Source: a candidate division WOR-3 bacterium (GTDB lineage Bacteria; Hydrothermota; Tepidihabitantia; SM23-42; JAOAFX01). Taken from it: a stretch of DNA of 64,000 nt. This document shows positions 1 to 64,000 of this stretch, one piece after another. Numbering within the stretch: the stretch's first letter is position 1; the number at the start of each line of letters is the position of its first letter. Both the position numbers and the translations under genes were made by a program. The notes beneath the pieces are model-generated. The model did not search any database, was not told the origin of the DNA, and worked only from the letters and a program-made list of their open reading frames with translations. The stretch spans positions 11,388-75,387 of the forward strand of contig JBDRWD010000003.1 in NCBI GenBank assembly GCA_039802205.1, in the 5' to 3' direction.

Positions 1-802
1 GGCGGTAGAATTCGAGAATATTCTTTGATTTGAATGAAAATTTTCTTGCCGAGACCCTTTTTAATCCGGGCAGGCTCTTTATCGCATCACCGAAGAGTGA
101 ATTAATCATCTCAACTTCCGCATTTATTGGGTATTTAAACTTAAAGGGCTTCAGTTTATTTATCTTTCTTACTACCCGTCCCGCCTTTAATTCTATTTCT
201 TTTTGAACATCATCCGGATGCCGACATTTTGCACAGAATCTGGAAATACTGGATTTGGTAATGACTGTTTCAACTCCAGTCCCAAAAAATCTTTTAATCT
301 CCTGAATAAGTTTATCATCACCTGAAACCAATCCTAAAGGAACACCATAATGCCCCGCAATCCCGGCATTTATCTCGGATTCTCCAACATACTGCCCATT
401 TATTTTGATGTTATAAATCAGACTTGAAGAATAAGAATGGTCCATCATTCCGTCTTCTGTTCCAACCATTGCATGATAACCGATGAAAAATACTACATCA
501 AAGTTTTCATTAAGTCCTTCCATCATATAGTAGTTTCGGTGAGTCCCCTTTATCAGTTCCACGCCAGGCTCAAGTTCTTCTATCAATAGATTCTCACCCG
601 ATGCATGAGAATCGCAGATGAGGATTTCGCCGATTTCCATTCCGCTCTTTTTTACACCACGAATTGCTGCATTCACTTCTTGGGTTGCGAGCCTGCGGAT
701 GCGTAATAAATCCGGCGAATCCTTTCTCATCTCCTTCCAGGATGTTACACCACTTATTCCTTCTAAATCAAAAGAAATGAAAATATTAAATCTCTTTGCC
801 AT
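1..802 (-). CDS. M55-family D-aminopeptidase (DppA-like), C-terminus cut by window edge
   Basis: Hand translation of the reverse strand from the ATG (complement of 800-802) gives MAKRFNIFISFDLEGISGVTSWKEM...FFIGYHAMVGTEDGMMDHSYSS...GESEINAGIAGHYGVPLGLVSGDD. The frame stays open to position 1. It is absent from the ORF track because it has no stop inside the window. The pattern is typical of peptidase M55. Confidence 0.75.
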   Translation of the reverse strand, partial: MAKRFNIFISFDLEGISGVTSWKEMRKDSPDLLRIRRLATQEVNAAIRGVKKSGMEIGEILICDSHASGENLLIEELEPGVELIKGTHRNYYMMEGLNENFDVVFFIGYHAMVGTEDGMMDHSYSSSLIYNIKINGQYVGESEINAGIAGHYGVPLGLVSGDDKLIQEIKRFFGTGVETVITKSSISRFCAKCRHPDDVQKEIELKAGRVVRKINKLKPFKFKYPINAEVEMINSLFGDAIKSLPGLKRVSARKFSFKSKNILEFYR

Positions 803-915
803 GGGAAATTATACTGTTTTTATGATGAGTGTCAATACAGATATTTATCTTTCCGGTGGATAGATATACAATCCAGAATCCCAGGAAAGGTCGTAATGTT
901 AAACATTCAAAATGT

Positions 916-1160
916 CTGAGTTTTTCTAAATTCGCCAAATTATTATACACGCAAACGTATTAGTGGTAGCCGCACCCTTGAGGGAGCAAAATATCTGGGG
1001 ATTTAGAGATATCTATCTTTACAGGTTATGAGAAAGCCTTGTCCTATGAAAGAAAAAATCGCCGAGACGCTGCCCGTAAGGTTATCATTACAAATTTTGC
1101 CAATAGGTTTCATGGTTTCTAAATAAAACATTCTATAAAAAGTAGTGTGGAGTCAGTCAG
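916..1160. repeat. Degenerate copy of the dispersed hairpin-repeat element (copy A)
   Basis: Shares collinear blocks with 58919-59207: GGTAgCCGCACCCTTgAGGGaGC, GGATTTAgAgAT.TATC, AAAGCCTTGtCCTAtgAAAG and TTACAAATtTTGCC..GGTTTCATgGTT. Its hairpin stems carry mismatches, so it looks like a decayed copy. Confidence 0.6.
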
Positions 1161-1168
1161 AATGTGTA

Positions 1169-1196
1169 TTGACTTAATGAAATTTTGGGATAGAAT
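1169..1196 (+). promoter_or_regulatory. sigma70-type promoter of hutI (leaderless layout)
   Basis: TTGACT (1169-1174), 16-nt spacer, TAGAAT (1191-1196), then 8 nt to the ATG at 1205. No Shine-Dalgarno sequence lies between. Confidence 0.6.
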
Positions 1197-1204
1197 AAGA
1201 TTTA

Positions 1205-2404
1205 ATGGCTATTTTATTAAGTCGGGCAAAACAAGTTCTTACGATGAATGATGGTATTGGTTTAATATCCGACTGTTCGGTACTTATTGAAAATGATATC
1301 ATCAAAAAAGTCGGGCGGTTCAGCGAGTCTAATTTTAAAGGAGAAATAATCGATTGCACTGGTTATGTTTTGACTCCGGGGCTTATTGATGCTCATACCC
1401 ATCTGGTCTTTGCTGGTACCCGGGAAGATGAATTTGCCTTGCGGCTTGAAGGAGTGAAATACGAAACAATTGCCCAAAAAGGTGGGGGTATCTTGAAAAC
1501 CGTAGCGATGACGCGCGCGGCTTCTGAAGACGACCTTTATAAACTTGCGGTAGAGCGAGTCAAAAAAATCATCCGTCATGGCACTACTACGATCGAGATA
1601 AAAAGTGGCTATGGACTGTCTCTGTCGGAAGAATTGAAGATATTGCGGGTAATAAGAAGATTGAAGGAGAACATGCCAATTGATATCGTTCCCACTTACT
1701 TGATCCATGCCATTCCTAAACTTATGAAGCGTCAGGATTATGTTGATATGCAGTGCGCCGAGATGTTACCGGAAGTGGCCCGACGGCAACTCGCTGAATT
1801 CTGTGATATTTTCTGTGATAAGACCGCTTTTACCAAGAGCGAAAGTGAGAAAATACTTAAACGTGCGCGGGAACTTGGTTTTGCCCTTAAGATGCATACC
1901 GATGAATTAGCCAATATTGGTGGCGCGACGCTTGCTGCAAAACTTGGTTGTGTTTCCGCCGAACACCTTATTTATACAACTAAGTCAGGAATAAGGGATT
2001 TAAGAAGGGCTAATGTGATACCAGTGTTGTTACCGGGCACATCCCTTTATCTTCAGAGCAAACAAAAACCACGAATGCACGATTTCATAAAATTGGAACT
2101 GCCCATCGCCTTTGCTACCGACTTTAATCCGGGAACATGTATGATTTATTCCATGCCCAAGATAATTGCCCTCGCCTGTTTAGTCTATCGAGCTCCAATC
2201 GAAGTTGCCCTGATGGGTGCGACGATTAATGGGGCTAGGGCTTTGAAAAGGGATGATAAAATCGGAAAAATAAAACCCAATTTTCAAGCCGACCTGGTGG
2301 TATGGAATGTCAATGACTACCGTAAAATTCCTTATCAATTTGGTGAAGATTTGATTAAAATGGTGATAAAAAGGGGGAAGATAATCCATGAAACAAATAG
2401 TTGA
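1205..2404 (+). CDS. hutI: Imidazolonepropionase
   Basis: 399 aa. Amidohydrolase motifs LTPGLIDAHTHLVFAGTREDEF and GGGILKTV, and an HTDE metal site. The length is typical of HutI. Confidence 0.85.
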   Translation: MAILLSRAKQVLTMNDGIGLISDCSVLIENDIIKKVGRFSESNFKGEIIDCTGYVLTPGLIDAHTHLVFAGTREDEFALRLEGVKYETIAQKGGGILKTVAMTRAASEDDLYKLAVERVKKIIRHGTTTIEIKSGYGLSLSEELKILRVIRRLKENMPIDIVPTYLIHAIPKLMKRQDYVDMQCAEMLPEVARRQLAEFCDIFCDKTAFTKSESEKILKRARELGFALKMHTDELANIGGATLAAKLGCVSAEHLIYTTKSGIRDLRRANVIPVLLPGTSLYLQSKQKPRMHDFIKLELPIAFATDFNPGTCMIYSMPKIIALACLVYRAPIEVALMGATINGARALKRDDKIGKIKPNFQADLVVWNVNDYRKIPYQFGEDLIKMVIKRGKIIHETNS

Positions 2405-3902
2405 GTGCGTTCCTAATTTTAGTGAAGGAAGGGATAAAGCAAAAATTGACGAAATCGTCAAGGTCATTGAAGCAACAGGGGTGCAGATTCTTGATGTGGA
2501 AATGAATCCCGACCACAACCGTGCAGTATTGACATTCATTGGCGAACCGGACCAGGTACTGGAAGCGGCTTTTAATGCTACAAAGAAGGCAGCGGAATTG
2601 ATCGATTTGACGAAACATAAAGGTGAACATCCCCGGATTGGGGCGACTGATGTCATTCCCTTTGTTCCAATAAGCAACATCTCCACCGAAGAGTGTGTTG
2701 AACTTGCTCGCCGCCTTGGCAAAAGGATTGCGGAAGAACTTGATATACCCGTCTATCTTTATGAAGCCGCGGCCACAAGGCCAGATAGGGAAAACCTCGC
2801 CAACATACGAAAAGGAGAATTTGAAGGCTTGAGCAGAGAAATAGAGACCAATCCTGACCGTTATCCTGATTTTGGTAAACCTAAAATTCACCCCACGGCG
2901 GGGGCAACAGTTGTAGGGGCACGATTTCCCTTGATCGCCTACAACATAAATTTGAATACCAGTGATGTGAATATTGCTAAAAATATTGCTAAGGCGATAA
3001 GATTCAGGGATGGAGGATTCCGGTATGCCAAGGCCTTAGGGTTTGAATTGAAAGAAGAAGGGATTGCCCAGGTTTCGATAAATATGACTAATTATCTTGG
3101 TACACCTCTCTACCGCGTGTTTGAGATGGTTAAACTTGAAGCCCAACGCTACGGGGTGACGATTAAAGAATCCGAAATCGTCGGGTTAGTCCCGGAAAAG
3201 GCTTTGATAGATACTGCTGTTTTCTATCTTCAACTGAATCGGTTCAATGAGAATCAAATTCTTGAATACCATCTCCGGGGCATGGTGAAAAAAGAAGAGA
3301 GCTTGAACGATTTTTTAAATCAACTTTCGGATGCTACCCCTGCTCCGGGGGGCGGGAGTGTTGCGGCACTCCAGGGAGCACTGGGTGCGGCTCTCCTGTC
3401 GATGGTCACGGGTCTTACGGTGAAGAAAAACAATGATCAAGAACTGAAGGATTTTCATGGTTTGCTGCGCATGGCTGTTCGTGAGTTTTATAAGGCTATT
3501 GATGAGGACAAAAATGCATTTGAGTCAGTGATGCAGGCATACCGTCTCCCTAAGGAGACCGAAGAGGAAAAGAACCAGCGTACCCAGGCAATTCAGGAAG
3601 CCTTGAAAAGGGCTACCGATGTTCCTCTTGGTGTTTCGCAACGGATAGTCAGTCTTTATCCTTACGCCCGGATTTTATTGAAAAAAGGCCTAAAAACGGC
3701 AATCTCTGATGTTGGAGTGGCAATTTATACCCTTCATAGCGGTTTTTTAAGCGCCCGGGCTAATGTATTGATTAATCTTCCCTCGATAAACGACTCAGAG
3801 TTTGTGGCAAAAACAAAAAATCAGATTGAAAAGCTGAGAGAAGAAGAGATAAACATCTATCAGGAATTAGAAAGGGAGTTCGCTTCCACACAATTATTTT
3901 AG
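2388..3902 (+). CDS. Bifunctional glutamate formimidoyltransferase / formimidoyl-THF cyclodeaminase (fused FTCD-like)
   Basis: 504 aa. The N-terminus MKQIVECVPNFSEGRD is the formiminotransferase signature. The C-terminal part (ATPAPGGGSVAALQGALGAALLSMV) is a cyclodeaminase domain. It overlaps the hutI stop by 17 nt. Confidence 0.8.
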   Translation: MKQIVECVPNFSEGRDKAKIDEIVKVIEATGVQILDVEMNPDHNRAVLTFIGEPDQVLEAAFNATKKAAELIDLTKHKGEHPRIGATDVIPFVPISNISTEECVELARRLGKRIAEELDIPVYLYEAAATRPDRENLANIRKGEFEGLSREIETNPDRYPDFGKPKIHPTAGATVVGARFPLIAYNINLNTSDVNIAKNIAKAIRFRDGGFRYAKALGFELKEEGIAQVSINMTNYLGTPLYRVFEMVKLEAQRYGVTIKESEIVGLVPEKALIDTAVFYLQLNRFNENQILEYHLRGMVKKEESLNDFLNQLSDATPAPGGGSVAALQGALGAALLSMVTGLTVKKNNDQELKDFHGLLRMAVREFYKAIDEDKNAFESVMQAYRLPKETEEEKNQRTQAIQEALKRATDVPLGVSQRIVSLYPYARILLKKGLKTAISDVGVAIYTLHSGFLSARANVLINLPSINDSEFVAKTKNQIEKLREEEINIYQELEREFASTQLF

Positions 3903-3904
3903 TA

Positions 3905-3932
3905 TTGACAAATTTATAAAATCAATTATAAT
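3905..3932 (+). promoter_or_regulatory. sigma70-type promoter of the TPR/ExeA-like operon
   Basis: TTGACA (3905-3910), 16 nt, TATAAT (3927-3932). An 18-nt leader containing AAGGTAGG precedes the ATG at 3951. Confidence 0.6.
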
Positions 3933-3950
3933 TTGCAAGGTAGGTTGATA

Positions 3951-5852
3951 ATGGATACAGAAACTATTGCAAGAAGTCGGCAATATATCAACGAAGGGAA
4001 GTATGAAAAGGCGCAGATTATTCTGAGACGAGCCCTGGAAGAAACACCTAACCGCGCTCCGGTTCTTGAACTATGCGGTGATCTTGCGGTAAAACTCGGA
4101 AGAGTGAGCGAAGGTATCACTCGTTACGAACATGCGGTAGAGAATTATACCCATGAAGGGCGATATCCTGAGGCGATAATCTGTCTGGAAAAAATATTGA
4201 TGCTTGATGAGATGAATGAAAACGCTTTATTCAAACTGGTAGATCTTTATCATTTCTATGGGCTTCCAAATGAAGCGATTAAAAAGCTCATCAATTTTGC
4301 CTCTCGTGCTTTGGAAAAGAAGAATGAGACATTATTCATTTCGGCACTCCGTAAAATCGTGGAACTGCAGCCGAAGAATCTGCCCCTTAGGTTATCGTTT
4401 GCCAAGTTGCTTTTTTCCGTGAATAGAATTCGGGAGGCTGAAGACGAATTGATTAAATTGAAGGGGATGGCGACGGAGATAAACGACGAAAACATGCTCA
4501 ATGAAATCAGAAAATTATTACCCCAGACTGATGGAGGGGAGGAGTTGGATCCGAAAAGCCGCATTGAACTGGGAAATTTGCTTTATGAAATAGGTTCCCG
4601 GGATGAAGCGATTATCGAATTTAAAAGAGCCGCCGATGATTTAACACGGGAAGGGAAATATGAGGAAGCCATAAAAGTATTAAATCGCATATTGGAGATC
4701 GATCCCAATAATTCTGAGGCATTGCAAAAATTAAAAGAATTGAAACCAGCCGCTGGGGTAAAGGAAGAAAAGGTTGAAATTGCGAGGGAGGAAGAGAAAA
4801 AAGAAGAGGCAATAACCCTTGAGATAACCCCTGAAGAATTAAAGACCGAAATTCCTGCAACTCCGAAGGTTGAAGAATCAGTAACCGAAATCCAGAGCGA
4901 CCTTGAGATATTAGCCGACTTGAGTAAAGAAATTGAGGGATTTACTCCGATCACCGAGGAAATGCAACCCTCTAAAGAAGTGATTTCAGAACCGATCACA
5001 GAGGCTAAGGCACCGGAAGAACCAGCCGCAGAAACAAAATCCGTAGAGGTACCTCCCTTGGAAGGGCAGATAGCCGACATTGATTTTTTACTTAAAGAAT
5101 CAGAAGTTGTCCCCCCGACTCCACGCAATTTTGAAGTTGCCAAGCAGTTTGACGAATTCCGAACCAGCATTACTTGGGAGATTGATGATACTAACAAAAA
5201 GATGAATTTAGCAAGGATGGCATTAGATTCAGGCTTATACGAGATTGCCCTTTCCTATTTGGAAGAGGAGAAGGAGCGTAAGGAATTCTGGCCTGGTTCG
5301 GTGGAAATATTGGGGCAGGCACTAATAAAATTGGGACGCTACAGCGAAGCGATAAAATTAATCGGACCCATAATCCTGCTTGAGGAAATACCCGAGGATA
5401 AGAAGCTGGAATTGCGGTATTTACTAGCATCGGGATATGAAGGACTGGGCGATTTTGAGAATGCACTTCGGGAAATTGAACGGATTATTGCAATCAACCC
5501 TGATTATCGGGACGTCAAAGAGATATATACCCTGCTCGGTGGTAAGATGGAAATTCCTGTACCAGAGGCGATTGCACCAAAGACAATTTCTGAAGAATTC
5601 GGTCCTGAACCTGTTTCAGGAATTGAAGAGACCTATCCGCCGGAAAAGGTGAAGGAACCGGAACCGGTGGTTGAAGAATACTCTTCCACGGAGCCAATGA
5701 TGGGAACATTTCCGGAAAGGATTGAAGAGAGGCCTAAGGAAATTATTGTAGAAGAACCATTTATGGAAGAAAAAATCGCCTTCAAAGAAGAATATCCCGA
5801 AGAGAGAAGGATGGAGGTGGATGAAAAAGGCGAAAATATTGCTTTTCTATAA
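3951..5852 (+). CDS. TPR-repeat protein with a central Glu/Pro/Lys-rich linker (paralog 1)
   Basis: The track ORF 3933-5852 starts at a TTG that lies inside or at the promoter. The ATG at 3951 has an SD-like AAGGTAGG upstream. TPR-like helical repeats sit at both ends, separated by an acidic low-complexity linker of about 170 aa. The protein ends ...KGENIAFL. Confidence 0.7.
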   Translation: MDTETIARSRQYINEGKYEKAQIILRRALEETPNRAPVLELCGDLAVKLGRVSEGITRYEHAVENYTHEGRYPEAIICLEKILMLDEMNENALFKLVDLYHFYGLPNEAIKKLINFASRALEKKNETLFISALRKIVELQPKNLPLRLSFAKLLFSVNRIREAEDELIKLKGMATEINDENMLNEIRKLLPQTDGGEELDPKSRIELGNLLYEIGSRDEAIIEFKRAADDLTREGKYEEAIKVLNRILEIDPNNSEALQKLKELKPAAGVKEEKVEIAREEEKKEEAITLEITPEELKTEIPATPKVEESVTEIQSDLEILADLSKEIEGFTPITEEMQPSKEVISEPITEAKAPEEPAAETKSVEVPPLEGQIADIDFLLKESEVVPPTPRNFEVAKQFDEFRTSITWEIDDTNKKMNLARMALDSGLYEIALSYLEEEKERKEFWPGSVEILGQALIKLGRYSEAIKLIGPIILLEEIPEDKKLELRYLLASGYEGLGDFENALREIERIIAINPDYRDVKEIYTLLGGKMEIPVPEAIAPKTISEEFGPEPVSGIEETYPPEKVKEPEPVVEEYSSTEPMMGTFPERIEERPKEIIVEEPFMEEKIAFKEEYPEERRMEVDEKGENIAFL

Positions 5853-5865
5853 ACCAGGAGGCTAA

Positions 5866-6687
5866 GTGGGTTATCAAGAATTTTATCAACTAAAGTTTGA
5901 GCCGTTTGCAAATCTTCCCGACCCGAAATTTTATTTTAATTCACCACAACATGCACTCGCTAAGGAGTATCTGATGCATGCGGCACGGGGCACGAGAGGA
6001 TTGGCGATATTGTTGGGTGACATTGGCACGGGTAAGACAATGTTGGTGCGTAAATTATTAACCGAACTTCAAACCACTGGAAAATTTCAGGTGGGAATGA
6101 TCGTTTTGACTCACTCCGATTTTCCCACCAATTGGCTTTTTTCAAAGATTGCCAATCTTATCGGATTGAGTGATTTAGGAACAACAACTACCGAAATAAT
6201 CTCGCGCATATCAAACCGCTTACGAGAGATATACCGACGGAATGAAAGAACTGTTATAATCATTGATGAGGCAAATAAGTTAAAAAGTCCGGATATTCTT
6301 GAAGAAATCCGGGGTTTATTGAATTTAGAAATTGCCGACACCAGACTGATCTCATTTATTCTAAGTGGTTTACCAGAACTGGAATCATTTTTGATGATGA
6401 ACCGGGCACTTTATCAACGGATCGCCGTGAAGGTAAAATTAAAACCCATGGGCAGCGAGACGATTCGGGCCTACATTGCCCATCGCCTGAAAATTGCCGG
6501 TGCCCAACGTCCGATTTTCACCCCAATGGCGCAGGAGATCATCTGTAGATATTCTGAAGGTAGACCGCGCCTCGTCAATATTATCTGTGATAATGCCCTG
6601 CTGGAGGGATATGTCCAGCGAAAGCAGACGATTGACGAGGCCGTTGTTGAACGAGTGATAAGCAATTTAGGTTTGAGATTTGAATAA
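5866..6687 (+). CDS. ExeA/GspA-like AAA+ ATPase (AAA_22 type), paralog 1
   Basis: 273 aa, GTG start after AGGAGG. N-terminal FY.L...PF....DPKFYFNSPQHALA, Walker A GDIGTGKT, Walker B IIIDEAN and the C-terminal motif ICDNALLEG are as expected for the ExeA family. Confidence 0.75.
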   Translation: MGYQEFYQLKFEPFANLPDPKFYFNSPQHALAKEYLMHAARGTRGLAILLGDIGTGKTMLVRKLLTELQTTGKFQVGMIVLTHSDFPTNWLFSKIANLIGLSDLGTTTTEIISRISNRLREIYRRNERTVIIIDEANKLKSPDILEEIRGLLNLEIADTRLISFILSGLPELESFLMMNRALYQRIAVKVKLKPMGSETIRAYIAHRLKIAGAQRPIFTPMAQEIICRYSEGRPRLVNIICDNALLEGYVQRKQTIDEAVVERVISNLGLRFE

Positions 6688-8558
6688 TGGGTGATGTTGG
6701 TGCTATTAAAAGATATGTTGCCGAATTACAGGCAAAAGGCGAAATAAATAAAGCCATTGCCGAACTGGAAAAGGCAATAAAAGAATTTCCTAAAGAGGGT
6801 TCTTTATTCAATATCTTAGGTGATTTGTATATCAAAGTCAACCGCCAGAAAGAAGCCTTAGATATCTACGAACAGGGTGCTTTTGCTCTTGCGGAGGAGA
6901 CCTTCTATTCAAATGCCGTATCAATGTGTAAAAAGATCCTCCGGTTGGATAAGGAAAGGACAGAGATTTATAAACTCCTCGGTGATTGCCATAAAGAACT
7001 CGGACTTTATGTGGAAGCCGCAAATTATTATCTGGAATATGCGGATCGGAAGTTGAAGAATAACGAAATTGACGCGGCACTTAAGACTTATGAGGCGATA
7101 AAAGAACTTGTTCCCAACAATTATAAGATCATACAGACCATCTCCGCCATTTATGAGAAGATCGGCCGGAAAGAACAGAGTGCCGATTTATTGAAAGAAG
7201 CCGAGCAGATTCAGCTAAAACAAAGAGAGTTGAAGGAACCGACGACGCCTTCGGCTGCTCCGGTGACGGTTGAAGAACCAAAAGTGGAAATACCCGAACC
7301 TTTAGCTGTGGAAACCGTTAGGCCGGTGAAGACCGAACCTATGGAGCCTGTAAGTACTCCAAAAGTTGAAGAAGAAAAAGAAACTGTTGAATCAATAAAG
7401 GTACCTGAAATATCTCCGACGGAACCGGAGAAAGCAGAAGTTGAAGAAGTCAAACCGGCAGAAAAGGAAGAGATTTCTCTCGAGGATTTTGTCTCGCCTG
7501 AGGTGGCACAATTGTTGAAAGATGAAGTTGAGACGAAACCACCACCGGTAGAAGTTGTGGAAGAAGTTCCTGCAGAGCCGGAAGAGCTTTCTGAGATTGA
7601 AAAGACAAAACAACTTGCGGAAATATATCTCAATTTAGGTGAGGATGAAGAAGCAATAAATTGTTTCCGGGACGCGGCTGCCATGGCATTTAAAGAGAAG
7701 AAATATGATCAGGCTATGGATTTATACAAAAGGGTTGCTGACCTGAGACCTCTGGATTTGAAGTCGCGACAGCGGTTGATCGAAATTGCCAAGTTGCAGG
7801 GTGATAAAGCACTCCAAGTGAATTTTATGATTGAACTTGCAGAGACTCTTTATAGGCGCGAGGCTCGAACCGAGGCGCAATCCGTTCTGCGCAAAATATT
7901 AGAGATAGACCCTCAACATGCACTCGCACAAAGTATGCTTGAAGAAGAAACAAGCGCAAAAGAATATATTGACTTGGGGCAGGTGTTAAAGAGTGAAATT
8001 GAGGGGGAAGGGGCTTCTTCTACACTCCAGAATATTCATGATTTGATTTCGCAGTTCCGCAAAGAGGTATTTGAGTCGATCGGAGAAGGTGATTATCGTT
8101 CTCATTATGACTTGGGTGTGGCCTACAAGGGCATGGGACTATATCAGGAGGCAATAGAAGAATTTGAGATTGCTGCTCGGGATGAGAATTTGAAATTGAA
8201 GTCTTATGAGATGATCGCAGCATGTCTCATTGAAAAAGGGAATGTGGAGGAGGCGATAAAGGTATTGAATGAAGGACTCGCGATCCCCAATCGGCCGGTT
8301 CGGGAGTATTTTGGTCTTCATTTCCTTTTAGGAAATGCCTATGAGATGCAAAACAATTTAAAGATGGCAATCAAATCTTATGTAAACGCGGCAAATATTG
8401 ATAAAACAGTGCCCGATTTGTTGAAAAAGATAAATGAATTAAAGGACAAGCTTACCGAGGAATTAAAAAAGCGGGCACAAGCAACTCCGCCGCCAACTTC
8501 GGCACCCCCGAGCGAGGAAACTATTAAACCAAAGAAATCAAAGGTTACTTATCTCTAA
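6687..8558 (+). CDS. TPR-repeat protein with a central Glu/Pro/Lys-rich linker (paralog 2)
   Basis: 623 aa. Its ATG overlaps the previous stop (TAATG). The architecture matches 3951-5852. The protein ends ...KKSKVTYL. Confidence 0.7.
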   Translation: MGDVGAIKRYVAELQAKGEINKAIAELEKAIKEFPKEGSLFNILGDLYIKVNRQKEALDIYEQGAFALAEETFYSNAVSMCKKILRLDKERTEIYKLLGDCHKELGLYVEAANYYLEYADRKLKNNEIDAALKTYEAIKELVPNNYKIIQTISAIYEKIGRKEQSADLLKEAEQIQLKQRELKEPTTPSAAPVTVEEPKVEIPEPLAVETVRPVKTEPMEPVSTPKVEEEKETVESIKVPEISPTEPEKAEVEEVKPAEKEEISLEDFVSPEVAQLLKDEVETKPPPVEVVEEVPAEPEELSEIEKTKQLAEIYLNLGEDEEAINCFRDAAAMAFKEKKYDQAMDLYKRVADLRPLDLKSRQRLIEIAKLQGDKALQVNFMIELAETLYRREARTEAQSVLRKILEIDPQHALAQSMLEEETSAKEYIDLGQVLKSEIEGEGASSTLQNIHDLISQFRKEVFESIGEGDYRSHYDLGVAYKGMGLYQEAIEEFEIAARDENLKLKSYEMIAACLIEKGNVEEAIKVLNEGLAIPNRPVREYFGLHFLLGNAYEMQNNLKMAIKSYVNAANIDKTVPDLLKKINELKDKLTEELKKRAQATPPPTSAPPSEETIKPKKSKVTYL

Positions 8559-8571
8559 AAAGGAGTAGAGA

Positions 8572-9384
8572 TTGGGATACGAAAGTTTTTATAAATTAAA
8601 AGAACACCCCTTCAGTTTTACCACTGATGAAAAATTCTATTATAATTCACCACAGCATGCCAAGGCATTGGCAAAACTTACCCATGCGGTGGAGACGGAG
8701 AAAGGATTGGCTTTGTTGATCGGCGACATCGGAACCGGGAAGACGACGCTTTCCCGCCGATTGCTGGACCAGTTGATCAGCAATAATGTGGAAGCCACGC
8801 TGCTGGTTATTATCCACTCTGAAATAACTTCACTATGGTTTCTTAAAAAAATCGCTCTGATGCTTGAAACACCGGTGGAATCCGACAATAAGATTGAAAT
8901 CATTACCGCCGTCTATCATCGGTTGCTTGATCTGGCGAGCAAGAATAAAAAAGTTGTCATTCTAATTGACGAAGCAAATATGCTCCAGCGCAAGGATTTG
9001 ATGGAAGAAATACGGGGTTTATTAAATCTTGAATCCGAACATGGCAAACTTTTGAATTTTATTCTTTTTGGTCTACCGGAGATGGAAGATTATCTGAAGC
9101 TCGATCCACCCCTTTACCAGCGTGTTGCCGTTCGTTGCGTTCTGGAGGCATTGGATCAGGAGACGACCCATAATTATATTGTCCACCGGCTTCGGGTGGC
9201 GGGTTGTGCACGTCCGCTTTTCACGGGTGGGGCAATGAAGGCGATTTATCAATATTCAAAAGGTGTCCCCCGGACGATAAATGCGATCTGTGACAATGCT
9301 TTGCTTGAAGGTTTCCTTTTGAAAAAAGAAATCGTTGATGAAAAAATCATTCTGGATGTTTGTCGCGATCTCGGGCTAACTTAG
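8572..9384 (+). CDS. ExeA/GspA-like AAA+ ATPase, paralog 2
   Basis: 270 aa, TTG start after AAGGAG. It has MGYESFYKLKEHPF...KFYYNSPQHAKAL, GDIGTGKT, ILIDEAN and ICDNALLEG. By eye it is roughly 45 percent identical to 5866-6687. Confidence 0.75.
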   Translation: MGYESFYKLKEHPFSFTTDEKFYYNSPQHAKALAKLTHAVETEKGLALLIGDIGTGKTTLSRRLLDQLISNNVEATLLVIIHSEITSLWFLKKIALMLETPVESDNKIEIITAVYHRLLDLASKNKKVVILIDEANMLQRKDLMEEIRGLLNLESEHGKLLNFILFGLPEMEDYLKLDPPLYQRVAVRCVLEALDQETTHNYIVHRLRVAGCARPLFTGGAMKAIYQYSKGVPRTINAICDNALLEGFLLKKEIVDEKIILDVCRDLGLT

Positions 9385-10220
9385 GAACCAATCATTTGAC
9401 ACCCTTTTCTGCCGATCTTCATATCCACACTACCTGTTCTGATGGTGTATATACTCCAGAGGAAGTTGTTGATATTGCACTCAAATCACAAATTTCGACA
9501 ATTGCCATTGCGGACCACGACTCGATTGCCGGTATTGATCGGGCAATCAAATACGCTCAAAACCGCCTGGAGATTATTCCTGCTGTGGAATTAAGCTCCA
9601 ATATTGGAAAATTGGATATCCACCTTCTTGGCTATTACATTGATTACCATTCATCAGCTCTGATTGATTATCTGGAAGATTTTCGAATCTACCGGGTGGA
9701 ACGGGCAAAAAAAATTGTTGAAAAATTAAATCGCTCTGGCATAAGGCTTGATTTTGAATTTGTTAAATTGATTGCAAAAGATAGTGTGATAGGTAGGCCC
9801 CATATTGCGGAAGCACTGGTTAAGACGGGCTATGCCCGTTCAGTAAGCGAGGCATTCGCGCGATATCTTGGCTACCACTGTAGTTTCTATGAACCTAAAA
9901 AAGAGATAAGCCCTAAAAAGGCGATTGAAAAAATAAAAAATTGCGGAGGTATCCCTGTGATTGCACATCCCGGGATGATAGGTAAAGATAATGGTGTGGT
10001 TTATAAATTGATTGATGATGGGGCATGGGGTATTGAAGTGTGGCATCCTGAGCATACCAGGAAACAGGAGGATGATTTCTATGAAATTGCAGTAAAACAT
10101 GGATTATTGATGACCGGTGGTTCCGATTTCCATGGTTATCCACGGGGCTATTGTAGGATTGGTGAATATGGTTGCAATGAGATACATGTCGCTTGTTTGA
10201 AGGAAAAAAACAAAAGATAA
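9360..10220 (+). CDS. PHP-domain phosphoesterase (TrpH/YciV-like)
   Basis: DLHIHTTCSDGVYTPEE...IAIADHDSIAGI...HPG...GGSDFHG metal-binding pattern. The start is uncertain. The TTG at 9360 overlaps the upstream gene, and an in-frame TTG at 9396 (giving MTPFSADLHIHT) is equally plausible. Confidence 0.7.
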   Translation: MSRSRANLGTNHLTPFSADLHIHTTCSDGVYTPEEVVDIALKSQISTIAIADHDSIAGIDRAIKYAQNRLEIIPAVELSSNIGKLDIHLLGYYIDYHSSALIDYLEDFRIYRVERAKKIVEKLNRSGIRLDFEFVKLIAKDSVIGRPHIAEALVKTGYARSVSEAFARYLGYHCSFYEPKKEISPKKAIEKIKNCGGIPVIAHPGMIGKDNGVVYKLIDDGAWGIEVWHPEHTRKQEDDFYEIAVKHGLLMTGGSDFHGYPRGYCRIGEYGCNEIHVACLKEKNKR

Positions 10221-10235
10221 GAAGGAGTAGAATAT

Positions 10236-10649
10236 ATGGATATTGAGGCAATAAAAAAAATTCTCCCGCATCGGGAACCATTTTTATTTATTGATGAGGT
10301 ATTAGAGATAAGTGATAAAAAAATTATTGCCAAACGCACCATTAAGCACGACGAGTATTTCTTCGCAGGTCACTTTCCTGGTGAGCCGATAATGCCGGGC
10401 GTTCTCATTGTGGAAGCACTTGCCCAGACCGGTGGTGTGATGCTTTTACGAAAAATGCCCGGGGCAATTCCTTTGTTTATGGGAATTGATAAAGCAAGAT
10501 TCCGAAAGATTGTCAAACCTGGTGATACATTGATAATGGAGGTGGAGTTACTCCAGGAACGAGGAATGGTGGTGAAGATTGAAGGTGTTGCAAAAGTTAA
10601 TGGTGAAGTCGTCTGTGAAGCAACAATTCTTGCTGGCATCAAAAAATGA
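10236..10649 (+). CDS. fabZ: 3-hydroxyacyl-ACP dehydratase
   Basis: 137 aa. LPHREPFLFIDEV...FFAGHFPGEPIMPGVLIVEALAQ hot-dog signature. An AAGGAG Shine-Dalgarno sequence lies upstream. Confidence 0.9.
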   Translation: MDIEAIKKILPHREPFLFIDEVLEISDKKIIAKRTIKHDEYFFAGHFPGEPIMPGVLIVEALAQTGGVMLLRKMPGAIPLFMGIDKARFRKIVKPGDTLIMEVELLQERGMVVKIEGVAKVNGEVVCEATILAGIKK

Positions 10650-10667
10650 TTGAAGAAACAATGAGAG

Positions 10668-11429
10668 ATGGATGAAGTTTTTATTGACAGGAGAGCAAAG
10701 GTTCACCGCTCGGTTAAAATCGGGCGATTTTCAATTGTTGAGGAGGGGGTGGAAATTGGGGCGGGAACAGAAATTGGTGAATTTGTAATCATCAGAAGAG
10801 GGACAAGGCTGGGTAAAAATAATAAAATATATGCAGGTGTCCAATTGGGAATCGACCCGCAGGATTATCACTTTAAAGGTGAGTATTCCGAATGTATCAT
10901 CGGGGACAATAATATCATCCGGGAATATACCACGGTTTCCCGGGCGACCGGTGAGGGTGAGAAAACTGTCATAGGTAATAATAACTTTATCATGACATAT
11001 GTGCACATCGCCCACAATGTAAAAATCGGGAATAACACAGTGATTGCCAGCGGGGTCCAGATTGCCGGATATGTGGAAATTGATGATTATGCCTATATAG
11101 GAGGCCTGGCGGGTATCCATCAATTTTGTCGCATAGGCAAATATGCCCTTTTAGGTGCAAAGTCATATTTGAATAAAGATCTACCACCCTACTTTATGGC
11201 ACGGGGAAATAAGGCAATGGTTTTGGGGATTAACCGTATCGGATTGCTAAGAGCGGGTTTTACCATGGATGATCTTGAAGAAATAAAAAAGATCTTCCGT
11301 ACACTTTATTGTACTAATAAAAATCTAAGCGAAATCGTCTTACACTTAGAAAACGATGGAAAAAAAGAATTCGCTCAGACCGTTGTTAACTTCATTAAAA
11401 CTACCAAGCGCGGAATTGTGCGCCGGTAA
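10668..11429 (+). CDS. lpxA: Acyl-ACP--UDP-GlcNAc O-acyltransferase
   Basis: 253 aa. Hexapeptide repeats are followed by the helical tail GINRIGLLRAGFTMDDLEEIKKIFRTLY. It follows fabZ, which is the conserved gene order. Confidence 0.85.
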   Translation: MDEVFIDRRAKVHRSVKIGRFSIVEEGVEIGAGTEIGEFVIIRRGTRLGKNNKIYAGVQLGIDPQDYHFKGEYSECIIGDNNIIREYTTVSRATGEGEKTVIGNNNFIMTYVHIAHNVKIGNNTVIASGVQIAGYVEIDDYAYIGGLAGIHQFCRIGKYALLGAKSYLNKDLPPYFMARGNKAMVLGINRIGLLRAGFTMDDLEEIKKIFRTLYCTNKNLSEIVLHLENDGKKEFAQTVVNFIKTTKRGIVRR

Positions 11430-11431
11430 CA

Positions 11432-11527
11432 TCATCTTAATTTCTTTTTATGGCGCATTGCCTTTCTTCTTTTTTTATATTTATGGCGCTTAATCTTTCT
11501 TAATTTTCTCTTTCTTCCGCAAGGCAT
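11432..11527 (-). CDS. 31-aa highly basic microprotein, ribosomal protein bS22-like
   Basis: Hand-translated as MPCGRKRKLRKIKRHKYKKRRKAMRHKKKLR*. A strong AGGAGGTG lies 5 nt upstream, and it has its own consensus promoter. It is below the ORF-track size cutoff. It resembles the MPxGKKRKRHK...RRKxxRHKKK pattern of bS22 as I recall it. Confidence 0.6.
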   Translation of the reverse strand: MPCGRKRKLRKIKRHKYKKRRKAMRHKKKLR

Positions 11528-11548
11528 AGTAACACCTCCTTTCGCAAA

Positions 11549-11576
11549 ATTATAATTATTTTTTATTAAAGGTCAA
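11549..11576 (-). promoter_or_regulatory. sigma70-type promoter of the bS22-like gene
   Basis: On the reverse strand: TTGACC (11576-11571), 16 nt, TATAAT (11554-11549). A 21-nt leader with GGAGG follows. Confidence 0.55.
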
Positions 11577-11790
11577 GGTTTTTTTTGGTTAAATTATTTA
11601 CAACGCTCCTGACAAATTTTGAAATAAATCTGGAACATTGATAAATGGCAAGTTATGAATATAATTCACTATAAATTAAGAAGAGAAATGGTAAGGGATA
11701 TTGTTTGTCACAAATCTCTCTCAAAGGATATTCGGTTCTTTCTTTTTAGGATACTGCATAATTGGATTACTACAAAGGAGGCAGGATGAA

Positions 11791-11822
11791 ATGCCTAAAT
11801 ACCTACATGCCTAAATGCCTAA
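11791..11822. repeat. 4 x 8-bp tandem repeat (ATGCCTAA-like)
   Basis: The units are atgcctaa/atacctac/atgcctaa/atgcctaa, followed by gtttgga gtttgga. The array lies at the 5' end of the pseudogene. Confidence 0.7.
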
Positions 11823-12843
11823 AATTTTTTGTTTGGAGTTTGGAAATTAAACATTGTATGAGTTACGGTGTTGGGGATGCTGGATATGAGACTGATACTT
11901 GTCTATCCGTGGTTCAAGATAATACCTTTTATGCCAATGATTCATTTCCTTTGATTATCAGCACAACCGAACTTGGTGAATGTAAAAACAATCAATTTAT
12001 TGATAATCGTCATAATGCAATTTTAATCAGAGGTGGCGGTGATATAACAAAAAGTTTGAGCATCCAGAATCAGGGTGTGCCTTATGTAATAGATTGCTGG
12101 TTTGTAGTAAATAGTCTATTGGAGATTGAAAAGAGGAATATTTTGCAATTTAAAGGTCAGAGAGCGTGGTTTAAGCCCAATGGTATTTTAAAAGCAACTG
12201 GAGTAACCTTTACTGCGTATGATACTGTTTGGTGGGGAATGAAGTTTGATAATTCTAAATTAGATGCTTCAGTATTGGATAGTTGTATCTTAGAAAAAGC
12301 GAGATATTATAGTGGTGTTTGGCCAAGGGGTGCGATTGATATTAACAATAGCTGGATGCGGGTGAGCAATTCGGCCGTCGTGAATAATGAGTGTGGGATT
12401 TACATAAGTGGCGCAGCGAGCAGATTGACTTTGACTAATAATTTAATCAGTCAGAACAGTGATGGGATAAGAGCGTATGGTGATAGCAAGGCGGAATCTC
12501 TTTATATTAAATTTAACGATCTTTCAGGAAACAAATGTGCATTTGCTATGCCTATCAATTTCTCACCCCCATATTATGTGGCTGATTCTAACTGGTGGGG
12601 GGATGCAACAGGACCCTGGGACCCATCAAATGGTGCGCCGGATTATAATCCGCAGGGAAGACAATTCAATTGGGGATTATGTTATTTATAGATCATGGTT
12701 GACTGCACCGGTTCAGCCGCCAAAGGTTATGCTTTTACAGCCGAATGGGGAAGAGGTTTTGGATAGTGGGGAAAGGTATGAGATTAGATGGAGATGGGGA
12801 GACGAGAAGATCAGAATATCAGAGTGTCAGGGGATGAGAGAAA

Positions 12844-12871
12844 AATCCGAAATCCGAAAACCGAAATCCGA
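12844..12871. repeat. 4 x 7-bp tandem repeat (AATCCGA)
   Basis: The units are aatccga/aatccga/aaaccga/aatccga. They sit inside the first insertion in the pseudogene. Confidence 0.75.
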
Positions 12872-13736
12872 AACAAATTCTAAATCAGAAATTCCAAACA
12901 TTCAAAAAGACACAGATGGGATTCCTCGCAATGGCACTCTCACCCTTACCCTGGTGCAGTGATTGAGACACTATTTACCCAGACCTTCTGTAGGACTCCT
13001 TCAATTACGATTGATGATTCAAGGAATCTGCATATTCTGTGGCAGGGTAAGAAGAGTATTTGCTATCAAGAGAAAGATTCAACGGACTGGCTTGGAGTTG
13101 ACACTATCTACCAGACAGGCTCTATCCAGTGATCGATCTTTATGGCACAAAGATAATGACAGTCTGGCAGGACCGGGATTTATTGGGCAATTTAGAGATT
13201 TATAGCCGGCAGAAGACTGATACTGGCTGGCAGGATATAAAAAAGGTTACGACAACTTCTGGAGAATCAAAATTTCCAACCCTATCCGGTGGGCATTATT
13301 GTTTGTGGCAGGATAATATGTCTGGAAACTGGGAAGTATATATGAGTAAGTATGTGGATACTTTGGGAAGTTGGACCTCACCAGAGAATATCTCTAATAC
13401 AACGACCGCCTCAGTTTTTCCACATTCTGCATATTCTTTAGTGAATGCTAATAATGCAAAGTTATATTGCCTCTGGACCGAGGGTGATACGATTCTCTAT
13501 ACGATTAAATTTAAAAAAATTGATGTTTCCCCGGTGGCAAAGGTCTTTGCGGATTTGGGCCAGCCTATTCAATCCCGGTACTGCTTGCACTGTGATGGCT
13601 ACTGGATATTTGGTGATAAGCCTTATCAGACTACGGATTGGGGGTATGAGAATTTGAGATATAAGTTTATGGGATTGAACCCGGAGAAAATATATCGGCT
13701 GGATTTGGTGTATTATTTTGAGAATCAGACAATCGG

Positions 13737-13826
13737 AGGCAATTCAGGGCAATTTGAGGCAATTAGAGGCAAAAGGGGAATCAGGGGTTATTAAGGGATA
13801 TGAAAGGTCATCAGGGGATAACGGGC
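13737..13826. repeat. 10-bp periodic purine-rich repeat
   Basis: The first four units are gaggcaattc/agggcaattt/gaggcaatta/gaggcaaaag. Five degenerate GG-phased decamers follow. Confidence 0.6.
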
Positions 13827-13849
13827 TTGAAGTTTCTGCTTCTACAGGT

Positions 13850-13877
13850 CGTGAACCGTGTACCGTGAACCGTGAAA
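13850..13877. repeat. 4 x 7-bp tandem repeat (CGTGAAC)
   Basis: The units are cgtgaac/cgtgtac/cgtgaac/cgtgaaa. Confidence 0.75.
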
Positions 13878-13892
13878 CGGAAAATTGTAGTG

Positions 13893-13936
13893 GTGCGATT
13901 CATCGCACGGATGGGATGCTGAAACAAGTTCAGCAT
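13893..13936. repeat. Two short hairpins inside the second insertion
   Basis: gtgcga-ttca-tcgcac (13893-13908) and atgctgaa-acaag-ttcagcat (13916-13936). Confidence 0.6.
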
Positions 13937-14579
13937 GACAGACACAAAAATGATGTTTCTATTCCAGAAGGAGAGAGGGGCATTGGCAGGATTATTCAGG
14001 GCTGGTGGTGGATGGAATTGGACTGGATACGACATTTATTACCCCGAATCATTTAGAGCGGATTTCCATTTGGTTGCCTGAGAATACCTATGCCGATGGA
14101 GAAATAATTATGGATATTTCAAAAGTCAAAGGCAAGCGGGTTGTTTGTAGTGAGATTGGGTTATATGAGTTTCCTTCAGAGAAATTCTATACCAGTAATT
14201 TTTCTGATCCACAGGGTGCTGAATTACAACTTTCAAAGCAATTCTATCTTGATAAAATCTATCCTAATCTGACAAAGGGAATGATAAGACTAAGATTCAA
14301 TTCACCGGATAACCGAAAAATCATAATTAAACTCTATGATGTCAGCGTCGACTCGTGCACACAGAAGATATATTAGAATCAGTAATCGGAATGAATGGGG
14401 TTATGATAAGACCAAAAGGATTTCCAGCGGGAATTTATTTTGTCAAACTTGAGACCTCGGGGTATGAAAAGATAGAAAAGGCAATCCTTCTCAAATAAAA
14501 GAGTTTTTTCACATTTTGGTTAATTGATGCAGTTTAACCCCTGAGGAATAAGATTATTTTCTTTGATTTAATCGCATTC

Positions 14580-14608
14580 TTGAAATTGGGCAATGAATTA
14601 GATATAAT
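14580..14608 (+). promoter_or_regulatory. sigma70-type promoter (leaderless layout)
   Basis: TTGAAA, 17 nt, TATAAT (14603-14608), then 8 nt to the ATG at 14617. Confidence 0.55.
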
Positions 14609-14616
14609 TTATAAAA

Positions 14617-15159
14617 ATGGGAAAAGTTTTGTTTTTTTTGTTATTATTATTCCTTCCTCTCCTTTTATGCAGTAAAAAACCGATAATAGATTTTTATCAG
14701 GAGAAGATAACTATTGAGATTGATTCCGCATCAGCACTGGTACGGGGTGAATATTTTTTTGCAAATAATACCAATACCCGGAAGATTGTGAGATTTTTTT
14801 ATCCGTTTCCCGTGGATTCCATTCACTCTTTCCCCGACATTATCATTCTCAATCAACCTTATGAGAGAGATACCAATGGTATCCATTTTTCTATGTTATT
14901 AGAACCAGGTCGAAACAATTCTTTTAAAATTTCCTATCGGCAATATTTAAAGAAACGATATTTTTGTTACATTACAACCACCACCCGGAAATGGCAGAAA
15001 CCGATAAAGTATGCTGAGTTTATTGTGTTCGCTAAAAAAAACCAACGACTTCACCTGAGCTATCCACCTACGGCAATTTTCTCGCGGGGCGAGTATGATT
15101 GCTACAAAATTGTTAAGAGAGAATTCTACCCGGCAGAGGATTTGGTCATTCAGTGGTGA
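14617..15159 (+). CDS. Hypothetical lipoprotein
   Basis: 180 aa. The signal MGKVLFFLLLLFLPLLLCS has a lipobox-like LLLC. No recognisable catalytic motif. Confidence 0.55.
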   Translation: MGKVLFFLLLLFLPLLLCSKKPIIDFYQEKITIEIDSASALVRGEYFFANNTNTRKIVRFFYPFPVDSIHSFPDIIILNQPYERDTNGIHFSMLLEPGRNNSFKISYRQYLKKRYFCYITTTTRKWQKPIKYAEFIVFAKKNQRLHLSYPPTAIFSRGEYDCYKIVKREFYPAEDLVIQW

Positions 15160-15844
15160 GTGTACCAAAATCGTGGATTTCCACACAATTTTTTATCGAG
15201 AATTCCCCCACCTTTTCCCGTTGCAAATAAAATAAAAATCCGGTTGTCCTGAGGGCACCAGCGATGTCCTGGGCGAGCTGTCTTATATATACTCCACCCC
15301 TACAATTCACACGGATGGTTAAAATAGGATATTTGTAGAAAATTAATTCAATCTTTCCAATTTCAACCTTTTTCTGTTTGGTTATCTGAATCCCTTTACG
15401 GGCAAGTTTATATAGCGGCACCCCCTGAAATTTGGCGGCAGAGTAAGAAGGCACACGCTGCTCTATTTCACCGATAAAAGTGCCGATAACTTCTTCTACG
15501 GTATTCAGTCCAGGTTTTACTATCTGCTCCGGCTCTTGGAAGCGGATGGTACCCGTGATGTCACCGGTATCGGATTCCGCACCCAGCAAAATGCCCGCAG
15601 TATAAACTTTTTCCCAGTTTTTTATCTCTTCAAAATGCTTGGTATATTTACCCAATAGTAAAAGTACAACTCCGCAGGCAAAAGGATCAAGGGTGCCACC
15701 ATGACCAATCTTTCCCTTGAAACCTGTGGTCTTACGGAAAATTCTAATGATATCAAAAGTTGATGGTCCCACCGGTTTATATACCGGAATTATCCTTCCT
15801 GATTGATCCATAGAAAATTTTACATAGATCATGATTTTATTCAA
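15146..15844 (-). CDS. truB: tRNA pseudouridine-55 synthase
   Basis: KPVGPSTFDIIR...KIGHGGTLDPFACGVVLLLLG contains the catalytic Asp motif. The real start may be the internal Met at 15811 (MDQSGRIIPVYKP). Confidence 0.85.
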   Translation of the reverse strand: MNKIMIYVKFSMDQSGRIIPVYKPVGPSTFDIIRIFRKTTGFKGKIGHGGTLDPFACGVVLLLLGKYTKHFEEIKNWEKVYTAGILLGAESDTGDITGTIRFQEPEQIVKPGLNTVEEVIGTFIGEIEQRVPSYSAAKFQGVPLYKLARKGIQITKQKKVEIGKIELIFYKYPILTIRVNCRGGVYIRQLAQDIAGALRTTGFLFYLQREKVGEFSIKNCVEIHDFGTLTTE

Positions 15845-15848
15845 GTGG

Positions 15849-15876
15849 TTGACTTTTTACTTTTTTTAATTATTAT
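15849..15876 (+). promoter_or_regulatory. sigma70-type promoter (leaderless layout)
   Basis: TTGACT, 16 nt, TATTAT, then 5 nt to the ATG at 15882. Confidence 0.5.
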
Positions 15877-15881
15877 TCTCT

Positions 15882-16346
15882 ATGTGGTTTTTAGTACTTA
15901 TCAATTTTTATTTGGGATTTGAGGGTGGTATAAACTTGCCCGTAATCGGGCTTGATTATGACCTTAAAAGCGGCAACCTCTTCAGGGTTTACATCGGCAA
16001 GAATGATTTAAAAACTGGTATCTATTGGAATTTGGTCTTGGGTGGCTCATATTATTATGGCAGAAATCCGGGCTATTCCTTAAGAACTTACGGGGTGCGT
16101 TTGATGGGTTATAAAGTTTTTCGTAGTATCTCGCCTTATCTTGAGACCGGTATCGATTATATCAAGCGGACTTTAGAGAAAAATAGTGAATGGGGATTTG
16201 GTTTTGAATATGCCATTGGTTTTTTGATCAATTTCAATTATGAAAACATCACTTTTTATCCAGCATTTTATTATGACGGTGTGACCGATTTTAAAAGCCA
16301 TGCAGGAAGTGCCGGTGTAAAACTGGGGTTAAAGTATGAATGGTAG
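15882..16346 (+). CDS. Hypothetical small beta-barrel-like outer-membrane protein
   Basis: 154 aa. Alternating Gly/aromatic strands and a C-terminal ...GLKYEW aromatic terminus. No clear signal peptide. Confidence 0.4.
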   Translation: MWFLVLINFYLGFEGGINLPVIGLDYDLKSGNLFRVYIGKNDLKTGIYWNLVLGGSYYYGRNPGYSLRTYGVRLMGYKVFRSISPYLETGIDYIKRTLEKNSEWGFGFEYAIGFLINFNYENITFYPAFYYDGVTDFKSHAGSAGVKLGLKYEW

Positions 16347-16971
16347 GCATTGGGGCGGCTTAACAAGTGCGATTTTATTCACCTTGTCCTGCACGAATCA
16401 TATTATTGAACGCTCGGCAAACGATTATTTCCCCTTGAGTGTGGGTAACTGGTGGAATTACACGAATGATGACCTCTATAATCCCCAAAGTATAAGCATT
16501 ACCATTGAAACCCCCGATACTATTTTAGGAACACATTGTTATCCTTTCAATATCTCTGGGGAATTTCATTATTACACCAGGGACGAAGAGGGAATAAAAG
16601 AATATATAAAATTTACCCAAAATTATGGGGGAAATGAGATTATTGTTATGCAAGGATTTATCACCCGGTTGGAATTACCTTTTGTTTCTGGGAATCGGTT
16701 CAGTGATTCGTTGGTCGATTCTTGTGATTTTTACGGGACATGGATAAAAATCTGCTATCGGATCGAAGGTCTGGTCGCTGAATATCGTGCAGATAAAGTG
16801 TACGGAGAGGTTTATAAAATCATCATAAGCAAATTTCACTCCATCACCATGCCGGATTCAGTGAGCACCGGTGAAGAATATTTAGAAGAATATTATGCCC
16901 CGGGCATAGGTATGATAGAATTTAAAAATCCCTCAGGGAGATTCAGACTAAAAGATTTTCATATCGAATAA
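16336..16971 (+). CDS. Hypothetical lipoprotein
   Basis: 211 aa. The N-terminus ...AILFTLSCTN is lipobox-like. It overlaps the upstream gene by 11 nt. Confidence 0.45.
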   Translation: MNGRHWGGLTSAILFTLSCTNHIIERSANDYFPLSVGNWWNYTNDDLYNPQSISITIETPDTILGTHCYPFNISGEFHYYTRDEEGIKEYIKFTQNYGGNEIIVMQGFITRLELPFVSGNRFSDSLVDSCDFYGTWIKICYRIEGLVAEYRADKVYGEVYKIIISKFHSITMPDSVSTGEEYLEEYYAPGIGMIEFKNPSGRFRLKDFHIE

Positions 16972-17001
16972 AATATTTGATGCCACTTTGATTCCACAAT
17001 T

Positions 17002-17664
17002 ATGAAGAAAAAGCTGCCAGTGGGGAGAACGTTATTGATGAAAATATATAAGCGGTTGTTTGATAGATTTGGTCCCCAGCACTGGTGGCCCGGGGATACG
17101 CCATTTGAAGTAATGGTTGGAGCGATACTCACTCAAAATACAAACTGGCAGAATGTTGAAAAGGCGATAAATAATCTTAAAGAGGCAGGTTTGCTCAATC
17201 CCCATAAACTGCTTGCCAATATAGATAAAATTCCCCAATTAATAAGGCCTTCGGGTTTTTATAAACTTAAAAGCAAAAGATTAATTGCCTTTTTAAAATA
17301 TTTTGTGGAGAAATATGGGGGGGAGGTGAGAAATTTCGATAAAAAAGAAACCGATTTTTTAAGAAATGAACTTTTATTTATTCCTGGCATTGGTCCAGAA
17401 ACCGCAGATTCAATTCTGCTTTATGCCCTCAATCGTCCAGTTTTTGTGGTTGATGCTTATACACGAAGAATGCTGACACGTCATAATTTGATAACTGAAA
17501 AAGCCGACTATAATGAGATACAAAAATTTTTTGAGAGAAATTTACCAAGAGATATTCAGCTTTATAATGAATATCATGCCCTTATAGTTAGACTGGGTAA
17601 AGAATATTGTAAAAAAAATGATCCCCTATGTGATACTTGTCCTATCCACAACATTCTCGCATAA
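17002..17664 (+). CDS. Endonuclease III-related HhH-GPD family protein
   Basis: HWWPGDTPFEVMVGAILTQNTNWQNVEKAI and the HhH element IPGIGPETADSILLYAL. The C-terminus CKKNDPLCDTCPI has only three Cys before the stop. Confidence 0.7.
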   Translation: MKKKLPVGRTLLMKIYKRLFDRFGPQHWWPGDTPFEVMVGAILTQNTNWQNVEKAINNLKEAGLLNPHKLLANIDKIPQLIRPSGFYKLKSKRLIAFLKYFVEKYGGEVRNFDKKETDFLRNELLFIPGIGPETADSILLYALNRPVFVVDAYTRRMLTRHNLITEKADYNEIQKFFERNLPRDIQLYNEYHALIVRLGKEYCKKNDPLCDTCPIHNILA

Positions 17665-18832
17665 CCCTGATAGTTTAGTTCGAGGAATCTATATCAATCC
17701 CTATCAGGGTTGTAAAAAGAGTTTTTTGGAATACATCTTCAAACTTGCCGACTCTAATTATATAAATGCAATCGTTGTAGATTTAAAGAGTGATTATGGT
17801 TATTTGTGTTACGAAACAGAAGTACCCATTGCCCAGGAGCTCAAAGCATTCAAAAGATATATTGATCTTGATTATTTAATAAAAAAATGTAAGGAATTAA
17901 ACATTAAATTAATAGCTCGGATTGTTTGTTTCCGTGATAATTATCTCGCTAAATACGAAGATTGTGCGATTAGAGACTCAGCCGGTGAAATCTGGTATGA
18001 CAAGACCGGCACAGCCTGGGTGAATCCATATAATAAAAAAGTTCATAAATATCTGATAGAGATAATAAAAGAGCTTGAAAAAAAAGGCATTAATTCCTTT
18101 GCCCTTGATTATATAAGATTTCCAACCGATGGCAATATCGGAATTATTAGATTAAATAATGTTAAAGGTGAACGTTATTTTCCGATAATAGAATTTTTGA
18201 AAGAACTAAAAGAAAATGTTGAAGCAGAGATTGGAATTTGTATATTTGGATATGCAGTTTGGTATGATTTAAGACAGGAGGGGCAAGAGGTATCAAGATT
18301 CGGACCTTTTGTTGATGTTGTATATCCGATGCTTTATCCTTCTCATTTCCATCCGAGCTTCAAAAAAGAGGTCTCGGAATACTGGCGCAATTACTGGATT
18401 TATTTTGATTCAGTAGAAGAGGCATTTAAAAAATTGCCTTTTAATGTAAAAGTTATTCCCTTTGTCCAGGGTTTTGACCTTTATTGTGAAGAGTTTAATG
18501 ACTCGTATATATTTTCTCAGATCTTTGGCGCTCTAAATGCGGATGCCGATGGAATAATGATCTGGCACGCAGCAAATGATTATACTACTTCTTTGCCTTC
18601 TTTAATTCGGGCGTATAATTTAATCCAATACCGATACGCTCAGAATAGCCTAAATATCCGTAGGAGAGCGCTACTGCGCCAATATCAAGAAATAAGCCCG
18701 AACCTATCATTATCTCTAAAGAAAAACCAAAAGAAAAACCAGACCAGCCCAAGTCCTGGTAACCAGTTTGATAACCCGCCATTAAAGAAAATCCGGAGAG
18801 TGCTGATTCCTGACCAAATAATGCTTTGGTAG
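17618..18832 (+). CDS. Putative glycoside-hydrolase-like TIM-barrel protein (COG1306/DUF4015-like)
   Basis: RGIYINPYQG...NAIVVDLKSDYGYLCYE...ALDYIRFP...YPMLYPSHF. The last 80 aa or so are low-complexity and lie antisense to the next gene, so the C-terminus is doubtful. Confidence 0.5.
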   Translation: MIPYVILVLSTTFSHNPDSLVRGIYINPYQGCKKSFLEYIFKLADSNYINAIVVDLKSDYGYLCYETEVPIAQELKAFKRYIDLDYLIKKCKELNIKLIARIVCFRDNYLAKYEDCAIRDSAGEIWYDKTGTAWVNPYNKKVHKYLIEIIKELEKKGINSFALDYIRFPTDGNIGIIRLNNVKGERYFPIIEFLKELKENVEAEIGICIFGYAVWYDLRQEGQEVSRFGPFVDVVYPMLYPSHFHPSFKKEVSEYWRNYWIYFDSVEEAFKKLPFNVKVIPFVQGFDLYCEEFNDSYIFSQIFGALNADADGIMIWHAANDYTTSLPSLIRAYNLIQYRYAQNSLNIRRRALLRQYQEISPNLSLSLKKNQKKNQTSPSPGNQFDNPPLKKIRRVLIPDQIMLW

Positions 18833-19586
18833 CAGTCTGCATTAATTTTGGTTCTCGGATGTGGATTTCGCTACCAATGGAAAATGTTGGAATATAATCA
18901 GGATATAGCGAATAATCAAGGCTCAAAGCCCAGTGGCTCTGACCAAAAGGGATTTTTACCGCAAGCCCCTGACGAAAATTCACAGGTGGATACTCCCATT
19001 TTTGAATAAACTTCCGCGGGGTGCCAAAATTTTTCATTGTTGTGCCCAGATAAAGAAAATTTACTGGTCTTAGCATTAAGCCGAAATCACCAACAAACCC
19101 CCAAGCACTTTCACTCTCTAATTGACTACGCACAATTTTACCCCCACCGCCAAAAGATACCTGTTTCTTCTTACCAATGCTCTTCCCATAGCCAACATTC
19201 AATAACATATCTGAATTACGGAATTGGTCAGATTCTCGACCTGCTTCATCACGCCTTATATCAGTTGCCGTTAAATAACAAAGTCCAATGCCGAGTGAAC
19301 CCGCCTTCTTTCCGAGATAAATAGAGGAAGCAAGATTATAATACTGTATAAAACCGAGATGAGACATTGCCATACCTGAAAGATAATAACTGTTTATGAC
19401 ACCCAAACCTGCAGGATTCCAGAATATTGCGTATCCATCATCGCTTAAAGCCGTGAAGGCATTACCCATTGCGACGGGTCGGACACCGACCCCGAGTTTT
19501 AAAAATGTGTAACCGGTTGCCCCGGGCTGCCAGATCTGGGCAAAACAAAAAAATGCCATTGTTGTTAACATTAATGATCTTTGCAT
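18585..19586 (-). CDS. PorV/PorQ-family outer-membrane beta-barrel protein (T9SS-associated)
   Basis: 333 aa. After the signal-like N-terminus comes GATGYTFLKLGVGVRPVAMGNAFTALSDDGYAIFWNPAGLG, the family signature. Beta-strand periodicity continues to the C-terminus. Confidence 0.6.
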   Translation of the reverse strand: MQRSLMLTTMAFFCFAQIWQPGATGYTFLKLGVGVRPVAMGNAFTALSDDGYAIFWNPAGLGVINSYYLSGMAMSHLGFIQYYNLASSIYLGKKAGSLGIGLCYLTATDIRRDEAGRESDQFRNSDMLLNVGYGKSIGKKKQVSFGGGGKIVRSQLESESAWGFVGDFGLMLRPVNFLYLGTTMKNFGTPRKFIQKWEYPPVNFRQGLAVKIPFGQSHWALSLDYSLYPDYIPTFSIGSEIHIREPKLMQTATKALFGQESALSGFSLMAGYQTGYQDLGWSGFSFGFSLEIMIGSGLFLDIGAVALSYGYLGYSERIGIGLNYTPELKKAKK

Positions 19587-19591
19587 GTTAA

Positions 19592-19619
19592 ATTATATTT
19601 TAAATTTGCTCCCAGTCAA
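19592..19619 (-). promoter_or_regulatory. sigma70-type promoter (leaderless layout)
   Basis: On the reverse strand: TTGACT, 16 nt, TATAAT, then 5 nt to the ATG at 19586. Confidence 0.55.
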
Positions 19620-19704
19620 GGGTTCCGAGAGTTTGAACTGCGGTTTTATTCTCTGTGGATAGGTAGAAGATTCAAGCTACCGAATCGGTGGCACAGGTTT
19701 AATC

Positions 19705-19728
19705 CAAGGCTAAAGCCTTGCCCTACAA
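19705..19728. repeat. Solo hairpin module of the dispersed repeat family (copy C)
   Basis: caaggctaaagccttgccctacaa is identical over 24 nt to 59087-59110. It has a GC stem and a TAAA loop. Confidence 0.7.
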
Positions 19729-19757
19729 CTCCAGTCGCGGAGTGTGTTTTAAAAATC

Positions 19758-20963
19758 TCACAAACCCTGCATAGAGAAAGCCAGAGAACTGATGATTCCC
19801 AAGATTAACACTATAGCAAAGATTATTAATGCGGGTGGCATTAATAATTTAAAAGGACCCTTGATGTCTGTCCTAAAATATTCGCAGGTGACACTTAAAC
19901 AGGGATGGACTGGTGATACAACATAACCAAAAAATATGCTTGTATAGATTAAGGTGAAGTTTAAAAGAGTGATTTGGTTGGTGAGCAAGAAGATCGGAAA
20001 TACAATTGAAGAAGGTAAAAGAACCCTACCTGTCGCAACGCCTAAAATAAATCCTGCGATGATACACAATAAAAGAGGTGGGAATGGGATTTGGGCAATC
20101 ACTTTGTCGATTCCTGAAACTTTGAAAATATTCAGGAAATAAAAAAGTCCTAAAATAATGAAAGAAAACCGGTATGGTTTCATTTTTAGGAATATCTGTA
20201 TCAAATCAACTTTTGTCGGGCTGAAGAACATAGCTAGTCCGAATCCAGTCAGCACGCCGATCAATGTTCCAATTTCTTTTAAAGAAAAAACCTTGGAACT
20301 GCGAAAGATAAAATCTAAAAGGGGAGCAACAAGGATTATGATCAGAGGTATTAAAAGATTCTTCAATGAGAATTTATCGATATAGGCGATTTCGCCTTTC
20401 ACCTTATTTAAAAAAAATATCTGTCCAAGTATAGTAGCAATGATCAGGGTAGGGAAGAGATATAAAACTGCATTGTAGATATTTAATCCCACAATTTTGG
20501 TTGTGGCAATCAAATCCGAACTCAAAGGATAAACCAAAATCAAAAGGTGACGGTACCAGATATTTATTGCTACTTTTAAATCATCATCAACCCCTTCGCC
20601 ACTTTTTTCCATTATCGGTGCGGAAAATAACGCACCCCCAGGCATCGGCAATAATCCCATTATTGCCGGCGCAACCGCCATAATCCCTCTTTTGCCAATT
20701 CTTAAATTTCGCACGATGTTGTCCATCTGCCCGCTCTCACGCATTACACCACCAATCATAGGTATGAAAAATACTACAAACACTAAAAGGATCACAGGGA
20801 TATCCGTAAGTGTATTGATAAATATTTTAACAATATTTATAGCCGGGATGGTAAATAAGCCAAGAATGATTGTGCCACAGAAAAGGGCTAACGGAAGATT
20901 TTTTTGCCCGATGATTACTATGAAAATGAAGGCAAGTATAAAACCAATGATAATGAGGGTCAT
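19758..20963 (-). CDS. DUF401-family polytopic membrane protein (putative transporter)
   Basis: 401 aa and about 10-12 predicted TM helices. The motif LLPMPGGALFSAPIM...INIWYRHLL matches what I recall for DUF401/COG1906. Confidence 0.5.
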   Translation of the reverse strand: MTLIIIGFILAFIFIVIIGQKNLPLALFCGTIILGLFTIPAINIVKIFINTLTDIPVILLVFVVFFIPMIGGVMRESGQMDNIVRNLRIGKRGIMAVAPAIMGLLPMPGGALFSAPIMEKSGEGVDDDLKVAINIWYRHLLILVYPLSSDLIATTKIVGLNIYNAVLYLFPTLIIATILGQIFFLNKVKGEIAYIDKFSLKNLLIPLIIILVAPLLDFIFRSSKVFSLKEIGTLIGVLTGFGLAMFFSPTKVDLIQIFLKMKPYRFSFIILGLFYFLNIFKVSGIDKVIAQIPFPPLLLCIIAGFILGVATGRVLLPSSIVFPIFLLTNQITLLNFTLIYTSIFFGYVVSPVHPCLSVTCEYFRTDIKGPFKLLMPPALIIFAIVLILGIISSLAFSMQGL

Positions 20964-22060
20964 ATTTTATGGGATTTTAAGCCTGTGCCGGTAAAAGTTG
21001 ATACAATCAATTCTTTTTTCTTTGTAATCTTCAAATATCTTTTCACTCCAGCAACTGCGGTTGCTGAGGTGGGTTCGATATAAATTCCTAATTTATAGAT
21101 TTCTTCCAAAGCTTGCTTGATTTCTTTTTCACTAACAGTGAAAATAATTCCTTCTGATTCTTTTATTGCCGAGATAATCTGGACTGCCCGTGGTGGTCTG
21201 CCAACACTTATTCCATCAGCGATTGTAGGTTTAATTGTGAATTCGGGAATTCGGTTAGTATTATTTTTGAACATCCAGTAGATGGGCGCACAATTCTGGG
21301 ACTGAACACCTATAAGTTTGGGCATCTTTTTTATAAGTTTCTGGTTAAGTAATTCCTTGAATCCGATATAAGCTCCCAATAAGAGTGTGCCATTGCCAAT
21401 GGGCAGGACGATGGCATCTGGTGCTTTCCAAGTCAATTGTTCCACAATCTCGTAGGCGAATGTCTTGGTGCCATGTAAAAAATATGGATTATAATAATGA
21501 CTGGCATAATATATTTTTTCAGAAAGTTTTAAGGCGACCCTTGCGGTTTCATCTCTATCGCCCTGAACGATGTATAATTTTGCACCATACGCCTTTATCT
21601 GATTTAATTTCTCTTCACTGGTATTCTCAGGCACCAGTACGGTACATTCAATCCCGGCTTTTGCGCAATATGCACTCACCGCACTTCCCGCATTACCCGA
21701 AGAGTCAATCAAAACTTTTTTTATACCAAGTTCTTTAATTTTGCTCACCAGAACCGATGCCCCGCGGTCTTTAAAAGAACCGGTAGGAAAGAGAAAATCC
21801 ATTTTGAATAATACTGTCTTTTTTTCTATGGGAATTTCAACGAGTGGAGTAAACCCTTCGTTAAAGGAAATAATATTTTTGTCGTCTTTCAGTGGAAGCA
21901 TTTCTCGGTAACGCCAGAGCGAAATTGCTCTTCTGCTCAATTCCCTACGGGGGAGGAGGCTGGTGATTTCTAAATCCAGTATTCCGCCACATTGGCATTG
22001 CCATAATGATTTATAATCAGGGTAACTTTTTTTGCAAGTTCGGCAGATGAGATTTATCAT
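20960..22060 (-). CDS. thrC: Threonine-synthase-family PLP enzyme with an N-terminal Cys4 zinc ribbon
   Basis: 366 aa. CRTCKKSY...CQCGG is followed by FPTGSFKDRGASVLVS (PLP-lysine motif) and SSGNAGSAVSAYCA. The exact substrate is not certain. Confidence 0.65.
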   Translation of the reverse strand: MINLICRTCKKSYPDYKSLWQCQCGGILDLEITSLLPRRELSRRAISLWRYREMLPLKDDKNIISFNEGFTPLVEIPIEKKTVLFKMDFLFPTGSFKDRGASVLVSKIKELGIKKVLIDSSGNAGSAVSAYCAKAGIECTVLVPENTSEEKLNQIKAYGAKLYIVQGDRDETARVALKLSEKIYYASHYYNPYFLHGTKTFAYEIVEQLTWKAPDAIVLPIGNGTLLLGAYIGFKELLNQKLIKKMPKLIGVQSQNCAPIYWMFKNNTNRIPEFTIKPTIADGISVGRPPRAVQIISAIKESEGIIFTVSEKEIKQALEEIYKLGIYIEPTSATAVAGVKRYLKITKKKELIVSTFTGTGLKSHKI

Positions 22061-22068
22061 GGTTGGTT

Positions 22069-22096
22069 ATTATATACCAAAATGGTGGAAAGTCAA
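22069..22096 (-). promoter_or_regulatory. sigma70-type promoter (leaderless layout)
   Basis: On the reverse strand: TTGACT, 16 nt, TATAAT, then 8 nt to the ATG at 22060. Confidence 0.55.
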
Positions 22097-22210
22097 TCAG
22101 GACCATTCTTGAGAGGTTTCTGAGCAACAAAAATAGTTAGGAGATATTTATCTTTAGGATAACCTATTAAAGGAAGTGGTAAAAAAAGTTACTTGAACAA
22201 TTAAGGCTGT

Positions 22211-23608
22211 TTAGTAGGAAGAATTGAGAATATGGATGGCTTTATTGTAAAAATTTTCTGCGGCTTCTCCTATGGCCTCGGTGAGTGTGGGGTGGGGATG
22301 GATGATTTCCGCAAGGTCATTTACCTTCAGTCCTTGCTCAAGGGCCAATACTGCCTCGCCGATCAGACTTGGTGATTCGGCACCGAGTATGTGTATACCC
22401 AGGATTTTCCCTTCTTCGGTCGCGACAATCTTAACCATTCCTTCGGTCTCAAGCATTGACAATGCCTTCCCCGAGGCTCGGTAAGGAAACCTTCCAATTT
22501 TTACTTTCAGACCTTGCTCCAGTGCTTCTTTTTCAGTTAGTCCCACGGATGCGAAAGGCGGAATGGTGAAGACACAGGCAGGTATTGCGTGAGAATTTTT
22601 ATTTGTCCGAAGCCCACCGATGATCTCTGCCACTTCTATTCCCTGTTTTGTTGCCTTATGCGCCAGCAGCGGTGGTCCGATTATATCACCAACCGCAAAG
22701 ATGTTCCTGATATTGGTACGGTATGAATCATCAACCACAATGTACCCCTTTTTATCACATTCGATACCAAAATTTTTGAATGCACTATTCGTCGGTTTTC
22801 TGCCCACGGTAATCAGAATACGATTGAAGTCCTCATGGATGCTAATGCCGGGTCCCTGAATTCTCACATTTATTTTATCTCCTTCGATTTGATAATCCAG
22901 AACCGTGGACTGGAGCAGGATTTCTATGCCCTTTTTTTTCAGAACCTTAAACAGAGTAGCACAGAGTTCAGGTTCCATACCCGGTAGTATCTGCTCCATT
23001 ATCTCTACAATTTTTACCTTACTTCCTAAGGCTGCATAGATGGTGGCAAGTTCTAAACCGCAGGCACCAGCACCGACAACCAGTAGTTTTTCGGGAATAT
23101 CATCTAAGCGCAGGGCATCATCGGTGTTAGTAATAAATCGACCATCAAATTCAAATCCCGGGAGGGCTATGATTTCAGTGCCGGTGGCAATTACAATATT
23201 CTCGGCTTCAATATATTCCACGGTGTCGTTGCTTTTTAGTTCAATCTTATGCTCTGAAATGATTTTTGCCTGAGCTTTTTTCCATTCCACATGGTTATTT
23301 TTGAAAAGATACTCAATCCCACCACGCAATCTTTTTACGACCCCTTCAGTATGATTACGGAGGGCAGTCAGATCCAGACCGTTATTTGCTATGTTTATAC
23401 CGATGTGCTGGACTTTTTGGAGATTTTCTAACATTTCGGCAGCAAAGCTTAATGTTTTGGTTGGAATGCAGCCCCGGTTCAAACAAACACCACCAAGTTC
23501 GCATGCTTCCACCACCAGGACCTTTTTCTTTAACTGACCGAGGCGAATCGCACAGGGATAGCCACCTGGGCCAGCTCCGATTATTACCGCATCAAAAATT
23601 GCGCCCAT
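22211..23608 (-). CDS. lpdA: Dihydrolipoyl dehydrogenase
   Basis: FDAVIIGAGPGG, the redox disulfide GGVCLNRGCIPTK and the C-terminal HPHPTLTE. The track start (TTG at 23635) overlaps the rpoD stop. The ATG at 23608 (MGAIFDAVIIG) is preferred. Confidence 0.85.
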   Translation of the reverse strand: MGAIFDAVIIGAGPGGYPCAIRLGQLKKKVLVVEACELGGVCLNRGCIPTKTLSFAAEMLENLQKVQHIGINIANNGLDLTALRNHTEGVVKRLRGGIEYLFKNNHVEWKKAQAKIISEHKIELKSNDTVEYIEAENIVIATGTEIIALPGFEFDGRFITNTDDALRLDDIPEKLLVVGAGACGLELATIYAALGSKVKIVEIMEQILPGMEPELCATLFKVLKKKGIEILLQSTVLDYQIEGDKINVRIQGPGISIHEDFNRILITVGRKPTNSAFKNFGIECDKKGYIVVDDSYRTNIRNIFAVGDIIGPPLLAHKATKQGIEVAEIIGGLRTNKNSHAIPACVFTIPPFASVGLTEKEALEQGLKVKIGRFPYRASGKALSMLETEGMVKIVATEEGKILGIHILGAESPSLIGEAVLALEQGLKVNDLAEIIHPHPTLTEAIGEAAENFYNKAIHILNSSY

Positions 23609-23621
23609 AAGGGAAGATTGC

Positions 23622-25190
23622 TTATTCCATTTCAATCAGGTCCTTGAAAACCTGGAGTTTACGCAAACGGGTGGGATGACGGAGTTTGCGCAGTGCCTTG
23701 GCTTCAATCTGTCTTACCCTTTCCCTCGTAATATTGAACATACGTCCAACTTCTTCAAGGGTCTTGGGTGTGCCATTGCCTAGACCAAAACGAAGGCGAA
23801 TGATCTTCTCTTCTCTTTTGGGCAGGTCTTTTAAGATTTCATTGAACCGGTCCTTAAGAATAGATATCGCCGCTCTCCTTGAGGGTGAATCGGACATGGG
23901 ATTGCTGATAAAATCGCCGACGAAGCTTGATTCTTCATCATCAATAGGTTTATCAAGCGAAATAGGAATTAGTGAGATATTTTGGACCATGCGGACTTTA
24001 TCCGTGGGTAAATCTAAATGTTGGGCAATCTCTTCGATCGTGGGCTCGCGTCCCAGGTTCTGGGTCATATCCCGCTGGGCACGGGCGACTTTATTCATGG
24101 TATCAAGAATATGTGCCGGCACCCTCACGGTTCGCGCCTGATCTCCAATCGCTCGGGTTATTGCCTGTCTTATCCACCAGGTGGCATAGGTGGAAAATTT
24201 GTAGCCCTTACGGTAATCAAACTTCTCAACTGCCTTGATTAATCCGTTGTTCCCTTCACCCACTAAATCGGCAAATTCCAGGCCGCGATTCACATACTTC
24301 TTGGCAATGGAGATTACCAGACGCACATTGCCTTCAATCATCCTCTGGCGGGAACGGTTGATCATGTTTTCAAGATTCTCAATCACTTTTAAAGAAAAAC
24401 TTGCCCGCTCCGGGTCATTACCGAGTTCCGCAAGCAGTTTCTTTCTCTCCTTGTTCAAAAGATTAATTCCCTCTTGATTGCGCATCCGGAGCAGGGTCTT
24501 GTCGATTTTTTCCAAGCGTTCAATCGTCTCTTTAAACTTCTGGATGGCACAATTGACCACATTATGCTGGAGGGCAAGTTTTTCAATTGCCTTTCTCACC
24601 CGTTCTTCTTTGTGAAAGATTATCCCCTGGAGCATCTTGGAATGGTCTTTTTCGGCTTTTTTGTAATACTTCAGCAAGATATTGTAATCCCTTTCCAGCG
24701 ATTTTACCCGGCGGATAAATTTCTGACGTTCAGCCCAGAAGGTATGTTTATCCATGATCGCCTCAATCTCCACCCGGGAAATCTGGTCTAGGCTTTTCTT
24801 GCCAAGTTCCACTTGTTTACAAACGGCGATCAATTCATACAAAGCGCAGGGATAACGGAGAAATTCTTTGACAATCATTCGGTATCCCTGTTCGGTCTTC
24901 ACCGAGAATTCGTATTCTTCGTCCTTGGTTAAAAGGTCATACCGTGCAAGTTCCCGGAAATAGGCCCTTATCGGTTCTTCAGCCCGCTGCACACTTTTTG
25001 CTGTTTCCGATTTAGGAATTTCTTCTTCTTCACTTTGTACTATGACAATCCCATTCCGCGCGAGTAAATCAAGGACTTCGTCAATCTCTTCCGGGGTGAC
25101 ATTCTCTGGGATGAGATTGTTAATTTCGTTTATGGTAATCTTGCCTGTCTCTTTTGCTTTTTCGAAGATTTTTTGAGAATATTTCACCAT
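23622..25190 (-). CDS. rpoD: Primary RNA polymerase sigma factor
   Basis: 522 aa. Region 2 ([14 protein letters not shown]) and region 4.2 ([30 protein letters not shown]). It follows dnaG. Confidence 0.9.
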
Positions 25191-25191
25191 T

Positions 25192-26847
25192 TTACTCCTT
25201 TTTAATTTTAAGTAATTCTTGGTACTTTTTCAGAGACTCATCGTCTCCGGTTTTAATTGCCTCGCTGATTTTGGTTTTTAATTTCTTTCTTAAGATGTTC
25301 TTTTTATACGCTTTCAAAGTTTGAACAAAGTCTTCCTCGGTAAGTCTTTCAGCCTCAATGAGCGAGGCCAAAATTTTATTTTTTAAGTCTTCCTCAATAT
25401 TTAAATCAAATATTTCTTGCACCGAAAAGTTTTCTTGTTTTAATAAGAACTCAAATAATTTTTTCACGCGCATATCACTGAAATCATCCAAAGAAATGAT
25501 TTCCCGCGCATGATTAAAATATTTTAAATTATTGAGTATTAAAGACATCAATTTTTCTTCAGGCGTGATAACTTTTTTTGTCGTTTTTTCCGGAGCCGGT
25601 GTTTTTTTACTACCCATTCCACCAGCCACTTTCCTCCGCAGCACATCTATCGGAATATCAAAAACTTGGGCAGTATGCCGCAAGTAGCGGTCCAGTCGTA
25701 TCGGGTCATGAATCTTACTGATAATCTCGATCAATTCCTTGATTAAATTCACCTCGTCTTCAACACTTTTTATCTCGGTCACCTTTTTATAAAAGGTGAA
25801 AAAATCGGCTGCCGAGTTAATCAGCATATGCAAAGCTTCAATTCCTTTTTCTTTTATGAATTCATCAGGGTCGTAATCCTCAGGAATTTCTACAATATGG
25901 ACATCTACTTGGGCGTTGATCAATATCCCGATGGACCGGAGTGCAGCCTTGATACCCGAGAGGTCTCCGTCAAATAGGATGTTCGCCTTTTGTGCATATC
26001 TTGAAATCAATACCGCTTGATTCTCGGTCAAGGCGGTTCCCAAGGGAGCACAGAGATTTTTTACTCCTGCTTGGAAAAGACTGAGCAGGTCGAAATAACC
26101 CTCGACAATTATGGCCTCAGCTTTTGCCTTTATCGCTTCCTTCGCCTGGTATAAACCATAAAGGACATCACCTTTCTTAAAGATTGGGGTTTCGGGTGAA
26201 TTGAGATATTTGGGTTGGATCCAGTCATCAACTCTCCGGCCTCCGAAGCCGATGACCCGACCGGCAAGGTTAAAGATGGGAAAGATTATCCGGTCATGGA
26301 AGAGTTCACGATTCTGTGCTACCAGCCCTGCATTTATGAGTTTTTCAATATTTATCCCCTTCTGCCGCATAAAGGTAATCAGACCCCCGGAACTTGGTGC
26401 ATAACCAAGACGGAAATCCTTTAGTTTTTCTATATCAATACGCCGTTCTTTAAGATAATTCTGTCCTCTCCGTCCGATTTCTTTTGTCAGGACTAGGGAA
26501 TAAAACTGTGTTGCGAGTTCATTGATCTCGTATAATTCTTTATATTTGAGATTTTTCGTGGTGTCAATTTCGATTCCCAAATTCTTGGCGAGACGGCGCA
26601 GGGCATCAGGAAAATCAAGATGTTCATATTCCATCAAGAAATTCAACGCATTGCCGCCTTTTTTACAGCCAAAACAGTAGTAAATTCCCTTCTCGGGACT
26701 CACATAGAAGGAGGGCGTTCTTTCGGAATGAAATGGACAAAGAGCGCGATAATTCTTTCCCACTTTCTTCAAAGGGAGATACTGGGATATTAAATCCACA
26801 ATATCGGTCTGTCGAACAATTTCTTCGATCTTTTCGCGTTCAATCAT
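25192..26847 (-). CDS. dnaG: DNA primase
   Basis: Zinc finger [13 protein letters not shown]...CFGC and a TOPRIM EGYFD motif. The ATG at 26847 ([11 protein letters not shown]) is chosen because the longer track ORF would overlap mutS2. Confidence 0.9.
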
Positions 26848-26848
26848 T

Positions 26849-28777
26849 TTACTTTGCTCCAGGTTCAATTTCTTCGGGTTTTGCCCAAAAGACCAGATTG
26901 TCAAAACCGATCTTGTAGCGATCCTGGGTGCGAGCAAGAACCACTCCGGTTTTATTTGAGCCTCTTATGCGCACCCATTCGCCGAGTTGCGGATAATAAG
27001 GTTCTCTTTTTTCCTGTTGCAATTTTTCATTAAAAAATTCTTTGGTCTCTTTAATCAATTCCGGTTTTGGCCCTTCTTTTTTTAAGGCTTTTATCAGTTC
27101 TTCAATATGGTGTTTGGCTCTAATTAATTCTTTCTGGTATTTCTCCTTTATATCCTCAACTTCTTTTTTCTTTTTGGCTTGGAATTCAGCGAGCTTAGTT
27201 TCGTAGGTCGCAATCAACTGCGCAAGTCTTTCTTTTTCACACTGGACTGCACTCAACTCTTTTGACAGATTTTCTAAAAGTTCGTTTAGTGTTTCTTTTT
27301 CTTTATCCAGATAAAGCCGTGCTTTTTCCAACACTCCTTTATCCAATCCCATCTGCTCCGCCAGTTTCAATGCATTGCTCGGCTGAGGAATTCCGAGTAT
27401 CAAACGATAAGTGGGACGGTCGGTGAATTCCATCCCAGCATTGAGCATTTCTTTTTTCTTGCTCACATATAACTTCAAATTCTCATTATGGGTTGTGGCT
27501 AAGACAATGTCATTGCGCCGGGCGAATTCTTCCATAATTGCTGCAGCGAGTGCCGAACCTTCTTCAACAGAGGTCTGATTCATCAGTTCGTCAAGAAGGA
27601 TAAGATTATTTCCACCCCGAGCATCAAGTGCTGATTTTATCTGCAAAAGGTGGGCAGCAAAGGTGGAGAGATCGGATTCAAGGCTCTGTTCATCACCAAT
27701 ATCGGCATAGATTTCGCCAAAAAACGGAATGGTGGTTCCTTCGTCCGCAGGGATAAAGATGCCGCATTTTGCCATGAGCGCAAGTAGTCCAACGGTTTTT
27801 AAAACCACAGTCTTTCCACCGGCATTGGGTCCAGAGATTAAAAGCACATTTTTTCCGACGGGTAAATCGAGGTTTAGCGGCACAACATCTTTTTTCAAAT
27901 GTTTCAGTAAGGGATGATAGCCATTTTTTATGAAAAGATGTTTATCAAAGATGGGCATGGCACAGTGGTAATCTTCGGCATACCTTACTTTTGCAAAAAG
28001 GAGATCAAGCTCTGCAGCATAATCCACATCCGCTTCAATATCATCAATGACCAGTTTTACTTTCGCAGTCAGTTCTTTAAGAATATTCACTATCTCATCC
28101 TGTTCTTTTTTTTCCAGTTCCATAAGCTCTGCACCAAATTCCACGATCGGCAATGGTTCAATGAAGACCGTTTCCCCGGAGTTTGAATAGGCATGGACTA
28201 AGCCCGGGAGTTGATTTTTTAAGTTCGCCTTCACAGGCAGGACATACCGACTGTTGCGTTCCACGATATTCAATTCGGTAAAGAGATGGGGCTGGGCGGT
28301 AAGTATTTCCCGGAGTCGGGAATAGATTTGATTATGGAGTGCTTGTTTTCGCATTCTAATCTTAGACAACACAGGTGATGCCTCATTCTTTATCTCTTTA
28401 TTGTCATCTATCTTGTTATTTATCTCTTCAATGAGCTTATCATACTCATGAAACCTATTGAAATAATCTCTCAATCTTCCTTTCGTATAGCGCACCTTTA
28501 AGGTGTGTAAATGAGTAAGAAACAGGCGCAGGGTATGGAGGACTTCAATATCGAGGTATGGGTAAAGTGTAATCAGGCGTCGTAACTCGTTCGGTGCAAA
28601 GGGGATATAAAAATCCACCTTCTCGCCGGATTTTCTGATGTCTTCTATCCGATTGAGTTCCCACTGGGCATTTGCGCAATCTCGAAATTGTCCAATATTC
28701 AATGCCTTATCTTTTCCGGCTGGACTCTGACAGTACTCAGCAAGGATTTTTAGAACTTTAGGGAGTTCAAGAACCAA
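26849..28777 (-). CDS. mutS2: MutS2-family ATPase lacking a C-terminal Smr domain
   Basis: 642 aa. Walker A GPNAGGKT, LLDEL, a coiled coil and then a short KOW-like tail. No Smr-like segment is visible. Confidence 0.7.
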   Translation of the reverse strand: MVLELPKVLKILAEYCQSPAGKDKALNIGQFRDCANAQWELNRIEDIRKSGEKVDFYIPFAPNELRRLITLYPYLDIEVLHTLRLFLTHLHTLKVRYTKGRLRDYFNRFHEYDKLIEEINNKIDDNKEIKNEASPVLSKIRMRKQALHNQIYSRLREILTAQPHLFTELNIVERNSRYVLPVKANLKNQLPGLVHAYSNSGETVFIEPLPIVEFGAELMELEKKEQDEIVNILKELTAKVKLVIDDIEADVDYAAELDLLFAKVRYAEDYHCAMPIFDKHLFIKNGYHPLLKHLKKDVVPLNLDLPVGKNVLLISGPNAGGKTVVLKTVGLLALMAKCGIFIPADEGTTIPFFGEIYADIGDEQSLESDLSTFAAHLLQIKSALDARGGNNLILLDELMNQTSVEEGSALAAAIMEEFARRNDIVLATTHNENLKLYVSKKKEMLNAGMEFTDRPTYRLILGIPQPSNALKLAEQMGLDKGVLEKARLYLDKEKETLNELLENLSKELSAVQCEKERLAQLIATYETKLAEFQAKKKKEVEDIKEKYQKELIRAKHHIEELIKALKKEGPKPELIKETKEFFNEKLQQEKREPYYPQLGEWVRIRGSNKTGVVLARTQDRYKIGFDNLVFWAKPEEIEPGAK

Positions 28778-28794
28778 TTCCGCATGGGTTCTTT

Positions 28795-28989
28795 CTATAA
28801 TTCCTCCCGCTGTCTTTTTAGTTCTTTTTTCCTTGCAGCGAGCAAGCGCCTTTTTCTTCTTTCGCTCGGTTTTTCATAGACTTCGTGCTTCTTAATAGCA
28901 CGAAGAATACCGGCGCGCTCCACCGATTTTCTAAATCGGCGCATTGCATTATCGAAAGATTCGCCTTCATAGACGACGATCTTGGTCAT
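28795..28989 (-). CDS. rpsU: 30S ribosomal protein S21
   Basis: 64 aa: MTKIVVYEGESFDNAMRRFRKSVERAGILRAIKKHEVYEKPSERRKRR. A GGAGGTG Shine-Dalgarno sequence lies upstream. Confidence 0.9.
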   Translation of the reverse strand: MTKIVVYEGESFDNAMRRFRKSVERAGILRAIKKHEVYEKPSERRKRRLLAARKKELKRQREEL

Positions 28990-29080
28990 TTATTCTAACA
29001 CCTCCTTTCTTTTTTAATTTAAAAAAATAGCCAAGCTTTTTTGGTTTTTGATCGTGAAAAATAAAGCTTTCACTATATAT

Positions 29081-29108
29081 AATATATAGAATTTTTGTCC
29101 AATGTCAA
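29081..29108 (-). promoter_or_regulatory. sigma70-type promoter of the rpsU-mutS2-dnaG-rpoD-lpd operon
   Basis: On the reverse strand: TTGACA (29108-29103), 16 nt, TATATT. A leader with GGAGG follows. Confidence 0.5.
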
Positions 29109-29130
29109 GGGGATAGATGCATTTTACCCC

Positions 29131-29158
29131 TTGACGATTTTTCATCTACGAGTATAAT
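29131..29158 (+). promoter_or_regulatory. sigma70-type promoter of lexA-dinB-dnaE2
   Basis: TTGACG (29131-29136), 16 nt, TATAAT (29153-29158). Confidence 0.6.
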
Positions 29159-29160
29159 AT

Positions 29161-29184
29161 ATATGTAAACAAATGTTTACATAT
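29161..29184. promoter_or_regulatory. Candidate LexA operator (SOS box)
   Basis: Perfect 10-bp inverted repeat ATATGTAAAC-AAAT-GTTTACATAT. It starts 3 nt after the -10 box and ends 14 nt before the lexA ATG. The core is AAC-N4-GTT. Confidence 0.6.
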
Positions 29185-29198
29185 AACAAAGGAGATTT

Positions 29199-29762
29199 AT
29201 GGGTAGAGAGAAAAAACAGGAGATCCTCAAGGCAATCCGGGATTTTATAAGGGAATATGGTTATCCTCCTACAATTCGGGAGATTGCCCGGATGGTAGGA
29301 TTGAAGAGCACAAAAGGGGTAAAGGTTCATATCGACAATCTAGTAAAAGAAGGGTTGCTGAAAAAGACCCAGAGCAAGGCAAGGGGATTGATGGTAGAAC
29401 CGGTTAGACTGCCAATAGTGGGAAGGGTGGCTGCTGGGTTGCCTAATCTCGCTTTTGAAGAGATTGAAGGATATTTTGACCCTTTTTCCTGGCAGGACTG
29501 CTTTTTGTTAAGGGTGAAGGGAGATAGTATGATCAATGCCCGGATATATGATGGAGACCTGGTGGTGGTCCGTCCGGGCGGAGACGCCCAGGAAGGGGAT
29601 ATAGTTGTTGCCAATGTGGAAGGAGAGACGACTATAAAAAGATTGAGGGTAATAAACGGTAGATTTGTTCTGAAACCCGAGAATGATTCATATCCCCTGA
29701 TAGAGAAACCGTTTGAAATAATGGGCAAGGTAGTTGGAGTGGTAAGGGAACTCAACCCCTGA
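29199..29762 (+). CDS. lexA: LexA repressor
   Basis: 187 aa. Winged-helix N-terminus (YPPTIREIARMVGLKSTKGV), VAAG cleavage site and S24 peptidase motifs VKGDSM...K. Confidence 0.9.
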   Translation: MGREKKQEILKAIRDFIREYGYPPTIREIARMVGLKSTKGVKVHIDNLVKEGLLKKTQSKARGLMVEPVRLPIVGRVAAGLPNLAFEEIEGYFDPFSWQDCFLLRVKGDSMINARIYDGDLVVVRPGGDAQEGDIVVANVEGETTIKRLRVINGRFVLKPENDSYPLIEKPFEIMGKVVGVVRELNP

Positions 29763-29764
29763 TC

Positions 29765-30946
29765 ATGTTTCTTTGCATTGATTTAGATGCCTTTTTTGTT
29801 TCGGTAGAGCGGGCATTGAACCCGGAACTCAATGGAAAACCGGTGGTAGTGGGTGCATTGCCAGGAGAGCGGGGGGTGGTGGCTTCTGCTTCTTATGAAG
29901 CAAGACACTTCGGGATAAAATCCGGTATGCCCATTTCTCAAGCCTATAAATTATGTCCATGGGCAATCTTCTTAAGGCCAGATTTTCCTAAATATGAAGA
30001 ATTTTCCAAGCGGTTTGAGGAGTTTCTTTATCATTACTCCCCGGGCGTGGAAAAGGCTTCCATAGACGAAGCATTTGTGGATATAAGAGGAACCGAGCGC
30101 CTCTTTGGACCCCCTCTTGTTCTTGCTCAGCAAATCAAACAGAAGATCAAGGAGTTTCTCCGTCTCCCATGCTCTATCGGCATCGCCCGGACAAAGGTTA
30201 TTGCCAAAATTGCTTGCGAGCAATCAAAACCTGGTGGGTTGTTGATAGTCAATCCAGAAGAGGAAAGGAAATTCCTTTTTCCTCTCTCCGTTGATGTCCT
30301 CCCGGGGATTGGACCGAAATCACTAGTGGTATTAAAAAATTTGAATATACACACGGTGGAGGATTTTTTTAAGACCCCAGATTGGATTCTAGAGGTCGCC
30401 TTGGGCCAGGGCTATCGAACGATCAAATCTTTTCTGAATGGCGGTGATTACCGACTTTTAAATACAATCAAATCAATGAGTCATGAGGTAACCTTTCCCG
30501 AGGATACCAATGATGGGGAACTGATAAGAAGTGTGTTTTATCAGCTCATTGAGATTTTATGCCAGCGCCTCCGACAGAATGGATTGGCGACGCTTTTATG
30601 CATAATAAAATTACGGTTTTCGGATTTCAAAACCGTTACCCGGCGTGTTCGGTTACCGACTAGCACCAATTCCCAGCAGCGTATTTATAAGTTTTGTTTA
30701 CCGGTGCTTCAGGGGATGATGGAAGAAAACAAACGGATAAGGCTCATCGGGGTTGCTTTAACTGCTTTTCAATACGACCGGTTTCAACCTTCAATCTTTT
30801 CACTCCAGGAAGAGCGTTTGAATCGTCTCAACCAGGCCTTGGATAAAGCACGCCTCAAATTTGGTTTTAATTCCGTATTGCCCGCAAAAAATTTGGCGGT
30901 TAAATTTAATACCCGGGTTCATTCACTGATTACACCCCAGGGTTAA
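29765..30946 (+). CDS. dinB: Y-family DNA polymerase IV
   Basis: 393 aa. IDLDAFFVSVE and SIDEAFVDI retain the catalytic acidic residues. It starts 2 nt after lexA. Confidence 0.8.
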   Translation: MFLCIDLDAFFVSVERALNPELNGKPVVVGALPGERGVVASASYEARHFGIKSGMPISQAYKLCPWAIFLRPDFPKYEEFSKRFEEFLYHYSPGVEKASIDEAFVDIRGTERLFGPPLVLAQQIKQKIKEFLRLPCSIGIARTKVIAKIACEQSKPGGLLIVNPEEERKFLFPLSVDVLPGIGPKSLVVLKNLNIHTVEDFFKTPDWILEVALGQGYRTIKSFLNGGDYRLLNTIKSMSHEVTFPEDTNDGELIRSVFYQLIEILCQRLRQNGLATLLCIIKLRFSDFKTVTRRVRLPTSTNSQQRIYKFCLPVLQGMMEENKRIRLIGVALTAFQYDRFQPSIFSLQEERLNRLNQALDKARLKFGFNSVLPAKNLAVKFNTRVHSLITPQG

Positions 30947-30949
30947 AAA

Positions 30950-33694
30950 ATGTATATTCCAATTCTGTATCACAGTAATTATGGCCGGGGTGGTTCGGAC
31001 TTTAAAACCCTTTTTGAAACGCTGAAAGATTACCAAATCCCTGCCTGCGGGATTGTTGATGATGCCTTCTTCGGGCTCTATGAATTTTTAACTCGGGCAA
31101 AGGAATATGGGATAAAACCGCTCATCGGCGCCCGGGTAACAGTGAGTGGAGATCAAAATCGCGATCCAGAAAAAAAGTTTGCCATCTATCTTTTTATCAA
31201 GAATCGCATTGGTTACACAAATCTCTGTTCGATTCTCACCCGTCATGCCTTCCAAATGCTAGATACCAATTTTATCAAAAACCATGCTGCCGGATTGATA
31301 CTTATTACTAATGCAGTGCCAGCCCTTGAAGAATTTGCATCTGCTTTTGCTGGGCAATATTATCTTTTGCTTCCCGGTGCCTCCTACATGCCTGATAAGA
31401 AGGTACCGGTAGTGGGTGCTAATGAGATATTTTATGTCAAACCCCAGGAGAAGGTTATTTATCGACTCTTATCCAAAATAAAAAAATTTCCTGTTGAAGA
31501 TGGGAACAAAAAGATTTCTTATCTTATTAAACCCGACCAGTTTATAAGGTTTTATGAACCTCAATCACCGGCAATAAAAAATTCCTTGCGTATTGCCGAG
31601 GAATGTTCATATTTGCCAGATGCCTCCGAATGGATCTTCCCCTATTGTAAAAAATCGTTGGCGGAAATTATTAAGCCATTTCATTCAAGACTGAATGGTC
31701 AAGAAAAAAGAAGATTGGAATCGGAATACAAAATTATAAAAGAAATGGGCTTTGAGCCATATTTCGTTCTCATCTACGAATTGAAGGAGTTTGCACAAAG
31801 CCAGGGCATAAGAATGAATGTGCGCGGTTCCGCGGCGGCATCTTTCATTCTCTACCTGCTGGGTCTTTCAGTGGTTAACCCAATCAAATACCAACTTCCT
31901 TTTGAGAGATTTTTGAATCAAAAACGGCGTGAACCACCTGATATTGATGTGGATGTGGAATTCAACCAACGTGAACGCCTGATAGATGCAATTTATAAAA
32001 AATTTGGTAATAACCATGTAGCACGGCTCAGTATGATAAACAGGTTTCAGATTCGCGCCCGGTTCCGGGATACGGCGCGCGCTTTTGGTATCACCCCGGA
32101 GGAGTTAAAGAACATTAAAGACCATCTTGGAGAGAAATTAGTTGCTGCAATAATGAAACTCGGGGAACAGATTGACGGATACCCGCGGGCTGTCGCTACG
32201 CACCCGAGTGGCATTGTGATAACTCCGGAGCCGGTCGTTAGCTATGTGCCATTATATCCGGGTCCACTGGGTGCAATTACTCAACTGGATAAAGAAGGTA
32301 TCGGCGTTACCGGATTGGTGAAGATAGATATTCTCGGAGTCCGGGGTTTCCCGGAATTATATCTTAAACGGGAAACGATAGATTTTGCCGATGCTTCCGT
32401 CTATCGCTTCCTCGGGGAGGCAAGGACCATCGGTTGTTTTCAAATTGAGAGTCCAATGGTCCGGCAAATTTTAAAAAAAATCCGTCCCCAAAGCCTCCTC
32501 GATATTGCCAATGCAATTGCTATTATCAGACCCGGTCCAGCCCAGGGTGGTATGAAAGAGCGTTTTATAAAAAGATTGAATAATGCTGAGAAGATCACAT
32601 ATCCTCATCCGGACTTGAAGGATATTCTCCAGGAAACCTTAGGTATCCCAATATATCAAGAACAGATCCTGAATATTGCAAATCGTTTTGCGGGATTCAG
32701 CCTGGAAGAGGCTGACCTTTTAAGAAGGGCGATGACCAAGGAGCGAAATTCAACCCTCATGACGACGTTGAGAGAAAAATTTTTCCAGCAGGCACAGGCA
32801 TCCGGGTATAGCCGGAAAGAGACCGAGCAGGTTTGGCAGAGAATTGCCGCTTTTTCTTCTTTTAGTTTCAACAAAGCCCACAGTATTACCTATGCCACAC
32901 TCGCCTATCTGTCCGCCTATCAGAAATTCTACAACCCCCTGGAATTTTTTTGTCGACTATTGAATAATGAGGGTGGTTACTATCCCTTACATGCATATCT
33001 TAACGAGGCCCGGCGTTGGGGGATAAAGATTTTGGGTCCGGATATAAATAAGAGTGACTGGGGATTTACGATAAAGGATGGTGCATTGATCACTGGATTC
33101 CGTCATATTCGGAACCTTTCCTTTTCTACATTTGAAAAAATATTGAGGTTCCGACCTTTTAATAATGCAGAACATTTATTCGTGGCGGTCAAACCGGACA
33201 TTGAAGAAGGATTGAATCTGATAAGATCAGGCGCGCTTAATTTGTTTGGGGAATCCTGGAGTGCTTTATACTTTAAATTATTAAAATCCGTAAGAACTAC
33301 CTCCCGGAGGTCATCGAGAGAGCAGACAAACTTATTATTAGAAAATATCAATGCCGAATATTTTGGAGACTTTAATCAACAGGATAAGTATAAAGCACAG
33401 CTTTATACTTTGGGCTTTCTACCCGACCAACACATTCTGGAGTTTTTGTATCCCAACCGATCAGTGAAGTTATCGGAGGTTAGAGGAAAAAAAGAAGAAG
33501 TTGATGTGGTCGGTCTGGTGATTGCCCGAAGAATAATTTGCACCAGCAAGCATCGATTTATTTCATTTTACACTATTGATGATGAGACCGACCATTTGGA
33601 AGCAGTGGTGTTTCAACAACTGGAAGATGATAAAGCGATTTTAAAGATGAAAGGGCGTTTTGTTGATGATTGCTTTTATGTCCGGGTCTTGTAA
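30950..33694 (+). CDS. dnaE2: Error-prone DNA polymerase III alpha-like (DnaE2/ImuC-like)
   Basis: 914 aa. Pol IIIalpha palm/fingers motifs (PPDIDVDVE, GCFQIES, IAIIRPGP, IPIYQEQ), a degenerate PHP N-terminus (no HxH) and an OB fold at the C-terminus. It sits in an SOS operon. Confidence 0.7.
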   Translation: MYIPILYHSNYGRGGSDFKTLFETLKDYQIPACGIVDDAFFGLYEFLTRAKEYGIKPLIGARVTVSGDQNRDPEKKFAIYLFIKNRIGYTNLCSILTRHAFQMLDTNFIKNHAAGLILITNAVPALEEFASAFAGQYYLLLPGASYMPDKKVPVVGANEIFYVKPQEKVIYRLLSKIKKFPVEDGNKKISYLIKPDQFIRFYEPQSPAIKNSLRIAEECSYLPDASEWIFPYCKKSLAEIIKPFHSRLNGQEKRRLESEYKIIKEMGFEPYFVLIYELKEFAQSQGIRMNVRGSAAASFILYLLGLSVVNPIKYQLPFERFLNQKRREPPDIDVDVEFNQRERLIDAIYKKFGNNHVARLSMINRFQIRARFRDTARAFGITPEELKNIKDHLGEKLVAAIMKLGEQIDGYPRAVATHPSGIVITPEPVVSYVPLYPGPLGAITQLDKEGIGVTGLVKIDILGVRGFPELYLKRETIDFADASVYRFLGEARTIGCFQIESPMVRQILKKIRPQSLLDIANAIAIIRPGPAQGGMKERFIKRLNNAEKITYPHPDLKDILQETLGIPIYQEQILNIANRFAGFSLEEADLLRRAMTKERNSTLMTTLREKFFQQAQASGYSRKETEQVWQRIAAFSSFSFNKAHSITYATLAYLSAYQKFYNPLEFFCRLLNNEGGYYPLHAYLNEARRWGIKILGPDINKSDWGFTIKDGALITGFRHIRNLSFSTFEKILRFRPFNNAEHLFVAVKPDIEEGLNLIRSGALNLFGESWSALYFKLLKSVRTTSRRSSREQTNLLLENINAEYFGDFNQQDKYKAQLYTLGFLPDQHILEFLYPNRSVKLSEVRGKKEEVDVVGLVIARRIICTSKHRFISFYTIDDETDHLEAVVFQQLEDDKAILKMKGRFVDDCFYVRVL

Positions 33695-34989
33695 TTTTCT
33701 GGGATGGAATCAACAGTTATCTGCCGGCCTGCAATATTGTTGAATACCGCATAAAAGAATTGCACTAATCCCGGATTACTAATTTCGCCCAAGTACAAAA
33801 TCCTTTTGCAGATTTTCGAGATTGAATAAAATTCTTTTTTCAAAAGATAATAACCTTCAATCAACTCTTCAATCGTCATGTTTTTGGGCTTGAAGACCAC
33901 TGTAGAATGATTATATTTTTCCCAATCTTCAGTAAGAAGGCGTCCTTCTTTTTTCAGACGATAATAGAGCCTTGTCCCTGGATACGGAGTGAGGATGTTA
34001 AAAGTTGCAGTTGTAATCCGTGCTTTATATAAAAAATCAAGGGTTCTTTCGAATATATCCTTGGTATCTTCATCTAAACCAAAGACAAAAGAAGGATGGA
34101 AAAGTATCCCGGCATCTTGAATCTTCTTGACAGCGTCATAATTCTCTTCGATCGTTTTAAGGGTTTTTTTAAAACCGGCAGAGCTTTTTGCGGAGATGGA
34201 TTCGATACCGATGAACAACCCTCGACATCCTGCTTGATAACACAATTTCAATAATTCACTATCCTGGGCAATGTTTATTGTGCTCTGGCCGCCCCATTCA
34301 ATTTTTAAAGGTGCGAGCGCCAGAAACAATTCTTTCGCATATTTAGGGTCACCTACTACATTATCATCAAGGTTTAAGAAGATCTTAGAATCGGCATTCT
34401 CGATATCTTTAATGACAGTGGCAATCGGCAGGTGCCTAATCTTTTTTCCGAAAATATCACTTACCGAACAGAATTCACAGTTGTAGGGGCAACCCCGGGT
34501 GGTAAAGAATCCGGGCCATTTGTAACCGAGGATGACCGGCTCGAGTTTGAGATCTCGGCGCGGCAGAGGAGATTTACACAGATCAAAGGGTTCTGCTTTG
34601 TAAATTTTTTGCAGGCGGTTATTTTGGAAATCTTCAATTACCTTTTGCCACACTCCTTCGGCTTCGCCTACCACCACTGCATCTCCGTGCTGTAAGGCTT
34701 CTTCAGGAAGGACCGAGGCGTGTATCCCCCCAAAGACTACCTTTGTACCCATTTTTTTGAGTTGCTGGGCAATTTGGTATCCACGAGGAGCATTGGCGGT
34801 CATTATGGAAATACCGGCAAGGTCATAATGGTGGGCAAAGTTGATATCAGCCAATTGTTCATCGACAACGGATAGTTCAATATCGGGTGGAGTTAGGGAC
34901 GCAAGGATGTGAAGGGCAAGTTGGGGAATCTTCAAACCCAGTGGCGGCTTCCTAGGGCCAGAACGTGGTGTGACAAGTAATAATTTCAC
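33676..34989 (-). CDS. B12-binding-domain radical SAM protein
   Basis: 437 aa. An N-terminal cobalamin-binding-like Rossmann region is followed by TTRGCPYNCEFCSV (CxxxCxxC). GTG start. Confidence 0.75.
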   Translation of the reverse strand: MKLLLVTPRSGPRKPPLGLKIPQLALHILASLTPPDIELSVVDEQLADINFAHHYDLAGISIMTANAPRGYQIAQQLKKMGTKVVFGGIHASVLPEEALQHGDAVVVGEAEGVWQKVIEDFQNNRLQKIYKAEPFDLCKSPLPRRDLKLEPVILGYKWPGFFTTRGCPYNCEFCSVSDIFGKKIRHLPIATVIKDIENADSKIFLNLDDNVVGDPKYAKELFLALAPLKIEWGGQSTINIAQDSELLKLCYQAGCRGLFIGIESISAKSSAGFKKTLKTIEENYDAVKKIQDAGILFHPSFVFGLDEDTKDIFERTLDFLYKARITTATFNILTPYPGTRLYYRLKKEGRLLTEDWEKYNHSTVVFKPKNMTIEELIEGYYLLKKEFYSISKICKRILYLGEISNPGLVQFFYAVFNNIAGRQITVDSIPENYKTRT

Positions 34990-34995
34990 ATTTAT

Positions 34996-35023
34996 AATAT
35001 AGTTCTTTAGCTCATTTTGTCAA
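34996..35023 (-). promoter_or_regulatory. sigma70-type promoter (leaderless layout, GTG start)
   Basis: On the reverse strand: TTGACA, 16 nt, TATATT, then 6 nt to the GTG at 34989. Confidence 0.4.
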
Positions 35024-35039
35024 GGCAGAGTATCCAACA

Positions 35040-36401
35040 CTAAAGTAAATACTCAGCGGGGTTGAGATCGTACTTTTGGGGATAAACTGGCCGGATGATA
35101 TTTAACCTTTTTTCCTGGCTAAGATCAATGACTGGACCCGCAATTTTTTGTTTTCTATTGTTCATTACGATTTTGATTACGGGGCGGTCAATGTGCACAG
35201 GATTCTGGTGGATCACCACCGCGATTTCTGCATTATCCAGTTCAAGACAACTGCTTACCGGGTAAACGCCCAGGATTTGAATAAAGACTTTGACCAGGAT
35301 CGGGTCAAAATAGGAGCCGGCGTGGGACCATATCACCCGAATCGCCACCGGAGGTGGATAGGGCAAAATCTGGTAGGGACGGGAGGTGGTCATGGCATCA
35401 TAGGCATCGCAGATGCGGATGATACGGGCAAATAAATTGGGTTGCATTTTCGGATCGAACCGGTCTGGATACCCGGTACCATCGTAATTCCAGTGATGTT
35501 GATAGGCGGCGAGAAATGCAGCAAAAGAGATATCATCGAGACCTCGAGTCTTGATTATTTCGTTCACACCGAAGGTGGAATGTTTTTTCATGATCTCCCA
35601 TTCTTCCTCAGTAAGGCTCTGGGCTTTATCAATGAGCGCTTTAGAAATGGCTACCTTCCCGATATCATGGAGTAGCCCAGCGGTACCCAATTTTACGAGG
35701 TTTTTCCGGTCTAAATCCAGCCGTTGCCCCAGGGCTAAGGATAAAACTCCTACATTAAGTGAATGGTTATAAGTATATTCATCAAAATTTTTTATCGAGG
35801 TCAGAGCGATTAAGCCGAATTCATCCTGGCTTAGACTATCAATCAGTGTATAGACTACACGCCGGAAACTTCGAGTATCCACTGACTGCCGAGCCCAGAG
35901 GTGCTGGATTAAATTTTTCGTTACTTTTAACGCCTTGAAGTAGGTTTTTTTTACCTGCTCACCGTTTTTGAGAAATTCAGGTACCGGTTCTTCTTCTTGG
36001 GTGTAGAATTCCACAGTGATCGAAGGAAAATTTATACGCTGGTATTCACTGATAAAACCTTCCCGGTTCAATTTAAATAGCGTGGCAAACTTTAATATTT
36101 CGCTGGCTTTCAAACCCGGGAAAAAAGTTATCGTTTTTATCCCCAATCTTTTCAGATTTTCCTCCAGAAATTGCAGACTGGCATACCCTTCAATTTCAAA
36201 ACGCATCCGTATTTTATTGAAGAAGATATAATCCCGATATCTTAATATTTCAATCTGGTTGTTTGTCTGGAACAAAGTTTTTATAAGATTGAAGAATTTA
36301 TTTAACAGATTGATTACGACATCGTTATTGAATTCATAGACAAATGTCGCTTTGATTAAGGTATAAAAGTTCGCGATGAAATCTTTACCGAATTTATACA
36401 T
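35040..36401 (-). CDS. HD-GYP domain phosphodiesterase with an uncharacterised N-terminal module
   Basis: 453 aa. It has LLHDIGKV and HHWNYDGTGYP. It overlaps the upstream HEAT gene by 8 nt. Confidence 0.8.
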   Translation of the reverse strand: MYKFGKDFIANFYTLIKATFVYEFNNDVVINLLNKFFNLIKTLFQTNNQIEILRYRDYIFFNKIRMRFEIEGYASLQFLEENLKRLGIKTITFFPGLKASEILKFATLFKLNREGFISEYQRINFPSITVEFYTQEEEPVPEFLKNGEQVKKTYFKALKVTKNLIQHLWARQSVDTRSFRRVVYTLIDSLSQDEFGLIALTSIKNFDEYTYNHSLNVGVLSLALGQRLDLDRKNLVKLGTAGLLHDIGKVAISKALIDKAQSLTEEEWEIMKKHSTFGVNEIIKTRGLDDISFAAFLAAYQHHWNYDGTGYPDRFDPKMQPNLFARIIRICDAYDAMTTSRPYQILPYPPPVAIRVIWSHAGSYFDPILVKVFIQILGVYPVSSCLELDNAEIAVVIHQNPVHIDRPVIKIVMNNRKQKIAGPVIDLSQEKRLNIIRPVYPQKYDLNPAEYLL

Positions 36402-37950
36402 TTTTTAACTCCGTCGGGATAAACTTCAAAGCTGTTTCACAAACCGCCTTGATATCTTCGTTGCGCTTTTTTATTCCCCTTTTGAGGACCGCTATGGCTC
36501 GGTCGTTGCCGATCTTCGCAAGCGCACGCGCTGCTAATTGTCTTTTTATTAGATACCTTTTTTTGTTGAGCAAAACCCATTTGAAAAGTATACTCGCTAA
36601 GTCATTAATCAATTTATTGTTACCACTGGCAACCAGACAATCGAAATACGCCTTTTGTTCAGTATAATTAAGTTCAAAAAATTTTCGGTGTTTAATGGTT
36701 TTGATCAGTTTTGAATAAATGGGTGGGTAATTGAGTTTCGTCAAGGCAGTGAGGGCTCGGATTCTTACACTCTCATCGCTGTCTTCGAGGAAGGTGGAAA
36801 TTGCTTTTGCATCCTCAAGTTCTGAGAGGGCTTCAATTATTGCAGACCGTACCAGGGGTGAAGGATGTAAGGAAAGGGTTTTTAGGTGATTTTTTGCTCC
36901 AGGATTTTTGATCATTCCTAAGATCACAATAGCATTGGCTAAGGTTTTGATATCCCGTTCTTTTAAAAAAGGCATGACCGGTTCAATATCACCCTGACAA
37001 ATATAAGCAAGTCGCGCCTGGAGAGGGCGTAGACGTTCTTCATTTGCAATATTCTTGAGTATTTTAATAAACCAGGGCACAGCCTTTTTTGAGAAAAAGC
37101 CAACCAGGGCGATGAAATCGGAGAATGACTGTTCATCAAGTATATCCGGAATTCCAGCAAATCCCATCACTAATTCTTCGTTTTCAATTTGGGTCACCAG
37201 ATTGATATCAGCATAATTCCACAGGTAATTCACAATCATATTGGCGTTTTTAAAATCTTGAGTATTTAGACAAATTTCAAGTATCTCGGCAAGGGCTTCA
37301 ACAACCTCTTGGGTTTTGATATTTTTGTAAACATCAAGTAATACCTTGGTGACTATTTCAAAATCAGTCTGGTTTTCAATCTCAGCTATAGCGTTTTTTA
37401 GTATTCGGAGTTCATCCGGATTTATCTCCACCGGGATGCGGTCCTGAAAATCGATTTTTTCTCTTGCTAATATTTCATTAATTGCCGCATCGTAATTTAT
37501 GTCCAATTTGGGTAATTCGGGTAAGGTATAAGCTAACTTTTCTTCTTCCTCTTCTTCCACTACATAAAAATTGATATGGGAAAAGTCACATTCCCATAAA
37601 TTAAGAGCGATATCCTGGTCTCGCTCGGCACGGCTGATTATTTCTATAAACATTAACAATTCATCCTCAGTGAGTCCCTCGGTAAATTTGATCTCCCTTA
37701 TTCCATCTTTGAATAGCCTGAAGGCAATGCTGATATCTTTTTCGGTTTCTTCATAAATGGTCGTATTTTCATGCCGGAGGGCAAAACGTTCAATTTGTAG
37801 AATTAAATGGTAATTGATTTTTAAATACTCGGTGAGGTCTAAAAAAAATTGAAGGAAAAAACTTTTAAAGGTGGGATGGATGGTTTGGTAGATCTGGGCG
37901 GCTTTTATTGTTTTGACTAGTCCGATTGTTAAGTCTGGTATACTTACCAT
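36394..37950 (-). CDS. HEAT-repeat protein with an N-terminal module shared with the HD-GYP protein
   Basis: About 518 aa. C-terminal HEAT/PBS-lyase-type repeats (LHPSPLVRSAIIEALSELEDAKAI..DSDESVRIRALTAL). The ATG is at 37950; the track ORF starts one codon earlier at a TTG. Confidence 0.7.
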   Translation of the reverse strand: MVSIPDLTIGLVKTIKAAQIYQTIHPTFKSFFLQFFLDLTEYLKINYHLILQIERFALRHENTTIYEETEKDISIAFRLFKDGIREIKFTEGLTEDELLMFIEIISRAERDQDIALNLWECDFSHINFYVVEEEEEEKLAYTLPELPKLDINYDAAINEILAREKIDFQDRIPVEINPDELRILKNAIAEIENQTDFEIVTKVLLDVYKNIKTQEVVEALAEILEICLNTQDFKNANMIVNYLWNYADINLVTQIENEELVMGFAGIPDILDEQSFSDFIALVGFFSKKAVPWFIKILKNIANEERLRPLQARLAYICQGDIEPVMPFLKERDIKTLANAIVILGMIKNPGAKNHLKTLSLHPSPLVRSAIIEALSELEDAKAISTFLEDSDESVRIRALTALTKLNYPPIYSKLIKTIKHRKFFELNYTEQKAYFDCLVASGNNKLINDLASILFKWVLLNKKRYLIKRQLAARALAKIGNDRAIAVLKRGIKKRNEDIKAVCETALKFIPTELKNV

Positions 37951-37957
37951 CAATGAT

Positions 37958-37985
37958 AGTATAATAATTTCGCTGCGGTTGTCAA
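37958..37985 (-). promoter_or_regulatory. sigma70-type promoter (leaderless layout) of the HEAT/HD-GYP operon
   Basis: On the reverse strand: TTGACA, 16 nt, TATACT, then 7 nt to the ATG at 37950. Confidence 0.55.
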
Positions 37986-37997
37986 GTTTTTTCCTTC

Positions 37998-38025
37998 TTG
38001 ACTTTTGAATTTTAGCAGGTATAAT
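37998..38025 (+). promoter_or_regulatory. sigma70-type promoter of tRNA-Gly
   Basis: TTGACT, 16 nt, TATAAT. It lies 33 nt upstream of the tRNA 5' end. Confidence 0.5.
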
Positions 38026-38058
38026 TAGATAAAATTATTGCAGAATTGGCTTATGACC

Positions 38059-38130
38059 GCGGGAGTAGCTCAATGGTAGAGTCACGGCCTTCCAAGCCGT
38101 TGGTTGCGGGTTCGAGTCCCGTCTCCCGCT
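38059..38130 (+). tRNA. tRNA-Gly (anticodon TCC)
   Basis: The cloverleaf folds by hand. Acceptor GCGGGAG/CTCCCGC, anticodon arm ACGGC-CTTCCAA-GCCGT, T-loop TTCGAGT. No encoded CCA. Confidence 0.9.
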
Positions 38131-38157
38131 TTTTTATTTCCAATTCCAGGAGGTGTT

Positions 38158-38766
38158 ATGAGAAAAATTGTCTTCATCCTCAGTAGTTTGATTGTCAGCT
38201 ATTGTGGTGCACCCAAAGAGCAAAAGACTCCGACAGTCGTCACACCGGGCGCTAAGGAAAAATCCGTGGTGATCGTAATTGCGCATCGTGATTTCCGGGA
38301 TGAAGAGTTCAAAGAACCTTATGATTTGCTGAAAAATTCCGGATTTAAGGTTCTCGTTGCCTCCACGGATACAACCCCGGCTAAGGGAATGCTGGGAATG
38401 GTCGTTAAACCCGATATTTTGATTTCACAAATTTCTCCCGAGAATTTTGAAGCCCTAGTCATTGCGGGTGGAGTCGGTTGCAGGGAATTATGGGAAGATG
38501 TCACACTCCAGAGATTAATTCAGGATTTTAATCAATATCACAAGACGGTGGGCGCAATATGCATTGCCCCGGTGATTCTTGCCCGGGCGGGGATCCTTCA
38601 AGATAAAAAAGCTACGGTATATCCCCAGGTGGCTAACGAGATAAAACCCTATTGTGCTGAATATACGGGAAGTGATCTGGAAATAAGCGGCAATGTTATT
38701 ACTGCCTCTGGCCCCCAGGCCGCAAAAGATTTTGCCCGCGCAATTCTTGAGGCGGTGGCTAAGTGA
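38158..38766 (+). CDS. DJ-1/PfpI-family protein (lipoprotein-like N-terminus)
   Basis: The ATG at 38158 follows GGAGGTG. The longer track ORF would overlap the tRNA. The nucleophile elbow is GAICIAP. Confidence 0.75.
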
Positions 38767-39200
38767 AAGCGGTTTTGCAAAGGGTTAAAAGGGCCGAGGT
38801 TAGGGTAAATGATAAGACTGTGGCAGACATCGGTGAAGGGTTGTTAATTCTTTTGGGGATAAAAAGAGGTGATACCGAAGCACAGGCTGAGCAGTTGGCA
38901 GAGACGTGTGCCCATATTAGAATTTTTGAAGATATGAACGGTAAATTCAATCTTTCATTGAAAGATATAAATGGCGAGGCACTAGTCGTTTCGCAATTTA
39001 CCTTACTAGCAGATACCCGCCGAGGGCGACGTCCGTCTTTTTCTGATGCTGAAGAACCGACAAGGGCCAAGAGACTCTACGAGTATTTCATTGAGTGTTT
39101 ACAGAGTTTTTCAATTCCAGTAAAATCCGGTGTCTTTGGTGCCCGCATGCTGGTGGTCTTGGAAAATAACGGTCCGGTGACGATTATTCTGGAAGAGTAA
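38763..39200 (+). CDS. dtd: D-aminoacyl-tRNA deacylase
   Basis: 145 aa. [15 protein letters not shown]...LLILLGI...VSQFTL...GRRPSF...NGPVT. Confidence 0.9.
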
Positions 39201-39214
39201 ACGGTAAAGGTGGG

Positions 39215-40093
39215 GTGGCGATGTATAGTATGACTGGAATCGGTCGGGCAAGTGGGACGATCAAAAGTCCACCGATAAAATTTGATGTGGAAATAAGGTC
39301 CTACAATCATCGTTTTTTGGATATTTCTTTGAAATTACCTAGCTCTTTCAGTCCTTTTGAGGATGAAATAAAGAAAATTCTCCAAAAGAATCTCTGCCGG
39401 GGACATATCGTTGTTGTTGTGCAACAGGACCGGGAGATTTTAGGCAACAGATTTGAGGTTGATAAAGAATTATTGGATGCGTACCTTACGGTCGCACGCT
39501 CGATCAAAAAGAAATATAAATTGGCTGGCTCATTAAATATCAACACCATACTGGCGATTCCCGGGTTGATAAAAATCAGTCAATCTCAGACTGATACCAG
39601 CCTGATATTCAAAAATTTTAAACCAATTTTTATGCGGGCACTCCGGGAATTGTTGAAGACTAAAAAAAGAGAGGGCGAGCATACGAAACAGGAAATTTTT
39701 AAAATTCTTGGCGATATTGAAAGGGAAGTAGAGAAGATAAAAGAGATGATCCCGGAGCGCAACATCTATTATAAAAAACATCTTGATAACCTGACCAAAG
39801 AATTTAACGAAAACCTCGACCGGACGCGGCTCTATCAGGAAATACTCTACATTGCGGACCGAACCGATGTCTCTGAGGAATATGCAAGGCTTCTTGGGCA
39901 CATTGACCTTTTCAAAGATACCCTGACTCATGAGAAATATCCTGGACGTCGTTTGAATTTTCTGCTCCAGGAGATGCAGCGGGAGGCGAATACTTTGAGT
40001 GTGAAGGCAAATTATTTAAAAATTAGTGAATCGGTGGTAAATATAAAAGAGGCGATTGAGAAAATTCGGGAGCAAATTCAGAACATTGAATAA
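39215..40093 (+). CDS. yicC: YicC-family stress-induced protein
   Basis: MTGIGRA at the N-terminus and DVSEEYARLLGHIDLF...LNFLLQEMQREANT at the C-terminus. Confidence 0.85.
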   Translation: MAMYSMTGIGRASGTIKSPPIKFDVEIRSYNHRFLDISLKLPSSFSPFEDEIKKILQKNLCRGHIVVVVQQDREILGNRFEVDKELLDAYLTVARSIKKKYKLAGSLNINTILAIPGLIKISQSQTDTSLIFKNFKPIFMRALRELLKTKKREGEHTKQEIFKILGDIEREVEKIKEMIPERNIYYKKHLDNLTKEFNENLDRTRLYQEILYIADRTDVSEEYARLLGHIDLFKDTLTHEKYPGRRLNFLLQEMQREANTLSVKANYLKISESVVNIKEAIEKIREQIQNIE

Positions 40094-40679
40094 AAAGGCA
40101 AAATTAATTGTCATATCAGGTCCATCGGGCGTAGGTAAGACTACAATCTGTAATGCAATAATCGCCCGTCGGAAAGATATCGTTTACTCCATTTCGGCGA
40201 CCTCTCGGCCAAAAAGAAAGGGTGAGGTGGATGGTAGGGAGTATTATTTTTTAACTGAAGATGAGTTTAAACGCTGGATTGCGGATGGTAAATTTGTGGA
40301 ATATGCCCGGGTACACGGGAATTACTATGGCACCCCCCGGGCATTCCTTGAGGAGAATTTAAAAAAAGGCTTTCATGTGCTGATGGATATCGACGTCCAG
40401 GGTGCGAAGAAATTGATGCCCATTTATCCCGATGGAATTTATATTTTCGTCTTACCCCCAGATTTTGATGAACTCAAAAAAAGACTGGTGAAACGCAATA
40501 CCGACGACGAAAAAGAGATTGCAAATAGGCTTAAGAATGCCCACGAAGAACTGAAATATCTGCCAGATTATAAATATGTAGTAAAGAATACAAATCTTGA
40601 GGATGCCGTCACGGAAATTCTGCGGATTATTGATAAAGAGACAAATGAACAGTCCGAAAAGAAACATAAAAACGCATAA
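40056..40679 (+). CDS. gmk: Guanylate kinase
   Basis: GPSGVGKTT, SATSRPKRKGEVDGREYYF and YGT. The start is uncertain; an in-frame TTG at 40086 would reduce the overlap with yicC from 38 nt to 8 nt. Confidence 0.85.
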   Translation: MRKFGSKFRTLNKKAKLIVISGPSGVGKTTICNAIIARRKDIVYSISATSRPKRKGEVDGREYYFLTEDEFKRWIADGKFVEYARVHGNYYGTPRAFLEENLKKGFHVLMDIDVQGAKKLMPIYPDGIYIFVLPPDFDELKKRLVKRNTDDEKEIANRLKNAHEELKYLPDYKYVVKNTNLEDAVTEILRIIDKETNEQSEKKHKNA

Positions 40680-41476
40680 TGCGTAAACAGGTTGAGCACC
40701 CGATGGACGAGATAATTTTCCTGGGAACAGGCGGGGCGCGCTATGTGATCGCTCGGCAATTGCGGGCGACAGGCGGCATATTTTTCTGCATCGGAGGTAA
40801 AAATATTCTGGTTGATCCCGGACCCGAGTCTTATTATCGTTTCTTGACTTATCTTCCCAAATTCAATCCGGAAAAGATCGACTTGGTCATTTTAACCCAT
40901 AAACACATTGACCATTCGGCGGATGTGAATGTTTATCTGGATGTAATGACCGAGGGAGGATTTAAGAAAAATGGGTATTTAGCAGCACCGGCGGATGCCT
41001 TCGGAAAAGGAGGGGTGGTATTTGAATATCTGCTGGAATTTTTAAAAGAGATAAAAATAATAAAAGCGGGTCTGGAGATAAATCTCAATGGGTTACAGAT
41101 TAAATTTCCGCTTCGCCATGAACACCGGGTGGAGACCTATGGTTTTAAGTTAACTTATAATGATTATTCAATTTCCTATATTGTTGATACAAAATTCTTT
41201 CCTGATTTGATTCACGCTTACCGGGCCGAGATAATTATCTTAAGCCTTTTGAAGCTCGAATCTTCAGATATTGATCACCTTTCAGTAGCTGATTGCGCAG
41301 AGATTATCAATGGTATTAAGCCGCGGGTAGCAATCATCACGCACTTTGGGATGACCGTGATTCGGGCCGGACCCTGGAATATCGCCCGGGAATTGAAAAA
41401 GAAAACTGGAGTGACAGTTTTGGCTGCAGAAGATGGAAAACACTATGAAATTCATAAATTGTTAGCCTATGGTTAA
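40679..41476 (+). CDS. MBL-fold metallo-hydrolase
   Basis: LTHKHIDHSADV (HxHxDH). Confidence 0.7.
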   Translation: MRKQVEHPMDEIIFLGTGGARYVIARQLRATGGIFFCIGGKNILVDPGPESYYRFLTYLPKFNPEKIDLVILTHKHIDHSADVNVYLDVMTEGGFKKNGYLAAPADAFGKGGVVFEYLLEFLKEIKIIKAGLEINLNGLQIKFPLRHEHRVETYGFKLTYNDYSISYIVDTKFFPDLIHAYRAEIIILSLLKLESSDIDHLSVADCAEIINGIKPRVAIITHFGMTVIRAGPWNIARELKKKTGVTVLAAEDGKHYEIHKLLAYG

Positions 41477-41659
41477 ATTTTAACCCAATCGCCTTGTTGC
41501 ATATGCTTTTTTGGAATTTGTGATATCGTAACCGATTACAGATATTGACGCTATTGTAAACTATAATAATCTGTGATGATTCTTTAGGAGATACATCAAA
41601 TATTTTTTGGCATAGTCGATCTTGCTTGATAAAAATAAGATCATTTTGGTAGTATAGTC

Positions 41660-41687
41660 TTGACATTTTTAGATTTTTTTATATAAT
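41660..41687 (+). promoter_or_regulatory. sigma70-type promoter (leaderless layout) of the cyclase operon
   Basis: TTGACA, 16 nt, TATAAT, then 8 nt to the ATG at 41696. Confidence 0.6.
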
Positions 41688-41695
41688 ATCTCGTC

Positions 41696-44600
41696 ATGGA
41701 GGAGTGTAAATTTTGTGGCTATAACAAAATTCTTGCATCGTATGAATACTGTCCTAACTGTGGTGCGTTGTTTAGAGCCACTGAGTCCGTTGTCGAGAGT
41801 GAACATGTTAAACTATGGGGTGGAGAGTCTCGGATTGTTACTTTATTTTTTGTGAATTTTATCGCCCCTCGTGCATTCGATGATCCAATAAAAGCAAGAC
41901 AAAACGCCATTTATCTTGCCGAAATTATGAATGATATTGAGAAATTAGTTATTCAACATGGGGGAAGTGCATACAAAATCATCCCGGATAATCGGATATT
42001 GGTCGTTTTTGGTATCCCACGTGCGTCAAAAGAAGACCTCGAACATGCCATTGAGTGTGTCATTGCGGTGCGGGAATATTGTCTCCACAGAATGGACCGC
42101 CGGGATTTTGGGGACTGGCATACAACCTACGGGGTTAATACCGGCTGGGTTTTTTTCGGGTATATTGTTAAAGGACTTTCTTATCTTACAATCATCGGGG
42201 ATACAGTCAATGTTGCAGCAAGAATTGCACAAATCTGTCCGCTGGATCAAATATTTATAAGTGATGCTGTATACGAAAGGATTTCACATTTAGTTGACGC
42301 CGAATTTATAGGAGAGCGAATTTTAAAAGGTCGTGCCCAACCGGTCCGGCTTTATAAATTAAATCAACTTTTGAAGGAAAAAAGGAAGCCAGCAGTATCC
42401 CGGTTCCCACTCTTAGGACGGGAACAGGAATTTGCACGTTTGATTAAGGCCCTGGATACGGTAAAAAAGAGAAAAGTACTTAAAGTTTTTGCTATTACAG
42501 GGCAGATGGGTATTGGAAAAACCCGATTGAAAGAAGAATTTAGAGAATATCTTAGAAAGCAGGAAGACCTTCAGGTATATGAAAGCTATTGTGCATTGGA
42601 AATTCACAGTCCGTATTATCCCTTTAAATTTTTCTTCAGAGAAATCATGGGCATAACAGAAATTGATGATGTGCAAAAAATCATCTACCGGATTGATAAG
42701 TTCGTCCGGGAAAACGGATTGACGGAGCAGGATGCCCAGGGTCTACGATACCTTTTTACTGCTGATACACGCCGGATTCGCGAGGAACGATTGCATAAAA
42801 TTCAGGAGGAGATTTTTAGTGCGGTAAAGAATACGCTTAGTGCCCTGGCGTGCAAGAAGCCACTGGTCTTGATTTTTGAAGAGTTTAATCGCGTCGATAA
42901 TCTAAGTCGGATGTTAGTTTACTTTCTGACACAAAAACTGGCTGATCAGCCAATTTTTATCTTGATGGTCAATTTCATTCCCGATACTGAGTTCAAATTT
43001 AATTTGCCTGTCGAAACAATTGCCCTTAATCCCCTTTCCTTTGAATCGGTATATGCGCTAATTAAGTTTGTTTTGGATAGTGATGTTGATGAACATTTAG
43101 CGGATTTTGTATTCCGGATCTCGGGTGGTAATCCACTTTTTGTTATTGAAACGATAAGGAATATAAAACGGACCCAGATGATTAAAAAGGATGACAAAGG
43201 GAAATGGTTTTTGGAAAGAGAAAAGAGATTGCCTTTTCTTGATGATCTTTATGGGGTGGTTATGTCGGGGGTGGATTCATTACCGGCATCCTATCGTCTG
43301 CTCATTGATTATGCAGCAGTGATTGGATACAGTTTTACTCGGAAAATAATTGCAGGATTATTAAGTGATGTAACAGATATTGAGGAACGGCTAACTTATC
43401 TGGCAAAAGAAGATTATATCGTCCAATTCCGTGATGGCGATGATCCGGTTTATATCTTTCGTCATAATCTGTTACGAGATGCCGTCTATACAACCCTGCC
43501 GATGAAAAAGAGAAAAGAGATCCATAAAAGGGTGGCGGACTTAATTGAGGATAAATATCAGACCTGCCTCACAGAGTATTTTGAGATACTCGCTCAGCAG
43601 TTCCTTGGCGGCGAAGAATTCAAAAAGGCGGCACACTATTTCCGGTTGTCAGGCTATAAGGCAAAGACCCTGTATTCTATCGAATCAGCAATAAATTTTT
43701 TCAATATCATTTTGCGTATAACCGAAGAACATCCTGAAATAATTGAGGAGGATTTAGTCTTAGATGCCCTCCTCAATCTCTGCGATCTTTATGAAATAAA
43801 GGGTGACATTCAACGAATGAAGTCGGTTGCCGAATTGGGTCAAGCGCGCGCAAGCAAATTGAATCTTAAAAATTGGCATTTAAGTTTTCTTGAGCGCCTT
43901 GCTACGGCATTTTATCTTTTAAATGAATACCCTAAAGCTGAAGAGCTATTTATTAATGCCATAGAATCATGTAATAATGAGATGTCAGAAGTTCTGACGG
44001 CGCTCTACACGGGATTGGGCATTCTATACCAGGCAAAAAATGAACCAGAAAAAAGTTTATTAAATTATAATCTTGCCTGGGTAACTGCCCGGAGCAACAA
44101 TTATCAGCAAGGTGAATATGATTGTCTTTTGAATCTTTCCAGGATGCATATCTTACTGGGTAATTATGAACTGAGTCTCGAATATTTGAACTATGCTTTA
44201 AACGAATTGCTGAATGAGGAGGAGATTCTTGAGCAGTCCGAAGTAAAATATCTTATGGGTGAAATATACTACCAGATAGGCAACTACGATTGGGCTGAGA
44301 ATTATTTTCGCGCGGCATTTGATCTAACGCGGCAGTTTGGGTTTGAAATTTCCCTTAGGTCAATCTTGGCACTCACGGTTTTGATGTCTCTGCGGGGTGA
44401 TGAAACTGGGGTGAAAAATAATTTGGACTTCATAGATAAAAATTTACCTCTTTTTGTTCGTGATAATTTGCTTGCCGAGATTAATCTTAAAAAAGGTTTT
44501 GTTTTTAAAAATCTACGGGAAGAAGAAAAAGCAGCAGTCTTTCTCAACAATGCATTGAAACTCATCCAGAAAATCGAGAATAGAGAATTAGAATTCTGGT

Positions 44601-44875
44601 GTCATTTATTCCTCGCGGATTTAGCAGAAATAAAAGCGCTCGATTATTTGAAAAAGGCACTGGACATCGGAGAAATGCTAAAATATCCACCGCTGATTGC
44701 CCATGCCCTTTATAAACTGGCACTGTATTACCAGAAACAGGGAATTCGTGAACAGGCTAATTACTACGGACGGAAAGCACTGTATATTTTGGATGATATA
44801 AAAAATCGGCTAAATCCAGAAAACCGCAAGTATTTCGGCAATAAAACAGAATATGTAACATTATTGGAGATGTAG
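41696..44875 (+). CDS. Zinc-ribbon / class III nucleotidyl cyclase (C2-like) / P-loop AAA_16 NTPase / TPR multidomain protein
   Basis: 1059 aa. C4xxC7...C19xxC22. Cyclase homology domain at about aa 45-225 (IVTLFFVNF..., YKIIPDNRILVVFGIP, TIIGDTVNVAARI). Walker A GQMGIGKT (aa 269-276). The C-terminal 450 aa or so are TPR-like repeats. Confidence 0.8.
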   Translation: MEECKFCGYNKILASYEYCPNCGALFRATESVVESEHVKLWGGESRIVTLFFVNFIAPRAFDDPIKARQNAIYLAEIMNDIEKLVIQHGGSAYKIIPDNRILVVFGIPRASKEDLEHAIECVIAVREYCLHRMDRRDFGDWHTTYGVNTGWVFFGYIVKGLSYLTIIGDTVNVAARIAQICPLDQIFISDAVYERISHLVDAEFIGERILKGRAQPVRLYKLNQLLKEKRKPAVSRFPLLGREQEFARLIKALDTVKKRKVLKVFAITGQMGIGKTRLKEEFREYLRKQEDLQVYESYCALEIHSPYYPFKFFFREIMGITEIDDVQKIIYRIDKFVRENGLTEQDAQGLRYLFTADTRRIREERLHKIQEEIFSAVKNTLSALACKKPLVLIFEEFNRVDNLSRMLVYFLTQKLADQPIFILMVNFIPDTEFKFNLPVETIALNPLSFESVYALIKFVLDSDVDEHLADFVFRISGGNPLFVIETIRNIKRTQMIKKDDKGKWFLEREKRLPFLDDLYGVVMSGVDSLPASYRLLIDYAAVIGYSFTRKIIAGLLSDVTDIEERLTYLAKEDYIVQFRDGDDPVYIFRHNLLRDAVYTTLPMKKRKEIHKRVADLIEDKYQTCLTEYFEILAQQFLGGEEFKKAAHYFRLSGYKAKTLYSIESAINFFNIILRITEEHPEIIEEDLVLDALLNLCDLYEIKGDIQRMKSVAELGQARASKLNLKNWHLSFLERLATAFYLLNEYPKAEELFINAIESCNNEMSEVLTALYTGLGILYQAKNEPEKSLLNYNLAWVTARSNNYQQGEYDCLLNLSRMHILLGNYELSLEYLNYALNELLNEEEILEQSEVKYLMGEIYYQIGNYDWAENYFRAAFDLTRQFGFEISLRSILALTVLMSLRGDETGVKNNLDFIDKNLPLFVRDNLLAEINLKKGFVFKNLREEEKAAVFLNNALKLIQKIENRELEFWCHLFLADLAEIKALDYLKKALDIGEMLKYPPLIAHALYKLALYYQKQGIREQANYYGRKALYILDDIKNRLNPENRKYFGNKTEYVTLLEM

Positions 44876-45517
44876 ATGCTGATTTGCCAGCGCTGCCAAA
44901 ATTCCTTACTTGAAAAATCAAACTTCTGTCCCTATTGTGGTAAAATGCTCTCACCGGAAGGTAAGTTACCTCTGGAAGATATACCTTTAGTTTTTTTGCG
45001 AGCTGATTTATCTGGTTTTACGAGTTTGAGCGAGTCGCTAGAGGCGGAGGATGTGATGCAATTCTTGAATAGCCTTTTTGAAGATTTCTGTAAGATAATA
45101 GAAAAGTACCGAGGCATTCTCTATCAAATAATTGGTGACGAAATCGTCGGTATCTTTGGGTTGACCCACGAAACGGAATATACCCCACATCTTGCGGTTA
45201 TGGCGGTTGAAGAGATAGTAAAGAGGGTAAAAGATTGTGAGCAGATATCCTCTGCATTCAAAGAATGTAAGATAAAATGCGGTATAGAGTTGGCTCAGGC
45301 ATCAATATATAATATTGCGGGTAATCTTCAATCTGCCATAATCGTTACTGACGGTTTTGCCAAGAGTTTAATTTTGCAACGGAATGCAGGTAATAATAGC
45401 GTTTTGGTTGGGGAAACATTTTACCAGGCGACGCGTTCGGTTTTTGAATACGAAGAATATGGGGAATTGGTCGAAAGTCATTTATCAATTCGGGCCTATA
45501 AATTAAAATTGAGGTAG
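44876..45517 (+). CDS. Zinc-ribbon / class III nucleotidyl cyclase domain protein (C1-like)
   Basis: 213 aa. Its ATG directly abuts the upstream TAG. It has C4xxC7...C18xxC21, LVFLRADLSGFTSLSE and YQIIGDEIVGIFG. Confidence 0.75.
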   Translation: MLICQRCQNSLLEKSNFCPYCGKMLSPEGKLPLEDIPLVFLRADLSGFTSLSESLEAEDVMQFLNSLFEDFCKIIEKYRGILYQIIGDEIVGIFGLTHETEYTPHLAVMAVEEIVKRVKDCEQISSAFKECKIKCGIELAQASIYNIAGNLQSAIIVTDGFAKSLILQRNAGNNSVLVGETFYQATRSVFEYEEYGELVESHLSIRAYKLKLR

Positions 45518-45519
45518 TT

Positions 45520-47697
45520 ATGGGTGAGGGACCATCCATTGAATATAAAACTGAATTCATTAAACAACTTGCTTTAGGAATAAATATCTGTCGAATTTAT
45601 CCCCGGGGCCATCCTTCGCTGGAACCGGTTGTCCAGCGCATCAAAATAATGTTAAAAGAACTCCCCATTGAGCAGGAATCAATTTCGCTTGTTGTGATTG
45701 AAGATGTTTTGATGATGGGGGAGGACCGGTTTGATTCCAAAAGATTGCCGCTGGTTAAAAGCTTGGTGGATAGATTCGCGCGCTTGGGAGTGAAGAGTAT
45801 CACATTTAATGTTGATGCCTCAGAGGAAGAAATTCGTGCATTCTTCTTGGCGATGGCCGCAACCCCGGCTGATATTGCGGATTACGGAGATATTGTAGCA
45901 CTGGTGCGGGCGCGGGGGATATTAGGTATCAAAATAAATAAATATCGGGTGGGTGTTGTTTCTTCTGATGAAGAAGTGAGACAATTAGATTGGACAAATT
46001 TCTTAGAATCTTTGGTGATTTCTCATCAGACCTGGAGTGATGAAGATCGGATAAAAAATTTAGGTAATTTTCTCGCTGGTATCGGTGTGCTGGGAAATGA
46101 GACCCCAGAAATACAAACCGAAAAAGTAATCAGTGGCCTGGAAAGGCTTGCGGCATTGATTGCGGATCAATATGGTGAGGAGCGCTGGGATGAATATGCG
46201 GTAATATTTTCCCGGATGCTTGCGGTGATTTCGCCTACCATCAAAAAGAACATCGTCCGGTATAAAACTGAAAATAAAAAACTAGCACTTTTGTTTAAGA
46301 GTTTGATCCCCACCATGCCCGATGAAGATATCATTGACATTATTGCGACCAAAGCCAGAGAGCGGGGACCCCAGGTGGAGGATGAGATAGTAGAAATTCT
46401 GAAAAATATTACCGGCACAAGATTACCGGATATCCTTTCTTCAATAAGGGTAAATATCCCCGAGATCAATTTTGAAAAGATTGTGGCAAGATTGATGAGC
46501 GAAATGAAGGTAACTAAAGGTACGGATGTTGCGGATAAAATAATGGAAAAAAATCTTGAGCAGCAGATGCGCAGTTACTTTCCAAAATTGCGTGATGCCG
46601 CAGCAGCGACGCGGATAGAGGCGATAAATAATTTAATGCAATTCTGTGGAAAAATTTTTGAGGTTAAGAATTATGAACTAGTGCGGTTACTGGTGGATCG
46701 CTTTGATGCCCTGAGTGATACCGAGGAAGATATCAATGTATTTAAAAAAATAATGGAAAGCATGAAAGAATTGTACACCTTAGCACAGAGAAACAATCGG
46801 GAAGAAATAATGCAATTCATTTCTAAGAAATTCGGGAAGCATCTGGTGCGTAAGGAGAAAGCCTTGCTGGAAAAAAAGCATATTGTTATCAAAACCGTCG
46901 CCGAAATCAAAGACCAGAATTATCTGCCAGAACTTATTTCCCTTTTGTGGGATCAAGGTTCTTACGCCCAGGCGCGCGAGGCACTCATCACCATGGCAGA
47001 TTATGCCATTCCGATGCTTGTGGGAACACTTAAGGAGGCTGAAGATAAAGGTGTCCGGATGAAGATCATTGATGTTTTAGTCCACATGGGAGAAAAGGTA
47101 ATCCCTGAGGTGATGAAATTATTGAATTCGCCGGAGTGGTATATTCGAAGGAATGGTATCTATATTCTTGGTGAACTTAAAGCAACCTCGGCGCTTGAAT
47201 ATTTAGGGAAATTGGTTACCGACGAGGATGAACATGTTCAATATGCCGCAATTGAGAGTTTGAATAAAATTGATGGCGAAAGAGTTTATGATTTTATCAA
47301 GTTGGGTTTAAAGAGTAAATATCGCTCGGTTATACTTCTGGCAATGAAATTACTTCCGGCCGAAGATGTGAAAGAGAAATTATTCGAGGTGGCGAACTGG
47401 ATCAGACAGCGAAAGCCTATCCCTGATGAGAAAGAGGAACAATTCCGAAGGTCGGTTATTGAGGTATTAGGAGAAAAAGGCAACGATTCGGTTATTGATT
47501 ATTTAACCGAGGTTTTGGAAGAAAAAGCTTTATTTAAAGGCGAGTTACTACAGCAAACTAAGTTGGTAGCACTGAATGCCCTCGCCCGGATTGGTACACC
47601 TCGGGCGATAAATGTGCTGCGCGATTATTCCAATCATAAAGATGCAGAACTCGCTTCCGCAAGCCGGGAGTTATTGAAAAAGAAAAAAGAAATATAG
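45520..47697 (+). CDS. HEAT-repeat protein, paralogous architecture to 36394-37950
   Basis: 725 aa. Its N-terminal module resembles that of the other HEAT protein and of the HD-GYP protein. C-terminal HEAT repeats (NSPEWYIRRNGIYILGELKA..DEDEHVQYAAIESL). It starts 2 nt after the upstream stop. Confidence 0.7.
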   Translation: MGEGPSIEYKTEFIKQLALGINICRIYPRGHPSLEPVVQRIKIMLKELPIEQESISLVVIEDVLMMGEDRFDSKRLPLVKSLVDRFARLGVKSITFNVDASEEEIRAFFLAMAATPADIADYGDIVALVRARGILGIKINKYRVGVVSSDEEVRQLDWTNFLESLVISHQTWSDEDRIKNLGNFLAGIGVLGNETPEIQTEKVISGLERLAALIADQYGEERWDEYAVIFSRMLAVISPTIKKNIVRYKTENKKLALLFKSLIPTMPDEDIIDIIATKARERGPQVEDEIVEILKNITGTRLPDILSSIRVNIPEINFEKIVARLMSEMKVTKGTDVADKIMEKNLEQQMRSYFPKLRDAAAATRIEAINNLMQFCGKIFEVKNYELVRLLVDRFDALSDTEEDINVFKKIMESMKELYTLAQRNNREEIMQFISKKFGKHLVRKEKALLEKKHIVIKTVAEIKDQNYLPELISLLWDQGSYAQAREALITMADYAIPMLVGTLKEAEDKGVRMKIIDVLVHMGEKVIPEVMKLLNSPEWYIRRNGIYILGELKATSALEYLGKLVTDEDEHVQYAAIESLNKIDGERVYDFIKLGLKSKYRSVILLAMKLLPAEDVKEKLFEVANWIRQRKPIPDEKEEQFRRSVIEVLGEKGNDSVIDYLTEVLEEKALFKGELLQQTKLVALNALARIGTPRAINVLRDYSNHKDAELASASRELLKKKKEI

Positions 47698-47700
47698 CCA

Positions 47701-47773
47701 AGCCAGCGTCCGGATTTGAACCGGAGACCTGCGGTTTACGAAACCGCTGCTCTACCGACTGAGCTACGCTGGC
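47701..47773 (-). tRNA. tRNA-Thr (anticodon CGT)
   Basis: The reverse complement folds as GCCAGCG-TA-GCTC-AGTCGGTA-GAGC-A-GCGGT-TTCGTAA-ACCGC-AGGTC-TCCGG-TTCAAAT-CCGGA-CGCTGGC-T. Confidence 0.9.
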
Positions 47774-47781
47774 GACTCTTG

Positions 47782-47809
47782 ATTATATCAAATTTTCCGA
47801 GAAAGTCAA
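47782..47809 (-). promoter_or_regulatory. sigma70-type promoter abutting tRNA-Thr
   Basis: On the reverse strand: TTGACT, 16 nt, TATAAT. Only 8 nt separate the -10 box from the mature tRNA 5' nucleotide (47773). Confidence 0.55.
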
Positions 47810-47821
47810 TTAAAAATTTTA

Positions 47822-47849
47822 TTGACATCAATAGATTTTTTAATAAAAT
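47822..47849 (+). promoter_or_regulatory. sigma70-type promoter (leaderless layout) of the GGDEF gene
   Basis: TTGACA, 16 nt, TAAAAT, then 6 nt to the ATG at 47856. Confidence 0.55.
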
Positions 47850-47855
47850 AAAATT

Positions 47856-49859
47856 ATGGAAATGGTTGAGGAAAAAAAACGTCTTGAGCTTTTAAGCCGT
47901 ATTGACCACATTTTGGGCTCCTCATTCAATTTGAGCAAAGTCATCCGGATGATTTACAGAGAAATCAGCAAAGTGATGGATACAAGTAATTTCTATATTG
48001 CACTTTATAACCCCAAAACCCAGACAATTAAATTTGAAATTTATACGATTGAAGGAAGAGAGATTAATCCTATTTCGCGACCCCTTTCGGGAGGGCTTAC
48101 CGAATATGTCATAAAGACCAAAAAGCCACTGCTGATTAATAAAGACCTCAAGAAGTATTGTAGGAAACTTGGTATTACGCCCCAGGGCCGCGATGCCTAT
48201 AGCTGGCTTGGTGTCCCCATGATTTATAAAGGGAATGTTGAAGGGGTAATGACAGTTCAGGATTACGAAAGAGAAAATGCTTATACCTGGGAAGATGAGT
48301 TATTTTTAAGTAATATTGCCACTAAAGCCGCAGTGGTGATTGCCAACACCCGGCTTGTGGAAGAGGAGATACGCAGGGCAAAAGAACTTGAGATGTTAAA
48401 TAAGATAGTGCATCGTCTGACAAAAAGTCTTGATATCCAAGATATTTGCGAAAGCGTTGCGGATTCGATATTGGAATTTTTTAAGCAATTCAATGTAGCA
48501 GTATTCTTACGCGAAGGTGAAGAGTTGGTTTTAAAAAAAATTTCCCGGGGATTTTTAGATAAGATACCGAAAGATTTACGAATAAAAATGGGGCAGGGGA
48601 TAGTGGGTTCTTCGGCAGTAACGGGTGCCACCGTGGTGGTAAATGATGTAACTACAAACCACAGGTATATTGCATTTGGACGAACTTCTACCAGATCCGA
48701 GATAGCAATTCCCTTAAAAATTCATAAAAAACTAATGGGTGTTCTCGATATTCAATGTAATGAGCTGAATGCTTTTGACCCAGAGACGGTGCGCATTTTG
48801 GAATTGATTGCGGACCGTGTGAGTGTGGCATTTCATAATGCGATACTTTATGAAGAAGCGATTGCTCGAACACGGGAATTGACGACTTCTTTCACCATTG
48901 CCCAGTCTTTAGTCTCGACCTTGGAACTTGATGATGTGCTTAAGCGCATTCTTGATTGCATACGCAAAAACTTCGGTTATGAAAACTGCGCTATTTTGCT
49001 CGTTGATAAAAAAACTAATGAACTCTATGTTCAGGCTTCCAGCGGCTATCCCGAATATGTAACAAAAAACATCCGACTTAACATCACAAGAAAAGAAGGA
49101 GTTACCGGTTATGTGGCGGCGACCGGGAAACTCTATTATGTGCCAGACGTTAGAAAATGTCCCTTTTATGTAATGGGCAAAAAAACTATTAAATCCGAAG
49201 CTGCAATTCCCCTGATTGTCCGGGGTGAGGTGATAGGAGTGTTGGACATCGAAAGCGAAAGATTGAATGGGTTTACAGCTAATGATCTTAAGATGCTCAC
49301 GGTATTCGCTTCCCAGGCCGCAATCGCGATTGAGAATGCCCGGCTCTATAACGAGACAAAAGAGATGTCATTAACGGATTCCCTGACCAAAATTGCCAAC
49401 CGCCGGCACTTTGATTTAATATTGGAAAATGAAATCAAAAGAGGCAGGGGTTATGCCCGATATGTGAGTTTGGCGATGATTGATTTAGACCATTTTAAAG
49501 AATTCAACGATAAATATGGGCATCTGGCTGGAGATCAGCTTCTGATTTCCATTGCTGCCAAATTAAAAAACACGGTGCGGGAGACCGACCTCGTTGCCCG
49601 GTATGGGGGTGAGGAATTTGCCATTATTTTTCCGGAGACGCCAAATAGTGCCGCAATTAAGGTGTGTGAGAGGGTGCGGACAGCAGTGGAAAATAATTAT
49701 ATAATTCTAAAAAAATTCGGCAAGGTGGGAACCACCGTTTCAATCGGTCTGGCTACTTATCCTCAATCTGCCCAAAATGCCCAGGAATTGATACAAAAGG
49801 CAGACCGTGCACTGTACATGGCAAAAAGACTTGGGCGAAATCGCGTGGAAACGATTTAA
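47856..49859 (+). CDS. Multi-GAF diguanylate cyclase (GGDEF)
   Basis: 667 aa. Three GAF-like segments are followed by DSLTKIANRRHF...RETDLVARYGGEEFAIIF. The active site is GGEEF, and an RxxD I-site lies 5 residues upstream. Confidence 0.85.
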   Translation: MEMVEEKKRLELLSRIDHILGSSFNLSKVIRMIYREISKVMDTSNFYIALYNPKTQTIKFEIYTIEGREINPISRPLSGGLTEYVIKTKKPLLINKDLKKYCRKLGITPQGRDAYSWLGVPMIYKGNVEGVMTVQDYERENAYTWEDELFLSNIATKAAVVIANTRLVEEEIRRAKELEMLNKIVHRLTKSLDIQDICESVADSILEFFKQFNVAVFLREGEELVLKKISRGFLDKIPKDLRIKMGQGIVGSSAVTGATVVVNDVTTNHRYIAFGRTSTRSEIAIPLKIHKKLMGVLDIQCNELNAFDPETVRILELIADRVSVAFHNAILYEEAIARTRELTTSFTIAQSLVSTLELDDVLKRILDCIRKNFGYENCAILLVDKKTNELYVQASSGYPEYVTKNIRLNITRKEGVTGYVAATGKLYYVPDVRKCPFYVMGKKTIKSEAAIPLIVRGEVIGVLDIESERLNGFTANDLKMLTVFASQAAIAIENARLYNETKEMSLTDSLTKIANRRHFDLILENEIKRGRGYARYVSLAMIDLDHFKEFNDKYGHLAGDQLLISIAAKLKNTVRETDLVARYGGEEFAIIFPETPNSAAIKVCERVRTAVENNYIILKKFGKVGTTVSIGLATYPQSAQNAQELIQKADRALYMAKRLGRNRVETI

Positions 49860-49891
49860 ACCACATCGCTCTTGATTATCCACTGGGAGAG

Positions 49892-51463
49892 ATGAAATTT
49901 AATAAAATCTTTTCTTCACTGCAGAGCCAAAATATGAAATATTCGCTGGTGTTGATAGTTATTTGGATTTTACTCCGGATTTTTCTGGAAGGTATCTTTG
50001 AAGAGCCCCACCGAATCGGCTATACAAGTTTTTCATATCCGGCACTATTGATGTATTTCCTCCATTTTCCCCTGTTTTATCTGAGCGCTTTTCTTTTTAT
50101 CACAATAATAATTTCGTTGTTAATCGGTGAAGACATTAGAACGACTACCAGGATCAATACGTTGGGGTTAGGCTTGATAATCCTTGTTCCCCTTATTGAT
50201 GCACTTCGCTATGGTGGGTGTTATATCACCTATCCTTTAAGGTTGGAAAGGTATTTTTTGCATTTTTTGAATCCATTTGTCACGCTGATCGATATCGGCA
50301 TCTCCGAGGGTCAGCGGATTGTTGTCGTTTTGATTTGTTTTCTATCCGGGATATACGGTTACCTGCGGACAAAAAAAATATTTCGCGCCATTATTATCAT
50401 CCTTACCGTTTTTGGGGCAATATTATTCTGGGGTGGGCTTCCCACGATTCTGGCACAAAACCATCCAGAGACGGTATATCAAAACGGTGGAATTCTGAAT
50501 AGCGATACGCAGAAATTTTGTGGTATTTATCTGATACTTTTTATTGTTCTGTTTGGCGTTTATAACTATTTTCTAGACAGAAGAAATTTCTCCCTACTTC
50601 TTGCTTCAATACGCTGGGAAAGAATGGCTTTTTATGGTTTGGTTGCTCTTATGGGATTTTTCCTTGCCAACCGTGTCGAACAGATATATCAGGCGGAGGT
50701 CCCTCTCAATATTTTGGGTCTTTTTTTAATTTTTCTGGGACCGGCATTAGGATTCTGGACACTGCAGATTCTTAACGATTTCTATGATCAAAACATCGAT
50801 TCGATATCCCAGCGCGATAATCCTTTATTACTCGGTATCACGAAAGGGTATTACCGGAATGCCGGTATTATCCTTTCTTTGATTACCATCGCTATTGCAT
50901 TAATCCTAAGTTATCCAGCATTCCTGATTATTAAGGTTTTTTTAATTCTGGGGGTTGTTTATTCGCTACCACCACTCCGGTTAAAAAGGCTTCCTTTTAT
51001 TTCAACATTTGTGCTTGCACTGGCAGTGCTATTCATGTTTGCATTCGGCTGGTCAATTGTTTATCAAGATATGGCATTTCAAAAGATACCTAAAAACTTT
51101 ATTTATGCGTTACTGATCGGTGTGACAATCGGTTTCAGTGCCAAAGACATAAATGATATCGCCGGCGACCGGCAGAACGGAATCATAACACTTCCAATAC
51201 TTTTTTATAAAGACGCAAGTCCTTGGGATCGTTTGCCTTACAGTCTGCTATTAAGTTTTAGTTTTGTCCCATTTGCGTTCTTCATGCCTAGGACATGGGT
51301 AGGAACGGTGATTGCTTCCATGCTTACGTTTTTTTATTCTCTTTTAAAAAAGAGGCCAAAAGAAATTGCTTACTGGGCAATTTTATATGGCTTTAGTTTA
51401 TATTTGTTTTTACACTGGTGGTTCACAAAAGGTCTATTGATACCGGGCAATGATTGCTTCTAA
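49892..51463 (+). CDS. UbiA-family prenyltransferase with an extra N-terminal polytopic membrane domain
   Basis: 523 aa. NDFYDQNIDSISQRDNP and KDINDIAGDRQNG lie in the C-terminal half. The N-terminal 260 aa or so are additional TM helices. Confidence 0.65.
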   Translation: MKFNKIFSSLQSQNMKYSLVLIVIWILLRIFLEGIFEEPHRIGYTSFSYPALLMYFLHFPLFYLSAFLFITIIISLLIGEDIRTTTRINTLGLGLIILVPLIDALRYGGCYITYPLRLERYFLHFLNPFVTLIDIGISEGQRIVVVLICFLSGIYGYLRTKKIFRAIIIILTVFGAILFWGGLPTILAQNHPETVYQNGGILNSDTQKFCGIYLILFIVLFGVYNYFLDRRNFSLLLASIRWERMAFYGLVALMGFFLANRVEQIYQAEVPLNILGLFLIFLGPALGFWTLQILNDFYDQNIDSISQRDNPLLLGITKGYYRNAGIILSLITIAIALILSYPAFLIIKVFLILGVVYSLPPLRLKRLPFISTFVLALAVLFMFAFGWSIVYQDMAFQKIPKNFIYALLIGVTIGFSAKDINDIAGDRQNGIITLPILFYKDASPWDRLPYSLLLSFSFVPFAFFMPRTWVGTVIASMLTFFYSLLKKRPKEIAYWAILYGFSLYLFLHWWFTKGLLIPGNDCF

Positions 51464-53746
51464 TTCTTCTGGATCTTGAATAAGTACCTTACGAGATTTA
51501 CTCCCCTGGAATGGCTCTACGATGCCTGCCGCTTCAAGTTGATCAATGATGCGGCCCGCACGGGCATAACCCAGATTCAAGCGGCGCTGTAATAATGAGA
51601 CACTTGCTACCTGATGCCGGAAAACCAACCGGGCAGCCTCCGGAAACATAGGATCCACTTCGCCTTCGCCAATTTCGGTACTGGTAGTCTCTTCAGGTAC
51701 CACTTCACCCAGTTTCGGGTAATAGCCGTTTTCTATAATCTCATCAATTTTTTCTCCTGGCATGATGTTCATCAACGATTTCTTTTTTTCCTCAAAAGCC
51801 GGATCTTCCTGGTCGATGAAAACCGTCCAGAGCTCTTCATCAAGAATTGTATTTACCACTTCTTCCAGGTCTTCTTCCAGGTCTTTGAGTAGTTCATATA
51901 AATACTGCCGGGCAATCAAGCGACTGATACCGCAGACTTCGTCGGTAGAAATGTAGGCACCATGTAAACGAATCGGGGTGCCCTTTCCGGGCGGCAAAAA
52001 AAGCATATCACCCCGGCCCAAGAGCGATTCTGCACCATTCATATCCAGAATGGTTCTGGAATCGGTTTTAGAAGCAACCTGGAAGGCAATCCGACAGGGA
52101 AAATTCGCTTTGATCAAACCGGTGATTACATCCACCGAGGGACGTTGAGTAGCCAGAATCAGGTGGATCCCTACCGCCCTTGACATCTGGGCAAGGCGGG
52201 TGATATTCTCTTCGATTTCACTGGGCGCGGTGAGCATCAGATCAGCAAGTTCGTCAACGATCACCACGATATAGGGTTTGATATCACCGTTTTTCTTGCG
52301 CATCTTTTCGTTGTAGCCATCGATGTCACGGACATTCTCACGGGCAAAATCTCGGTAGCGAGACTCCATTATCTCCACTAGGGATTCCAATTCATCTACT
52401 GCATCCTTGGGTTCGGTGATGGCGCGGCGTAAAAGATGGGGGATGGGATTATACATCGGTAACTCAAGGCGCTTGGGGTCAATCATTAAAAAACGCACAT
52501 CCCGATATGTCGCATGATATAAAAGGCTGGCAATGATTGTATTGATGCAGACGCTTTTCCCCGAGCCGGTGGTTCCTGCCACCAGCATGTGGGGCATGGT
52601 GGAGATATCATCACTAACTGGATTGCCGGTGATATCTTCGCCCAGCACAATTGCGAGGGGAGAAGGGTTGTTATTAAAATTTGGGTCCAAAAGACAGCTT
52701 TTCAAATATACAAGACTCCGTTCTCTATTAGGTACTTCAATCCCCACTGCCGATTTTCCAGGGATGGGCGCAACTATTCTTACCCGCGTCGCCTTTAAAG
52801 CGAGAGCCAGGTCATTATCTAAACTTGCAATTCGACTCACCTTTATACCAGGTGCAGGTTCAAATTCAAACCGGGTGATTACCGGACCGGATTCAAAGTT
52901 GACAACCTTACCCTGGACATCGAATTCAGCAAGACGCTGTTCAAGGATTTCCGCCTCTTTCCTTAAAATCTCGGTATCAACCCCGATTTTTTTGGTGGGT
53001 TCAGCGAGAATCTTTAAAAATTCAGTTTTAAAATCAAGGCGTGGAGATTCCCTTTTTTTCGGAACTTTTCCGGTTCTTCTTTTCTCCTCTTCGGATTTCT
53101 CCTTTTCTTCTTTTTCGATCTTCTCCTCAACCTTGCTGGATGGTTCAACGATGGGGGTCACACGGGGTGTTTGAACCCGAGAGGTTGTTGAAGATTTATG
53201 GGGGATGATAAATCTTTTCATAGCCATAAAGGCAATGATGAGGAGACCAAAGATGATTATTATATAGGTACCGGGGTAGCCGAAAAATTTAATCAGAAAA
53301 TCTTTGATGATATCCCCAATAAAGCCACCACCTGAAATATCAGTCAAAGGGCTCCATTTTAGAAACAGCGAAAGGATGATGTCGGTCAAAACACCAATTG
53401 GTATTAAGTATAAGAGATGATAACCATCTTTTCTTTCGTTTTCAAAAAGGTAGAGATAACCAAAGTACCAAAGAAGTCCGGGGATGACGAAGAGATAGAG
53501 ACCGATCACGGAGAATAACCAGCGGGAGATATGATATCCGAAGAGCCCCCCGAAATTTTTATCTTGTTTTTCCGGGAAGATTAAAAAAGAAATTTGTGAA
53601 ATGAAAAAGAGAACGCCCAAAAAAAAGGCGATGATTCCGGTTAATTTCCTCCTCTTTTTTTCTTCAAGATACTGGGCGATATAAATAAGGACAGTACAAG
53701 CAAACCCCAGCACTATCACGGCAATGACCAATGTCAGAATGGACAT
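51434..53746 (-). CDS. ftsK: DNA translocase FtsK/SpoIIIE
   Basis: 770 aa. N-terminal TM helices, a charged linker, VAGTTGSGKSVCIN, VVIVDELADL and a C-terminal winged-helix gamma domain (SVSLLQRRLNLGYARAGRIIDQLE). Confidence 0.9.
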   Translation of the reverse strand: MSILTLVIAVIVLGFACTVLIYIAQYLEEKKRRKLTGIIAFFLGVLFFISQISFLIFPEKQDKNFGGLFGYHISRWLFSVIGLYLFVIPGLLWYFGYLYLFENERKDGYHLLYLIPIGVLTDIILSLFLKWSPLTDISGGGFIGDIIKDFLIKFFGYPGTYIIIIFGLLIIAFMAMKRFIIPHKSSTTSRVQTPRVTPIVEPSSKVEEKIEKEEKEKSEEEKRRTGKVPKKRESPRLDFKTEFLKILAEPTKKIGVDTEILRKEAEILEQRLAEFDVQGKVVNFESGPVITRFEFEPAPGIKVSRIASLDNDLALALKATRVRIVAPIPGKSAVGIEVPNRERSLVYLKSCLLDPNFNNNPSPLAIVLGEDITGNPVSDDISTMPHMLVAGTTGSGKSVCINTIIASLLYHATYRDVRFLMIDPKRLELPMYNPIPHLLRRAITEPKDAVDELESLVEIMESRYRDFARENVRDIDGYNEKMRKKNGDIKPYIVVIVDELADLMLTAPSEIEENITRLAQMSRAVGIHLILATQRPSVDVITGLIKANFPCRIAFQVASKTDSRTILDMNGAESLLGRGDMLFLPPGKGTPIRLHGAYISTDEVCGISRLIARQYLYELLKDLEEDLEEVVNTILDEELWTVFIDQEDPAFEEKKKSLMNIMPGEKIDEIIENGYYPKLGEVVPEETTSTEIGEGEVDPMFPEAARLVFRHQVASVSLLQRRLNLGYARAGRIIDQLEAAGIVEPFQGSKSRKVLIQDPEELEAIIARYQ

Positions 53747-53751
53747 ATTTT

Positions 53752-53779
53752 ATTTTATCTAAAATCGTATACTTGTCAA
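53752..53779 (-). promoter_or_regulatory. sigma70-type promoter (leaderless layout) of ftsK
   Basis: On the reverse strand: TTGACA, 16 nt, TAAAAT, then 5 nt to the ATG at 53746. Confidence 0.5.
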
Positions 53780-53803
53780 GAATTTAATGCACAATGAGGT
53801 AAA

Positions 53804-54376
53804 TCAAAAGAGTTTTTTCCCCCATTCGTTATACGAGACGATCTCCTTAAGTTCTTTTCTCGGACGGGGTTTGATGCCGCCTATACCTTCAGGGGTTGAG
53901 GGTTCTGCCGGATAACCCAGGGCAATGAGCATCGCAATTCGGTAATGGGCAGGAATTTTCAAAAGTTTTTTTAGATGTTTTTCATTGAACCAGCCCACAA
54001 AGCAGGTGCCGATTCCCAGTTCGGTGGCTTCCAGAACCATATGGGTCATAGCAATTGAGATATCGATCAAGTGATTCTCGTGCCCATATAATCGGGCAAG
54101 GAAATGGGTGAGTGCCTGCGTATAGCAACCAACAATTACCAAAGGGGCTTCTTTTATCCAAGAAATAATGCTCTTTGTTCCCGGGACAACCTTTTCTGGG
54201 ATTTGCCTAATTAAGCCTTCATCTTCCACCACGACAAAATGCCATGCCTGTCGATTGCTGGATGAGGGAGCGAGCCGACCGGCTTCAAGGATTCTTAGGA
54301 GTTTTTCCCTTTCAATTTTTTGGGATGAAAATTTTCTTATGCTTCTACGCCACTTAATAGTTTCAAATACTTCCAT
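53804..54376 (-). CDS. Nitroreductase-family protein
   Basis: 190 aa. RRSIRKF...LEAGRLAPSSSNRQAWHFVVV. Confidence 0.8.
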   Translation of the reverse strand: MEVFETIKWRRSIRKFSSQKIEREKLLRILEAGRLAPSSSNRQAWHFVVVEDEGLIRQIPEKVVPGTKSIISWIKEAPLVIVGCYTQALTHFLARLYGHENHLIDISIAMTHMVLEATELGIGTCFVGWFNEKHLKKLLKIPAHYRIAMLIALGYPAEPSTPEGIGGIKPRPRKELKEIVSYNEWGKKLF

Positions 54377-54411
54377 TCGATGTTAGGTTTTACTCTTATT
54401 ATCTTTTTGTT

Positions 54412-54705
54412 TTAAGGCTTCGTCCTTTCCATTATAATATTTTTGAATACTTTTGACGGCCGGAAAAAGGGAACATACCGATCAGGAAGGGTGAATTCCT
54501 TGCCGGTTTTGGGCGCCCGCGAGGTCCGGCCGGGGCGTCTCCGCAATTCAAATGTGCCAAATTTTCTAATTTCTATCCTTTTTTCCTTCACCAGGGTTTC
54601 AATGATAAAGTCAATAAAGGCATCAATAAGTTTTTCAATATCCACTTTGGGATATATAGAACCAAATTTTGCCGATATTGCTTCAATTAATTGGTCACGG
54701 CGCAT
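54412..54705 (-). CDS. HU/IHF-family DNA-binding protein
   Basis: 97 aa. FGTFELRRRPGRTSRAPKTGKEFTLPDRYVPFFRPSK is the beta-arm with the conserved Pro. Confidence 0.85.
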   Translation of the reverse strand: MRRDQLIEAISAKFGSIYPKVDIEKLIDAFIDFIIETLVKEKRIEIRKFGTFELRRRPGRTSRAPKTGKEFTLPDRYVPFFRPSKVFKNIIMERTKP

Positions 54706-54720
54706 TTTTACCTCCTATTT

Positions 54721-54948
54721 TTATTTACATCCGGCGCAGGTTGTGCGCTGGCATCCACTACAGGCACTTTTGGGACCGATACTCTCTCCATTGGTCCCCT
54801 TGCTCCCGAAACCAAATATTGAAAACAATTTTTCAATATTTTTGCTTGAGCACTGTGGACACCGGATATTTTCTATTTCGCTTTTCTTTAATATCAGTTC
54901 TTCAAATTTAAAATTACAATCACAACAGCGGAATTCAAAAACAGGCAT
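54721..54948 (-). CDS. FmdB-family zinc-ribbon protein
   Basis: 75 aa. MPVFEFRCCDCNFKFE...CPQCSS, plus a Cys-rich tail. Confidence 0.8.
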   Translation of the reverse strand: MPVFEFRCCDCNFKFEELILKKSEIENIRCPQCSSKNIEKLFSIFGFGSKGTNGESIGPKSACSGCQRTTCAGCK

Positions 54949-54950
54949 GT

Positions 54951-55118
54951 TCAGATACCGATTTGTCGCTTGCGGCGTTTGGTTTTACGCCGTTCGGTCC
55001 AGGAACGGCGGTCGTGGGGACCTAGTTTACCTTCTTCAATCAATTTACGAAATTCCTCTTCCGTTAGGAGCCGCCTTCGTTCCCCTTTTCTCCGTTCTGG
55101 ATTTTTTCTTTTTTCCAT
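54951..55118 (-). CDS. Possible 55-aa Arg/Lys-rich microprotein
   Basis: Hand-translated as MEKRKNPERRKGERRRLLTEEEFRKLIEEGKLGPHDRRSWTERRKTKRRKRQIGI*. It lies between tRNA-fMet and the FmdB gene on the same strand. No convincing Shine-Dalgarno sequence. It is below the track cutoff. Confidence 0.35.
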   Translation of the reverse strand: MEKRKNPERRKGERRRLLTEEEFRKLIEEGKLGPHDRRSWTERRKTKRRKRQIGI

Positions 55119-55134
55119 ATATATCCTTTTTTAA

Positions 55135-55206
<72 letters not shown>

Positions 55207-55213
55207 CTGGTCA

Positions 55214-55241
55214 ATTATAACCAAAATCGAAAAAATGTCAA
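55214..55241 (-). promoter_or_regulatory. sigma70-type promoter abutting the initiator tRNA
   Basis: On the reverse strand: TTGACA, 16 nt, TATAAT. Only 7 nt separate the -10 box from the mature 5' nucleotide (55206). Confidence 0.55.
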
Positions 55242-55280
55242 GAGTTTTGCAGGAATCAACAATAGAATGTGAAATTAGAA

Positions 55281-56552
55281 TCAGAAAGGATTCAATATTT
55301 CCTTTATCCTCGGCAAATTGACCGGTGGGGGCATCCGAAATTGAATAACCCCGCTCAACTTTTGGTGCATAATTAATAGTCCGATGAATTCGCTCAGAAA
55401 TATTGCTAATGCCACACCAGTTCCTTTGAAAAGATAGCCGAGGACCGGTATCATCAGCAAATTCATTAGGGCAATCAAAAAGATAACTTTAAAAAATTTT
55501 CTCTCTTGGTTAAGGGCCACTAGTGCATAACCCCAGAGGGTGTTGAGAGGTGCAGTGATAAAATAAAGCAAAAGGATCCTCAACACCGGGGTAGCCGCTA
55601 TAAAGTTGGTCCCATAAATCAATCCAATTATTTTGGAAGCAAATATTCCGACACCCAGTGCAACGATGAGCGTAATCACCATAAGTGTAAGGGTAAAAAG
55701 TTCGATTATTAACGGAAGATGAGCAGGATTTTTTTTGCTCGCACGTGAAAGAATTGGAAAAACAAGATAATAAAATACCCGCTCGATGATCAACAATAAA
55801 AGCACTATCTTAAAACCCGCACTGAAAAGACCAACTTCTTTTTCACCATATAGCATTCTAAGCCAGATGGTGGGAAGATTGAATACTGCCTGATAAATGA
55901 TGGTTGCCAATCCAATAGGTAGGGCTGCGGATAACAGATTGGCGAATGCCGAAAAGTTGAACAAAACATATAGCCTTTTATATCTTTTGATAAAGAAAAA
56001 AATGAGCAATATTGTGGCAATTGTGTATCCGGCGAAAAAAGCTATGGGTATGGTAAGAATCTGTTTTGGGTTCCGGAGCAATATAAGAATGAAAATCAGA
56101 TAACCCAGACTCTGGATTATTTTACCGGTTGCGACGATTCCCATCTCTTCCCGCGCTTGAAAGACAAATTCAAGATTAAAGGCATAGGGTATCCCGGTAA
56201 AGAGATAAAACAGGATTACCGTTTTAACCTGGGTGGTTCCTGGGATCACGGTAAGCAAAGAAAGGAAAAAAATGAAAAGGAGAAGTGTTAGCGTAAACCT
56301 CGCTCCGGTGATTGTGCCAATTAGTGTATTGTCATTTTGTTCCCGGGAGACTTCCCGGGTACCGAGCGTTGTAAATCCGATATTGCTGAAGAGCAAAAGG
56401 TAGGTAAGGAAAGCCAGGGAATAATTTATCAAACCAAAACCTTCCACACCCAAGATACGGGCGATATAGGCGTTTGTAATAAATCCGAACAAGTGGCTTA
56501 ATCCCTCGCCAAAAAAGAGCCTGACAAAATTTTTAGATATTTTGTCCATCAT
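55281..56552 (-). CDS. Polysaccharide/oligosaccharide flippase (MOP/Wzx family)
   Basis: 423 aa and about 12 TM helices. The N-terminus NFVRLFFGEGLSHLFGFITNAYIARILGVEGFG is typical of the family. Confidence 0.7.
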   Translation of the reverse strand: MMDKISKNFVRLFFGEGLSHLFGFITNAYIARILGVEGFGLINYSLAFLTYLLLFSNIGFTTLGTREVSREQNDNTLIGTITGARFTLTLLLFIFFLSLLTVIPGTTQVKTVILFYLFTGIPYAFNLEFVFQAREEMGIVATGKIIQSLGYLIFILILLRNPKQILTIPIAFFAGYTIATILLIFFFIKRYKRLYVLFNFSAFANLLSAALPIGLATIIYQAVFNLPTIWLRMLYGEKEVGLFSAGFKIVLLLLIIERVFYYLVFPILSRASKKNPAHLPLIIELFTLTLMVITLIVALGVGIFASKIIGLIYGTNFIAATPVLRILLLYFITAPLNTLWGYALVALNQERKFFKVIFLIALMNLLMIPVLGYLFKGTGVALAIFLSEFIGLLIMHQKLSGVIQFRMPPPVNLPRIKEILNPF

Positions 56553-56573
56553 CTCCGATTAAATAAAAAATTT

Positions 56574-57239
56574 TTACTTTTTTGTCTTTTTCTCGTATGG
56601 GCAGAGTTGGTTTAAGGCACAAATGGGGCAGTTTGGATTTTTGGCGGTACAGATGTATCGGCCAAAGAGCACAAGCCCATTGGCGATAAACTGCCAGTCT
56701 TTTTCTGGAAAAATCTTTGCCAGGTCCTGTTCGATCTTTTCAGCTTCCTTTGCCCGGCTTAATTTCAACCGCTCGGTGGTAACCCTTATGACATGGGTAT
56801 CAACGACAATTGCCGGTTTCCCGAAGGCGTTGACCAAGACAGCGGAAGCAGTCTTCCGACCTACTCCCGGAAGCTGGGTGAGTTCTTCAATCGTTGCAGG
56901 TATTTTGCCGTGAAACTTTTCTACGATGACCTGGGCGCATTTTTTTATTAAAGCGGATTTCCTCCTGAAAAATCCGAGAGGTTTGATTATTTTGCATAAA
57001 TCAGCCATGTCGGCATGGGCAAGTTTTTCAGGTGTGGGATATTTAGAAAAAAGCATTGGTGTCACTTCGTTTACTTTTTTATCAGTAGTCTGGGCGGATA
57101 AAAGAACGGCAATCAGCAGTTCAAATTCATTTTTATAATTTAATTCAATCCGGGGTTCTGGAAAATGTTTTTTTATGCCTGCAATTATCTTTTCGGCAAT
57201 TAATTTTTTATCTTTTTCCATCATTTTCCTCCATTTCAA
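56574..57239 (-). CDS. nth: Endonuclease III
   Basis: LIAVLLSAQTTDKKVN, the HhH element LPGVGRKTA, VDTHV and the 4Fe-4S motif CTAKNPNCPICALNQLC. The start is uncertain (Met codons at 57239, 57224 and 57221). Confidence 0.85.
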   Translation of the reverse strand: MKWRKMMEKDKKLIAEKIIAGIKKHFPEPRIELNYKNEFELLIAVLLSAQTTDKKVNEVTPMLFSKYPTPEKLAHADMADLCKIIKPLGFFRRKSALIKKCAQVIVEKFHGKIPATIEELTQLPGVGRKTASAVLVNAFGKPAIVVDTHVIRVTTERLKLSRAKEAEKIEQDLAKIFPEKDWQFIANGLVLFGRYICTAKNPNCPICALNQLCPYEKKTKK

Positions 57240-58872
57240 TCATACATTGTAATATCTCCAGTTCATTTTTGTCAAACCAAATTAAGTTACACTCACTACA
57301 TTCATCAATTTCAATAAGATAGGCATAACTGAAAAATTTTCTCATCATTGGTTTCCCGCATTTCGGACACCTTCTTTTTTCCAAAGCAGGAATGTATAAC
57401 TTGGGATTCAACTTTTTCCCTCGTGTTTCTTTATACATCAACTTAGCACACCGGGTTAACTCGTCAGGGAATGTTTTGTCTTTCCGGACGATTATGCGGG
57501 GTAATTTTTCTTTTTCCACGAGCGAACCACCACAGAAGGCGCAGAGCCAGATGTAAAGTCCTTCATATTCCTGCGGAATCAGCCACTCCTTACAAAGGGG
57601 ACAGAGACGCCGCATTTTCCCGAGAGGAGTTTCTTTTATCTTTAAAAAATTGCTGAGTGTGGGTACATTTATGGCTTTCAATATCGGGCCATCATCACCA
57701 ATTTTCACTTCCGTATCAGGAGTGAGCCAATCCTGAGCCTGGAGCTGGTAAAGGGTAAAGGGTCCGAACCATTGGTCATCCTTTTGGGCAAAAACCACGA
57801 GCGGGGGTTTTTCGCTCTCTTCGCCGCCTGATTTTTTATAAGTGATTTCGGTAATCTGACTGATATCTGCATGGGCTTGGTCAAGAATTAATTGGAGTCT
57901 TTTCTGAAGGGGTGGGTGGGTGGAAAAAAGATGGGCAACGATATCCTCTCGGTCTTCCAGGGGATTTGCTTCAGGGCTGACGATAAAAATCGGCGTCAGA
58001 TAACTTGGTGGACCACGATAATGGCTAGCGATTTTATAGAGTGCCCGAGCAAGACTCAAGGGATTTCGGGTGTATTTTATTGCGTTTATATCAGCCCGGT
58101 ATTCCTTCTCCCGGGATATGAAAACGTATAATAACTGGGAAAGAAAATTCATGATTAAAAGAATGATGAATACTGGAGCGGTAAATAGCGCTCCAGCAAT
58201 TGCATTCCTTTGTCCTTTGCTGTAAAAAAACTCCTCGGTAGTTTTGCCCATTTGGTTCAGATTTTTGAGGATGCCATCTAATATTTCTCCATAAATGCCA
58301 AACAAACTACTGGCAACAGTTGTCAGGAGCGAGTCATTGGAGATGATGTGAGCCATCTCATGGGCGACTACTGCCTGGAGTTCATCGCGTTTGAGCCGGG
58401 AAATCGAACCTTCGGTCACACCGATGATATTCCTCCCATAGATATCCTGGAGGGCAAATGCATTCATAGCAATCGTGGGTAGGACATAAGGTTCTACTTT
58501 TATCCCACCACCTGCAATGGAGATTTCTTCGAGGATATTCTGGAAGATGTAGTGATACCGGTCGCTTTTATCTGGTGGGTGGGCATTAAAGGTTTTTAAT
58601 ATTTTTTCCACCATCTTCCGATTGGTATAAAACCAGTGTCCAAGGGCAAAGACGAAGGCGAATGTAAGGATAATGAGGGTGTCGTTCCCTATCAGGTGAA
58701 ATTTCATTTGGGGATTTTCCAATGATAATCGGAAATGGATTAGTAATTTAAAGATTGTCCAGATGCCAAAAAAAGAGATAAAATAAAAGAAAACCAAAAC
58801 ACCAAAGAGGAGATAGATGATATGGGTTTTCTCCTTTTCAATATCCCAGAAGACTTTTGACTCCTGCGGCAT
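57208..58872 (-). CDS. M48-family membrane metalloprotease with a GYF-like domain and two C-terminal zinc ribbons
   Basis: 554 aa. TM helices, VVAHEMAHII (HExxH), DDQWFGPFTLYQLQ (GYF_2-like), then CPLC...CAFCGG and CPKCG...CSEC. Confidence 0.7.
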   Translation of the reverse strand: MPQESKVFWDIEKEKTHIIYLLFGVLVFFYFISFFGIWTIFKLLIHFRLSLENPQMKFHLIGNDTLIILTFAFVFALGHWFYTNRKMVEKILKTFNAHPPDKSDRYHYIFQNILEEISIAGGGIKVEPYVLPTIAMNAFALQDIYGRNIIGVTEGSISRLKRDELQAVVAHEMAHIISNDSLLTTVASSLFGIYGEILDGILKNLNQMGKTTEEFFYSKGQRNAIAGALFTAPVFIILLIMNFLSQLLYVFISREKEYRADINAIKYTRNPLSLARALYKIASHYRGPPSYLTPIFIVSPEANPLEDREDIVAHLFSTHPPLQKRLQLILDQAHADISQITEITYKKSGGEESEKPPLVVFAQKDDQWFGPFTLYQLQAQDWLTPDTEVKIGDDGPILKAINVPTLSNFLKIKETPLGKMRRLCPLCKEWLIPQEYEGLYIWLCAFCGGSLVEKEKLPRIIVRKDKTFPDELTRCAKLMYKETRGKKLNPKLYIPALEKRRCPKCGKPMMRKFFSYAYLIEIDECSECNLIWFDKNELEILQCMIEMEENDGKR

Positions 58873-58878
58873 TTTTTA

Positions 58879-58906
58879 AGATTATCCATTTTCAATACAA
58901 AGTCAA
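58879..58906 (-). promoter_or_regulatory. sigma70-type promoter (leaderless layout) of the M48-nth-flippase operon
   Basis: On the reverse strand: TTGACT, 16 nt, TAATCT, then 6 nt to the ATG at 58872. Confidence 0.45.
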
Positions 58907-58918
58907 TATAAATATTTG

Positions 58919-59207
58919 CTGAGTTCCTCTCCATAGTTTGTTAAATTATTTTTATGCCGCTGGATTATTAAAGGTAACCGCACCCTTCAGGGTGCGAGAT
59001 AACCCAGGATTTAAAAAGATTTATCCGCAGGCTAAAGCCTGCGCCTACCATTTTACTGGTTACCATCCAAGAATTTCAAATTTATGCAAGGCTAAAGCCT
59101 TGCCCTACAAAAGTACCCAACGCTAAATTATTGATTACCCTTACAAATCTTGCCCATGGTTTCATCGTTCTTTCATAAGATATAAAAAAAATATGGAGAG
59201 AACTCAG
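58919..59207. mobile_element. MITE-like non-coding element with terminal inverted repeats and three tetraloop hairpins (copy B)
   Basis: Terminal inverted repeats CTGAGTTCCTCTCCATA (58919-58935) and TATGGAGAGAACTCAG (59192-59207), matching apart from one indel. Internal 7-bp-stem hairpins: cgcaccc-ttca-gggtgcg (58979-58996), cgcaggc-taaa-gcctgcg (59026-59043) and gcaaggc-taaa-gccttgc (59086-59103). No ORF. It is related to 916-1160 and 19705-19728. Confidence 0.55.
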
Positions 59208-59352
59208 AAATATCTAAATTGAGTATTGAAAAAGCAATCTACAGTTACTCGTTCAGGTGAGACTAAATTAAGCAGAAATTACCATCTGCCCTCGCTGAAA
59301 GTACTCTATAACCTTTCTGAAAAACCTTGTTATTCTTTTTACACTTTTTGAA

Positions 59353-61959
59353 TCAGTAGATTTGTGCCTGGTTTCTTAGTACCTGATAAAGTTTTTTATT
59401 TTCTGCCCGCAATTTTTTCTCTACTCGCTGGAGACATTTTACCAGGATATCAAAGGTGAGTTCTTTTGCTAAAACTCCAGGAAGATTTTCTTTCGCTGAG
59501 CGAATGATAGATAGTTTCTCGTTGGGAACAAGATCTTTTAATAATTCCCCATCTCCCTGTGCGGAGATGACCTTGGCAATGAGCAGTTTCATTTCTTCAC
59601 GGAGCAACTGCCAGAGTTCTTTTCCCTGAATGTGGGCAATCAATCGTCCCATAGCAAGAGAGACTGAAAGTATCGCATTCATTCCTAAATTGCCTTTGCG
59701 TTGCATGATTTCAATAAACTCATCAGGAGAAGCATTTTTGTCAATCTTACCCCGGGCAATGGCGATCTCTTTTTCGAGATTGAGCAATATTTTGTCAATC
59801 ATTGCGATGGAGGTAAATTCTGACAATTTGCGGCCTAAGAAATGGGGAGCGATGATGGTTACAATGTTATTTACAGCGTTCAAACATCCTTTTCCTTCAT
59901 AGCGCTGGACCATCTGCCATAGTGCTTCCAGCTGGGAGTCATTCTTTTCCTGAATATCTGATTCCTTAATTCCCTTTTTAAATTTAAAAGTTTTATCCGG
60001 CTGCGGTGAAAATAAATCGGGATACTTATCGGTTAAGATTGACTTCTCAATGGTACTATCTACAAGATGAATAGCTTCACCAGTACCAGCAGAGGTTCCC
60101 AGGGGAGTGGAACCGGTCATTTTTAATATCTTTTTGTATTCGGCACTTCCCGGGATTCCGGCGTAGATATTGACCCCAACACTAGGGATACCAGCATTGG
60201 TGGGTTCTTCATAAGCAATGATATCCGTGATCACGAGATTGTTCAAAAAATTCCTTACTTCGAGGAATTCTTTTTCTTCAAATTTCTTATCCTGGGCACT
60301 CAGGAGTTCTTTCATTATCTTGGTGATGGCACCGTACTTAAAGAGCCTTTCGGTGTTGGCACCGCCTCCTGCCTTCAGCCCCATAGTATTAGCCGAAAGG
60401 GCGATCTGCGCCTCCATATCATCATTTGGCGATTTGGAACGATGGGAGACGAGTAAATCCATTCCCTTACCCAGGGCTACCAGCATGGCAATCAAGGTTT
60501 CGGAAAGGGTTCCGATCTGATTTGCCTTGATAAGCGCCGTATTCATGAGACCATCATCGGCACATTTTTCAATTGTGGAGTCTTTGGTGGTGACAATATC
60601 GTCGCCGATTATGAATAACGTATCGCCAAATTCCTTCATCAAAAGTCGCCAACCTTCATAGTCGTCTTCTGCAAATGCATCCTCAAGCGAAAAGACCGGG
60701 AGTTCATCAACAGTCTTTTTATACAATTCAAGCAACTGATCGCGGGACATGACCACTTTTTCTTCACTACGCCAGAAATAGTACATACCGATTGCATCAG
60801 GTTGGTTGAATTCTTCCCGGTAGGCATTGCTCAATTCACTAAGAGCCGGGTCAAAGGCAAGTGCGATATCTTCACCAGGGCGGTATCCGATATCCTTTAT
60901 TGCCTGAATGGCCATCCGCCAGAGGCGTTGTTCAGGAACAATATCGCCTGGCTCTTTGGCGATGTAAGGTGCCAAACCACCCTCCAATCCGATTCCCATC
61001 ACCCGAGCACCTTCTGATTTTTCAATGATTTCTTTTAACCGGGTTTGCAGAGCAACCGTAATCATCTGGGCTTCTTCGTAATTTTTGGCACAAAGCGGTA
61101 GAAACATCATCTCCTGCATACTGATGTTACTTTCTGGATACTCTTTTTCGGTATGTCTGCCCCCCATACCACAATTCCGGAATTGCCAGGGTGCGCTCAC
61201 CACCTCACCATCTCGCAATTTGATACTTTGGATTCTTTTTTCCATCATCATCTTTTTTACCTCTTGCGCTTTTGCCCGCCAGCCCACCTTTGTTACTTCA
61301 ATCCGTTCAGCCTTTTGCTTTGCTTTGGTTTCCCGTTCTTTGAATTCTCGGTATTTTCCAGGGTCGGCAAGAAGGAAATCGAGTAATCCCACCGTGCCTA
61401 TGCCTAAGCATAAACGACCCAGATAGACAGAAATGATATAATCACCAATCAGTCCCACCGCCAAAAGGATTACTGCAATTGGAAGCATTATCAGCGCCAT
61501 GTTTCCGCTGATTTCAGGCCCAGCAGCGGCAACGCTGAGATTGAATGGTGCCTCAGGGTAATAAGTTAATCCTTCTTTTTTGACTCCGACGAATTTTCCG
61601 TAGGGAATCTTGATGAACATTTCTATATACCAGAATAATTTACTCAATCCCGAACTTTTGTATCGCTTTTGTGCAGCCGGAAGAATGTTCTCATTCAGGG
61701 CATTGAGTTTAACTGCTCGGAGATAATGTCCCATTTCATGAATGGCAACCCCGGTATGAAAACTTACAAACCAGAAGATTGCAGAAATTATGGTATCAAA
61801 ACTTGTGAAGACGAAGCCCAGCACCTCCTTTCCCTGCAGACCTTTGGGAATACACAAAACAGAGGAGATAAAAGCAACATGGAAGGAAACAAGGATATGG
61901 TTGGCGATTACCCAACCGGAATGGAGTTTTTGTTTTAAGTGGTTAATGATGTTCTTCAT
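59353..61959 (-). CDS. Membrane HExxH (M50-like) domain fused to a circularly permuted enolase-like enzyme
   Basis: 868 aa.
- aa 1-200: TM helices carrying HEMGH (aa 74-78) and a possible LLDF second motif.
- aa 255-552: aligns by eye to the enolase TIM barrel (GMGGRHTE, SMQEMMFLP, GIGLEGGLAP, IALAFDPALSE, VFSLEDAF, IIGDDI, ALIKANQIGTLSET, VSHRSKSPNDD, GLKAGGGANTERLFKY).
- aa 575-788: aligns to the enolase N-terminal domain (ITDIIAYEEPTNAGIPSVGVNIY, TPLGTSAGTGEAIHL, YEGKGCLNAVNN, GNLGMNAILSVSLA). Confidence 0.7.
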   Translation of the reverse strand: MKNIINHLKQKLHSGWVIANHILVSFHVAFISSVLCIPKGLQGKEVLGFVFTSFDTIISAIFWFVSFHTGVAIHEMGHYLRAVKLNALNENILPAAQKRYKSSGLSKLFWYIEMFIKIPYGKFVGVKKEGLTYYPEAPFNLSVAAAGPEISGNMALIMLPIAVILLAVGLIGDYIISVYLGRLCLGIGTVGLLDFLLADPGKYREFKERETKAKQKAERIEVTKVGWRAKAQEVKKMMMEKRIQSIKLRDGEVVSAPWQFRNCGMGGRHTEKEYPESNISMQEMMFLPLCAKNYEEAQMITVALQTRLKEIIEKSEGARVMGIGLEGGLAPYIAKEPGDIVPEQRLWRMAIQAIKDIGYRPGEDIALAFDPALSELSNAYREEFNQPDAIGMYYFWRSEEKVVMSRDQLLELYKKTVDELPVFSLEDAFAEDDYEGWRLLMKEFGDTLFIIGDDIVTTKDSTIEKCADDGLMNTALIKANQIGTLSETLIAMLVALGKGMDLLVSHRSKSPNDDMEAQIALSANTMGLKAGGGANTERLFKYGAITKIMKELLSAQDKKFEEKEFLEVRNFLNNLVITDIIAYEEPTNAGIPSVGVNIYAGIPGSAEYKKILKMTGSTPLGTSAGTGEAIHLVDSTIEKSILTDKYPDLFSPQPDKTFKFKKGIKESDIQEKNDSQLEALWQMVQRYEGKGCLNAVNNIVTIIAPHFLGRKLSEFTSIAMIDKILLNLEKEIAIARGKIDKNASPDEFIEIMQRKGNLGMNAILSVSLAMGRLIAHIQGKELWQLLREEMKLLIAKVISAQGDGELLKDLVPNEKLSIIRSAKENLPGVLAKELTFDILVKCLQRVEKKLRAENKKLYQVLRNQAQIY

Positions 61960-61965
61960 ACATTG

Positions 61966-61993
61966 AGTATATTTAAATCTTCACACGTGTCAA
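61966..61993 (-). promoter_or_regulatory. sigma70-type promoter (leaderless layout) of the enolase-fusion gene
   Basis: On the reverse strand: TTGACA, 16 nt, TATACT, then 6 nt to the ATG at 61959. Confidence 0.55.
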
Positions 61994-62259
61994 TATCACA
62001 GTTACTTAATCCCATCCCATATCCACCTATCTCGAATTAAAAATCCTTGCCGCCATTTCAAAATGTGTGGCGATTTGTGAGATAATTAGGGGTATTTCAT
62101 ACCGATACTCTTTTGGTTTAAAAAATTTAAGGAACTTGTTAAAACCGCGCTTTATTTTTCGTGTTTCTCCGCTTCATACCGGAAGTTAATTTTATTCTTT
62201 CAACTTTTTATTTCAATGATAACGGTGAGAGATACATGAGGATGGACTCATTTCTTGTA

Positions 62260-62287
62260 TTGATAGAAGTTTAAAAACGGATATAAT
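62260..62287 (+). promoter_or_regulatory. sigma70-type promoter (leaderless layout)
   Basis: TTGATA, 16 nt, TATAAT, then 7 nt to the ATG at 62295. Confidence 0.55.
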
Positions 62288-62294
62288 TAAATAA

Positions 62295-62990
62295 ATGAAA
62301 ATAAAACGAATTTTGAGCTTTTGCGGATCAATTGTTTTTTTCTTTATTATTGTCTTGGTATCAATTATTTTTATAAAAAATTTCAATTTTATCGTCAATG
62401 ACCCGGAAGCAGTTAGAGATGAAATTCAAAGTTATGGGTTTGTATCCTATCTTATATATTTTTTGCTTTATATTTTCCAGATTTTTTTTGCGCCGGTTCC
62501 AGGACAGGTTTTGAATATAGTTTCGGGGATGCTATTTGGACCATTGAGGGGATTTTTTATTTCGTGGTGTGCAGTGATTGTGGGGGGTTTTCTGGCGATG
62601 CTAGGGGTAAGAGTTTTCGGCAAAAAGATCCTCTATTTCTTGGTTGAAGAAAAGGCACTACGGATTGAAGAACAAATAACCAAGAAGGGTTTACCCTTGA
62701 TAATATTTCTGGCACTATTCCCTAATCCTATCGGCGATGGAATCTTTTATCTGGCGGGTATGACTACGATCTCCTTGAAAATCTTGATAGTCCTGATTGC
62801 CTGCTGTCGGATTCCCGGGATACTGTTCTATGTTTTGGCGGGGAACTGGATTATGGATCTGGGACCAAGAGGTTGGCTTATCGGGGGTGGTGGGACTTTG
62901 GTTGCACTCCTGCTTTATGTCGTATTTGAAAGAAGATTAGAAACTGCTTTTGAGAAATATATTCAAAGATTTAATATTCCGAAGATTTAA
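62295..62990 (+). CDS. TVP38/TMEM64 (DedA-related, VTT-domain) membrane protein
   Basis: 231 aa. FFAPVPGQVLNIVSGMLFGPLRGFFISW is the VTT core motif. Confidence 0.75.
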   Translation: MKIKRILSFCGSIVFFFIIVLVSIIFIKNFNFIVNDPEAVRDEIQSYGFVSYLIYFLLYIFQIFFAPVPGQVLNIVSGMLFGPLRGFFISWCAVIVGGFLAMLGVRVFGKKILYFLVEEKALRIEEQITKKGLPLIIFLALFPNPIGDGIFYLAGMTTISLKILIVLIACCRIPGILFYVLAGNWIMDLGPRGWLIGGGGTLVALLLYVVFERRLETAFEKYIQRFNIPKI

Positions 62991-63820
62991 TCTTCAAAAA
63001 GGGCTTGAACAAATTCCTCGGGTTTAAATTCAATGAGGTCCTCAATCTTTTCGCCAACCCCTAAATACAATACCGGGATTTTTAATTCGGCACATATAGG
63101 AATAATAGCACCACCTTTCGCTGTGCCATCAAACTTGGTTAGAATCAAACCGTTGATCCCCAATTCCTCGGTAAAGATTTTCGCCTGTTGGATTGAGTTC
63201 TGTCCCAATGTCGCATCAATCGTTAGAAGGGTGAGATCTGGTCCAGGGGGTTTTAACTTACTAATGACGCGTCTAATCTTTTTCAGTTCTTCCATCAGGT
63301 CGGTGCGAGTGTGGAGCCTACCGGCAGTATCGATCAAAACAGTATCAATTCCTTTGGTGAATGCCTTATTCAAACCATCATAGACTACCGCCCCTGCGTC
63401 CTGCCCTTTCTGAGAACGGACTATTTCCACCCGGGTTTGCCGCGCCCAGATTTCAAGTTGTTCGGATGCGGCATCCCGGTAAGTGTCGGCACTGACCAGA
63501 AGAACACTTCCCATTTTCTGATACCGATGGGCGAGTTTCGCCACGGTTGTTGTTTTGCCCGAACCGTTGACCCCACAGATGAGGATGATGAGCGGAGGGA
63601 CGGGATTTAAAATGGGTGGTTTGATACTGATGATTTTTAATATTTCGTCTTTCAAACGGGTTGGTTCATTACCGATTTTTTCCAGTAATAAATTTGTGTA
63701 TTTTATTCCGACATCTGATTCAAGGAGAATCTGTTCCAAGGTTGATAGATCGGTGGTCTTTGAGGGGCTGAAGATTCCACTTAGTTTGCCTAAGAAGTTG
63801 CGAAGATAGAAAAATGGCAT
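62987..63820 (-). CDS. ftsY: Signal recognition particle receptor
   Basis: 277 aa. NG domain only: GVNGSGKTTTVAKLA, DTAGRLH, TKFDGTAKGG. Confidence 0.9.
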   Translation of the reverse strand: MPFFYLRNFLGKLSGIFSPSKTTDLSTLEQILLESDVGIKYTNLLLEKIGNEPTRLKDEILKIISIKPPILNPVPPLIILICGVNGSGKTTTVAKLAHRYQKMGSVLLVSADTYRDAASEQLEIWARQTRVEIVRSQKGQDAGAVVYDGLNKAFTKGIDTVLIDTAGRLHTRTDLMEELKKIRRVISKLKPPGPDLTLLTIDATLGQNSIQQAKIFTEELGINGLILTKFDGTAKGGAIIPICAELKIPVLYLGVGEKIEDLIEFKPEEFVQALFED

Positions 63821-63829
63821 AAGTTTGGT

Positions 63830-64000
63830 TTATTGTTCGGCTACGGCTATTGGCTCCAGATCTTCAAGTCGGGTGGAGATGATTTTGCTCTTCCCTGGTT
63901 TTTCCATGGTGAGGCCATAGAGATAATCGGCATATTCCATGGTTGCCCGGTTATGGGTGATGATTACTACTTGGGTGTGTTGGGATAATTCCCTTAGGAA
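63830..64000 (-). CDS. smc: Chromosome segregation protein SMC, C-terminal fragment (N-terminus outside the window)
   Basis: Hand translation gives ...FLRELSQHTQVVIITHNRATMEYADYLYGLTMEKPGKSKIISTRLEDLEPIAVAEQ*. This is the SMC C-terminal head pattern, in the conserved smc-ftsY order. Confidence 0.75.
   Translation of the reverse strand, partial: FLRELSQHTQVVIITHNRATMEYADYLYGLTMEKPGKSKIISTRLEDLEPIAVAEQ

Follow-up and report, generated by a model that had tools for sequence, protein, structure and literature searches.

Two copies of a pair consisting of a TPR protein gene and an ExeA-type ATPase gene (TPR1-ATP1-TPR2-ATP2) are present in the window, by which we mean the whole 64-kb stretch of WOR-3 DNA that was analyzed. 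The explanation that we favor, with moderate confidence, is that the two pairs are paralogues from an ancient duplication of a conserved cytoplasmic module in which the ATPase switches a scaffold protein of the SgmX family. The TPR/ATPase unit is not an orphan, and profile comparisons place TPR1 and TPR2 with SgmX, a kinship absent from the preliminary description of this DNA.

Gene Organization and Transcription

A predicted sigma-70-type promoter (TTGACA-16 nt-TATAAT, 12/12 consensus matches) was found at 3905 to 3932, directly 5′ of TPR1; all coordinates given here are on the forward strand. The longest TPR1 open reading frame, 3933-5852, begins with TTG. Because the promoter consensus occupies 3905-3932, this TTG would lie upstream of the likely transcript start, and the ATG at 3951, which is preceded by a AAGGTAGG ribosome-binding site and used in public gene calls, is likely to be the start of TPR1, giving a protein of 633 aa.

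The spacing between genes is 13 nt for TPR1/ATP1 (ACCAGGAGGCTAA), -1 nt for ATP1/TPR2 (TAATG), and 13 nt for TPR2/ATP2 (AAAGGAGTAGAGA), followed by gaps of 11, 15, and 18 nt for ATP2/PHP, PHP/fabZ, and fabZ/lpxA. The TAATG overlap of the ATP1 stop and the TPR2 start is kept in 24 of 28 loci, and no convincing terminator was found between the genes from TPR1 through lpxA. This tight spacing is suggestive of translational coupling, and the module appears to have a dedicated promoter. The genes, the 13/-1/13 nt spacings, the ATPase motifs, and the similar C-terminal tails of the preliminary description were all borne out. Its proposal of a single transcript holds in part: metatranscriptome contigs cross three junctions, ATP1/TPR2, TPR2/ATP2, and fabZ/lpxA, whereas RNA coverage is absent at ATP2/PHP and PHP/fabZ. 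One metatranscriptome contig starts at 3951, and identical copies of the window proteins are present in WOR-3 MAGs.

The Two TPR Proteins and Their Likeness to SgmX

TPR1 (3951 to 5852), assigned by profile comparison to SgmX-like proteins as a divergent SgmX-family scaffold, consists of an N-terminal and a C-terminal TPR domain separated by an acidic, proline-rich linker of about 145 aa (residues about 255-400), with another E/P-rich stretch (about 530-625) and the tail following the C-terminal domain. TPR2 (6687 to 8558, 623 aa), likewise a putative SgmX-family scaffold, has a start that overlaps the ATP1 stop, and its linker of about 115-135 aa spans about residues 165-300; the linkers are thus shorter than the roughly 170 aa first reported. 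The AF2 model of TPR2 shows helical repeats at 1-183 and 303-598, and disorder at the linker (186-298, pLDDT below 50) and the tail (603-623), which is free of its own protein and does not dock back. Within this otherwise variable linker there is a conserved motif, LEDFVSPEVAQLLKDE (7479 to 7526), in which, across 64 orthologues, P271 is invariant and S270, E272, A274, L276, and L277 are each conserved in at least 90%; AF2 places a 4-residue helix at 271-274.

A BLAST comparison of TPR1 with TPR2 gave only a weak match (26% over 163 aa), and profile comparison showed that they align collinearly over 451 columns (E 1e-19). By this comparison they are collinear paralogues, about 25% identical.

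When scored with the NCBIfam SgmX model (NF052243), TPR2 obtained 87.7 bits and TPR1 44.4 bits, far below the equivalog cutoff of 1800 bits; the homologues at loci L013, L011, L024, and L012 obtained 529.9, 311, 212, and 200 bits, respectively. By hhalign, TPR2 matched Myxococcota SgmX-like proteins over its C-terminal 221 columns (probability 99.9, E 4.4e-34), a match that takes in the tail and the non-repeat segment ISQFRKEVFESIGEGDYRSHYDLGVAYKGMGL, and the TPR1 family matched them over the N-terminal 200 columns (probability 99.3, E 3.4e-20). Judged by these scores, the window TPR proteins are distant relatives of SgmX and not orthologues of proven function.

The Two ATPases and the Age of the Duplication

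ATP1 (5866 to 6687, 273 aa, GTG start) and ATP2 (8572 to 9384, 270 aa, TTG start) are ExeA-family AAA+ proteins, both with AAA_22 matches at E about 1e-21. ATP1 has an intact Walker A (GDIGTGKT) and Walker B (IIDEA), and the two ATPases are 47% identical across 270 aa, with every motif quoted in the preliminary description common to both. ATP1 is soluble; no membrane segment was predicted in any of the four TPR/ATPase proteins, and inspection showed no N-terminal hydrophobic stretch in them. All four therefore look soluble and cytoplasmic by prediction, and as such cannot act directly in the periplasm or outer membrane.

The AF2 model of ATP2 (pLDDT 94.7) had its best Foldseek matches to ORC/Cdc6, MuB, and TnsC (TM 0.65-0.75), and a PDB sequence search with the ATPase returned TnsC and MuB. 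Proteins of these kinds are nucleotide switches and assembly factors, not unfoldases.

The phylogeny that had been called for to date the duplication indicates that it is old. ATP1 and ATP2 fall into separate clades (bootstrap 84 and 81, respectively), and it is with ATP2 that the single-copy ATPases from other phyla cluster; at the DNA level, the ATPase motifs alone retain similarity (about 70%; period, about 2.7 kb). On this sequence evidence, the TPR/ATPase duplication is ancient. The nearest outgroup ATPase (L081) is embedded in a chemosensory cluster of cheA, cheW, and MCP genes.

Conservation of the Pair and of the C-Terminal Tail

A TPR gene (500-1100 aa product) followed by an ATPase gene was found, with varying other neighbors, at loci L009-L026, labeled Nitrospirota, Thermodesulfovibrionia, Desulfuromonadales/Geobacteraceae, Methylomirabilota, FCPU426, and Thermodesulfobacteriota. 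The pair also occurs at the WOR-3 loci L007 and L087-L121, and the taxa having a TPR protein with a roughly 270-aa ExeA-family ATPase include WOR-3/TA06 and Myxococcota. The preliminary description had made its reading depend on the adjacency being conserved outside this genome, and the pair is indeed kept in many phyla, well beyond it.

The TPR proteins end in a short tail: GENIAFL-COOH in TPR1 (5829 to 5849; consensus G[ED]NI[AST]F[LI]) and KKSKVTYL-COOH in TPR2 (8532 to 8555; consensus K[KR]S[KR][IV]TYL in WOR-3/TA06, and [KR]x[KR][IV][ST][YF][LIVM] for TPR2-type tails elsewhere). In WOR-3, the two paralogues consistently have different tails, GENI[AST]F[LI] in TPR1 and KKSK[IV]TYL in TPR2; that of TPR1 is kept in orthologues at loci whose ATP1 is 73-96% identical, and that of TPR2 is present in 119 of 120 orthologues. 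The motif [IVL]x[FYW][LIVMF]-COOH closes the preceding open reading frame for 79 of 82 related ATPases and for none of 76 more distant ExeA-like ATPases, and it closes 5 of 1854 background open reading frames; the locus counts include redundant, near-identical genomes. None of the five tail-less relatives examined (P0298, P0286, P0274, P0403, and P0422) had an ATPase neighbor, and the tail-bearing P0364, the context of which was unseen beforehand, was found to adjoin an AAA_22 gene. Conservation of the tail is real and strong, and the tail occurs strictly together with the ATPase gene.

The role of a docking peptide for the ATPase, for which the tail had been put forward as a candidate, fits these patterns. 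A search of the ATPase paralogues and their respective tails for positions of complementary charge turned up changes in both directions. At locus L177, two tail-bearing TPR genes flank a single ATPase gene, which indicates that one-to-one pairing of scaffold and ATPase is not universal.

Proposed Mechanism

The N-terminal TPR domain of the scaffold is homologous to the pilus-activating part of Myxococcus xanthus SgmX and the C-terminal TPR domain to its MglA-binding end, with the acidic disordered linker joining the two and a free tail, [IV]-x-[FY]-[LIVM]-COOH, at the end. The soluble ATPase of about 270 aa is the counterpart of MXAN_5765, and we propose a model in which it may bind the C-terminal domain together with the tail. 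ATP binding and hydrolysis might switch the assembly, conformation, or location of the scaffold, the N-terminal domain of which would then control an envelope-spanning machine, in Myxococcus the type IV pili. The TamAB neighborhood in Myxococcota may hint at outer-membrane biogenesis. In WOR-3, two separate scaffold/ATPase pairs would have evolved, and PHP, fabZ, and lpxA would be downstream passengers on the module transcript, PHP alone being kept throughout the phylum.

Neighboring Genes and Alternative Explanations

The preliminary description read the module as an uncharacterized outer-membrane or lipid A assembly factor coupled by co-transcription to fabZ (10236-10649) and lpxA (10668-11429), both of which scored above their NCBIfam cutoffs. 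The gaps of 18 nt or less from TPR1 to lpxA without a convincing terminator, the RNA contig over fabZ/lpxA, and the synteny TPR1, ATP1, TPR2, ATP2, PHP, fabZ, lpxA, which persists in the subclade of the window down to 73% ATP1 identity, agree with that reading, as does the presence of TamB and Omp85, which are outer-membrane biogenesis factors, beside the Myxococcota module. However, fabZ-lpxA was absent beside the module in WOR-3 loci L087, L088, L111-L119, and L009 and in all other phyla; an adjacency limited to one WOR-3 subclade, that of the window, is weak evidence of function, and the proposed lipid A linkage extends no further than that subclade. The hutI-ftcD genes upstream are just as conserved, and so local synteny here need not imply a common function. 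With the four proteins cytoplasmic and RNA coverage missing on both sides of PHP, we regard this explanation as unlikely; fabZ and lpxA are probably neighbors that are co-transcribed with the module rather than conserved members of it. A similarly small chance attaches to a split STAND-like switch, a TPR sensor plus an NTPase with no pilus or envelope link, having as its output in WOR-3 the downstream PHP or the regulation of the adjacent histidine-utilization genes. Weak Pfam matches of the ATPases to NACHT, nSTAND6, NB-ARC, and AAA_16, the ORC/Cdc6-like fold, and the chemosensory setting of the outgroup ATPase would suit such a switch, but the matches to known defense systems are weak and generic to AAA (E no better than about 2e-6), and the SgmX homology is specific and at both end domains. 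The PHP-family phosphoesterase gene (9396 to 10220, with an alternative start at 9360), of TrpH/YciV type by sub-threshold matches to the RNase RNM and 3′,5′-nucleoside bisphosphate phosphatase models, lies 3′ of the last ATPase gene at every WOR-3 locus seen to reach past the ATPase, as well as at L009 and L088, but is absent beside the module in other phyla, and its functional membership is uncertain. Similarly, hutI/ftcD lie 5′ of SgmX-like TPR genes in WOR-3 and on the unrelated contigs L175, L176, and L177, but the tail-less TPR genes near hut genes have no ATPase.

Least probable, to our minds, is that the ATPases are ordinary helpers of the ExeA/GspA, MshM, or PEP-CTERM type, serving secretin or exopolysaccharide export systems elsewhere, with the TPR proteins as PilF/MshN/PrsT-like partners. 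MSHA and PEP-CTERM loci combine TPR proteins with ExeA-like ATPases, homologues are annotated by JGI as "general secretion pathway protein A" or "ExeA", and the best NCBIfam match was TIGR03015 (XrtA/PEP-CTERM system ATPase), full length at 196 and 199 bits but under the cutoff of 324.5. The TPR-linked ATPases nevertheless form a clade of their own (bootstrap 88), the more distant ExeA-like ATPases have no tail-bearing partner upstream, and the window TPR proteins lack a signal peptide, unlike PrsT and the PilF-type lipoproteins. The window contains no secretin, pilin, or exosortase genes, as the preliminary description had stated.

Comparison with Known Systems

The GspA-type proteins at L030-L086 are 530-700 aa long and have a membrane segment or peptidoglycan-binding extension, whereas the window ATPases have neither. 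The closer parallel is in Myxococcota, in which the gene order at L013, L090, and L172 is pilMNOPQ, efp, TPR, ATPase, TamB, Omp85 (only pilOPQ falls inside L013 and L172). This agrees with the described M. xanthus operon MXAN_5766-5763, composed of sgmX, MXAN_5765 (the ATPase), and tamB-like and omp85-like genes (PMC3983030; PMC7668184). In Myxococcus, SgmX is an activator of type IV pili. Deletion of mxan_5765 in M. xanthus left S-motility unaffected, insertions in MXAN_5765-5761 caused no developmental defect, and SgmX-mVenus, a C-terminal fusion, was active; the one known SgmX function therefore requires neither the ATPase nor a free tail. We predict that M. xanthus SgmX carries the tail. 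The SgmX homologues of Bdellovibrio, in contrast, align to the N-terminal part of SgmX only, and their operon has no ATPase gene. No type IV pilus, MglA, or TamB genes were found within the 64-kb window. Of the envelope or outer-membrane function first suggested, the cytoplasmic nature of the proteins counts against the lipid A route; a link to an envelope machine is still plausible and, on the Myxococcota pattern, would go by way of type IV pili or TamAB.

Gene organization and transcription of the locus

The ORF map agreed with the gene list of the preliminary description. The genes hutI (1205-2404) and ftcD (2388-3902), both above the curated NCBIfam cutoffs for HutI and FtcD, are followed by a perfect consensus sigma-70 promoter, TTGACA-16-TATAAT, at 3905-3932, and then by two consecutive forward-strand scaffold/ATPase pairs: TPR1 (3933-5852 as the longest ORF), ATP1 (5866-6687), TPR2 (6687-8558), and ATP2 (8572-9384), in which Pfam/NCBIfam recognized TPR repeats in the scaffolds and AAA_22 in the ATPases. 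Downstream lie a gene with a PHP domain (PHP, 9360 or 9396 to 10220), fabZ (10236-10649), and lpxA (10668-11429), the last two above the curated cutoffs for FabZ and LpxA. The spacers of 13, -1, and 13 nt claimed for the four core genes were exact, the next three gaps are 11, 15, and 18 nt, and the spacers carry AGGAG-type ribosome-binding sites. The overlap of the ATP1 stop and the TPR2 start (TAATG) is kept in 24 of 28 loci. Because the perfect sigma-70 consensus occupies 3905-3932, the start of TPR1 is most likely the ATG at 3951, which is where public gene calls place it and where one metatranscriptome contig starts exactly.

Fragments of the locus were present in one sediment metatranscriptome, with contigs that span the ATP1/TPR2, TPR2/ATP2, and fabZ/lpxA junctions and with coverage absent at the TPR1/ATP1 and ATP2/PHP junctions, in a run that may include DNA. 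The four core genes are likely co-transcribed. Of the single transcript proposed earlier, three junctions are crossed by RNA contigs, and its extension into PHP, fabZ, and lpxA is only plausible.

Contigs of candidate division WOR-3 MAGs, such as GCA_039802305.1, encode proteins identical to the window's, and close homologues of these proteins carry WOR-3 or TA06 labels. In the sister MAG GCA_039802165.1 (locus L002, 7859-9987), TPR1 is broken inside its low-complexity linker into ORFs of 486 and 190 aa, owing either to a frameshift or to an error of assembly.

Other regions of the window also drew attention. Beyond lpxA, successive short ORFs on one strand, with shifts of frame between them, occupy 11762-14376, the first with Beta_helix/NosD repeats; the gene calls for this region disagree between sister MAGs (L001 and L002), and the region probably represents a gene encoding a large beta-helix surface protein that has been disrupted or mis-assembled. 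Three consecutive genes at 29199-33694, lexA, a dinB-like gene (IMS family), and a PHP/DNA polymerase III alpha-like gene, resemble an SOS mutagenesis cassette. At 41696-49859 lies a signalling cluster in which one 1059-aa protein combines adenylate/guanylate cyclase, AAA_16, and TPR domains; the cluster also encodes another protein with a cyclase domain, one with HEAT repeats, and a GGDEF diguanylate cyclase with three GAF domains. On the minus strand at 59353-61959, an 868-aa ORF has the odd order of Enolase_C (residues 262-555) ahead of Enolase_N (residues 684-786), which may reflect a fusion of two enolase-like genes or an ORF called too long.

Age of the duplication

The duplicated TPR/ATPase arrangement is real and non-random. 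ATP1 and ATP2 are 47% identical over their full length. By BLAST, TPR1 matched TPR2 over the N-terminal 160 residues only, and the profiles of the two families are collinear over 451 columns (E 1e-19). Similarity at the DNA level is only about 70%, has a period of 2.7 kb, and is confined to the ATPase motifs.

A neighbour-joining tree placed every ATPase preceded by a TPR gene in a single clade (bootstrap 88). The ATP1 clade (bootstrap 84) is restricted to WOR-3-like loci, and the WOR-3 ATP2 clade (bootstrap 81) joins the single-copy ATPases of other phyla (bootstrap 69). Given the separate ATP1 and ATP2 clades and the low similarity, the duplication is older than the diversification of the WOR-3 lineages sampled. 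The claim of a two-unit duplication thus held, and the phylogeny called for in the preliminary description dates it as old; a recent duplication is ruled out by the 47% ATPase identity, the tree, and the missing DNA-level similarity. Only a single pair is found in a deeper WOR-3 lineage (L087, L111-L119).

Conservation of the TPR/ATPase pair

In a scan of species-representative genomes, it was found that a gene for a TPR protein of 500-1100 aa followed by one for a 270-320-aa ATPase with about 50% identity to ATP2 recurs amid varying and otherwise unrelated neighbours, among them mutL-miaA and radA. The carrier MAGs are labelled Nitrospirota, Thermodesulfovibrionia, Desulfuromonadales/Geobacteraceae, Methylomirabilota, FCPU426, Thermodesulfobacteriota, and 'Deltaproteobacteria'. 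The adjacency noticed in this genome is therefore shared across multiple phyla. ExeA-like ATPases with less than about 42% identity occur in other contexts, as GspA-type proteins of 530-700 aa or as 310-320-aa proteins in polysaccharide-like loci.

The preliminary description had taken the linkage to lipid A genes as a clue to function. The block of hutI, ftcD, TPR1, ATP1, TPR2, ATP2, PHP, fabZ, and lpxA is indeed conserved within the window's WOR-3 subclade, but the fabZ-lpxA adjacency is limited to it: these two genes are not beside the module in L087, L088, L009, or L111-L119. In all WOR-3 loci seen that reach past the last ATPase, the gene after this ATPase is PHP. The reliance on the lipid A genes was probably mistaken, and this neighbourhood should not be taken as functional.

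On the upstream side, hutH, hutI, or ftcD genes stand immediately before SgmX-like TPR genes both in WOR-3 (window 1205-3902; L009, L087, L088) and on unrelated contigs. A 5.4-Mb contig (L176) has hutH, hutI, ftcD, and a tail-less TPR gene with overlapping stop and start, L175 has hutI and then a TPR gene, and L177 has the order ftcD, TPR, ATPase, TPR, comEC, with a single ATPase.

Relationship to SgmX

The sole specific curated match of TPR2 was NCBIfam NF052243 (SgmX, type IV pili formation protein), at 87.7 bits. This value and the 44.4 bits of TPR1 are far below the equivalog cutoff of 1800 bits. Homologues from other phyla matched both ends of the model with 529.9 (L013), 311 (L011), 212 (L024), and 200 bits (L012), so that even L013, from a Myxococcota MAG, is under the cutoff. 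On these scores, the window TPR proteins are classed as distant members of the SgmX family and not as equivalogs.

Profile comparisons with SgmX-like proteins, which were Myxococcota MAG homologues (the L013 TPR search yielded MAG proteins only and no cultured Myxococcus SgmX), gave matches at both ends of the scaffolds. At the N terminus, the TPR1 family profile matched over the first 200 columns, with residues 5-262 of TPR1 aligned to residues 8-208 of the SgmX-like proteins (hhalign probability 99.3, E 3.4e-20), and the N terminus of TPR2 aligns with that of TPR1. At the C terminus, TPR2 matched over the last 221 columns (probability 99.9, E 4.4e-34), an alignment that takes in a non-repeat segment (ISQFRKEVFESIGEGDYRSHYDLGVAYKGMGL vs FSEFKKGVEKVV.KEDSATHFDLGIAYKEMGL) and the short C-terminal tail. 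On the strength of these profile-profile comparisons, generic TPR similarity was set aside as an explanation. Residues 449-587 of TPR2 map to positions 874-1015 of the NF052243 model.

In SgmX, pilus activation belongs to the domain of TPRs 1-8, FrzS binding to TPRs 9-11, and MglA-GTP binding to TPRs 12-14 (PMC7668184, PMC9811614). By profile comparison, the N-terminal domain of the window proteins is homologous to the pilus-activating TPRs 1-8, and the C-terminal domain to the MglA-GTP-binding region of TPRs 12-14.

Gene order points to the same family. The published M. xanthus layout is MXAN_5766 (sgmX), MXAN_5765 ('putative Sec system ATPase'), MXAN_5764 (TamB-like), and MXAN_5763 (Omp85) (PMC3983030, PMC7668184). 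The Myxococcota MAG loci L013, L090, and L172 have this order, with pilMNOPQ, efp, TPR, AAA_22 ATPase, TamB, and a multi-POTRA Omp85 (only pilOPQ falls within the locus in L013 and L172). A sgmX-type TPR gene directly followed by an ExeA-like AAA_22 ATPase gene is thus found in these three loci and twice in the window, a relationship to SgmX and MXAN_5765 that the preliminary description missed. No TamB, Omp85, or pil genes were found within the 64-kb window, in which the downstream genes are PHP, fabZ, and lpxA. A search with an MglA sequence gave, as a lead only, no MglA-like ORF in the window, representing 64 kb of the genome, or in the comparison loci. A literature search on WOR-3 and type IV pili returned nothing relevant.

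Two Myxococcota contigs can be compared at one position: L172 has efp, accB, accC, a tail-bearing TPR gene, ATPase, TamB, and Omp85, and L174 has accB, accC, and a tail-less TPR gene with neither ATPase nor TamAB. It looks as if the tail and the downstream genes were lost jointly.

The C-terminal tail

The TPR scaffolds end in a short tail of the form [IV]-x-[FY]-[LIVM]-COOH, and these tails are paralogue-specific. The TPR2 tail, K[KR]S[KR][IV]TYL, was found in 119 of 120 orthologues, and the tail of TPR1 orthologues is G[ED]NI[AST]F[LI]. The corresponding endings are PIQF[VI] in the single-pair WOR-3 lineage, [KR]x[KR][IV]S[YF][LIVM] in other phyla, and K-I-S-Y-M or K-[IV]-G-Y-[VL] in Myxococcota.

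The tail co-occurs with the ATPase. Of 82 ATPases with 42% or more identity to ATP1 or ATP2, 79 were preceded on the same strand by an ORF whose end fits [IVL]x[FYW][LIVMF], in contrast to none of 76 more distant ExeA-like ATPases and to a background rate of 5 in 1854 ORFs; the loci counted include redundant genomes, so the counts are not independent. The three exceptions were L172 (an ORF-calling artefact), L009 (an ATP1-type ATPase with no TPR1 gene), and the outgroup L081. Among the best 149 cluster representatives of TPR2-profile relatives, the tail was present in 40, and the other 109 stop right after the last TPR helix. All five tail-less relatives with context examined were without an ATPase neighbour, and the tail-bearing relatives P0257, P0358, and P0364 all had one. 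The similar endings singled out in the preliminary description were therefore rightly given weight, as a strongly conserved C-terminal element that accompanies the ATPase.

In a search for charge complementarity to the acidic and basic tails, it was found that five acidic positions conserved in ATP2-type ATPases are neutral in ATP1-type ATPases and that equally many basic positions change oppositely.

In the AF2 model of TPR2, helical-repeat domains at residues 1-183 and 303-598 are confident, whereas residues 186-298 (linker) and 603-623 (tail) are disordered; the tail does not dock onto its own protein. Within the otherwise variable disordered linker, the motif LEDFVSPEVAxLLKDE (window 7479-7526) is conserved and is a candidate binding motif for a partner.

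Properties of the ATPases

AAA_22 (PF13401) was found in both ATPases (E 3.6e-21 and 1.1e-20), and the invariant residues include G51, G54, G56, K57, T58, D133, and E134 of Walker A/B. The AF2 model of ATP2 (pLDDT 94.7, pTM 0.88) had archaeal ORC/Cdc6, MuB, and TnsC as best structural matches, with TM values of 0.65-0.75. A PDB sequence search with the ATPase profile returned TnsC (E 7e-10), MuB, and Orc only, with no solved ExeA-type structure, and one with the TPR2 C-terminal domain returned designed or generic TPRs only. No membrane-spanning segment was found in TPR1, ATP1, TPR2, or ATP2, nor any N-terminal hydrophobic stretch by inspection; in the ATPases, which are 270-273 aa long, the maximum Kyte-Doolittle value over a 19-residue window is at most 1.45. 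A literature search on ExeA-like, GspA-like, and MshM proteins found only unrelated papers.

The nearest outgroup ATPase, a 289-aa ExeA-like protein in L081, lies in a chemosensory cluster (L081 173-11401) with CheA, the ATPase, CheW, two MCPs, a zinc-ribbon/receiver protein, and a HEAT-repeat protein.

Discussion

Both TPR proteins are homologous to the SgmX family, and the ExeA-family ATPase is the conserved partner of that family; the scaffold C-terminal domain and tail accompany this ATPase across at least seven phylum-level groups and are lost along with it. We infer that the ATPase may be a switch-type AAA+ protein that engages the scaffold C-terminal domain and tail and so regulates scaffold assembly or localization, while the scaffold N-terminal domain would act upon an envelope machine.

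SgmX binds MglA-GTP and FrzS and brings PilB to the leading pole. Loss of MXAN_5765 gave neither a motility nor a developmental phenotype in reported assays, which is why the sgmX-adjacent ATPase gene has been set aside, and C-terminally tagged SgmX is functional. It follows from these two results that an ATPase-tail axis would serve something besides pilus activation or be redundant with it. The way in which the activating domain of SgmX turns on type IV pili is an open question (PMC9811614).

As a tentative view, which we hold to be possible and somewhat short of probable, SgmX may be one lineage of an ancient module of many phyla, in which an ExeA-type AAA+ switch would recognize a free [IV]-x-[FY]-[LIVM] tail together with the TPR domain next to it and control scaffold assembly at envelope machines, and of which WOR-3 would have two orthogonal pairs. 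The acidic GENIxF[LI] tail would then be paired with ATP1 and the basic KKSK[IV]TYL tail with ATP2, and the locus would be a natural case of duplicated signalling pairs kept apart.

Two other roles for the ATPases were considered. An anti-phage defence system was rejected, as PADLOC gave only weak generic AAA matches to the ATPases (E of about 2e-6 or higher) and none to the TPR proteins. A mobile element of TniB/TnsC-like type was also rejected: the module lies in stable WOR-3 chromosomal synteny, and there was no transposase in the Pfam scans of the window or in the neighbour tables inspected. The main use of the locus is to expose a conserved, testable scaffold-ATPase coupling that is undiscussed in the literature surveyed, with a defined peptide and pocket to look for. 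It also suggests a candidate ancestral function for an uncharacterised ExeA-family branch and places four formerly anonymous genes of the uncultured WOR-3 phylum in a family.

Comparison with known systems

ExeA/GspA acts with ExeB/GspB in assembly of the type II secretion secretin; it is anchored in the membrane and carries a peptidoglycan-binding domain in the periplasm. The window ATPases share with it the AAA_22 domain, the N-terminal ...PF... motif, Walker A/B, and the use of a partner protein. However, GspA-type relatives are 530-700 aa long, whereas the window ATPases are soluble proteins of 270-273 aa in a separate clade, and their partner is a cytoplasmic TPR protein and not GspB. No membrane anchor, peptidoglycan-binding domain, GspB, or secretin was found at the window ATPases or in the window.

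The best curated model for both ATPases over their full length was TIGR03015 (XrtA/PEP-CTERM system ATPase), with 196.3 and 199.2 bits, below its cutoff of 324.5. A TPR protein is also part of that system; however, PrsT is a TPR lipoprotein, whereas the window TPR proteins are not lipoproteins, and their matches to PrsT (TIGR02917) were generic (53 and 40 bits; cutoff 312). No exosortase-type gene was found in the 64-kb window.

In the Vibrio MSHA system, the ExeA-like ATPase MshM adjoins the TPR protein MshN in a pilus context. ATP1 and TPR2, with their 1-nt overlap, have the same gene order. Neither ATPases nor TPR proteins matched a curated MshM or MshN model, and no msh genes were found nearby. 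The MSHA operon has the secretin MshL and the ATPase MshE, whereas the window is without secretin or PilB-family genes. ORC/Cdc6, MuB, and TnsC, the closest solved folds to the ATP2 model (12-18% identity), assemble on DNA, but there was no sign of DNA binding or a mobile element here. FimV/HubP-type hubs, which act in polar type IV pilus organization, likewise combine TPR repeats with a long acidic linker, and some SgmX-like homologues carry the JGI label 'FimV'; FimV and HubP are anchored in the membrane and bear a LysM domain in the periplasm, whereas the window TPR proteins are without a membrane segment.

The M. xanthus sgmX operon differs from the window locus in several respects. In the window, there are two copies of the pair, whose tails differ by paralogue, a PHP gene is added, there is no nearby tamB, omp85 (TamAB), or pil cluster, no MglA was seen, and the TPR proteins are about 630 aa long, compared to 1060 aa for SgmX. 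The Myxococcus ATPase is without a known phenotype, and the function of SgmX is defined only for type IV pilus activation via MglA and FrzS. The two loci nevertheless share a TPR scaffold gene directly followed by a gene for a short ExeA-like ATPase, scaffolds with homologous N- and C-terminal TPR domains separated by a disordered linker, and proteins that are cytoplasmic.

What the first reader, a model, noticed from the sequence alone, without database searches (positions are those of the whole stretch)
41660..47697. Operon of two zinc-ribbon class III cyclases with complementary active-site halves, one embedded in a P-loop/TPR (STAND-like) giant, plus a HEAT-repeat partner
What the sequence shows: three genes are packed with 0-2 nt between them (TAG-ATG at 44873-44878; TAG-tt-ATG at 45515-45522) behind one leaderless promoter. 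Both cyclase proteins begin with a Cys4 ribbon.

Hand alignment to the canonical cyclase homology domain:
- The 1059-aa protein has lost the first metal Asp (FFVN54F in place of FADI). It keeps the substrate Lys (K94), the second Asp (D98), Thr165 at the position of the adenine-specifying Asp (as I recall for class IIIb cyclases), and the transition-state Asn172/Arg176 (GDTVNVAAR).
- The 213-aa protein keeps both metal Asp residues (RAD44LSGFT, IIGD88E). It has Gln at the Lys position and lacks the Asn/Arg pair (VTDGFAKSLI).

Established knowledge: this is the division of labour between the C1 domain (metal Asp residues) and the C2 domain (Lys, Asp, Asn, Arg) of mammalian adenylyl cyclase.

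Inference:
- The two proteins form an obligate heterodimer with a single catalytic site and one degenerate, possibly regulatory, pocket.
- Catalysis would then be gated by the AAA_16 P-loop/TPR sensor part.
- The downstream HEAT protein shares its N-terminal module with an HD-GYP enzyme elsewhere in the window.
- STAND-type P-loop plus TPR is also the sensor layout of antiviral Avs proteins and of MalT/AfsR-type regulators, so a ligand- or invader-triggered nucleotide signal is conceivable but unproven.
Basis: partly seen in the sequence, partly recalled or inferred. Interest (0 to 1): 0.8.

Follow-up and report, generated by a model that had tools for sequence, protein, structure and literature searches.

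The report
Split two-gene cyclase with STAND sensor
A conserved three-gene operon in WOR-3-group bacteria encodes two cyclase proteins that each carry only half of the catalytic residues, so they probably work only as a pair, joined to a STAND/TPR switch and a HEAT-repeat partner, much like a bacterial, split version of mammalian soluble adenylyl cyclase.

Summary
Three tightly packed genes sit behind a perfect sigma-70 consensus promoter that ends 8 nt before the first ATG: L (41696-44875), S (44876-45517) and H (45520-47697).

L and S are both zinc-ribbon class III cyclase domains. Profile and structure-anchored alignments give complementary residue sets:
- **L:** lacks the first metal Asp (N54). 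It keeps D98, T165, N172 and R176, all invariant in 29 orthologues.
- **S:** keeps both metal Asp (D44 and D88, invariant in 36 orthologues). It has no Asn/Arg pair.

The nearest non-orthologous zinc-ribbon cyclases all carry the full residue set. The L-S-H order, with gaps of -4 to +10 nt, holds in every related locus examined (WOR-3, TA06, Stahlbacteria). Two deep-branching versions keep the same complementary split.

The best reading is an obligate C1/C2-like heterodimer with one active site and one degenerate pocket. It is fused to an intact STAND NTPase plus TPR sensor. H is a scaffold whose undescribed N-terminal module also occurs on HD-GYP enzymes.

Heterodimerisation, product and gating remain inferred. 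A phage-defence role is disfavoured because the context is housekeeping and no effector is present. This is a new variant of known kinds.

The parts
41660..41687 (+). Sigma-70-type promoter, TTGACA-16-TATAAT. The -10 element ends 8 nt before the L start codon, so the mRNA is leaderless or nearly so.
   Evidence: 12 of 12 consensus match. The same -35/-10/ATG geometry is seen in L006-L015 and L020. The transcription start site itself is inferred.
41696..44875 (+). Gene L, 1059 aa: Cys4 zinc ribbon, C2-like cyclase domain, STAND (AAA_16) NTPase and TPR sensor.
   Evidence: ORF; Pfam hits; 29 orthologues aligned.
41705..41761 (+). Zinc ribbon of L (C4, C7, C19, C22).
   Evidence: All four Cys are present in every orthologue that has the N-terminus. 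Weak A2L_zn_ribbon hit.
41837..42361 (+). Cyclase homology domain of L (aa 48-222). N54 replaces the first metal Asp; K94, D98, T165, N172 and R176 are present.
   Evidence: PF00211 E = 7e-12. Alignment to CyaB 3r5g and to the sAC C2 domain. Column counts.
42410..42961 (+). STAND/AAA_16 NTPase core of L (aa 239-422). Walker A is GQMGIGKT (aa 269-276); the Walker B-like motif is LVLIFEE (aa 390-396).
   Evidence: AAA_16 57.7 bits. Both Walker motifs are essentially invariant in 27 orthologues.
43793..44872 (+). TPR sensor region of L (about aa 700-1059).
   Evidence: TPR_12, TPR_2 and a weak TPR_MalT hit. PDB matches are to TPR proteins only.
44876..45517 (+). Gene S, 213 aa: Cys4 zinc ribbon plus C1-like cyclase domain. 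D44 and D88 are kept, Q84 sits at the Lys position, and there is no Asn/Arg pair.
   Evidence: ORF. PF00211 30.4 bits and Zn_Ribbon_1. Alignment to CyaB. Invariant columns. The AF2 model (pLDDT 85) is a complete cyclase fold, with TM up to 0.89 against the target.
45520..47697 (+). Gene H, 725 aa: N-terminal alpha/beta module followed by a long HEAT-type alpha-solenoid.
   Evidence: ORF. HEAT_2 93 bits. More than 120 orthologous clusters at 48-82% identity. AF2 model pLDDT 84. Foldseek returns only HEAT scaffolds such as PP2A-A, SF3B1 and CAND1.
45541..45984 (+). N-terminal 'YPxGHP' module of H (aa 8-155; Y27, P28, G30, H31 and P32 invariant). This domain is undescribed.
   Evidence: 131 representative clusters. 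Partner domains among 65 scanned: HEAT 43, HD-GYP 6, PAS-histidine kinase 5. No Pfam or PDB relative.
35040..37953 (-). Related two-gene pair elsewhere in the window: a 519-aa HEAT protein (36394-37953) overlapping by 8 nt a 453-aa HD-GYP phosphodiesterase (35040-36401). Both carry the same N-terminal module as H.
   Evidence: Pfam. Module HMM E = 3.5e-10 and 2.8e-14. The same pair recurs in L056-L058.

Best explanation
L, S and H form one transcription unit that encodes a split class III (IIIb, sAC-like) nucleotidyl cyclase.

**Shown**
- Both L and S contain a cyclase homology domain behind a zinc ribbon.
- S keeps the two metal-binding Asp residues but lacks the transition-state Asn/Arg pair.
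- L lacks the first Asp but keeps the Thr, Asn and Arg, plus K or R at the substrate position in most orthologues.
- The STAND Walker motifs are intact.
- The three genes are always adjacent.

**Inferred**
- The two domains pair head-to-tail, like C1 and C2 of mammalian cyclases.
- This gives one complete active site (S: D44, D88; L: K94, T165, N172, R176) and one degenerate pocket (L: N54, D98; S: Q84, F161/A162, L165/I166).
- The residues lining that pocket are conserved within the core family, which suggests a regulatory ligand site.
- Neither protein is expected to be active as a homodimer.
- The STAND NTPase and TPR sensor of L would couple an unknown ligand or protein signal, through nucleotide-dependent opening or oligomerisation, to cyclase output.
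- H would act as a protein-binding scaffold or regulator. Relatives of H partner with HD-GYP phosphodiesterases and chemotaxis genes.
- The product is probably cAMP, given the K/T class IIIb signature, but this is uncertain because the Lys position varies.
For: **Domains and catalytic residues**
- Pfam hits and residue mapping on CyaB and sAC.
- L: D98, T165, N172 and R176 are invariant in 29 orthologues, whereas Asp1 is N/S/Q/R/G, with D in 2.
- S: D44, Q84 and D88 are invariant in 36 orthologues, and neither register gives Asn/Arg.
- S is a full cyclase fold.
- The nearest other zinc-ribbon cyclases (P0028-P0053) all carry the full D-K-D-N-R set, so the split is specific to this family.

**Gene order**
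- L-S-H synteny holds in 36 of 36 loci, with gaps of -4 to +10 nt.
- It holds reciprocally when starting from H orthologues.
- Other neighbours are not conserved.

**Deep-branching triads (L052, L054)**
- They keep the same division of labour even though other residues drift.

**STAND part**
- Walker A and B motifs are invariant.

**Precedents**
- sAC and PfAC-beta spread the catalytic motifs over two domains, and their Thr marks sAC-like class IIIb enzymes (PMC3383692).
- Full-length sAC is C1-C2 followed by a STAND P-loop region (PMC12802110).
Against: - There is no direct evidence of an L-S complex or of activity.
- The substrate 'Lys' is K or R in 25 of 29 orthologues, with E, Q, Y or D in the other four.
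- Two of 29 L orthologues retain Asp1, so L homodimers might work there.
- In L052, L has W at the Lys position and K at the Arg position, and neither L nor S has a recorded PF00211 hit. That lineage may keep the triad without catalysis.
- No cNMP receptor is encoded in the operon or in the window ORFs scanned.
- The role of H is inferred from its fold and from the contexts of its relatives only.
Confidence: 0.6

Rival explanations
1. Pseudo-enzyme pair. The L and S cyclase domains no longer make a cyclic nucleotide. They form a nucleotide- or ligand-binding module that feeds a signal into the STAND switch, with H as the output scaffold.
For: - The Lys position is variable, and Asp2 or Arg is lost in the deep-branching L054/L052 proteins.
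- L052's L and S have no recorded PF00211 hits, yet the triad is kept.
- Inactive cyclase domains that may bind nucleotide or act as dominant negatives are described in other STAND/NTPase systems (PMC7159879).
- No cNMP receptor is present in the operon.
Against: - Every residue needed for one complete site is invariant in trans across 29-36 orthologue pairs at only about 40% overall identity.
- This includes both metal Asp of S and the Asn/Arg of L, which matter for chemistry rather than for binding alone.
- P is about 1.7e-4 that L's four retained positions are invariant by chance.
Confidence: 0.13
2. L is the enzyme. It acts as a homodimer or oligomer brought together by the STAND part. S is a regulatory subunit, for example a dominant-negative cap or an activator, rather than an obligate catalytic half.
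For: - STAND proteins oligomerise, which would bring L cyclase domains together (established knowledge; PMC6468293 is listed).
- L keeps D98 invariantly, and 2 of 29 orthologues keep Asp1.
Against: - Asp1 is absent in 27 of 29 L orthologues and takes six different residues. This is not the pattern of a site under selection.
- S keeps exactly the two Asp that L lacks. A pure inhibitor would not need them.
- Loss of one metal Asp normally abolishes class III activity (established knowledge).
Confidence: 0.12
3. Anti-phage defence system. A Pycsar-like cyclase or Avs-like STAND sensor detects an invader protein through the TPR region and emits a nucleotide alarm.
For: - The STAND plus TPR layout resembles Avs sensors.
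- Both proteins give PADLOC PycC matches (E = 1.6e-7 to 5.7e-6, 24-29 bits) and H gives a HEAT-ARM hit.
Against: - The PycC scores are at the level of generic cyclase-domain similarity.
- No effector (cNMP-binding plus TM or TIR) is present in or next to the operon.
- Flanking genes are housekeeping: dtd, yicC, gmk, rlmN-like, nadE-like, Lon, Hsp20.
- The triad shows lineage-wide conserved synteny and is found on complete chromosomes.
- There are no relatives in viral contigs.
- H is the most conserved of the three proteins, unlike fast-evolving defence genes.
Confidence: 0.05

Closest known systems
Full-length mammalian soluble adenylyl cyclase (ADCY10, sACfl)
   Same: - Two non-identical class IIIb cyclase domains whose catalytic motifs are divided between them.
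- A Thr at the purine-specifying position.
- The C2-type domain is directly followed by a STAND P-loop region (PMC12802110; PMC3383692).
- L's cyclase domain aligns to sAC residues 279-460, which is the C2 domain.
- One active site plus one degenerate pocket. In sAC that pocket binds bicarbonate (own knowledge).
   Different: - Here the C1-like half is a separate 213-aa protein encoded downstream, not an N-terminal fusion.
- Both halves carry zinc ribbons.
- A dedicated HEAT protein is co-encoded.
- S shows no specific similarity to sAC C1 (no hit at E <= 0.1), so the split probably arose independently.
Bacterial cyclase-ATPase(AAA_16/NB-ARC)-TPR proteins, such as M. tuberculosis Rv0386/Rv1358/Rv2488c (own knowledge), and the TIGR03903 TOMM kinase/cyclase fusion family
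   Same: - N-terminal class III cyclase domain fused to a MalT-like STAND NTPase and a TPR region.
- L matches TIGR03903 over aa 66-650 (E = 1.3e-42).
   Different: - Those proteins have a single cyclase domain presumed to homodimerise.
- L has lost Asp1 and has a dedicated complementary partner.
- L has no LuxR HTH or kinase domain.
- The TIGR03903 score of 145.8 bits is far below the 705.75 cut-off, so L is not a member.
Eukaryotic heterodimeric class III cyclases: membrane AC C1/C2, soluble guanylyl cyclase alpha/beta, PfAC-beta, chytrid RGC/NeoR
   Same: - Division of labour between a metal-Asp half and a Lys/Asp(Thr)/Asn/Arg half.
- One catalytic site and one degenerate site.
- S's best partial matches include the AC5 and AC8 C1 domains.
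   Different: - Those are eukaryotic.
- In ACs the halves are fused in one chain.
- The partner domains differ (TM, H-NOX, rhodopsin).
- In the searches run here I found no bacterial two-gene example.
Engineered complementary mutants of homodimeric Rv1625c (Guo et al. 2001, own knowledge; the reference is listed in PMC9433096)
   Same: Shows that a bacterial cyclase domain lacking the metal Asp can complement one lacking Asn/Arg to give an active heterodimer with one site. This is the mechanism proposed here.
   Different: That system is artificial point mutants of one gene. Here there are two natural, diverged genes (20% identity) kept together across a phylum-level group.
Pycsar PycC cyclases and Avs/AVAST STAND sensors
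   Same: Cyclase fold and STAND plus TPR logic.
   Different: - Only weak generic PycC matches.
- No effector gene.
- Housekeeping genomic context.
- No viral relatives.

Membership tests
Class III nucleotidyl cyclase (PF00211, cyclase homology domain) | Sequence match above the Pfam gathering score | tested here: met
   L scores 45.7 bits and S 30.4 bits against a cut-off of 21.9.
Class III nucleotidyl cyclase (PF00211, cyclase homology domain) | Complete cyclase-domain fold | tested here: met
   The S model (pLDDT 85) matches CyaC, RhGC, CyaB and Rv1900c over 180-200 columns, with TM up to 0.89. L aligns to CyaB over aa 47-222. No model was made for L.
Class III nucleotidyl cyclase (PF00211, cyclase homology domain) | Full catalytic set (2 metal Asp, substrate Lys/Glu, Asp/Thr/Cys, Asn, Arg) within one protein, as in homodimeric bacterial enzymes | tested here: not met
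   L lacks Asp1 and S lacks Asn/Arg. The set is complete only across the two proteins.
Class III nucleotidyl cyclase (PF00211, cyclase homology domain) | Head-to-tail dimer forming the active site at the interface | not testable with these tools
Class III nucleotidyl cyclase (PF00211, cyclase homology domain) | Cyclic nucleotide synthesis | not testable with these tools
   Needs an enzyme assay.
Class IIIb (sAC-like) subclass | Thr in place of the purine-specifying Asp | tested here: met
   T165 is invariant in 29 L orthologues and in both deep-branching L proteins. Literature marker: PMC3383692.
Class IIIb (sAC-like) subclass | Closest solved relatives are class IIIb enzymes | tested here: met
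   L's top hits are CyaB 3r5g (E = 3.8e-12), the sAC C2 domain and CyaC.
Class IIIb (sAC-like) subclass | Bicarbonate/CO2 or pH responsiveness | not testable with these tools
   Biochemical property.
STAND NTPase with TPR sensor (MalT-like, AAA_16) | AAA_16 / P-loop domain above cut-off with intact Walker A and B | tested here: met
   AAA_16 scores 57.7 bits against 32.6. GQMGIGK[T/S] and hhhhFEE are essentially invariant.
STAND NTPase with TPR sensor (MalT-like, AAA_16) | C-terminal repeat sensor | tested here: met
   TPR_12 scores 49.7 bits against 30.1; TPR_2 28.5 bits.
STAND NTPase with TPR sensor (MalT-like, AAA_16) | Ligand- and ATP-dependent oligomerisation | not testable with these tools
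   Needs biochemistry.
TIGR03903 TOMM kinase/cyclase fusion | Score above the NCBIfam cut-off, and an N-terminal kinase domain | tested here: not met
   145.8 bits against 705.75. The match covers only the cyclase-NTPase part, and there is no kinase.
Pycsar anti-phage system | PycC cyclase plus an adjacent effector with a cNMP-binding domain fused to TM or TIR | tested here: not met
   PycC hits are weak (24-29 bits). The neighbours are H (HEAT), a tRNA and housekeeping genes.
Avs/AVAST STAND defence | Match to Avs models, an effector domain (nuclease, protease and similar), and a defence-island or mobile context | tested here: not met
   No Avs model hit in PADLOC. Conserved chromosomal synteny among housekeeping genes.
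HEAT-repeat alpha-solenoid proteins | HEAT repeats above cut-off and a solenoid fold | tested here: met
   HEAT_2 scores 93.2 bits. The model is all-alpha from aa 158 to 725. Foldseek returns PP2A-A, SF3B1 and CAND1.

The most novel reading that the evidence does not exclude
This is a natural prokaryotic 'split sAC'. It would be an obligate two-gene C1/C2-type cyclase heterodimer whose single active site is switched by a STAND/TPR sensor and whose conserved degenerate pocket is a regulatory ligand site. It would work together with a previously undescribed family of HEAT scaffolds. Their N-terminal YPxGHP domain would be a general docking module for second-messenger enzymes: cyclase here, HD-GYP phosphodiesterases and chemotaxis kinases elsewhere.
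Probability: 0.3. Interest if true: 0.8.

Novelty: new variant of a known kind. Interest (0 to 1): 0.6.

Why it matters
Bacterial class III cyclases are generally treated as homodimers with two equivalent sites. Asymmetric one-site heterodimers are regarded as a eukaryotic elaboration (membrane ACs, sAC, sGC).

A conserved bacterial operon that splits the active site between two genes shows that the same solution arose in bacteria. It also gives a small, soluble system for studying three things:
- How a degenerate pocket regulates the active one.
- How a STAND NTPase controls a cyclase domain. This is an open question for full-length mammalian sAC, where no STAND-specific regulator has been found (PMC12802110).
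- What the co-conserved HEAT protein does.

The work also uncovers an unannotated N-terminal domain shared by HEAT proteins, HD-GYP phosphodiesterases and PAS-histidine kinases. It further shows that HEAT/HD-GYP gene pairs recur. Together these hint at a scaffold layer in bacterial second-messenger signalling.

Tried and rejected
- **Heterodimer model.** No dimer model exists.
- **L cyclase-domain search.** Searching the large protein database with the L cyclase domain alone returned only short proteins and missed the full-length orthologues. I recovered the orthologues from genome loci instead.
- **STAND/TPR region against the PDB.** Only generic TPR hits appeared.
- **Foldseek with the whole H model.** Only generic HEAT solenoids came back, and the N-terminal module could not be searched separately.
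- **H module profile against the PDB and Pfam.** Only spurious hits appeared.
- **Papers.** The text of the actinobacterial cyclase survey (PMC2447327) is not held beyond its references. Four literature searches found no natural bacterial two-gene cyclase heterodimer. This shows absence in this library only.
- **Defence-system reading.** Considered and rejected on genomic context, the lack of an effector, and no viral relatives.
- **Apparent L truncations.**
  - L034 is a masked N-run.
  - L026 and L031 are contig ends.
  - L001/L002 carry a 1-nt indel.
- **GAF-GGDEF as a fourth member.** Rejected as a universal partner. It occurs in only 8 of 55 loci.
- **Regex for HD-GYP motifs.** A first attempt found nothing. 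A corrected one worked.

Full report
**1. What is there**

The window is an ordinary chromosomal stretch of a candidate division WOR-3 bacterium.

- L: 41696-44875, 1059 aa.
- S: 44876-45517, 213 aa.
- H: 45520-47697, 725 aa.

Their junctions are TAG|ATG (0 nt) and TAG-TT-ATG (2 nt). SD-like GGAG and GAGG lie inside the preceding genes.

A perfect TTGACA-16-TATAAT promoter (12/12) lies at 41660-41687 and ends 8 nt before the L start codon. The same -35/-10/ATG geometry is kept in the close clade of orthologous loci. More distant loci have ordinary leaders. 'Leaderless' is therefore a reasonable inference for this clade.

The unit is bounded downstream by a convergent tRNA-Thr(CGT) at 47701-47773. 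The next gene, a GAF-GAF-GGDEF, has its own promoter.

**2. Domains**

- L combines a Cys4 ribbon, PF00211 (aa 48-222, 45.7 bits), AAA_16 (aa 239-422, 57.7 bits) and TPR repeats.
- S combines a Cys4 ribbon and PF00211 (30.4 bits). Pfam matched only its N-terminal half.
- An AlphaFold2 model of S built from 24 orthologues (pLDDT 85) is a complete cyclase fold. It matches CyaC, RhGC, CyaB and Rv1900c over 180-200 columns.
- H has C-terminal HEAT repeats. Its model shows an N-terminal alpha/beta module (aa 7-140) followed by an all-alpha solenoid. That model resembles only generic HEAT scaffolds.

**3. The catalytic residues**

I anchored both proteins on P. aeruginosa CyaB (3r5g).

| Canonical position | L | S |
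|---|---|---|
| Metal Asp 1 | N54 | D44 |
| Substrate Lys | K94 | Q84 |
| Metal Asp 2 | D98 | D88 |
| Purine-specifying Asp/Thr | T165 | I155 or A154 |
| Transition-state Asn | N172 | F161 or A162 |
| Transition-state Arg | R176 | L165 or I166 |

The L column comes and the S column. The two S registers differ by one residue, and neither gives Asn or Arg.

The closest non-orthologous zinc-ribbon cyclases in the database (P0028-P0053) all carry the full D-K-D-N-R set. The split is a derived feature of this family.

**4. Conservation**

A scan of species-representative genomes with the S alignment returned 31 loci from WOR-3, TA06 and Stahlbacteria. Metagenome contigs added five more.
- In all 36 loci the order is L-S-H, with intergenic gaps of -4 to +10 nt.
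- Starting instead from H orthologues, S and L are again immediately upstream.
- No other neighbour is conserved beyond close relatives. The flanking genes are housekeeping, such as rlmN-like, NAD synthetase, PolX, Lon and Hsp20.

Across 29 L orthologues:
- D98, T165, N172 and R176 are invariant. All four are among only 22 invariant positions out of 181 in the domain (P about 1.7e-4).
- The Asp1 position is N16, S7, Q2, D2, R1, G1.
- The 'Lys' position is K11, R14 and four others.

Across 36 S orthologues, D44, Q84 and D88 are invariant and no Asn/Arg appears.

Two deep-branching versions of the triad keep the same division of labour:

| Locus | L protein | S protein |
|---|---|---|
| L054 | Both Asp lost (K, N); K, T, N, R kept | D, D kept; Asn to E, Arg to L |
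| L052 | Asp1 is G; T and N kept; Arg to K | D, D kept; Asn to L |

**5. Mechanism**

Established knowledge is that class III active sites form at a head-to-tail dimer interface. One subunit supplies the two Asp and the other supplies Lys, Asp/Thr, Asn and Arg.

Given the conserved complementary loss, the most economical reading is an obligate L-S heterodimer with one catalytic site and one degenerate pocket. This is as in membrane AC C1/C2, sAC, sGC and PfAC-beta (PMC3383692).

Residues lining the degenerate pocket (L D98, S Q84, S F161) are invariant in the core family. That suggests the pocket is used rather than merely decayed. This point is inference.

The invariant Thr and the best matches to CyaB, sAC C2 and CyaC place L in class IIIb. 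cAMP is therefore the likeliest product, and bicarbonate or pH is a candidate modulator. The K/R variability leaves the substrate open.

The STAND core looks functional, since Walker A GQMGIGK[T/S] and Walker B hhhhFEE are invariant. Nucleotide- and ligand-dependent switching of the attached cyclase domain is plausible but untested.

**6. The HEAT partner**

H is the best conserved of the three proteins: 46-82% identity in the loci, and more than 120 orthologous clusters.

Its first 150 or so residues carry an invariant Y-P-x-G-H-P motif.
- The module occurs in 131 representative clusters.
- Of 65 scanned, it is usually followed by HEAT repeats (43). It also occurs on HD-GYP phosphodiesterases (6) and PAS-histidine kinases (5).
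- It has no Pfam family and no solved relative.

An HMM of the module hits just two other window proteins:
- The HD-GYP enzyme (35040-36401, E = 2.8e-14).
- The 519-aa HEAT protein that overlaps it by 8 nt (36394-37953, E = 3.5e-10).

HEAT plus HD-GYP gene pairs in which both partners carry the module recur in unrelated contigs (L056-L058). Another module-HEAT protein sits beside cheW-cheY-cheA (L055). H-type proteins therefore look like scaffolds or regulators attached to signalling enzymes. L and S themselves lack the module.

**7. Rivals**

- **Pseudo-enzyme sensor pair.** This is possible, above all in L052. It fits poorly with the invariance of the chemistry residues.
- **L as the sole enzyme, regulated by S.** This does not explain why S keeps exactly the two Asp that L has lost.
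- **Defence role (Pycsar/Avs-like).** This is disfavoured:
  - The PycC matches are weak and generic.
  - There is no effector gene.
  - The chromosomal context is housekeeping.
  - The triad is present across the whole lineage.
  - There are no viral relatives.

**8. Comparison with known systems, and novelty**

- Cyclase-STAND-TPR fusions are known. Examples are the mycobacterial Rv0386 type (own knowledge) and TIGR03903, where L scores 145.8 bits against a 705.75 cut-off and so is not a member.
- Full-length sAC is C1-C2 followed by a STAND region whose regulator is still unknown (PMC12802110).
- Asymmetric cyclase heterodimers are known in eukaryotes, and engineered Rv1625c mutants show the principle (own knowledge; the reference is listed).

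What appears new:
- A natural bacterial split of the active site over two adjacent genes.
- Its coupling to a STAND sensor.
- The obligatory HEAT partner with an undescribed domain.

Four literature searches found no such case. That is absence in this library, not proof.

I rate this a new variant of known kinds, with interest about 0.6.

Noticed in passing
window 45541-45984; also 35040-36401(-) and 36394-37953(-): An apparently undescribed N-terminal domain of about 150 aa with a near-invariant Y-P-x-G-H-P motif. It occurs in 131 representative protein clusters, ahead of HEAT repeats, HD-GYP domains or PAS-histidine kinases. It has no Pfam family and no solved relative.
   Followed up: partly
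window 35040-37953 (-); loci L056-L058: A 519-aa HEAT protein and a 453-aa HD-GYP phosphodiesterase overlap by 8 nt, and both carry the YPxGHP module. The same two-gene pair recurs in unrelated contigs, including one with the same 8-nt overlap.
   Followed up: partly
window 47856-49859 (+); L008, L011-L015, L050, L052: A GAF-GAF-GGDEF diguanylate cyclase follows the triad. It has its own promoter (47822-47849), whose -10 ends 6 nt before the ATG. A homologue lies downstream of the triad in 6 close-clade loci and in two of the divergent-triad loci (L050 and L052, about 30% identity), but not in most intermediate loci. It may be a receptor for the cyclase product, or the linkage may be coincidental.
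   Followed up: partly
window 47701-47773 (-): tRNA-Thr(CGT) is convergent with H and starts 4 nt after the H stop codon. It has its own 11/12 promoter with an extended -10 at 47809-47782. No intrinsic terminator is predicted after H.
   Followed up: no
window 40056-40679; L052 and L054 upstream; L050 and L052 downstream: Purine-nucleotide genes recur near the triad: gmk in the window clade, purH upstream in L052/L054, and guaA downstream in L050/L052. This could be chance among housekeeping genes or a hint about the substrate pool.
   Followed up: no
L001/L002 4821-7998: In one metagenomic lineage the L gene is split into two overlapping ORFs by a single extra T within ...ATTGGTTGTAAAT.... 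This is either an assembly error or a pseudogene. S and H are intact there.
   Followed up: partly
window 41969-41995 (L aa 92-100): In L and all its orthologues the canonical cyclase 'xxGD' motif is replaced by 'I-x-P-D-x' with a one-residue insertion (IIPDNRIL against FIGD-AVMAV) next to the retained second Asp.
   Followed up: no
window 3933-9384 (+): A tandem duplicated gene pair: a TPR protein (639 aa) with an AAA_22/AAA_16 NTPase (273 aa), then again a TPR protein (623 aa) with an AAA_22 NTPase (270 aa). This looks like a split STAND-like arrangement.
   Followed up: no
window 59353-61959 (-): An 868-aa ORF in which the enolase C-terminal barrel domain (aa 262-555) precedes an enolase N-terminal domain fragment (aa 684-786). 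This is the reverse of the normal order.
   Followed up: no
L055 696-6665: An 897-aa YPxGHP-module HEAT protein lies directly upstream of a cheW-cheY-cheA-cheC/X cluster. This extends the association of the HEAT family with signalling enzymes.
   Followed up: no

Follow-up and report, generated by a model that had tools for sequence, protein, structure and literature searches.

The 64-kb stretch of DNA analysed here (the window) encodes an 868-aa protein in which both domains of enolase are present in reversed order, behind a polytopic membrane domain. Enolase is usually a single-copy, soluble enzyme with a fixed domain order. Here a very conservative enzyme has been rearranged, with a permuted order, a membrane anchor and an intact active site. 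Full-text literature searches found no publication on a permuted or membrane-tethered enolase, in agreement with the preliminary description of this DNA, which knew of none. The enzymes in the arCOG paper on archaeal enolase paralogs are soluble and unpermuted.

Judging from its sequence, the protein is, we think with some reserve, probably a specialised, catalytically competent enzyme of 2-phosphoglycerate (2-PG) and phosphoenolpyruvate (PEP), held at the cytoplasmic face of the membrane. The ORF product would be a two-module inner-membrane protein, consisting of a domain of four helices with a distant relationship to the site-2 (M50) zinc metalloproteases, and a complete, truly circularly permuted enolase with the break at the domain boundary. 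With its first-shell active site intact (both Mg sites, K478 as the base, E326 as the acid, and R507 and S508 as phosphate binders), the enolase module would bind Mg2+ and interconvert 2-PG and PEP. The membrane domain would serve as the anchor, and would probably contribute a hydrolytic or regulatory activity that depends on zinc. On this view, the protein would be a specialised second enolase at the membrane surface, and not the housekeeping enzyme.

Domain order and active site of the permuted enolase

The features of the locus are listed in Table 1. In the Pfam search, Enolase_C (aa 262-555, E 1.8e-50) preceded Enolase_N (aa 684-786, E 2e-10, 41.4 bits against a cut-off of 35). The Enolase_N profile was matched from position 1 in homologs, so that the capping domain which follows the barrel is complete, and the strands at 576-617 align with yeast enolase residues 1-35. 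The capping-before-barrel order of canonical enolase is thus replaced by a barrel at 262-555, followed by a capping domain at 576-786. The barrel half matched PDB enolase sequences at E 1e-44. A Foldseek comparison of the full-length AF2 model with enolase structures gave an RMSD of 2.4-3.0 Å over about 300 columns; Foldseek aligns in sequence order, and the barrel alone was aligned. The AF2 model was confident as a single body (pLDDT 86.5, pTM 0.83).

Table 1. Features of the permuted-enolase locus, in window coordinates
Feature	Position	Strand	Evidence
-35-like hexamer TTGACA	61988..61993	(-)	consensus scan; TTGAC invariant in 10 WOR-3 relatives
-10-like hexamer TATACT, 6 nt 5' of ATG	61966..61971	(-)	consensus scan and footprinting
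Whole CDS, 868 aa and stop	59353..61959	(-)	ORF list; full-length homologs; AF2 model
Membrane domain, aa 12-201, M50/site-2-protease-like	61357..61926	(-)	hydropathy, charge, AF2, weak Pfam M50
HEMGH (H74 E75 M76 G77 H78), putative zinc/catalytic motif	61726..61740	(-)	inside helix 54-84
LLDFLLADPG segment, D194 and D199, candidate third metal ligands	61363..61380	(-)	cytoplasmic end of helix 4
Charged helical linker, aa 202-244, 15 K/R, from membrane domain to barrel	61228..61356	(-)	AF2 and charge distribution
Enolase TIM-barrel half, aa 245-557	60289..61227	(-)	Pfam, PDB sequence matches, Foldseek, residue mapping, invariance
New connector, aa 558-575, permutation junction	60235..60288	(-)	re-joined alignment; AF2 helix 566-573
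Enolase capping (N-terminal-type) domain, aa 576-781	59617..60234	(-)	Pfam Enolase_N, alignment, AF2 secondary structure
Active-site lid loop GSTPLGTSAGTGEAIHLVD, aa 616-634	60058..60114	(-)	invariance, mapping, AF2
C-terminal helical tail, aa 782-868	59356..59616	(-)	AF2 and family alignment
Terminator-like hairpin, ~60 nt past the stop codon	59270..59291	(-)	consensus scan only

For alignment, the canonical order was rebuilt by joining aa 561-800 to aa 241-560, and the rebuilt sequence was colinear with yeast ENO1 and three canonical bacterial enolases. The reversed domain order claimed in the preliminary description is therefore confirmed, and its nucleotide coordinates for the barrel half (60304-61197) and capping half (59596-60237) are arithmetically correct. 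The new connector joins the former end of the barrel (its C-terminus) to the former start of the capping domain (its N-terminus). The latter domain comprises three strands and helices, with family-specific insertions at ~635-684 and 730-750, and the C-terminal tail ends in a conserved LYxxLRxQxP(I/V)Y motif.

The ten catalytic and metal-binding residues mapped exactly as the preliminary description had proposed when it called the catalytic set complete (yeast S39 = S623, H159 = H269, E168 = E283, E211 = E326, D246 = D370, E295 = E426, D320 = D453, K345 = K478, H373 = H506 and K396 = K529), and all ten are invariant in 114 of 114 aligned homologs. Full-length homologs share 50-88% identity with the window protein. 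The alignment further equates yeast Q167 with Q282, and R374 and S375 with the phosphate binders R507 and S508, which likewise show no variation in the 114-sequence alignment. All of these residues lie in the barrel half, except S623, which corresponds to a Mg-II ligand and lies in the lid loop. Within this loop, T618-G625, E628, A629, H631, L632 and D634 are invariant in the 114-sequence alignment, and the AF2 pLDDT falls to 69, as expected of a mobile loop.

Beyond the first shell, the family departs from canonical enolases. While 75 of the 185 columns conserved in canonical enolases are unchanged, every first-shell residue among them, second-shell positions fixed in canonical enolases are fixed otherwise here (PSGASTG to PLGTSAG, N155 to M265, D210 to L325, SGET to SKSP, APAR to GGAN), and the loop of H159 holds an invariant 5-residue insertion. 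The equivalents of yeast R8, E20 and R414, which we take to be the dimer salt-bridge residues, are not retained. The protein scored 220.6 bits, below the NCBIfam TIGR01060 equivalog cut-off of 300 bits, and its identity to any canonical enolase is only about 30%. The second-shell replacements, the insertion, the score and the low identity make a changed substrate or altered kinetics possible.

These same departures also speak for a neofunctionalised enolase-fold enzyme, which would keep the metal-stabilised carboxylate enolate and β-elimination and act on a substrate other than free 2-PG, for instance a phospho-acid that is membrane-associated or modified in another way and is handed over by the membrane domain. 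The systematic change and subsequent fixation of second-shell residues and loops, and the constant membrane attachment among the checked matches, fit this explanation. So would the distance of the permuted family from canonical enolases, presumably greater than that of canonical enolases from one another, and the Planctomycetota neighbours, which from a reading of their sequences we take to be phosphatidylserine synthase- and decarboxylase-like ORFs. However, every known 2-PG/PEP contact is unchanged, including R507, S508 and both metal sites, the PPDK-type fusions described below point to PEP itself, and the data name no candidate alternative substrate. We consider such a change of substrate quite unlikely.

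The membrane domain and its relation to site-2 proteases

The membrane domain contains four hydrophobic helices (about 16-35, 46-84, 141-172 and 175-197), and a beta-hairpin (126-135) in a cytoplasmic loop, consistent with the polytopic anchoring proposed earlier, and HEMGH is located inside helix 54-84. By hydropathy and charge, the K/R-rich loops put the enolase part in the cytoplasm, so that the positive-inside rule predicts a cytoplasmic location for the enolase module.

H74, E75, H78, N140, the AAGP motif in helix 3, D194 and D199 are invariant in the 114 sequences, and no stretch of the protein is more conserved than the N-terminal helix (aa 12-35). One homolog (P0154) has N in place of D194 and keeps D199. 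HExxH is missing in one divergent member (P0248), which retains the whole enolase site; judging from this member, the core function lies in the enolase site. That HExxH is almost universally invariant argues for a role of the membrane domain beyond anchoring, which a purely metabolic reading leaves unexplained.

Peptidase_M50 (PF02163) scored 15.8-16.7 bits in the window protein, below the gathering score of 27.2. The profile was matched in 25 of 26 family N-termini at E<=1 (best E 1.6e-7), and three homologs (P0040, P0056 and P0060) exceed the cut-off with 27.7-29.7 bits, the match being confined to positions 3-106 of the 221 in the Pfam model, its N-terminal half. A profile search with the membrane domain found no site-2 protease (S2P) among PDB sequences. 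With a separate AF2 model of the N-terminal part (pLDDT 70), mjS2P (3B4R) ranked 27th in Foldseek (E 1.9, TM 0.26-0.29, RMSD 7 Å). When the domain was compared by hhalign with the sole M50-like ORF in the fetched loci, the HExxH helix alone was aligned (probability 4%). The relationship to M50, as far as profiles and motifs indicate, appears real but weak. The earlier label "M50-like" thus holds for the HExxH in a transmembrane helix, the weak profile match and the three homologs above the cut-off, but the window protein itself is sub-threshold and its fold match is not significant.

An alternative is that the protein is a metabolite-gated intramembrane protease, in which the site-2-type protease is the business end and the enolase a cytoplasmic regulatory or gating domain. 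Depending on occupancy by 2-PG or PEP, closure of the lid loop would allow or bar access to the zinc site, in parallel to the CBS domains of SpoIVFB-type S2Ps and the PDZ domains of RseP. The invariance of HExxH, N140, AAGP, D194 and D199 and the M50 similarity of family members argue for this possibility, as does the conservation of aa 12-35, which fits a membrane-embedded functional site. In addition, the enolase directly follows the helix with the candidate third ligands, at the cytoplasmic face, to which the active sites of S2Ps are open, and no checked match has the two modules apart. On the other hand, a pure sensor needs neither the invariant acid/base pair K478/E326 nor H506, and P0248 has dispensed with HExxH and kept the enolase site. 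No anti-sigma, ECF sigma or other typical S2P substrate gene is conserved nearby, the similarity to the mjS2P fold is not significant, and the fusions in relatives (PPDK-like, UDPGP, GPI and ELFV dehydrogenase) are metabolic enzymes and not signalling domains. We therefore rate the gated protease as rather unlikely.

Distribution, gene context and fusions of the family

Orthologs were sought in related MAGs, as the preliminary description had suggested. The same architecture was found in 301 species-representative genomes from at least ten phyla. The hosts include WOR-3, Stahlbacteria, Omnitrophota, Acidobacteriota/Aminicenantes, Planctomycetota, Cloacimonadota, Ignavibacteria, Gemmatimonadota, Desulfobacterota and two Asgard MAGs. 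More than 100 independent protein clusters with colinear architecture were present in NCBI, JGI, ENA and Logan assemblies. A profile search with the membrane domain covered 1.84 billion (1.84e9) protein representatives, and every checked match was either the membrane domain with a permuted enolase, or a fragment; no checked match had the membrane domain in another context, without the enolase part. The checked matches comprised eleven full-length members (nine longer than 1,000 aa), and eight that were pieces or had no Pfam match.

The membrane domain, barrel and capping domain showed dN of 0.04-0.10 against saturated dS, and the C-terminal tail had the highest dN of the protein (0.19-0.29). 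Every segment of the protein is under strong purifying selection. The earlier view that the gene is not a decayed relic is supported by the low dN against saturated dS, and by catalytic residues invariant across phyla. An artefact was considered (a chimeric assembly, adjacent genes fused by a frameshift, or a pseudogene in decay), with the unusual domain order as the sole starting point, and nothing was found in its favour. The recurrence of the colinear architecture and the purifying selection rule out a chimera or pseudogene; a 99.7%-identical copy is present on an independent contig, the ORF is uninterrupted, and its GC content agrees with that of the window. The probability of an artefact is negligible.

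The ORF is a genuine gene of the expressed type. It has a promoter of its own, of the leaderless type proposed in the preliminary description, and this promoter is conserved. Phylogenetic footprinting revealed the layout TTGACA-16/17 nt-TATAnT-5/6 nt-ATG in 10 relatives, with TATAnT and its distance to ATG kept in 10 of 10 and other upstream DNA unconserved; a Shine-Dalgarno sequence is absent. Rfam detected three tRNAs and nothing else in the window, and no RNA element at this locus.

A canonical enolase gene lies directly downstream in 11 of 80 fetched loci, which answers the earlier question of a separate eno gene in relatives, and one appears to be present on the same contig in seven further family members, whose longest contig has the same length as that of a canonical enolase. 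No canonical enolase was found within the 64-kb window. The co-occurrence in these loci and members suggests an accessory rather than a housekeeping role for the permuted protein. An M48 and Zn-ribbon gene is syntenic only within WOR-3 and close relatives, and among the fetched loci no partner gene was conserved across phyla, except canonical eno in this subset.

In about a quarter of the fetched loci (22 complete ORFs in 80 loci, plus a few cut at contig ends), the chain runs on past the C-terminal tail into a PPDK-like module, which matches PPDK structures at E 6e-46 and is made up of PPDK-type domains for nucleotide binding (ATP-grasp) and phosphohistidine. Such long forms suggest a link to PEP chemistry. 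No PPDK-like module or gene was found in the 64-kb window. Other informative fusions in relatives involve UDPGP, GPI and a permuted ELFV dehydrogenase.

A more speculative possibility, to which we give little credence, is that the permuted enolase and the S2P-like domain work together as a single mechanistic unit within an unrecognised membrane machine, acting in metabolite-gated proteolysis or in 2-PG/PEP-driven phosphotransfer. In the former case, an intramembrane protease would be controlled by turnover or occupancy of a glycolytic active site. In the latter, the enolase barrel of the long forms would replace the missing PEP/pyruvate domain of PPDK, and at the membrane the phosphohistidine swivel domain would move phosphate between locally formed PEP and either AMP/PPi or ATP. 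The window protein of 868 aa would represent the conserved core of such a device.

Under the preferred reading of a membrane-held 2-PG/PEP enzyme, the occurrence of the family in several hundred uncultivated species, Asgard MAGs included, points to a use of the 2-PG/PEP node at the membrane that has gone unrecognised. The obligate pairing with an S2P-like domain suggests metabolite-controlled intramembrane proteolysis, or membrane-tethered energy and phosphoryl transfer. The current labels "enolase" or "hypothetical protein" could mislead metabolic reconstructions of the host phyla. For the circular permutation of two-domain barrel enzymes, the family also provides a test case from nature.

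Comparison with known systems

The window protein shares with canonical enolase (EC 4.2.1.11, TIGR01060; B. subtilis 4A3R, yeast ENO1) both domains and the same catalytic, metal-binding and phosphate-binding residues. It differs in having been circularly permuted at the domain boundary, where a connector of 18 aa is new, and in the N-terminal 4-TM domain fused to it, the 87-aa helical C-terminal tail, and insertions at about 271-275, 597-607, 635-684 and 730-750. No precedent was found for domain permutation within enolases. A natural precedent for permuted domain order around a catalytic barrel is E. coli MalS (GH13_19; PMC10223318), although its family and chemistry are unrelated.

Like the M50 S2Ps (M. 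jannaschii S2P 3B4R, RseP, SpoIVFB), the window protein has HExxH in a transmembrane helix near the cytoplasmic face, a later (A/G)GP helix followed by a helix with a conserved Asp, a beta-hairpin in a cytoplasmic loop, and a soluble domain appended to the core. The soluble domains of S2Ps are PDZ in E. coli RseP and CBS in B. subtilis SpoIVFB, whereas the appended domain here is a central-metabolism enzyme. The NxxPxxxLDG motif of M50 S2Ps is not recognisable, LLDFLLADPG being present instead, and the gene context points to no proteolytic substrate.

The likeness to PPDK (1KBL, 9PZL) concerns the long-form relatives, as the short form in the window ends before the module. Two domains of PPDK recur in the long forms, the one that binds the nucleotide (residues 13-338) and the phosphohistidine swivel domain, which carries GGxTSHAA. 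The long forms lack the PEP/pyruvate TIM barrel of PPDK, and have the enolase barrel and a ~690-aa unannotated region ahead of the module.

Domain order and conservation of the permuted enolase

In Pfam searches of the window protein, Enolase_C matched aa 262-555 (E = 1.8e-50) and lay ahead of Enolase_N at aa 684-786 (E = 2e-10), the reversed order that a preliminary description of this DNA had read from the sequence. The NCBIfam enolase equivalog matches in two stretches (220.6 bits, below the cut-off of 300), and NCBIfam holds no dedicated model for the permuted family. The nearest solved structures are ordinary enolases, such as that of B. subtilis (4A3R, E = 1e-44). The protein was cut at the domain boundary and aa 561-800 were placed before aa 241-560, restoring the canonical order. 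The re-joined sequence was colinear with three canonical bacterial enolases from related loci and with yeast ENO1, whose ten landmark residues stood at their textbook numbers. Judged by this colinearity, the target enolase is a true circular permutation. Residues 558-575 form a new connector through which the barrel, at its original C-terminus, leads into the original N-terminus of the capping domain; the former inter-domain link is open.

The alignment paired yeast S39 with S623, H159 with H269, E168 with E283, E211 with E326, D246 with D370, E295 with E426, D320 with D453, K345 with K478, H373 with H506 and K396 with K529, exactly the catalytic counterparts assigned earlier; further equivalents are Q167 (Q282), R374 (R507) and S375 (S508). 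An AlphaFold2 model computed with the family alignment is a confident single body (mean pLDDT 86.5, pTM 0.83). Residues 245-557 show an eight-fold barrel pattern, 576-781 form a three-stranded sheet plus helices, and the tail (782-865) is helical. That the S623 lid loop may lie over the barrel is supported indirectly, by the high pTM and by the loop's invariance. The barrel superposes on many enolase structures (order-dependent Foldseek, RMSD 2.4-3.0 Å over ~300 columns).

A protein search gave 966 matches, with more than 110 full-length relatives (50-88% identity) in NCBI, JGI, ENA and Logan assemblies, all sharing the domain content of the target and none with an annotation other than "hypothetical protein" or "enolase". 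One homolog, on an independent 6-kb contig, differs from the window protein in three residues. With a single genome scanned for each species, 301 genomes encoded a relative, including WOR-3, Stahlbacteria, Omnitrophota, Aminicenantes/Acidobacteriota, Planctomycetota, Cloacimonadota, Ignavibacteria/Chlorobiota, Gemmatimonadota, Desulfobacterota and two Asgard archaeal MAGs. Best hits place the window itself in WOR-3. The family alignment of 114 sequences showed all ten enolase catalytic and metal residues to be invariant, together with R507, S508 and the lid loop T618-G625, and, in the membrane domain, H74, E75, H78, N140, G147, D194 and D199.

Against relatives at 81-88% protein identity, where synonymous sites are saturated, dN was 0.04-0.09 in the barrel, 0.06-0.08 in the membrane domain and ~0.10 in the capping domain (up to 0.22 versus an 81% relative); it was 0.19-0.29 in the C-terminal tail (relatives at 83-88% identity). 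Strong purifying selection acts on each of the three main modules, which bears out the earlier view that the gene is not a decayed relic. This selection, the uniform domain content of full-length relatives from separate databases, their spread over 301 genomes and the near-identical copy on its own contig make an artefact or pseudogene ORF exceedingly improbable.

One WOR-3 MAG (JBDRWA01, JZ-2_201709_bins_162) holds two copies on separate contigs, 81% and 86% identical to the window protein, either paralogs or products of a mixed bin. The Asgard members (Promethearchaeota, Sifarchaeum MAGs) are full-length with 52-53% identity; horizontal transfer and bin contamination are the alternatives for their occurrence.

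Gene surroundings and fusions in relatives

A near-consensus TTGACA-16 nt-TATACT element lies 6 nt 5' of the target ATG, which no Shine-Dalgarno sequence precedes. Ten WOR-3 relatives retain the two hexamers, at a conserved distance from the ATG, in upstream DNA that is otherwise not conserved. This pattern supports the leaderless promoter proposed earlier, at the level of a prediction. Beyond the stop codon is a terminator-like hairpin. The surrounding genes are those of an ordinary chromosome: FtsY, a VTT/DedA-like gene, an M48 peptidase, an HhH-GPD glycosylase (Nth-like), FtsK, dnaG-rpoD and DnaE.

The spacer that separates the target from the M48 gene is unusually long compared with ~50-140 nt in close relatives, and holds three similar GC-rich hairpins, GCAAGGCTTTAGCCTTGC, GCAGGCTTTAGCCTGC and GCACCCTGAAGGGTGC, whose exact 16-mer has no other occurrence in the window. 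The M48 gene, encoding a second membrane metalloprotease, directly follows the permuted enolase in 10 WOR-3 loci; one more locus has it ~2.4 kb downstream, and another six (Stahlbacteria, unclassified MAGs) have it within 10 kb. It is not found in the permuted-enolase neighbourhood of other phyla. Elsewhere in the window, a TTG-start ORF overlapping a tRNA gene on the opposite strand is probably spurious, and a cyclase/AAA_16 gene lies near one for a GAF-GGDEF protein.

Coordinates of features in the window and of family genes and related loci in other genomes (L-handles, loci fetched from those genomes)
Feature	Position	Strand	Description
Target ORF	59353-61959	-	encodes 868 aa
Helix 1 of target (aa 12-35)	61855-61926		LHxGWVIANHILVSFHVAFISSVL
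Spacer, target/M48 gene	58873-59352		480 nt
M48 gene	57208-58872	-	M48/HtpX-like, HEMAH, C-terminal Zn-ribbon region
TTG-start ORF	54443-55321	+	292 aa, no Pfam match
tRNA gene	55135-55206	-	
Cyclase/AAA_16 gene	41696-44875	+	1,059 aa; adenylate/guanylate cyclase domain, AAA_16 ATPase, TPR repeats
GAF-GGDEF protein	47856-49859		
JBDRWA01 copies	L007:1017-3617; L020:6207-8810		
Asgard members	L039:10001-12589; L040:1466-4054		
Long-form loci	L034, L038, L041, L043-L046, L048-L051, L054-L056, L059-L062, L064, L071, L072, L075, L076, L078		~2,000-2,400 aa; e.g. L050:9980-16060
Omnitrophota giant ORF	L032:751-10395		PCTH01000062.1; 3,214 aa
JGI giant ORF	L081:3001-21126		3300027815 Ga0209726_10000900; 6,041 aa
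eno loci of two other MAGs	L082:2015-4284; L083:1878-4284		DUF6029 - Fer4_5 - canonical eno

A canonical eno, whose separate presence in related MAGs the preliminary description had raised, is the immediate downstream neighbour of the permuted gene at 11 of the 80 family loci, among them those of a complete WOR-3 chromosome and of the two Asgard MAGs; in the Asgard loci an enolase-like ORF lies ~0.7 kb downstream on the opposite strand. Seven further family members, judged by matching lengths of the longest contig, appear to share a contig with a canonical enolase. Where both occur in one genome, the permuted protein would be an extra enolase and not the housekeeping one. No canonical eno was found within the 64-kb window. 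Loci L082 and L083 have the gene order of Stahlbacteria-type loci, and L082 also retains the upstream redoxin gene; in L012-type loci the permuted gene is flanked by Fer4_5 and eno, and neither L082 nor L083 has it at this spot, which suggests its insertion, loss or relocation.

Complete long-form ORFs of 1,800-2,400 aa, which extend past the enolase core, occur in 22 of the 80 loci, with a few more cut at contig ends. Their hosts are Aminicenantes, Planctomycetota, Gemmatimonadota, Eiseniibacteriota and Desulfobacterota. Past the conserved C-terminal motif they continue with a low-complexity linker, ~690 unannotated residues and then a nucleotide-binding and a phosphohistidine domain of the pyruvate phosphate dikinase (PPDK) type, which match PPDK structures at E 6e-46, with the catalytic GGxTSHAA present; the PEP/pyruvate barrel of PPDK itself is absent from the long forms. 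As a gene-fusion (Rosetta-stone) link, this module suggests that the permuted enolase is tied to PEP-dependent phosphotransfer. Omnitrophota variants carry the core inside giant ORFs with UDP-glucose pyrophosphorylase, cupin-type GPI and reversed-order ELFV dehydrogenase domains.

The single ORF of L032 runs from an ELFV (Glu/Leu/Phe/Val) dehydrogenase, itself reversed with the NAD-binding part ahead of the dimerisation domain, through the M50-like domain and permuted enolase to UDP-glucose pyrophosphorylase; in L037 a cupin-type GPI domain takes the place of the last. The L081 ORF, from another lineage, has the M50-like and permuted enolase core mid-protein, a weak FAD/NAD(P)-binding match beyond it and mostly no Pfam match; an upstream 1,308-aa ORF is recorded with a triosephosphate isomerase domain.

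The membrane domain and its likeness to site-2 proteases

Hydropathy gives four membrane helices in the target (~16-35, 46-84, 141-172 and 175-197), with the HExxH motif in helix 2, matching the polytopic region with an embedded motif first described. Loops 85-140 (8 K/R) and 198-245 (15 K/R) are strongly basic and the turn 171-176 is not, so the positive-inside rule predicts that the N-terminus, the HExxH end of helix 2, the beta-hairpin 126-135 and the entire enolase part are cytoplasmic. Helix 1, which includes N20, H21 and H27, is almost invariant across phyla, exceeding most of the enolase part in conservation.

The target resembles site-2 proteases (S2P, family M50) in its HExxH inside a membrane helix, in the AAGP helix that follows, in a later helix with invariant Asp residues at its end, and in the beta-hairpin of the cytoplasmic loop. 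Peptidase_M50 matches aa 65-238 weakly (E 0.009, 15.8 bits versus a cut-off of 27.2). It matches 25 of 26 family N-termini (best E 1.6e-7), three homologs exceeding the Pfam gathering score with 27.7-29.7 bits; the alignments are limited to profile positions 3-106 of 221 and never include the LDG half. No S2P was among the matches of the family profile to PDB sequences, a separate N-terminal model (pLDDT 70) ranked M. jannaschii S2P 27th (E 1.9, TM 0.26-0.29), and hhalign with the sole M50-like ORF in the fetched loci aligned the HExxH helix alone. Because profile and motif support stands against a partial alignment and no significant fold match, the earlier label "M50-like" is moderately supported, and we call the domain divergent S2P-like, short of a demonstrated M50 member.

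A profile of the membrane domain gave 138 matches among 1.84 billion cluster representatives, and in the checked hits the domain was not found apart from permuted enolase. All eleven full-length matches checked carry Enolase_C then Enolase_N; of eight shorter ones, three have only the start of Enolase_C, one the barrel only and four no Pfam match.

The invariant HExxH and the obligate fusion of membrane domain and enolase would suit an enolase module acting as metabolite sensor or gate of an intramembrane protease. We consider this unlikely, as the enolase acid/base residues are invariant too, the fusion partners in relatives are metabolic, and the divergent family protein P0248 (859 aa) retains every catalytic residue of enolase although HExxH, D194 and D199 are gone. 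Since P0248 keeps the enolase site without the protease site, the former is the most deeply conserved feature. P0248, whose H-loop (GGEHG) is closer to canonical enolase, may be an intermediate or a lineage with the membrane domain as anchor only.

Proposed function and comparison with canonical enolase

The architecture, conservation and distribution of the family are direct observations. On balance, we favour for the target a specialised, catalytically competent 2-PG/PEP hydro-lyase held at the cytoplasmic membrane face by the S2P-like domain, a reading in which we infer activity, substrate, topology and coupling. The S2P-like domain, bearing a putative zinc site, would tether the enolase to the membrane on the cytoplasmic side. 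Full-text literature searches turned up no account of an enolase that is permuted or tethered to a membrane, or of one fused to an S2P, and the preliminary description had known of no permuted or tethered one. Both domain families have been described already; to judge by these searches, the permutation, the PPDK-type extension of the long form and the obligate fusion have not.

The target is only ~30% identical to any canonical enolase, and all first-shell residues of canonical enolase are unchanged in the family. Other positions fixed in canonical enolase are fixed otherwise in the family: DSRGN is PTNAG, PSGASTG is PLGTSAG, SGET is SKSP, APAR is GGAN, and E47, N155 and D210 are H631, M265 and L325. 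The H159 loop has an invariant 5-residue insertion, and R8, E20 and R414, presumably the dimer salt-bridge residues of yeast, are not conserved. These differences fit an enzyme that keeps enolase chemistry while its loops, quaternary structure or regulation have changed, and they leave some room for an altered substrate. An enolase-fold enzyme with a changed substrate seems quite unlikely.
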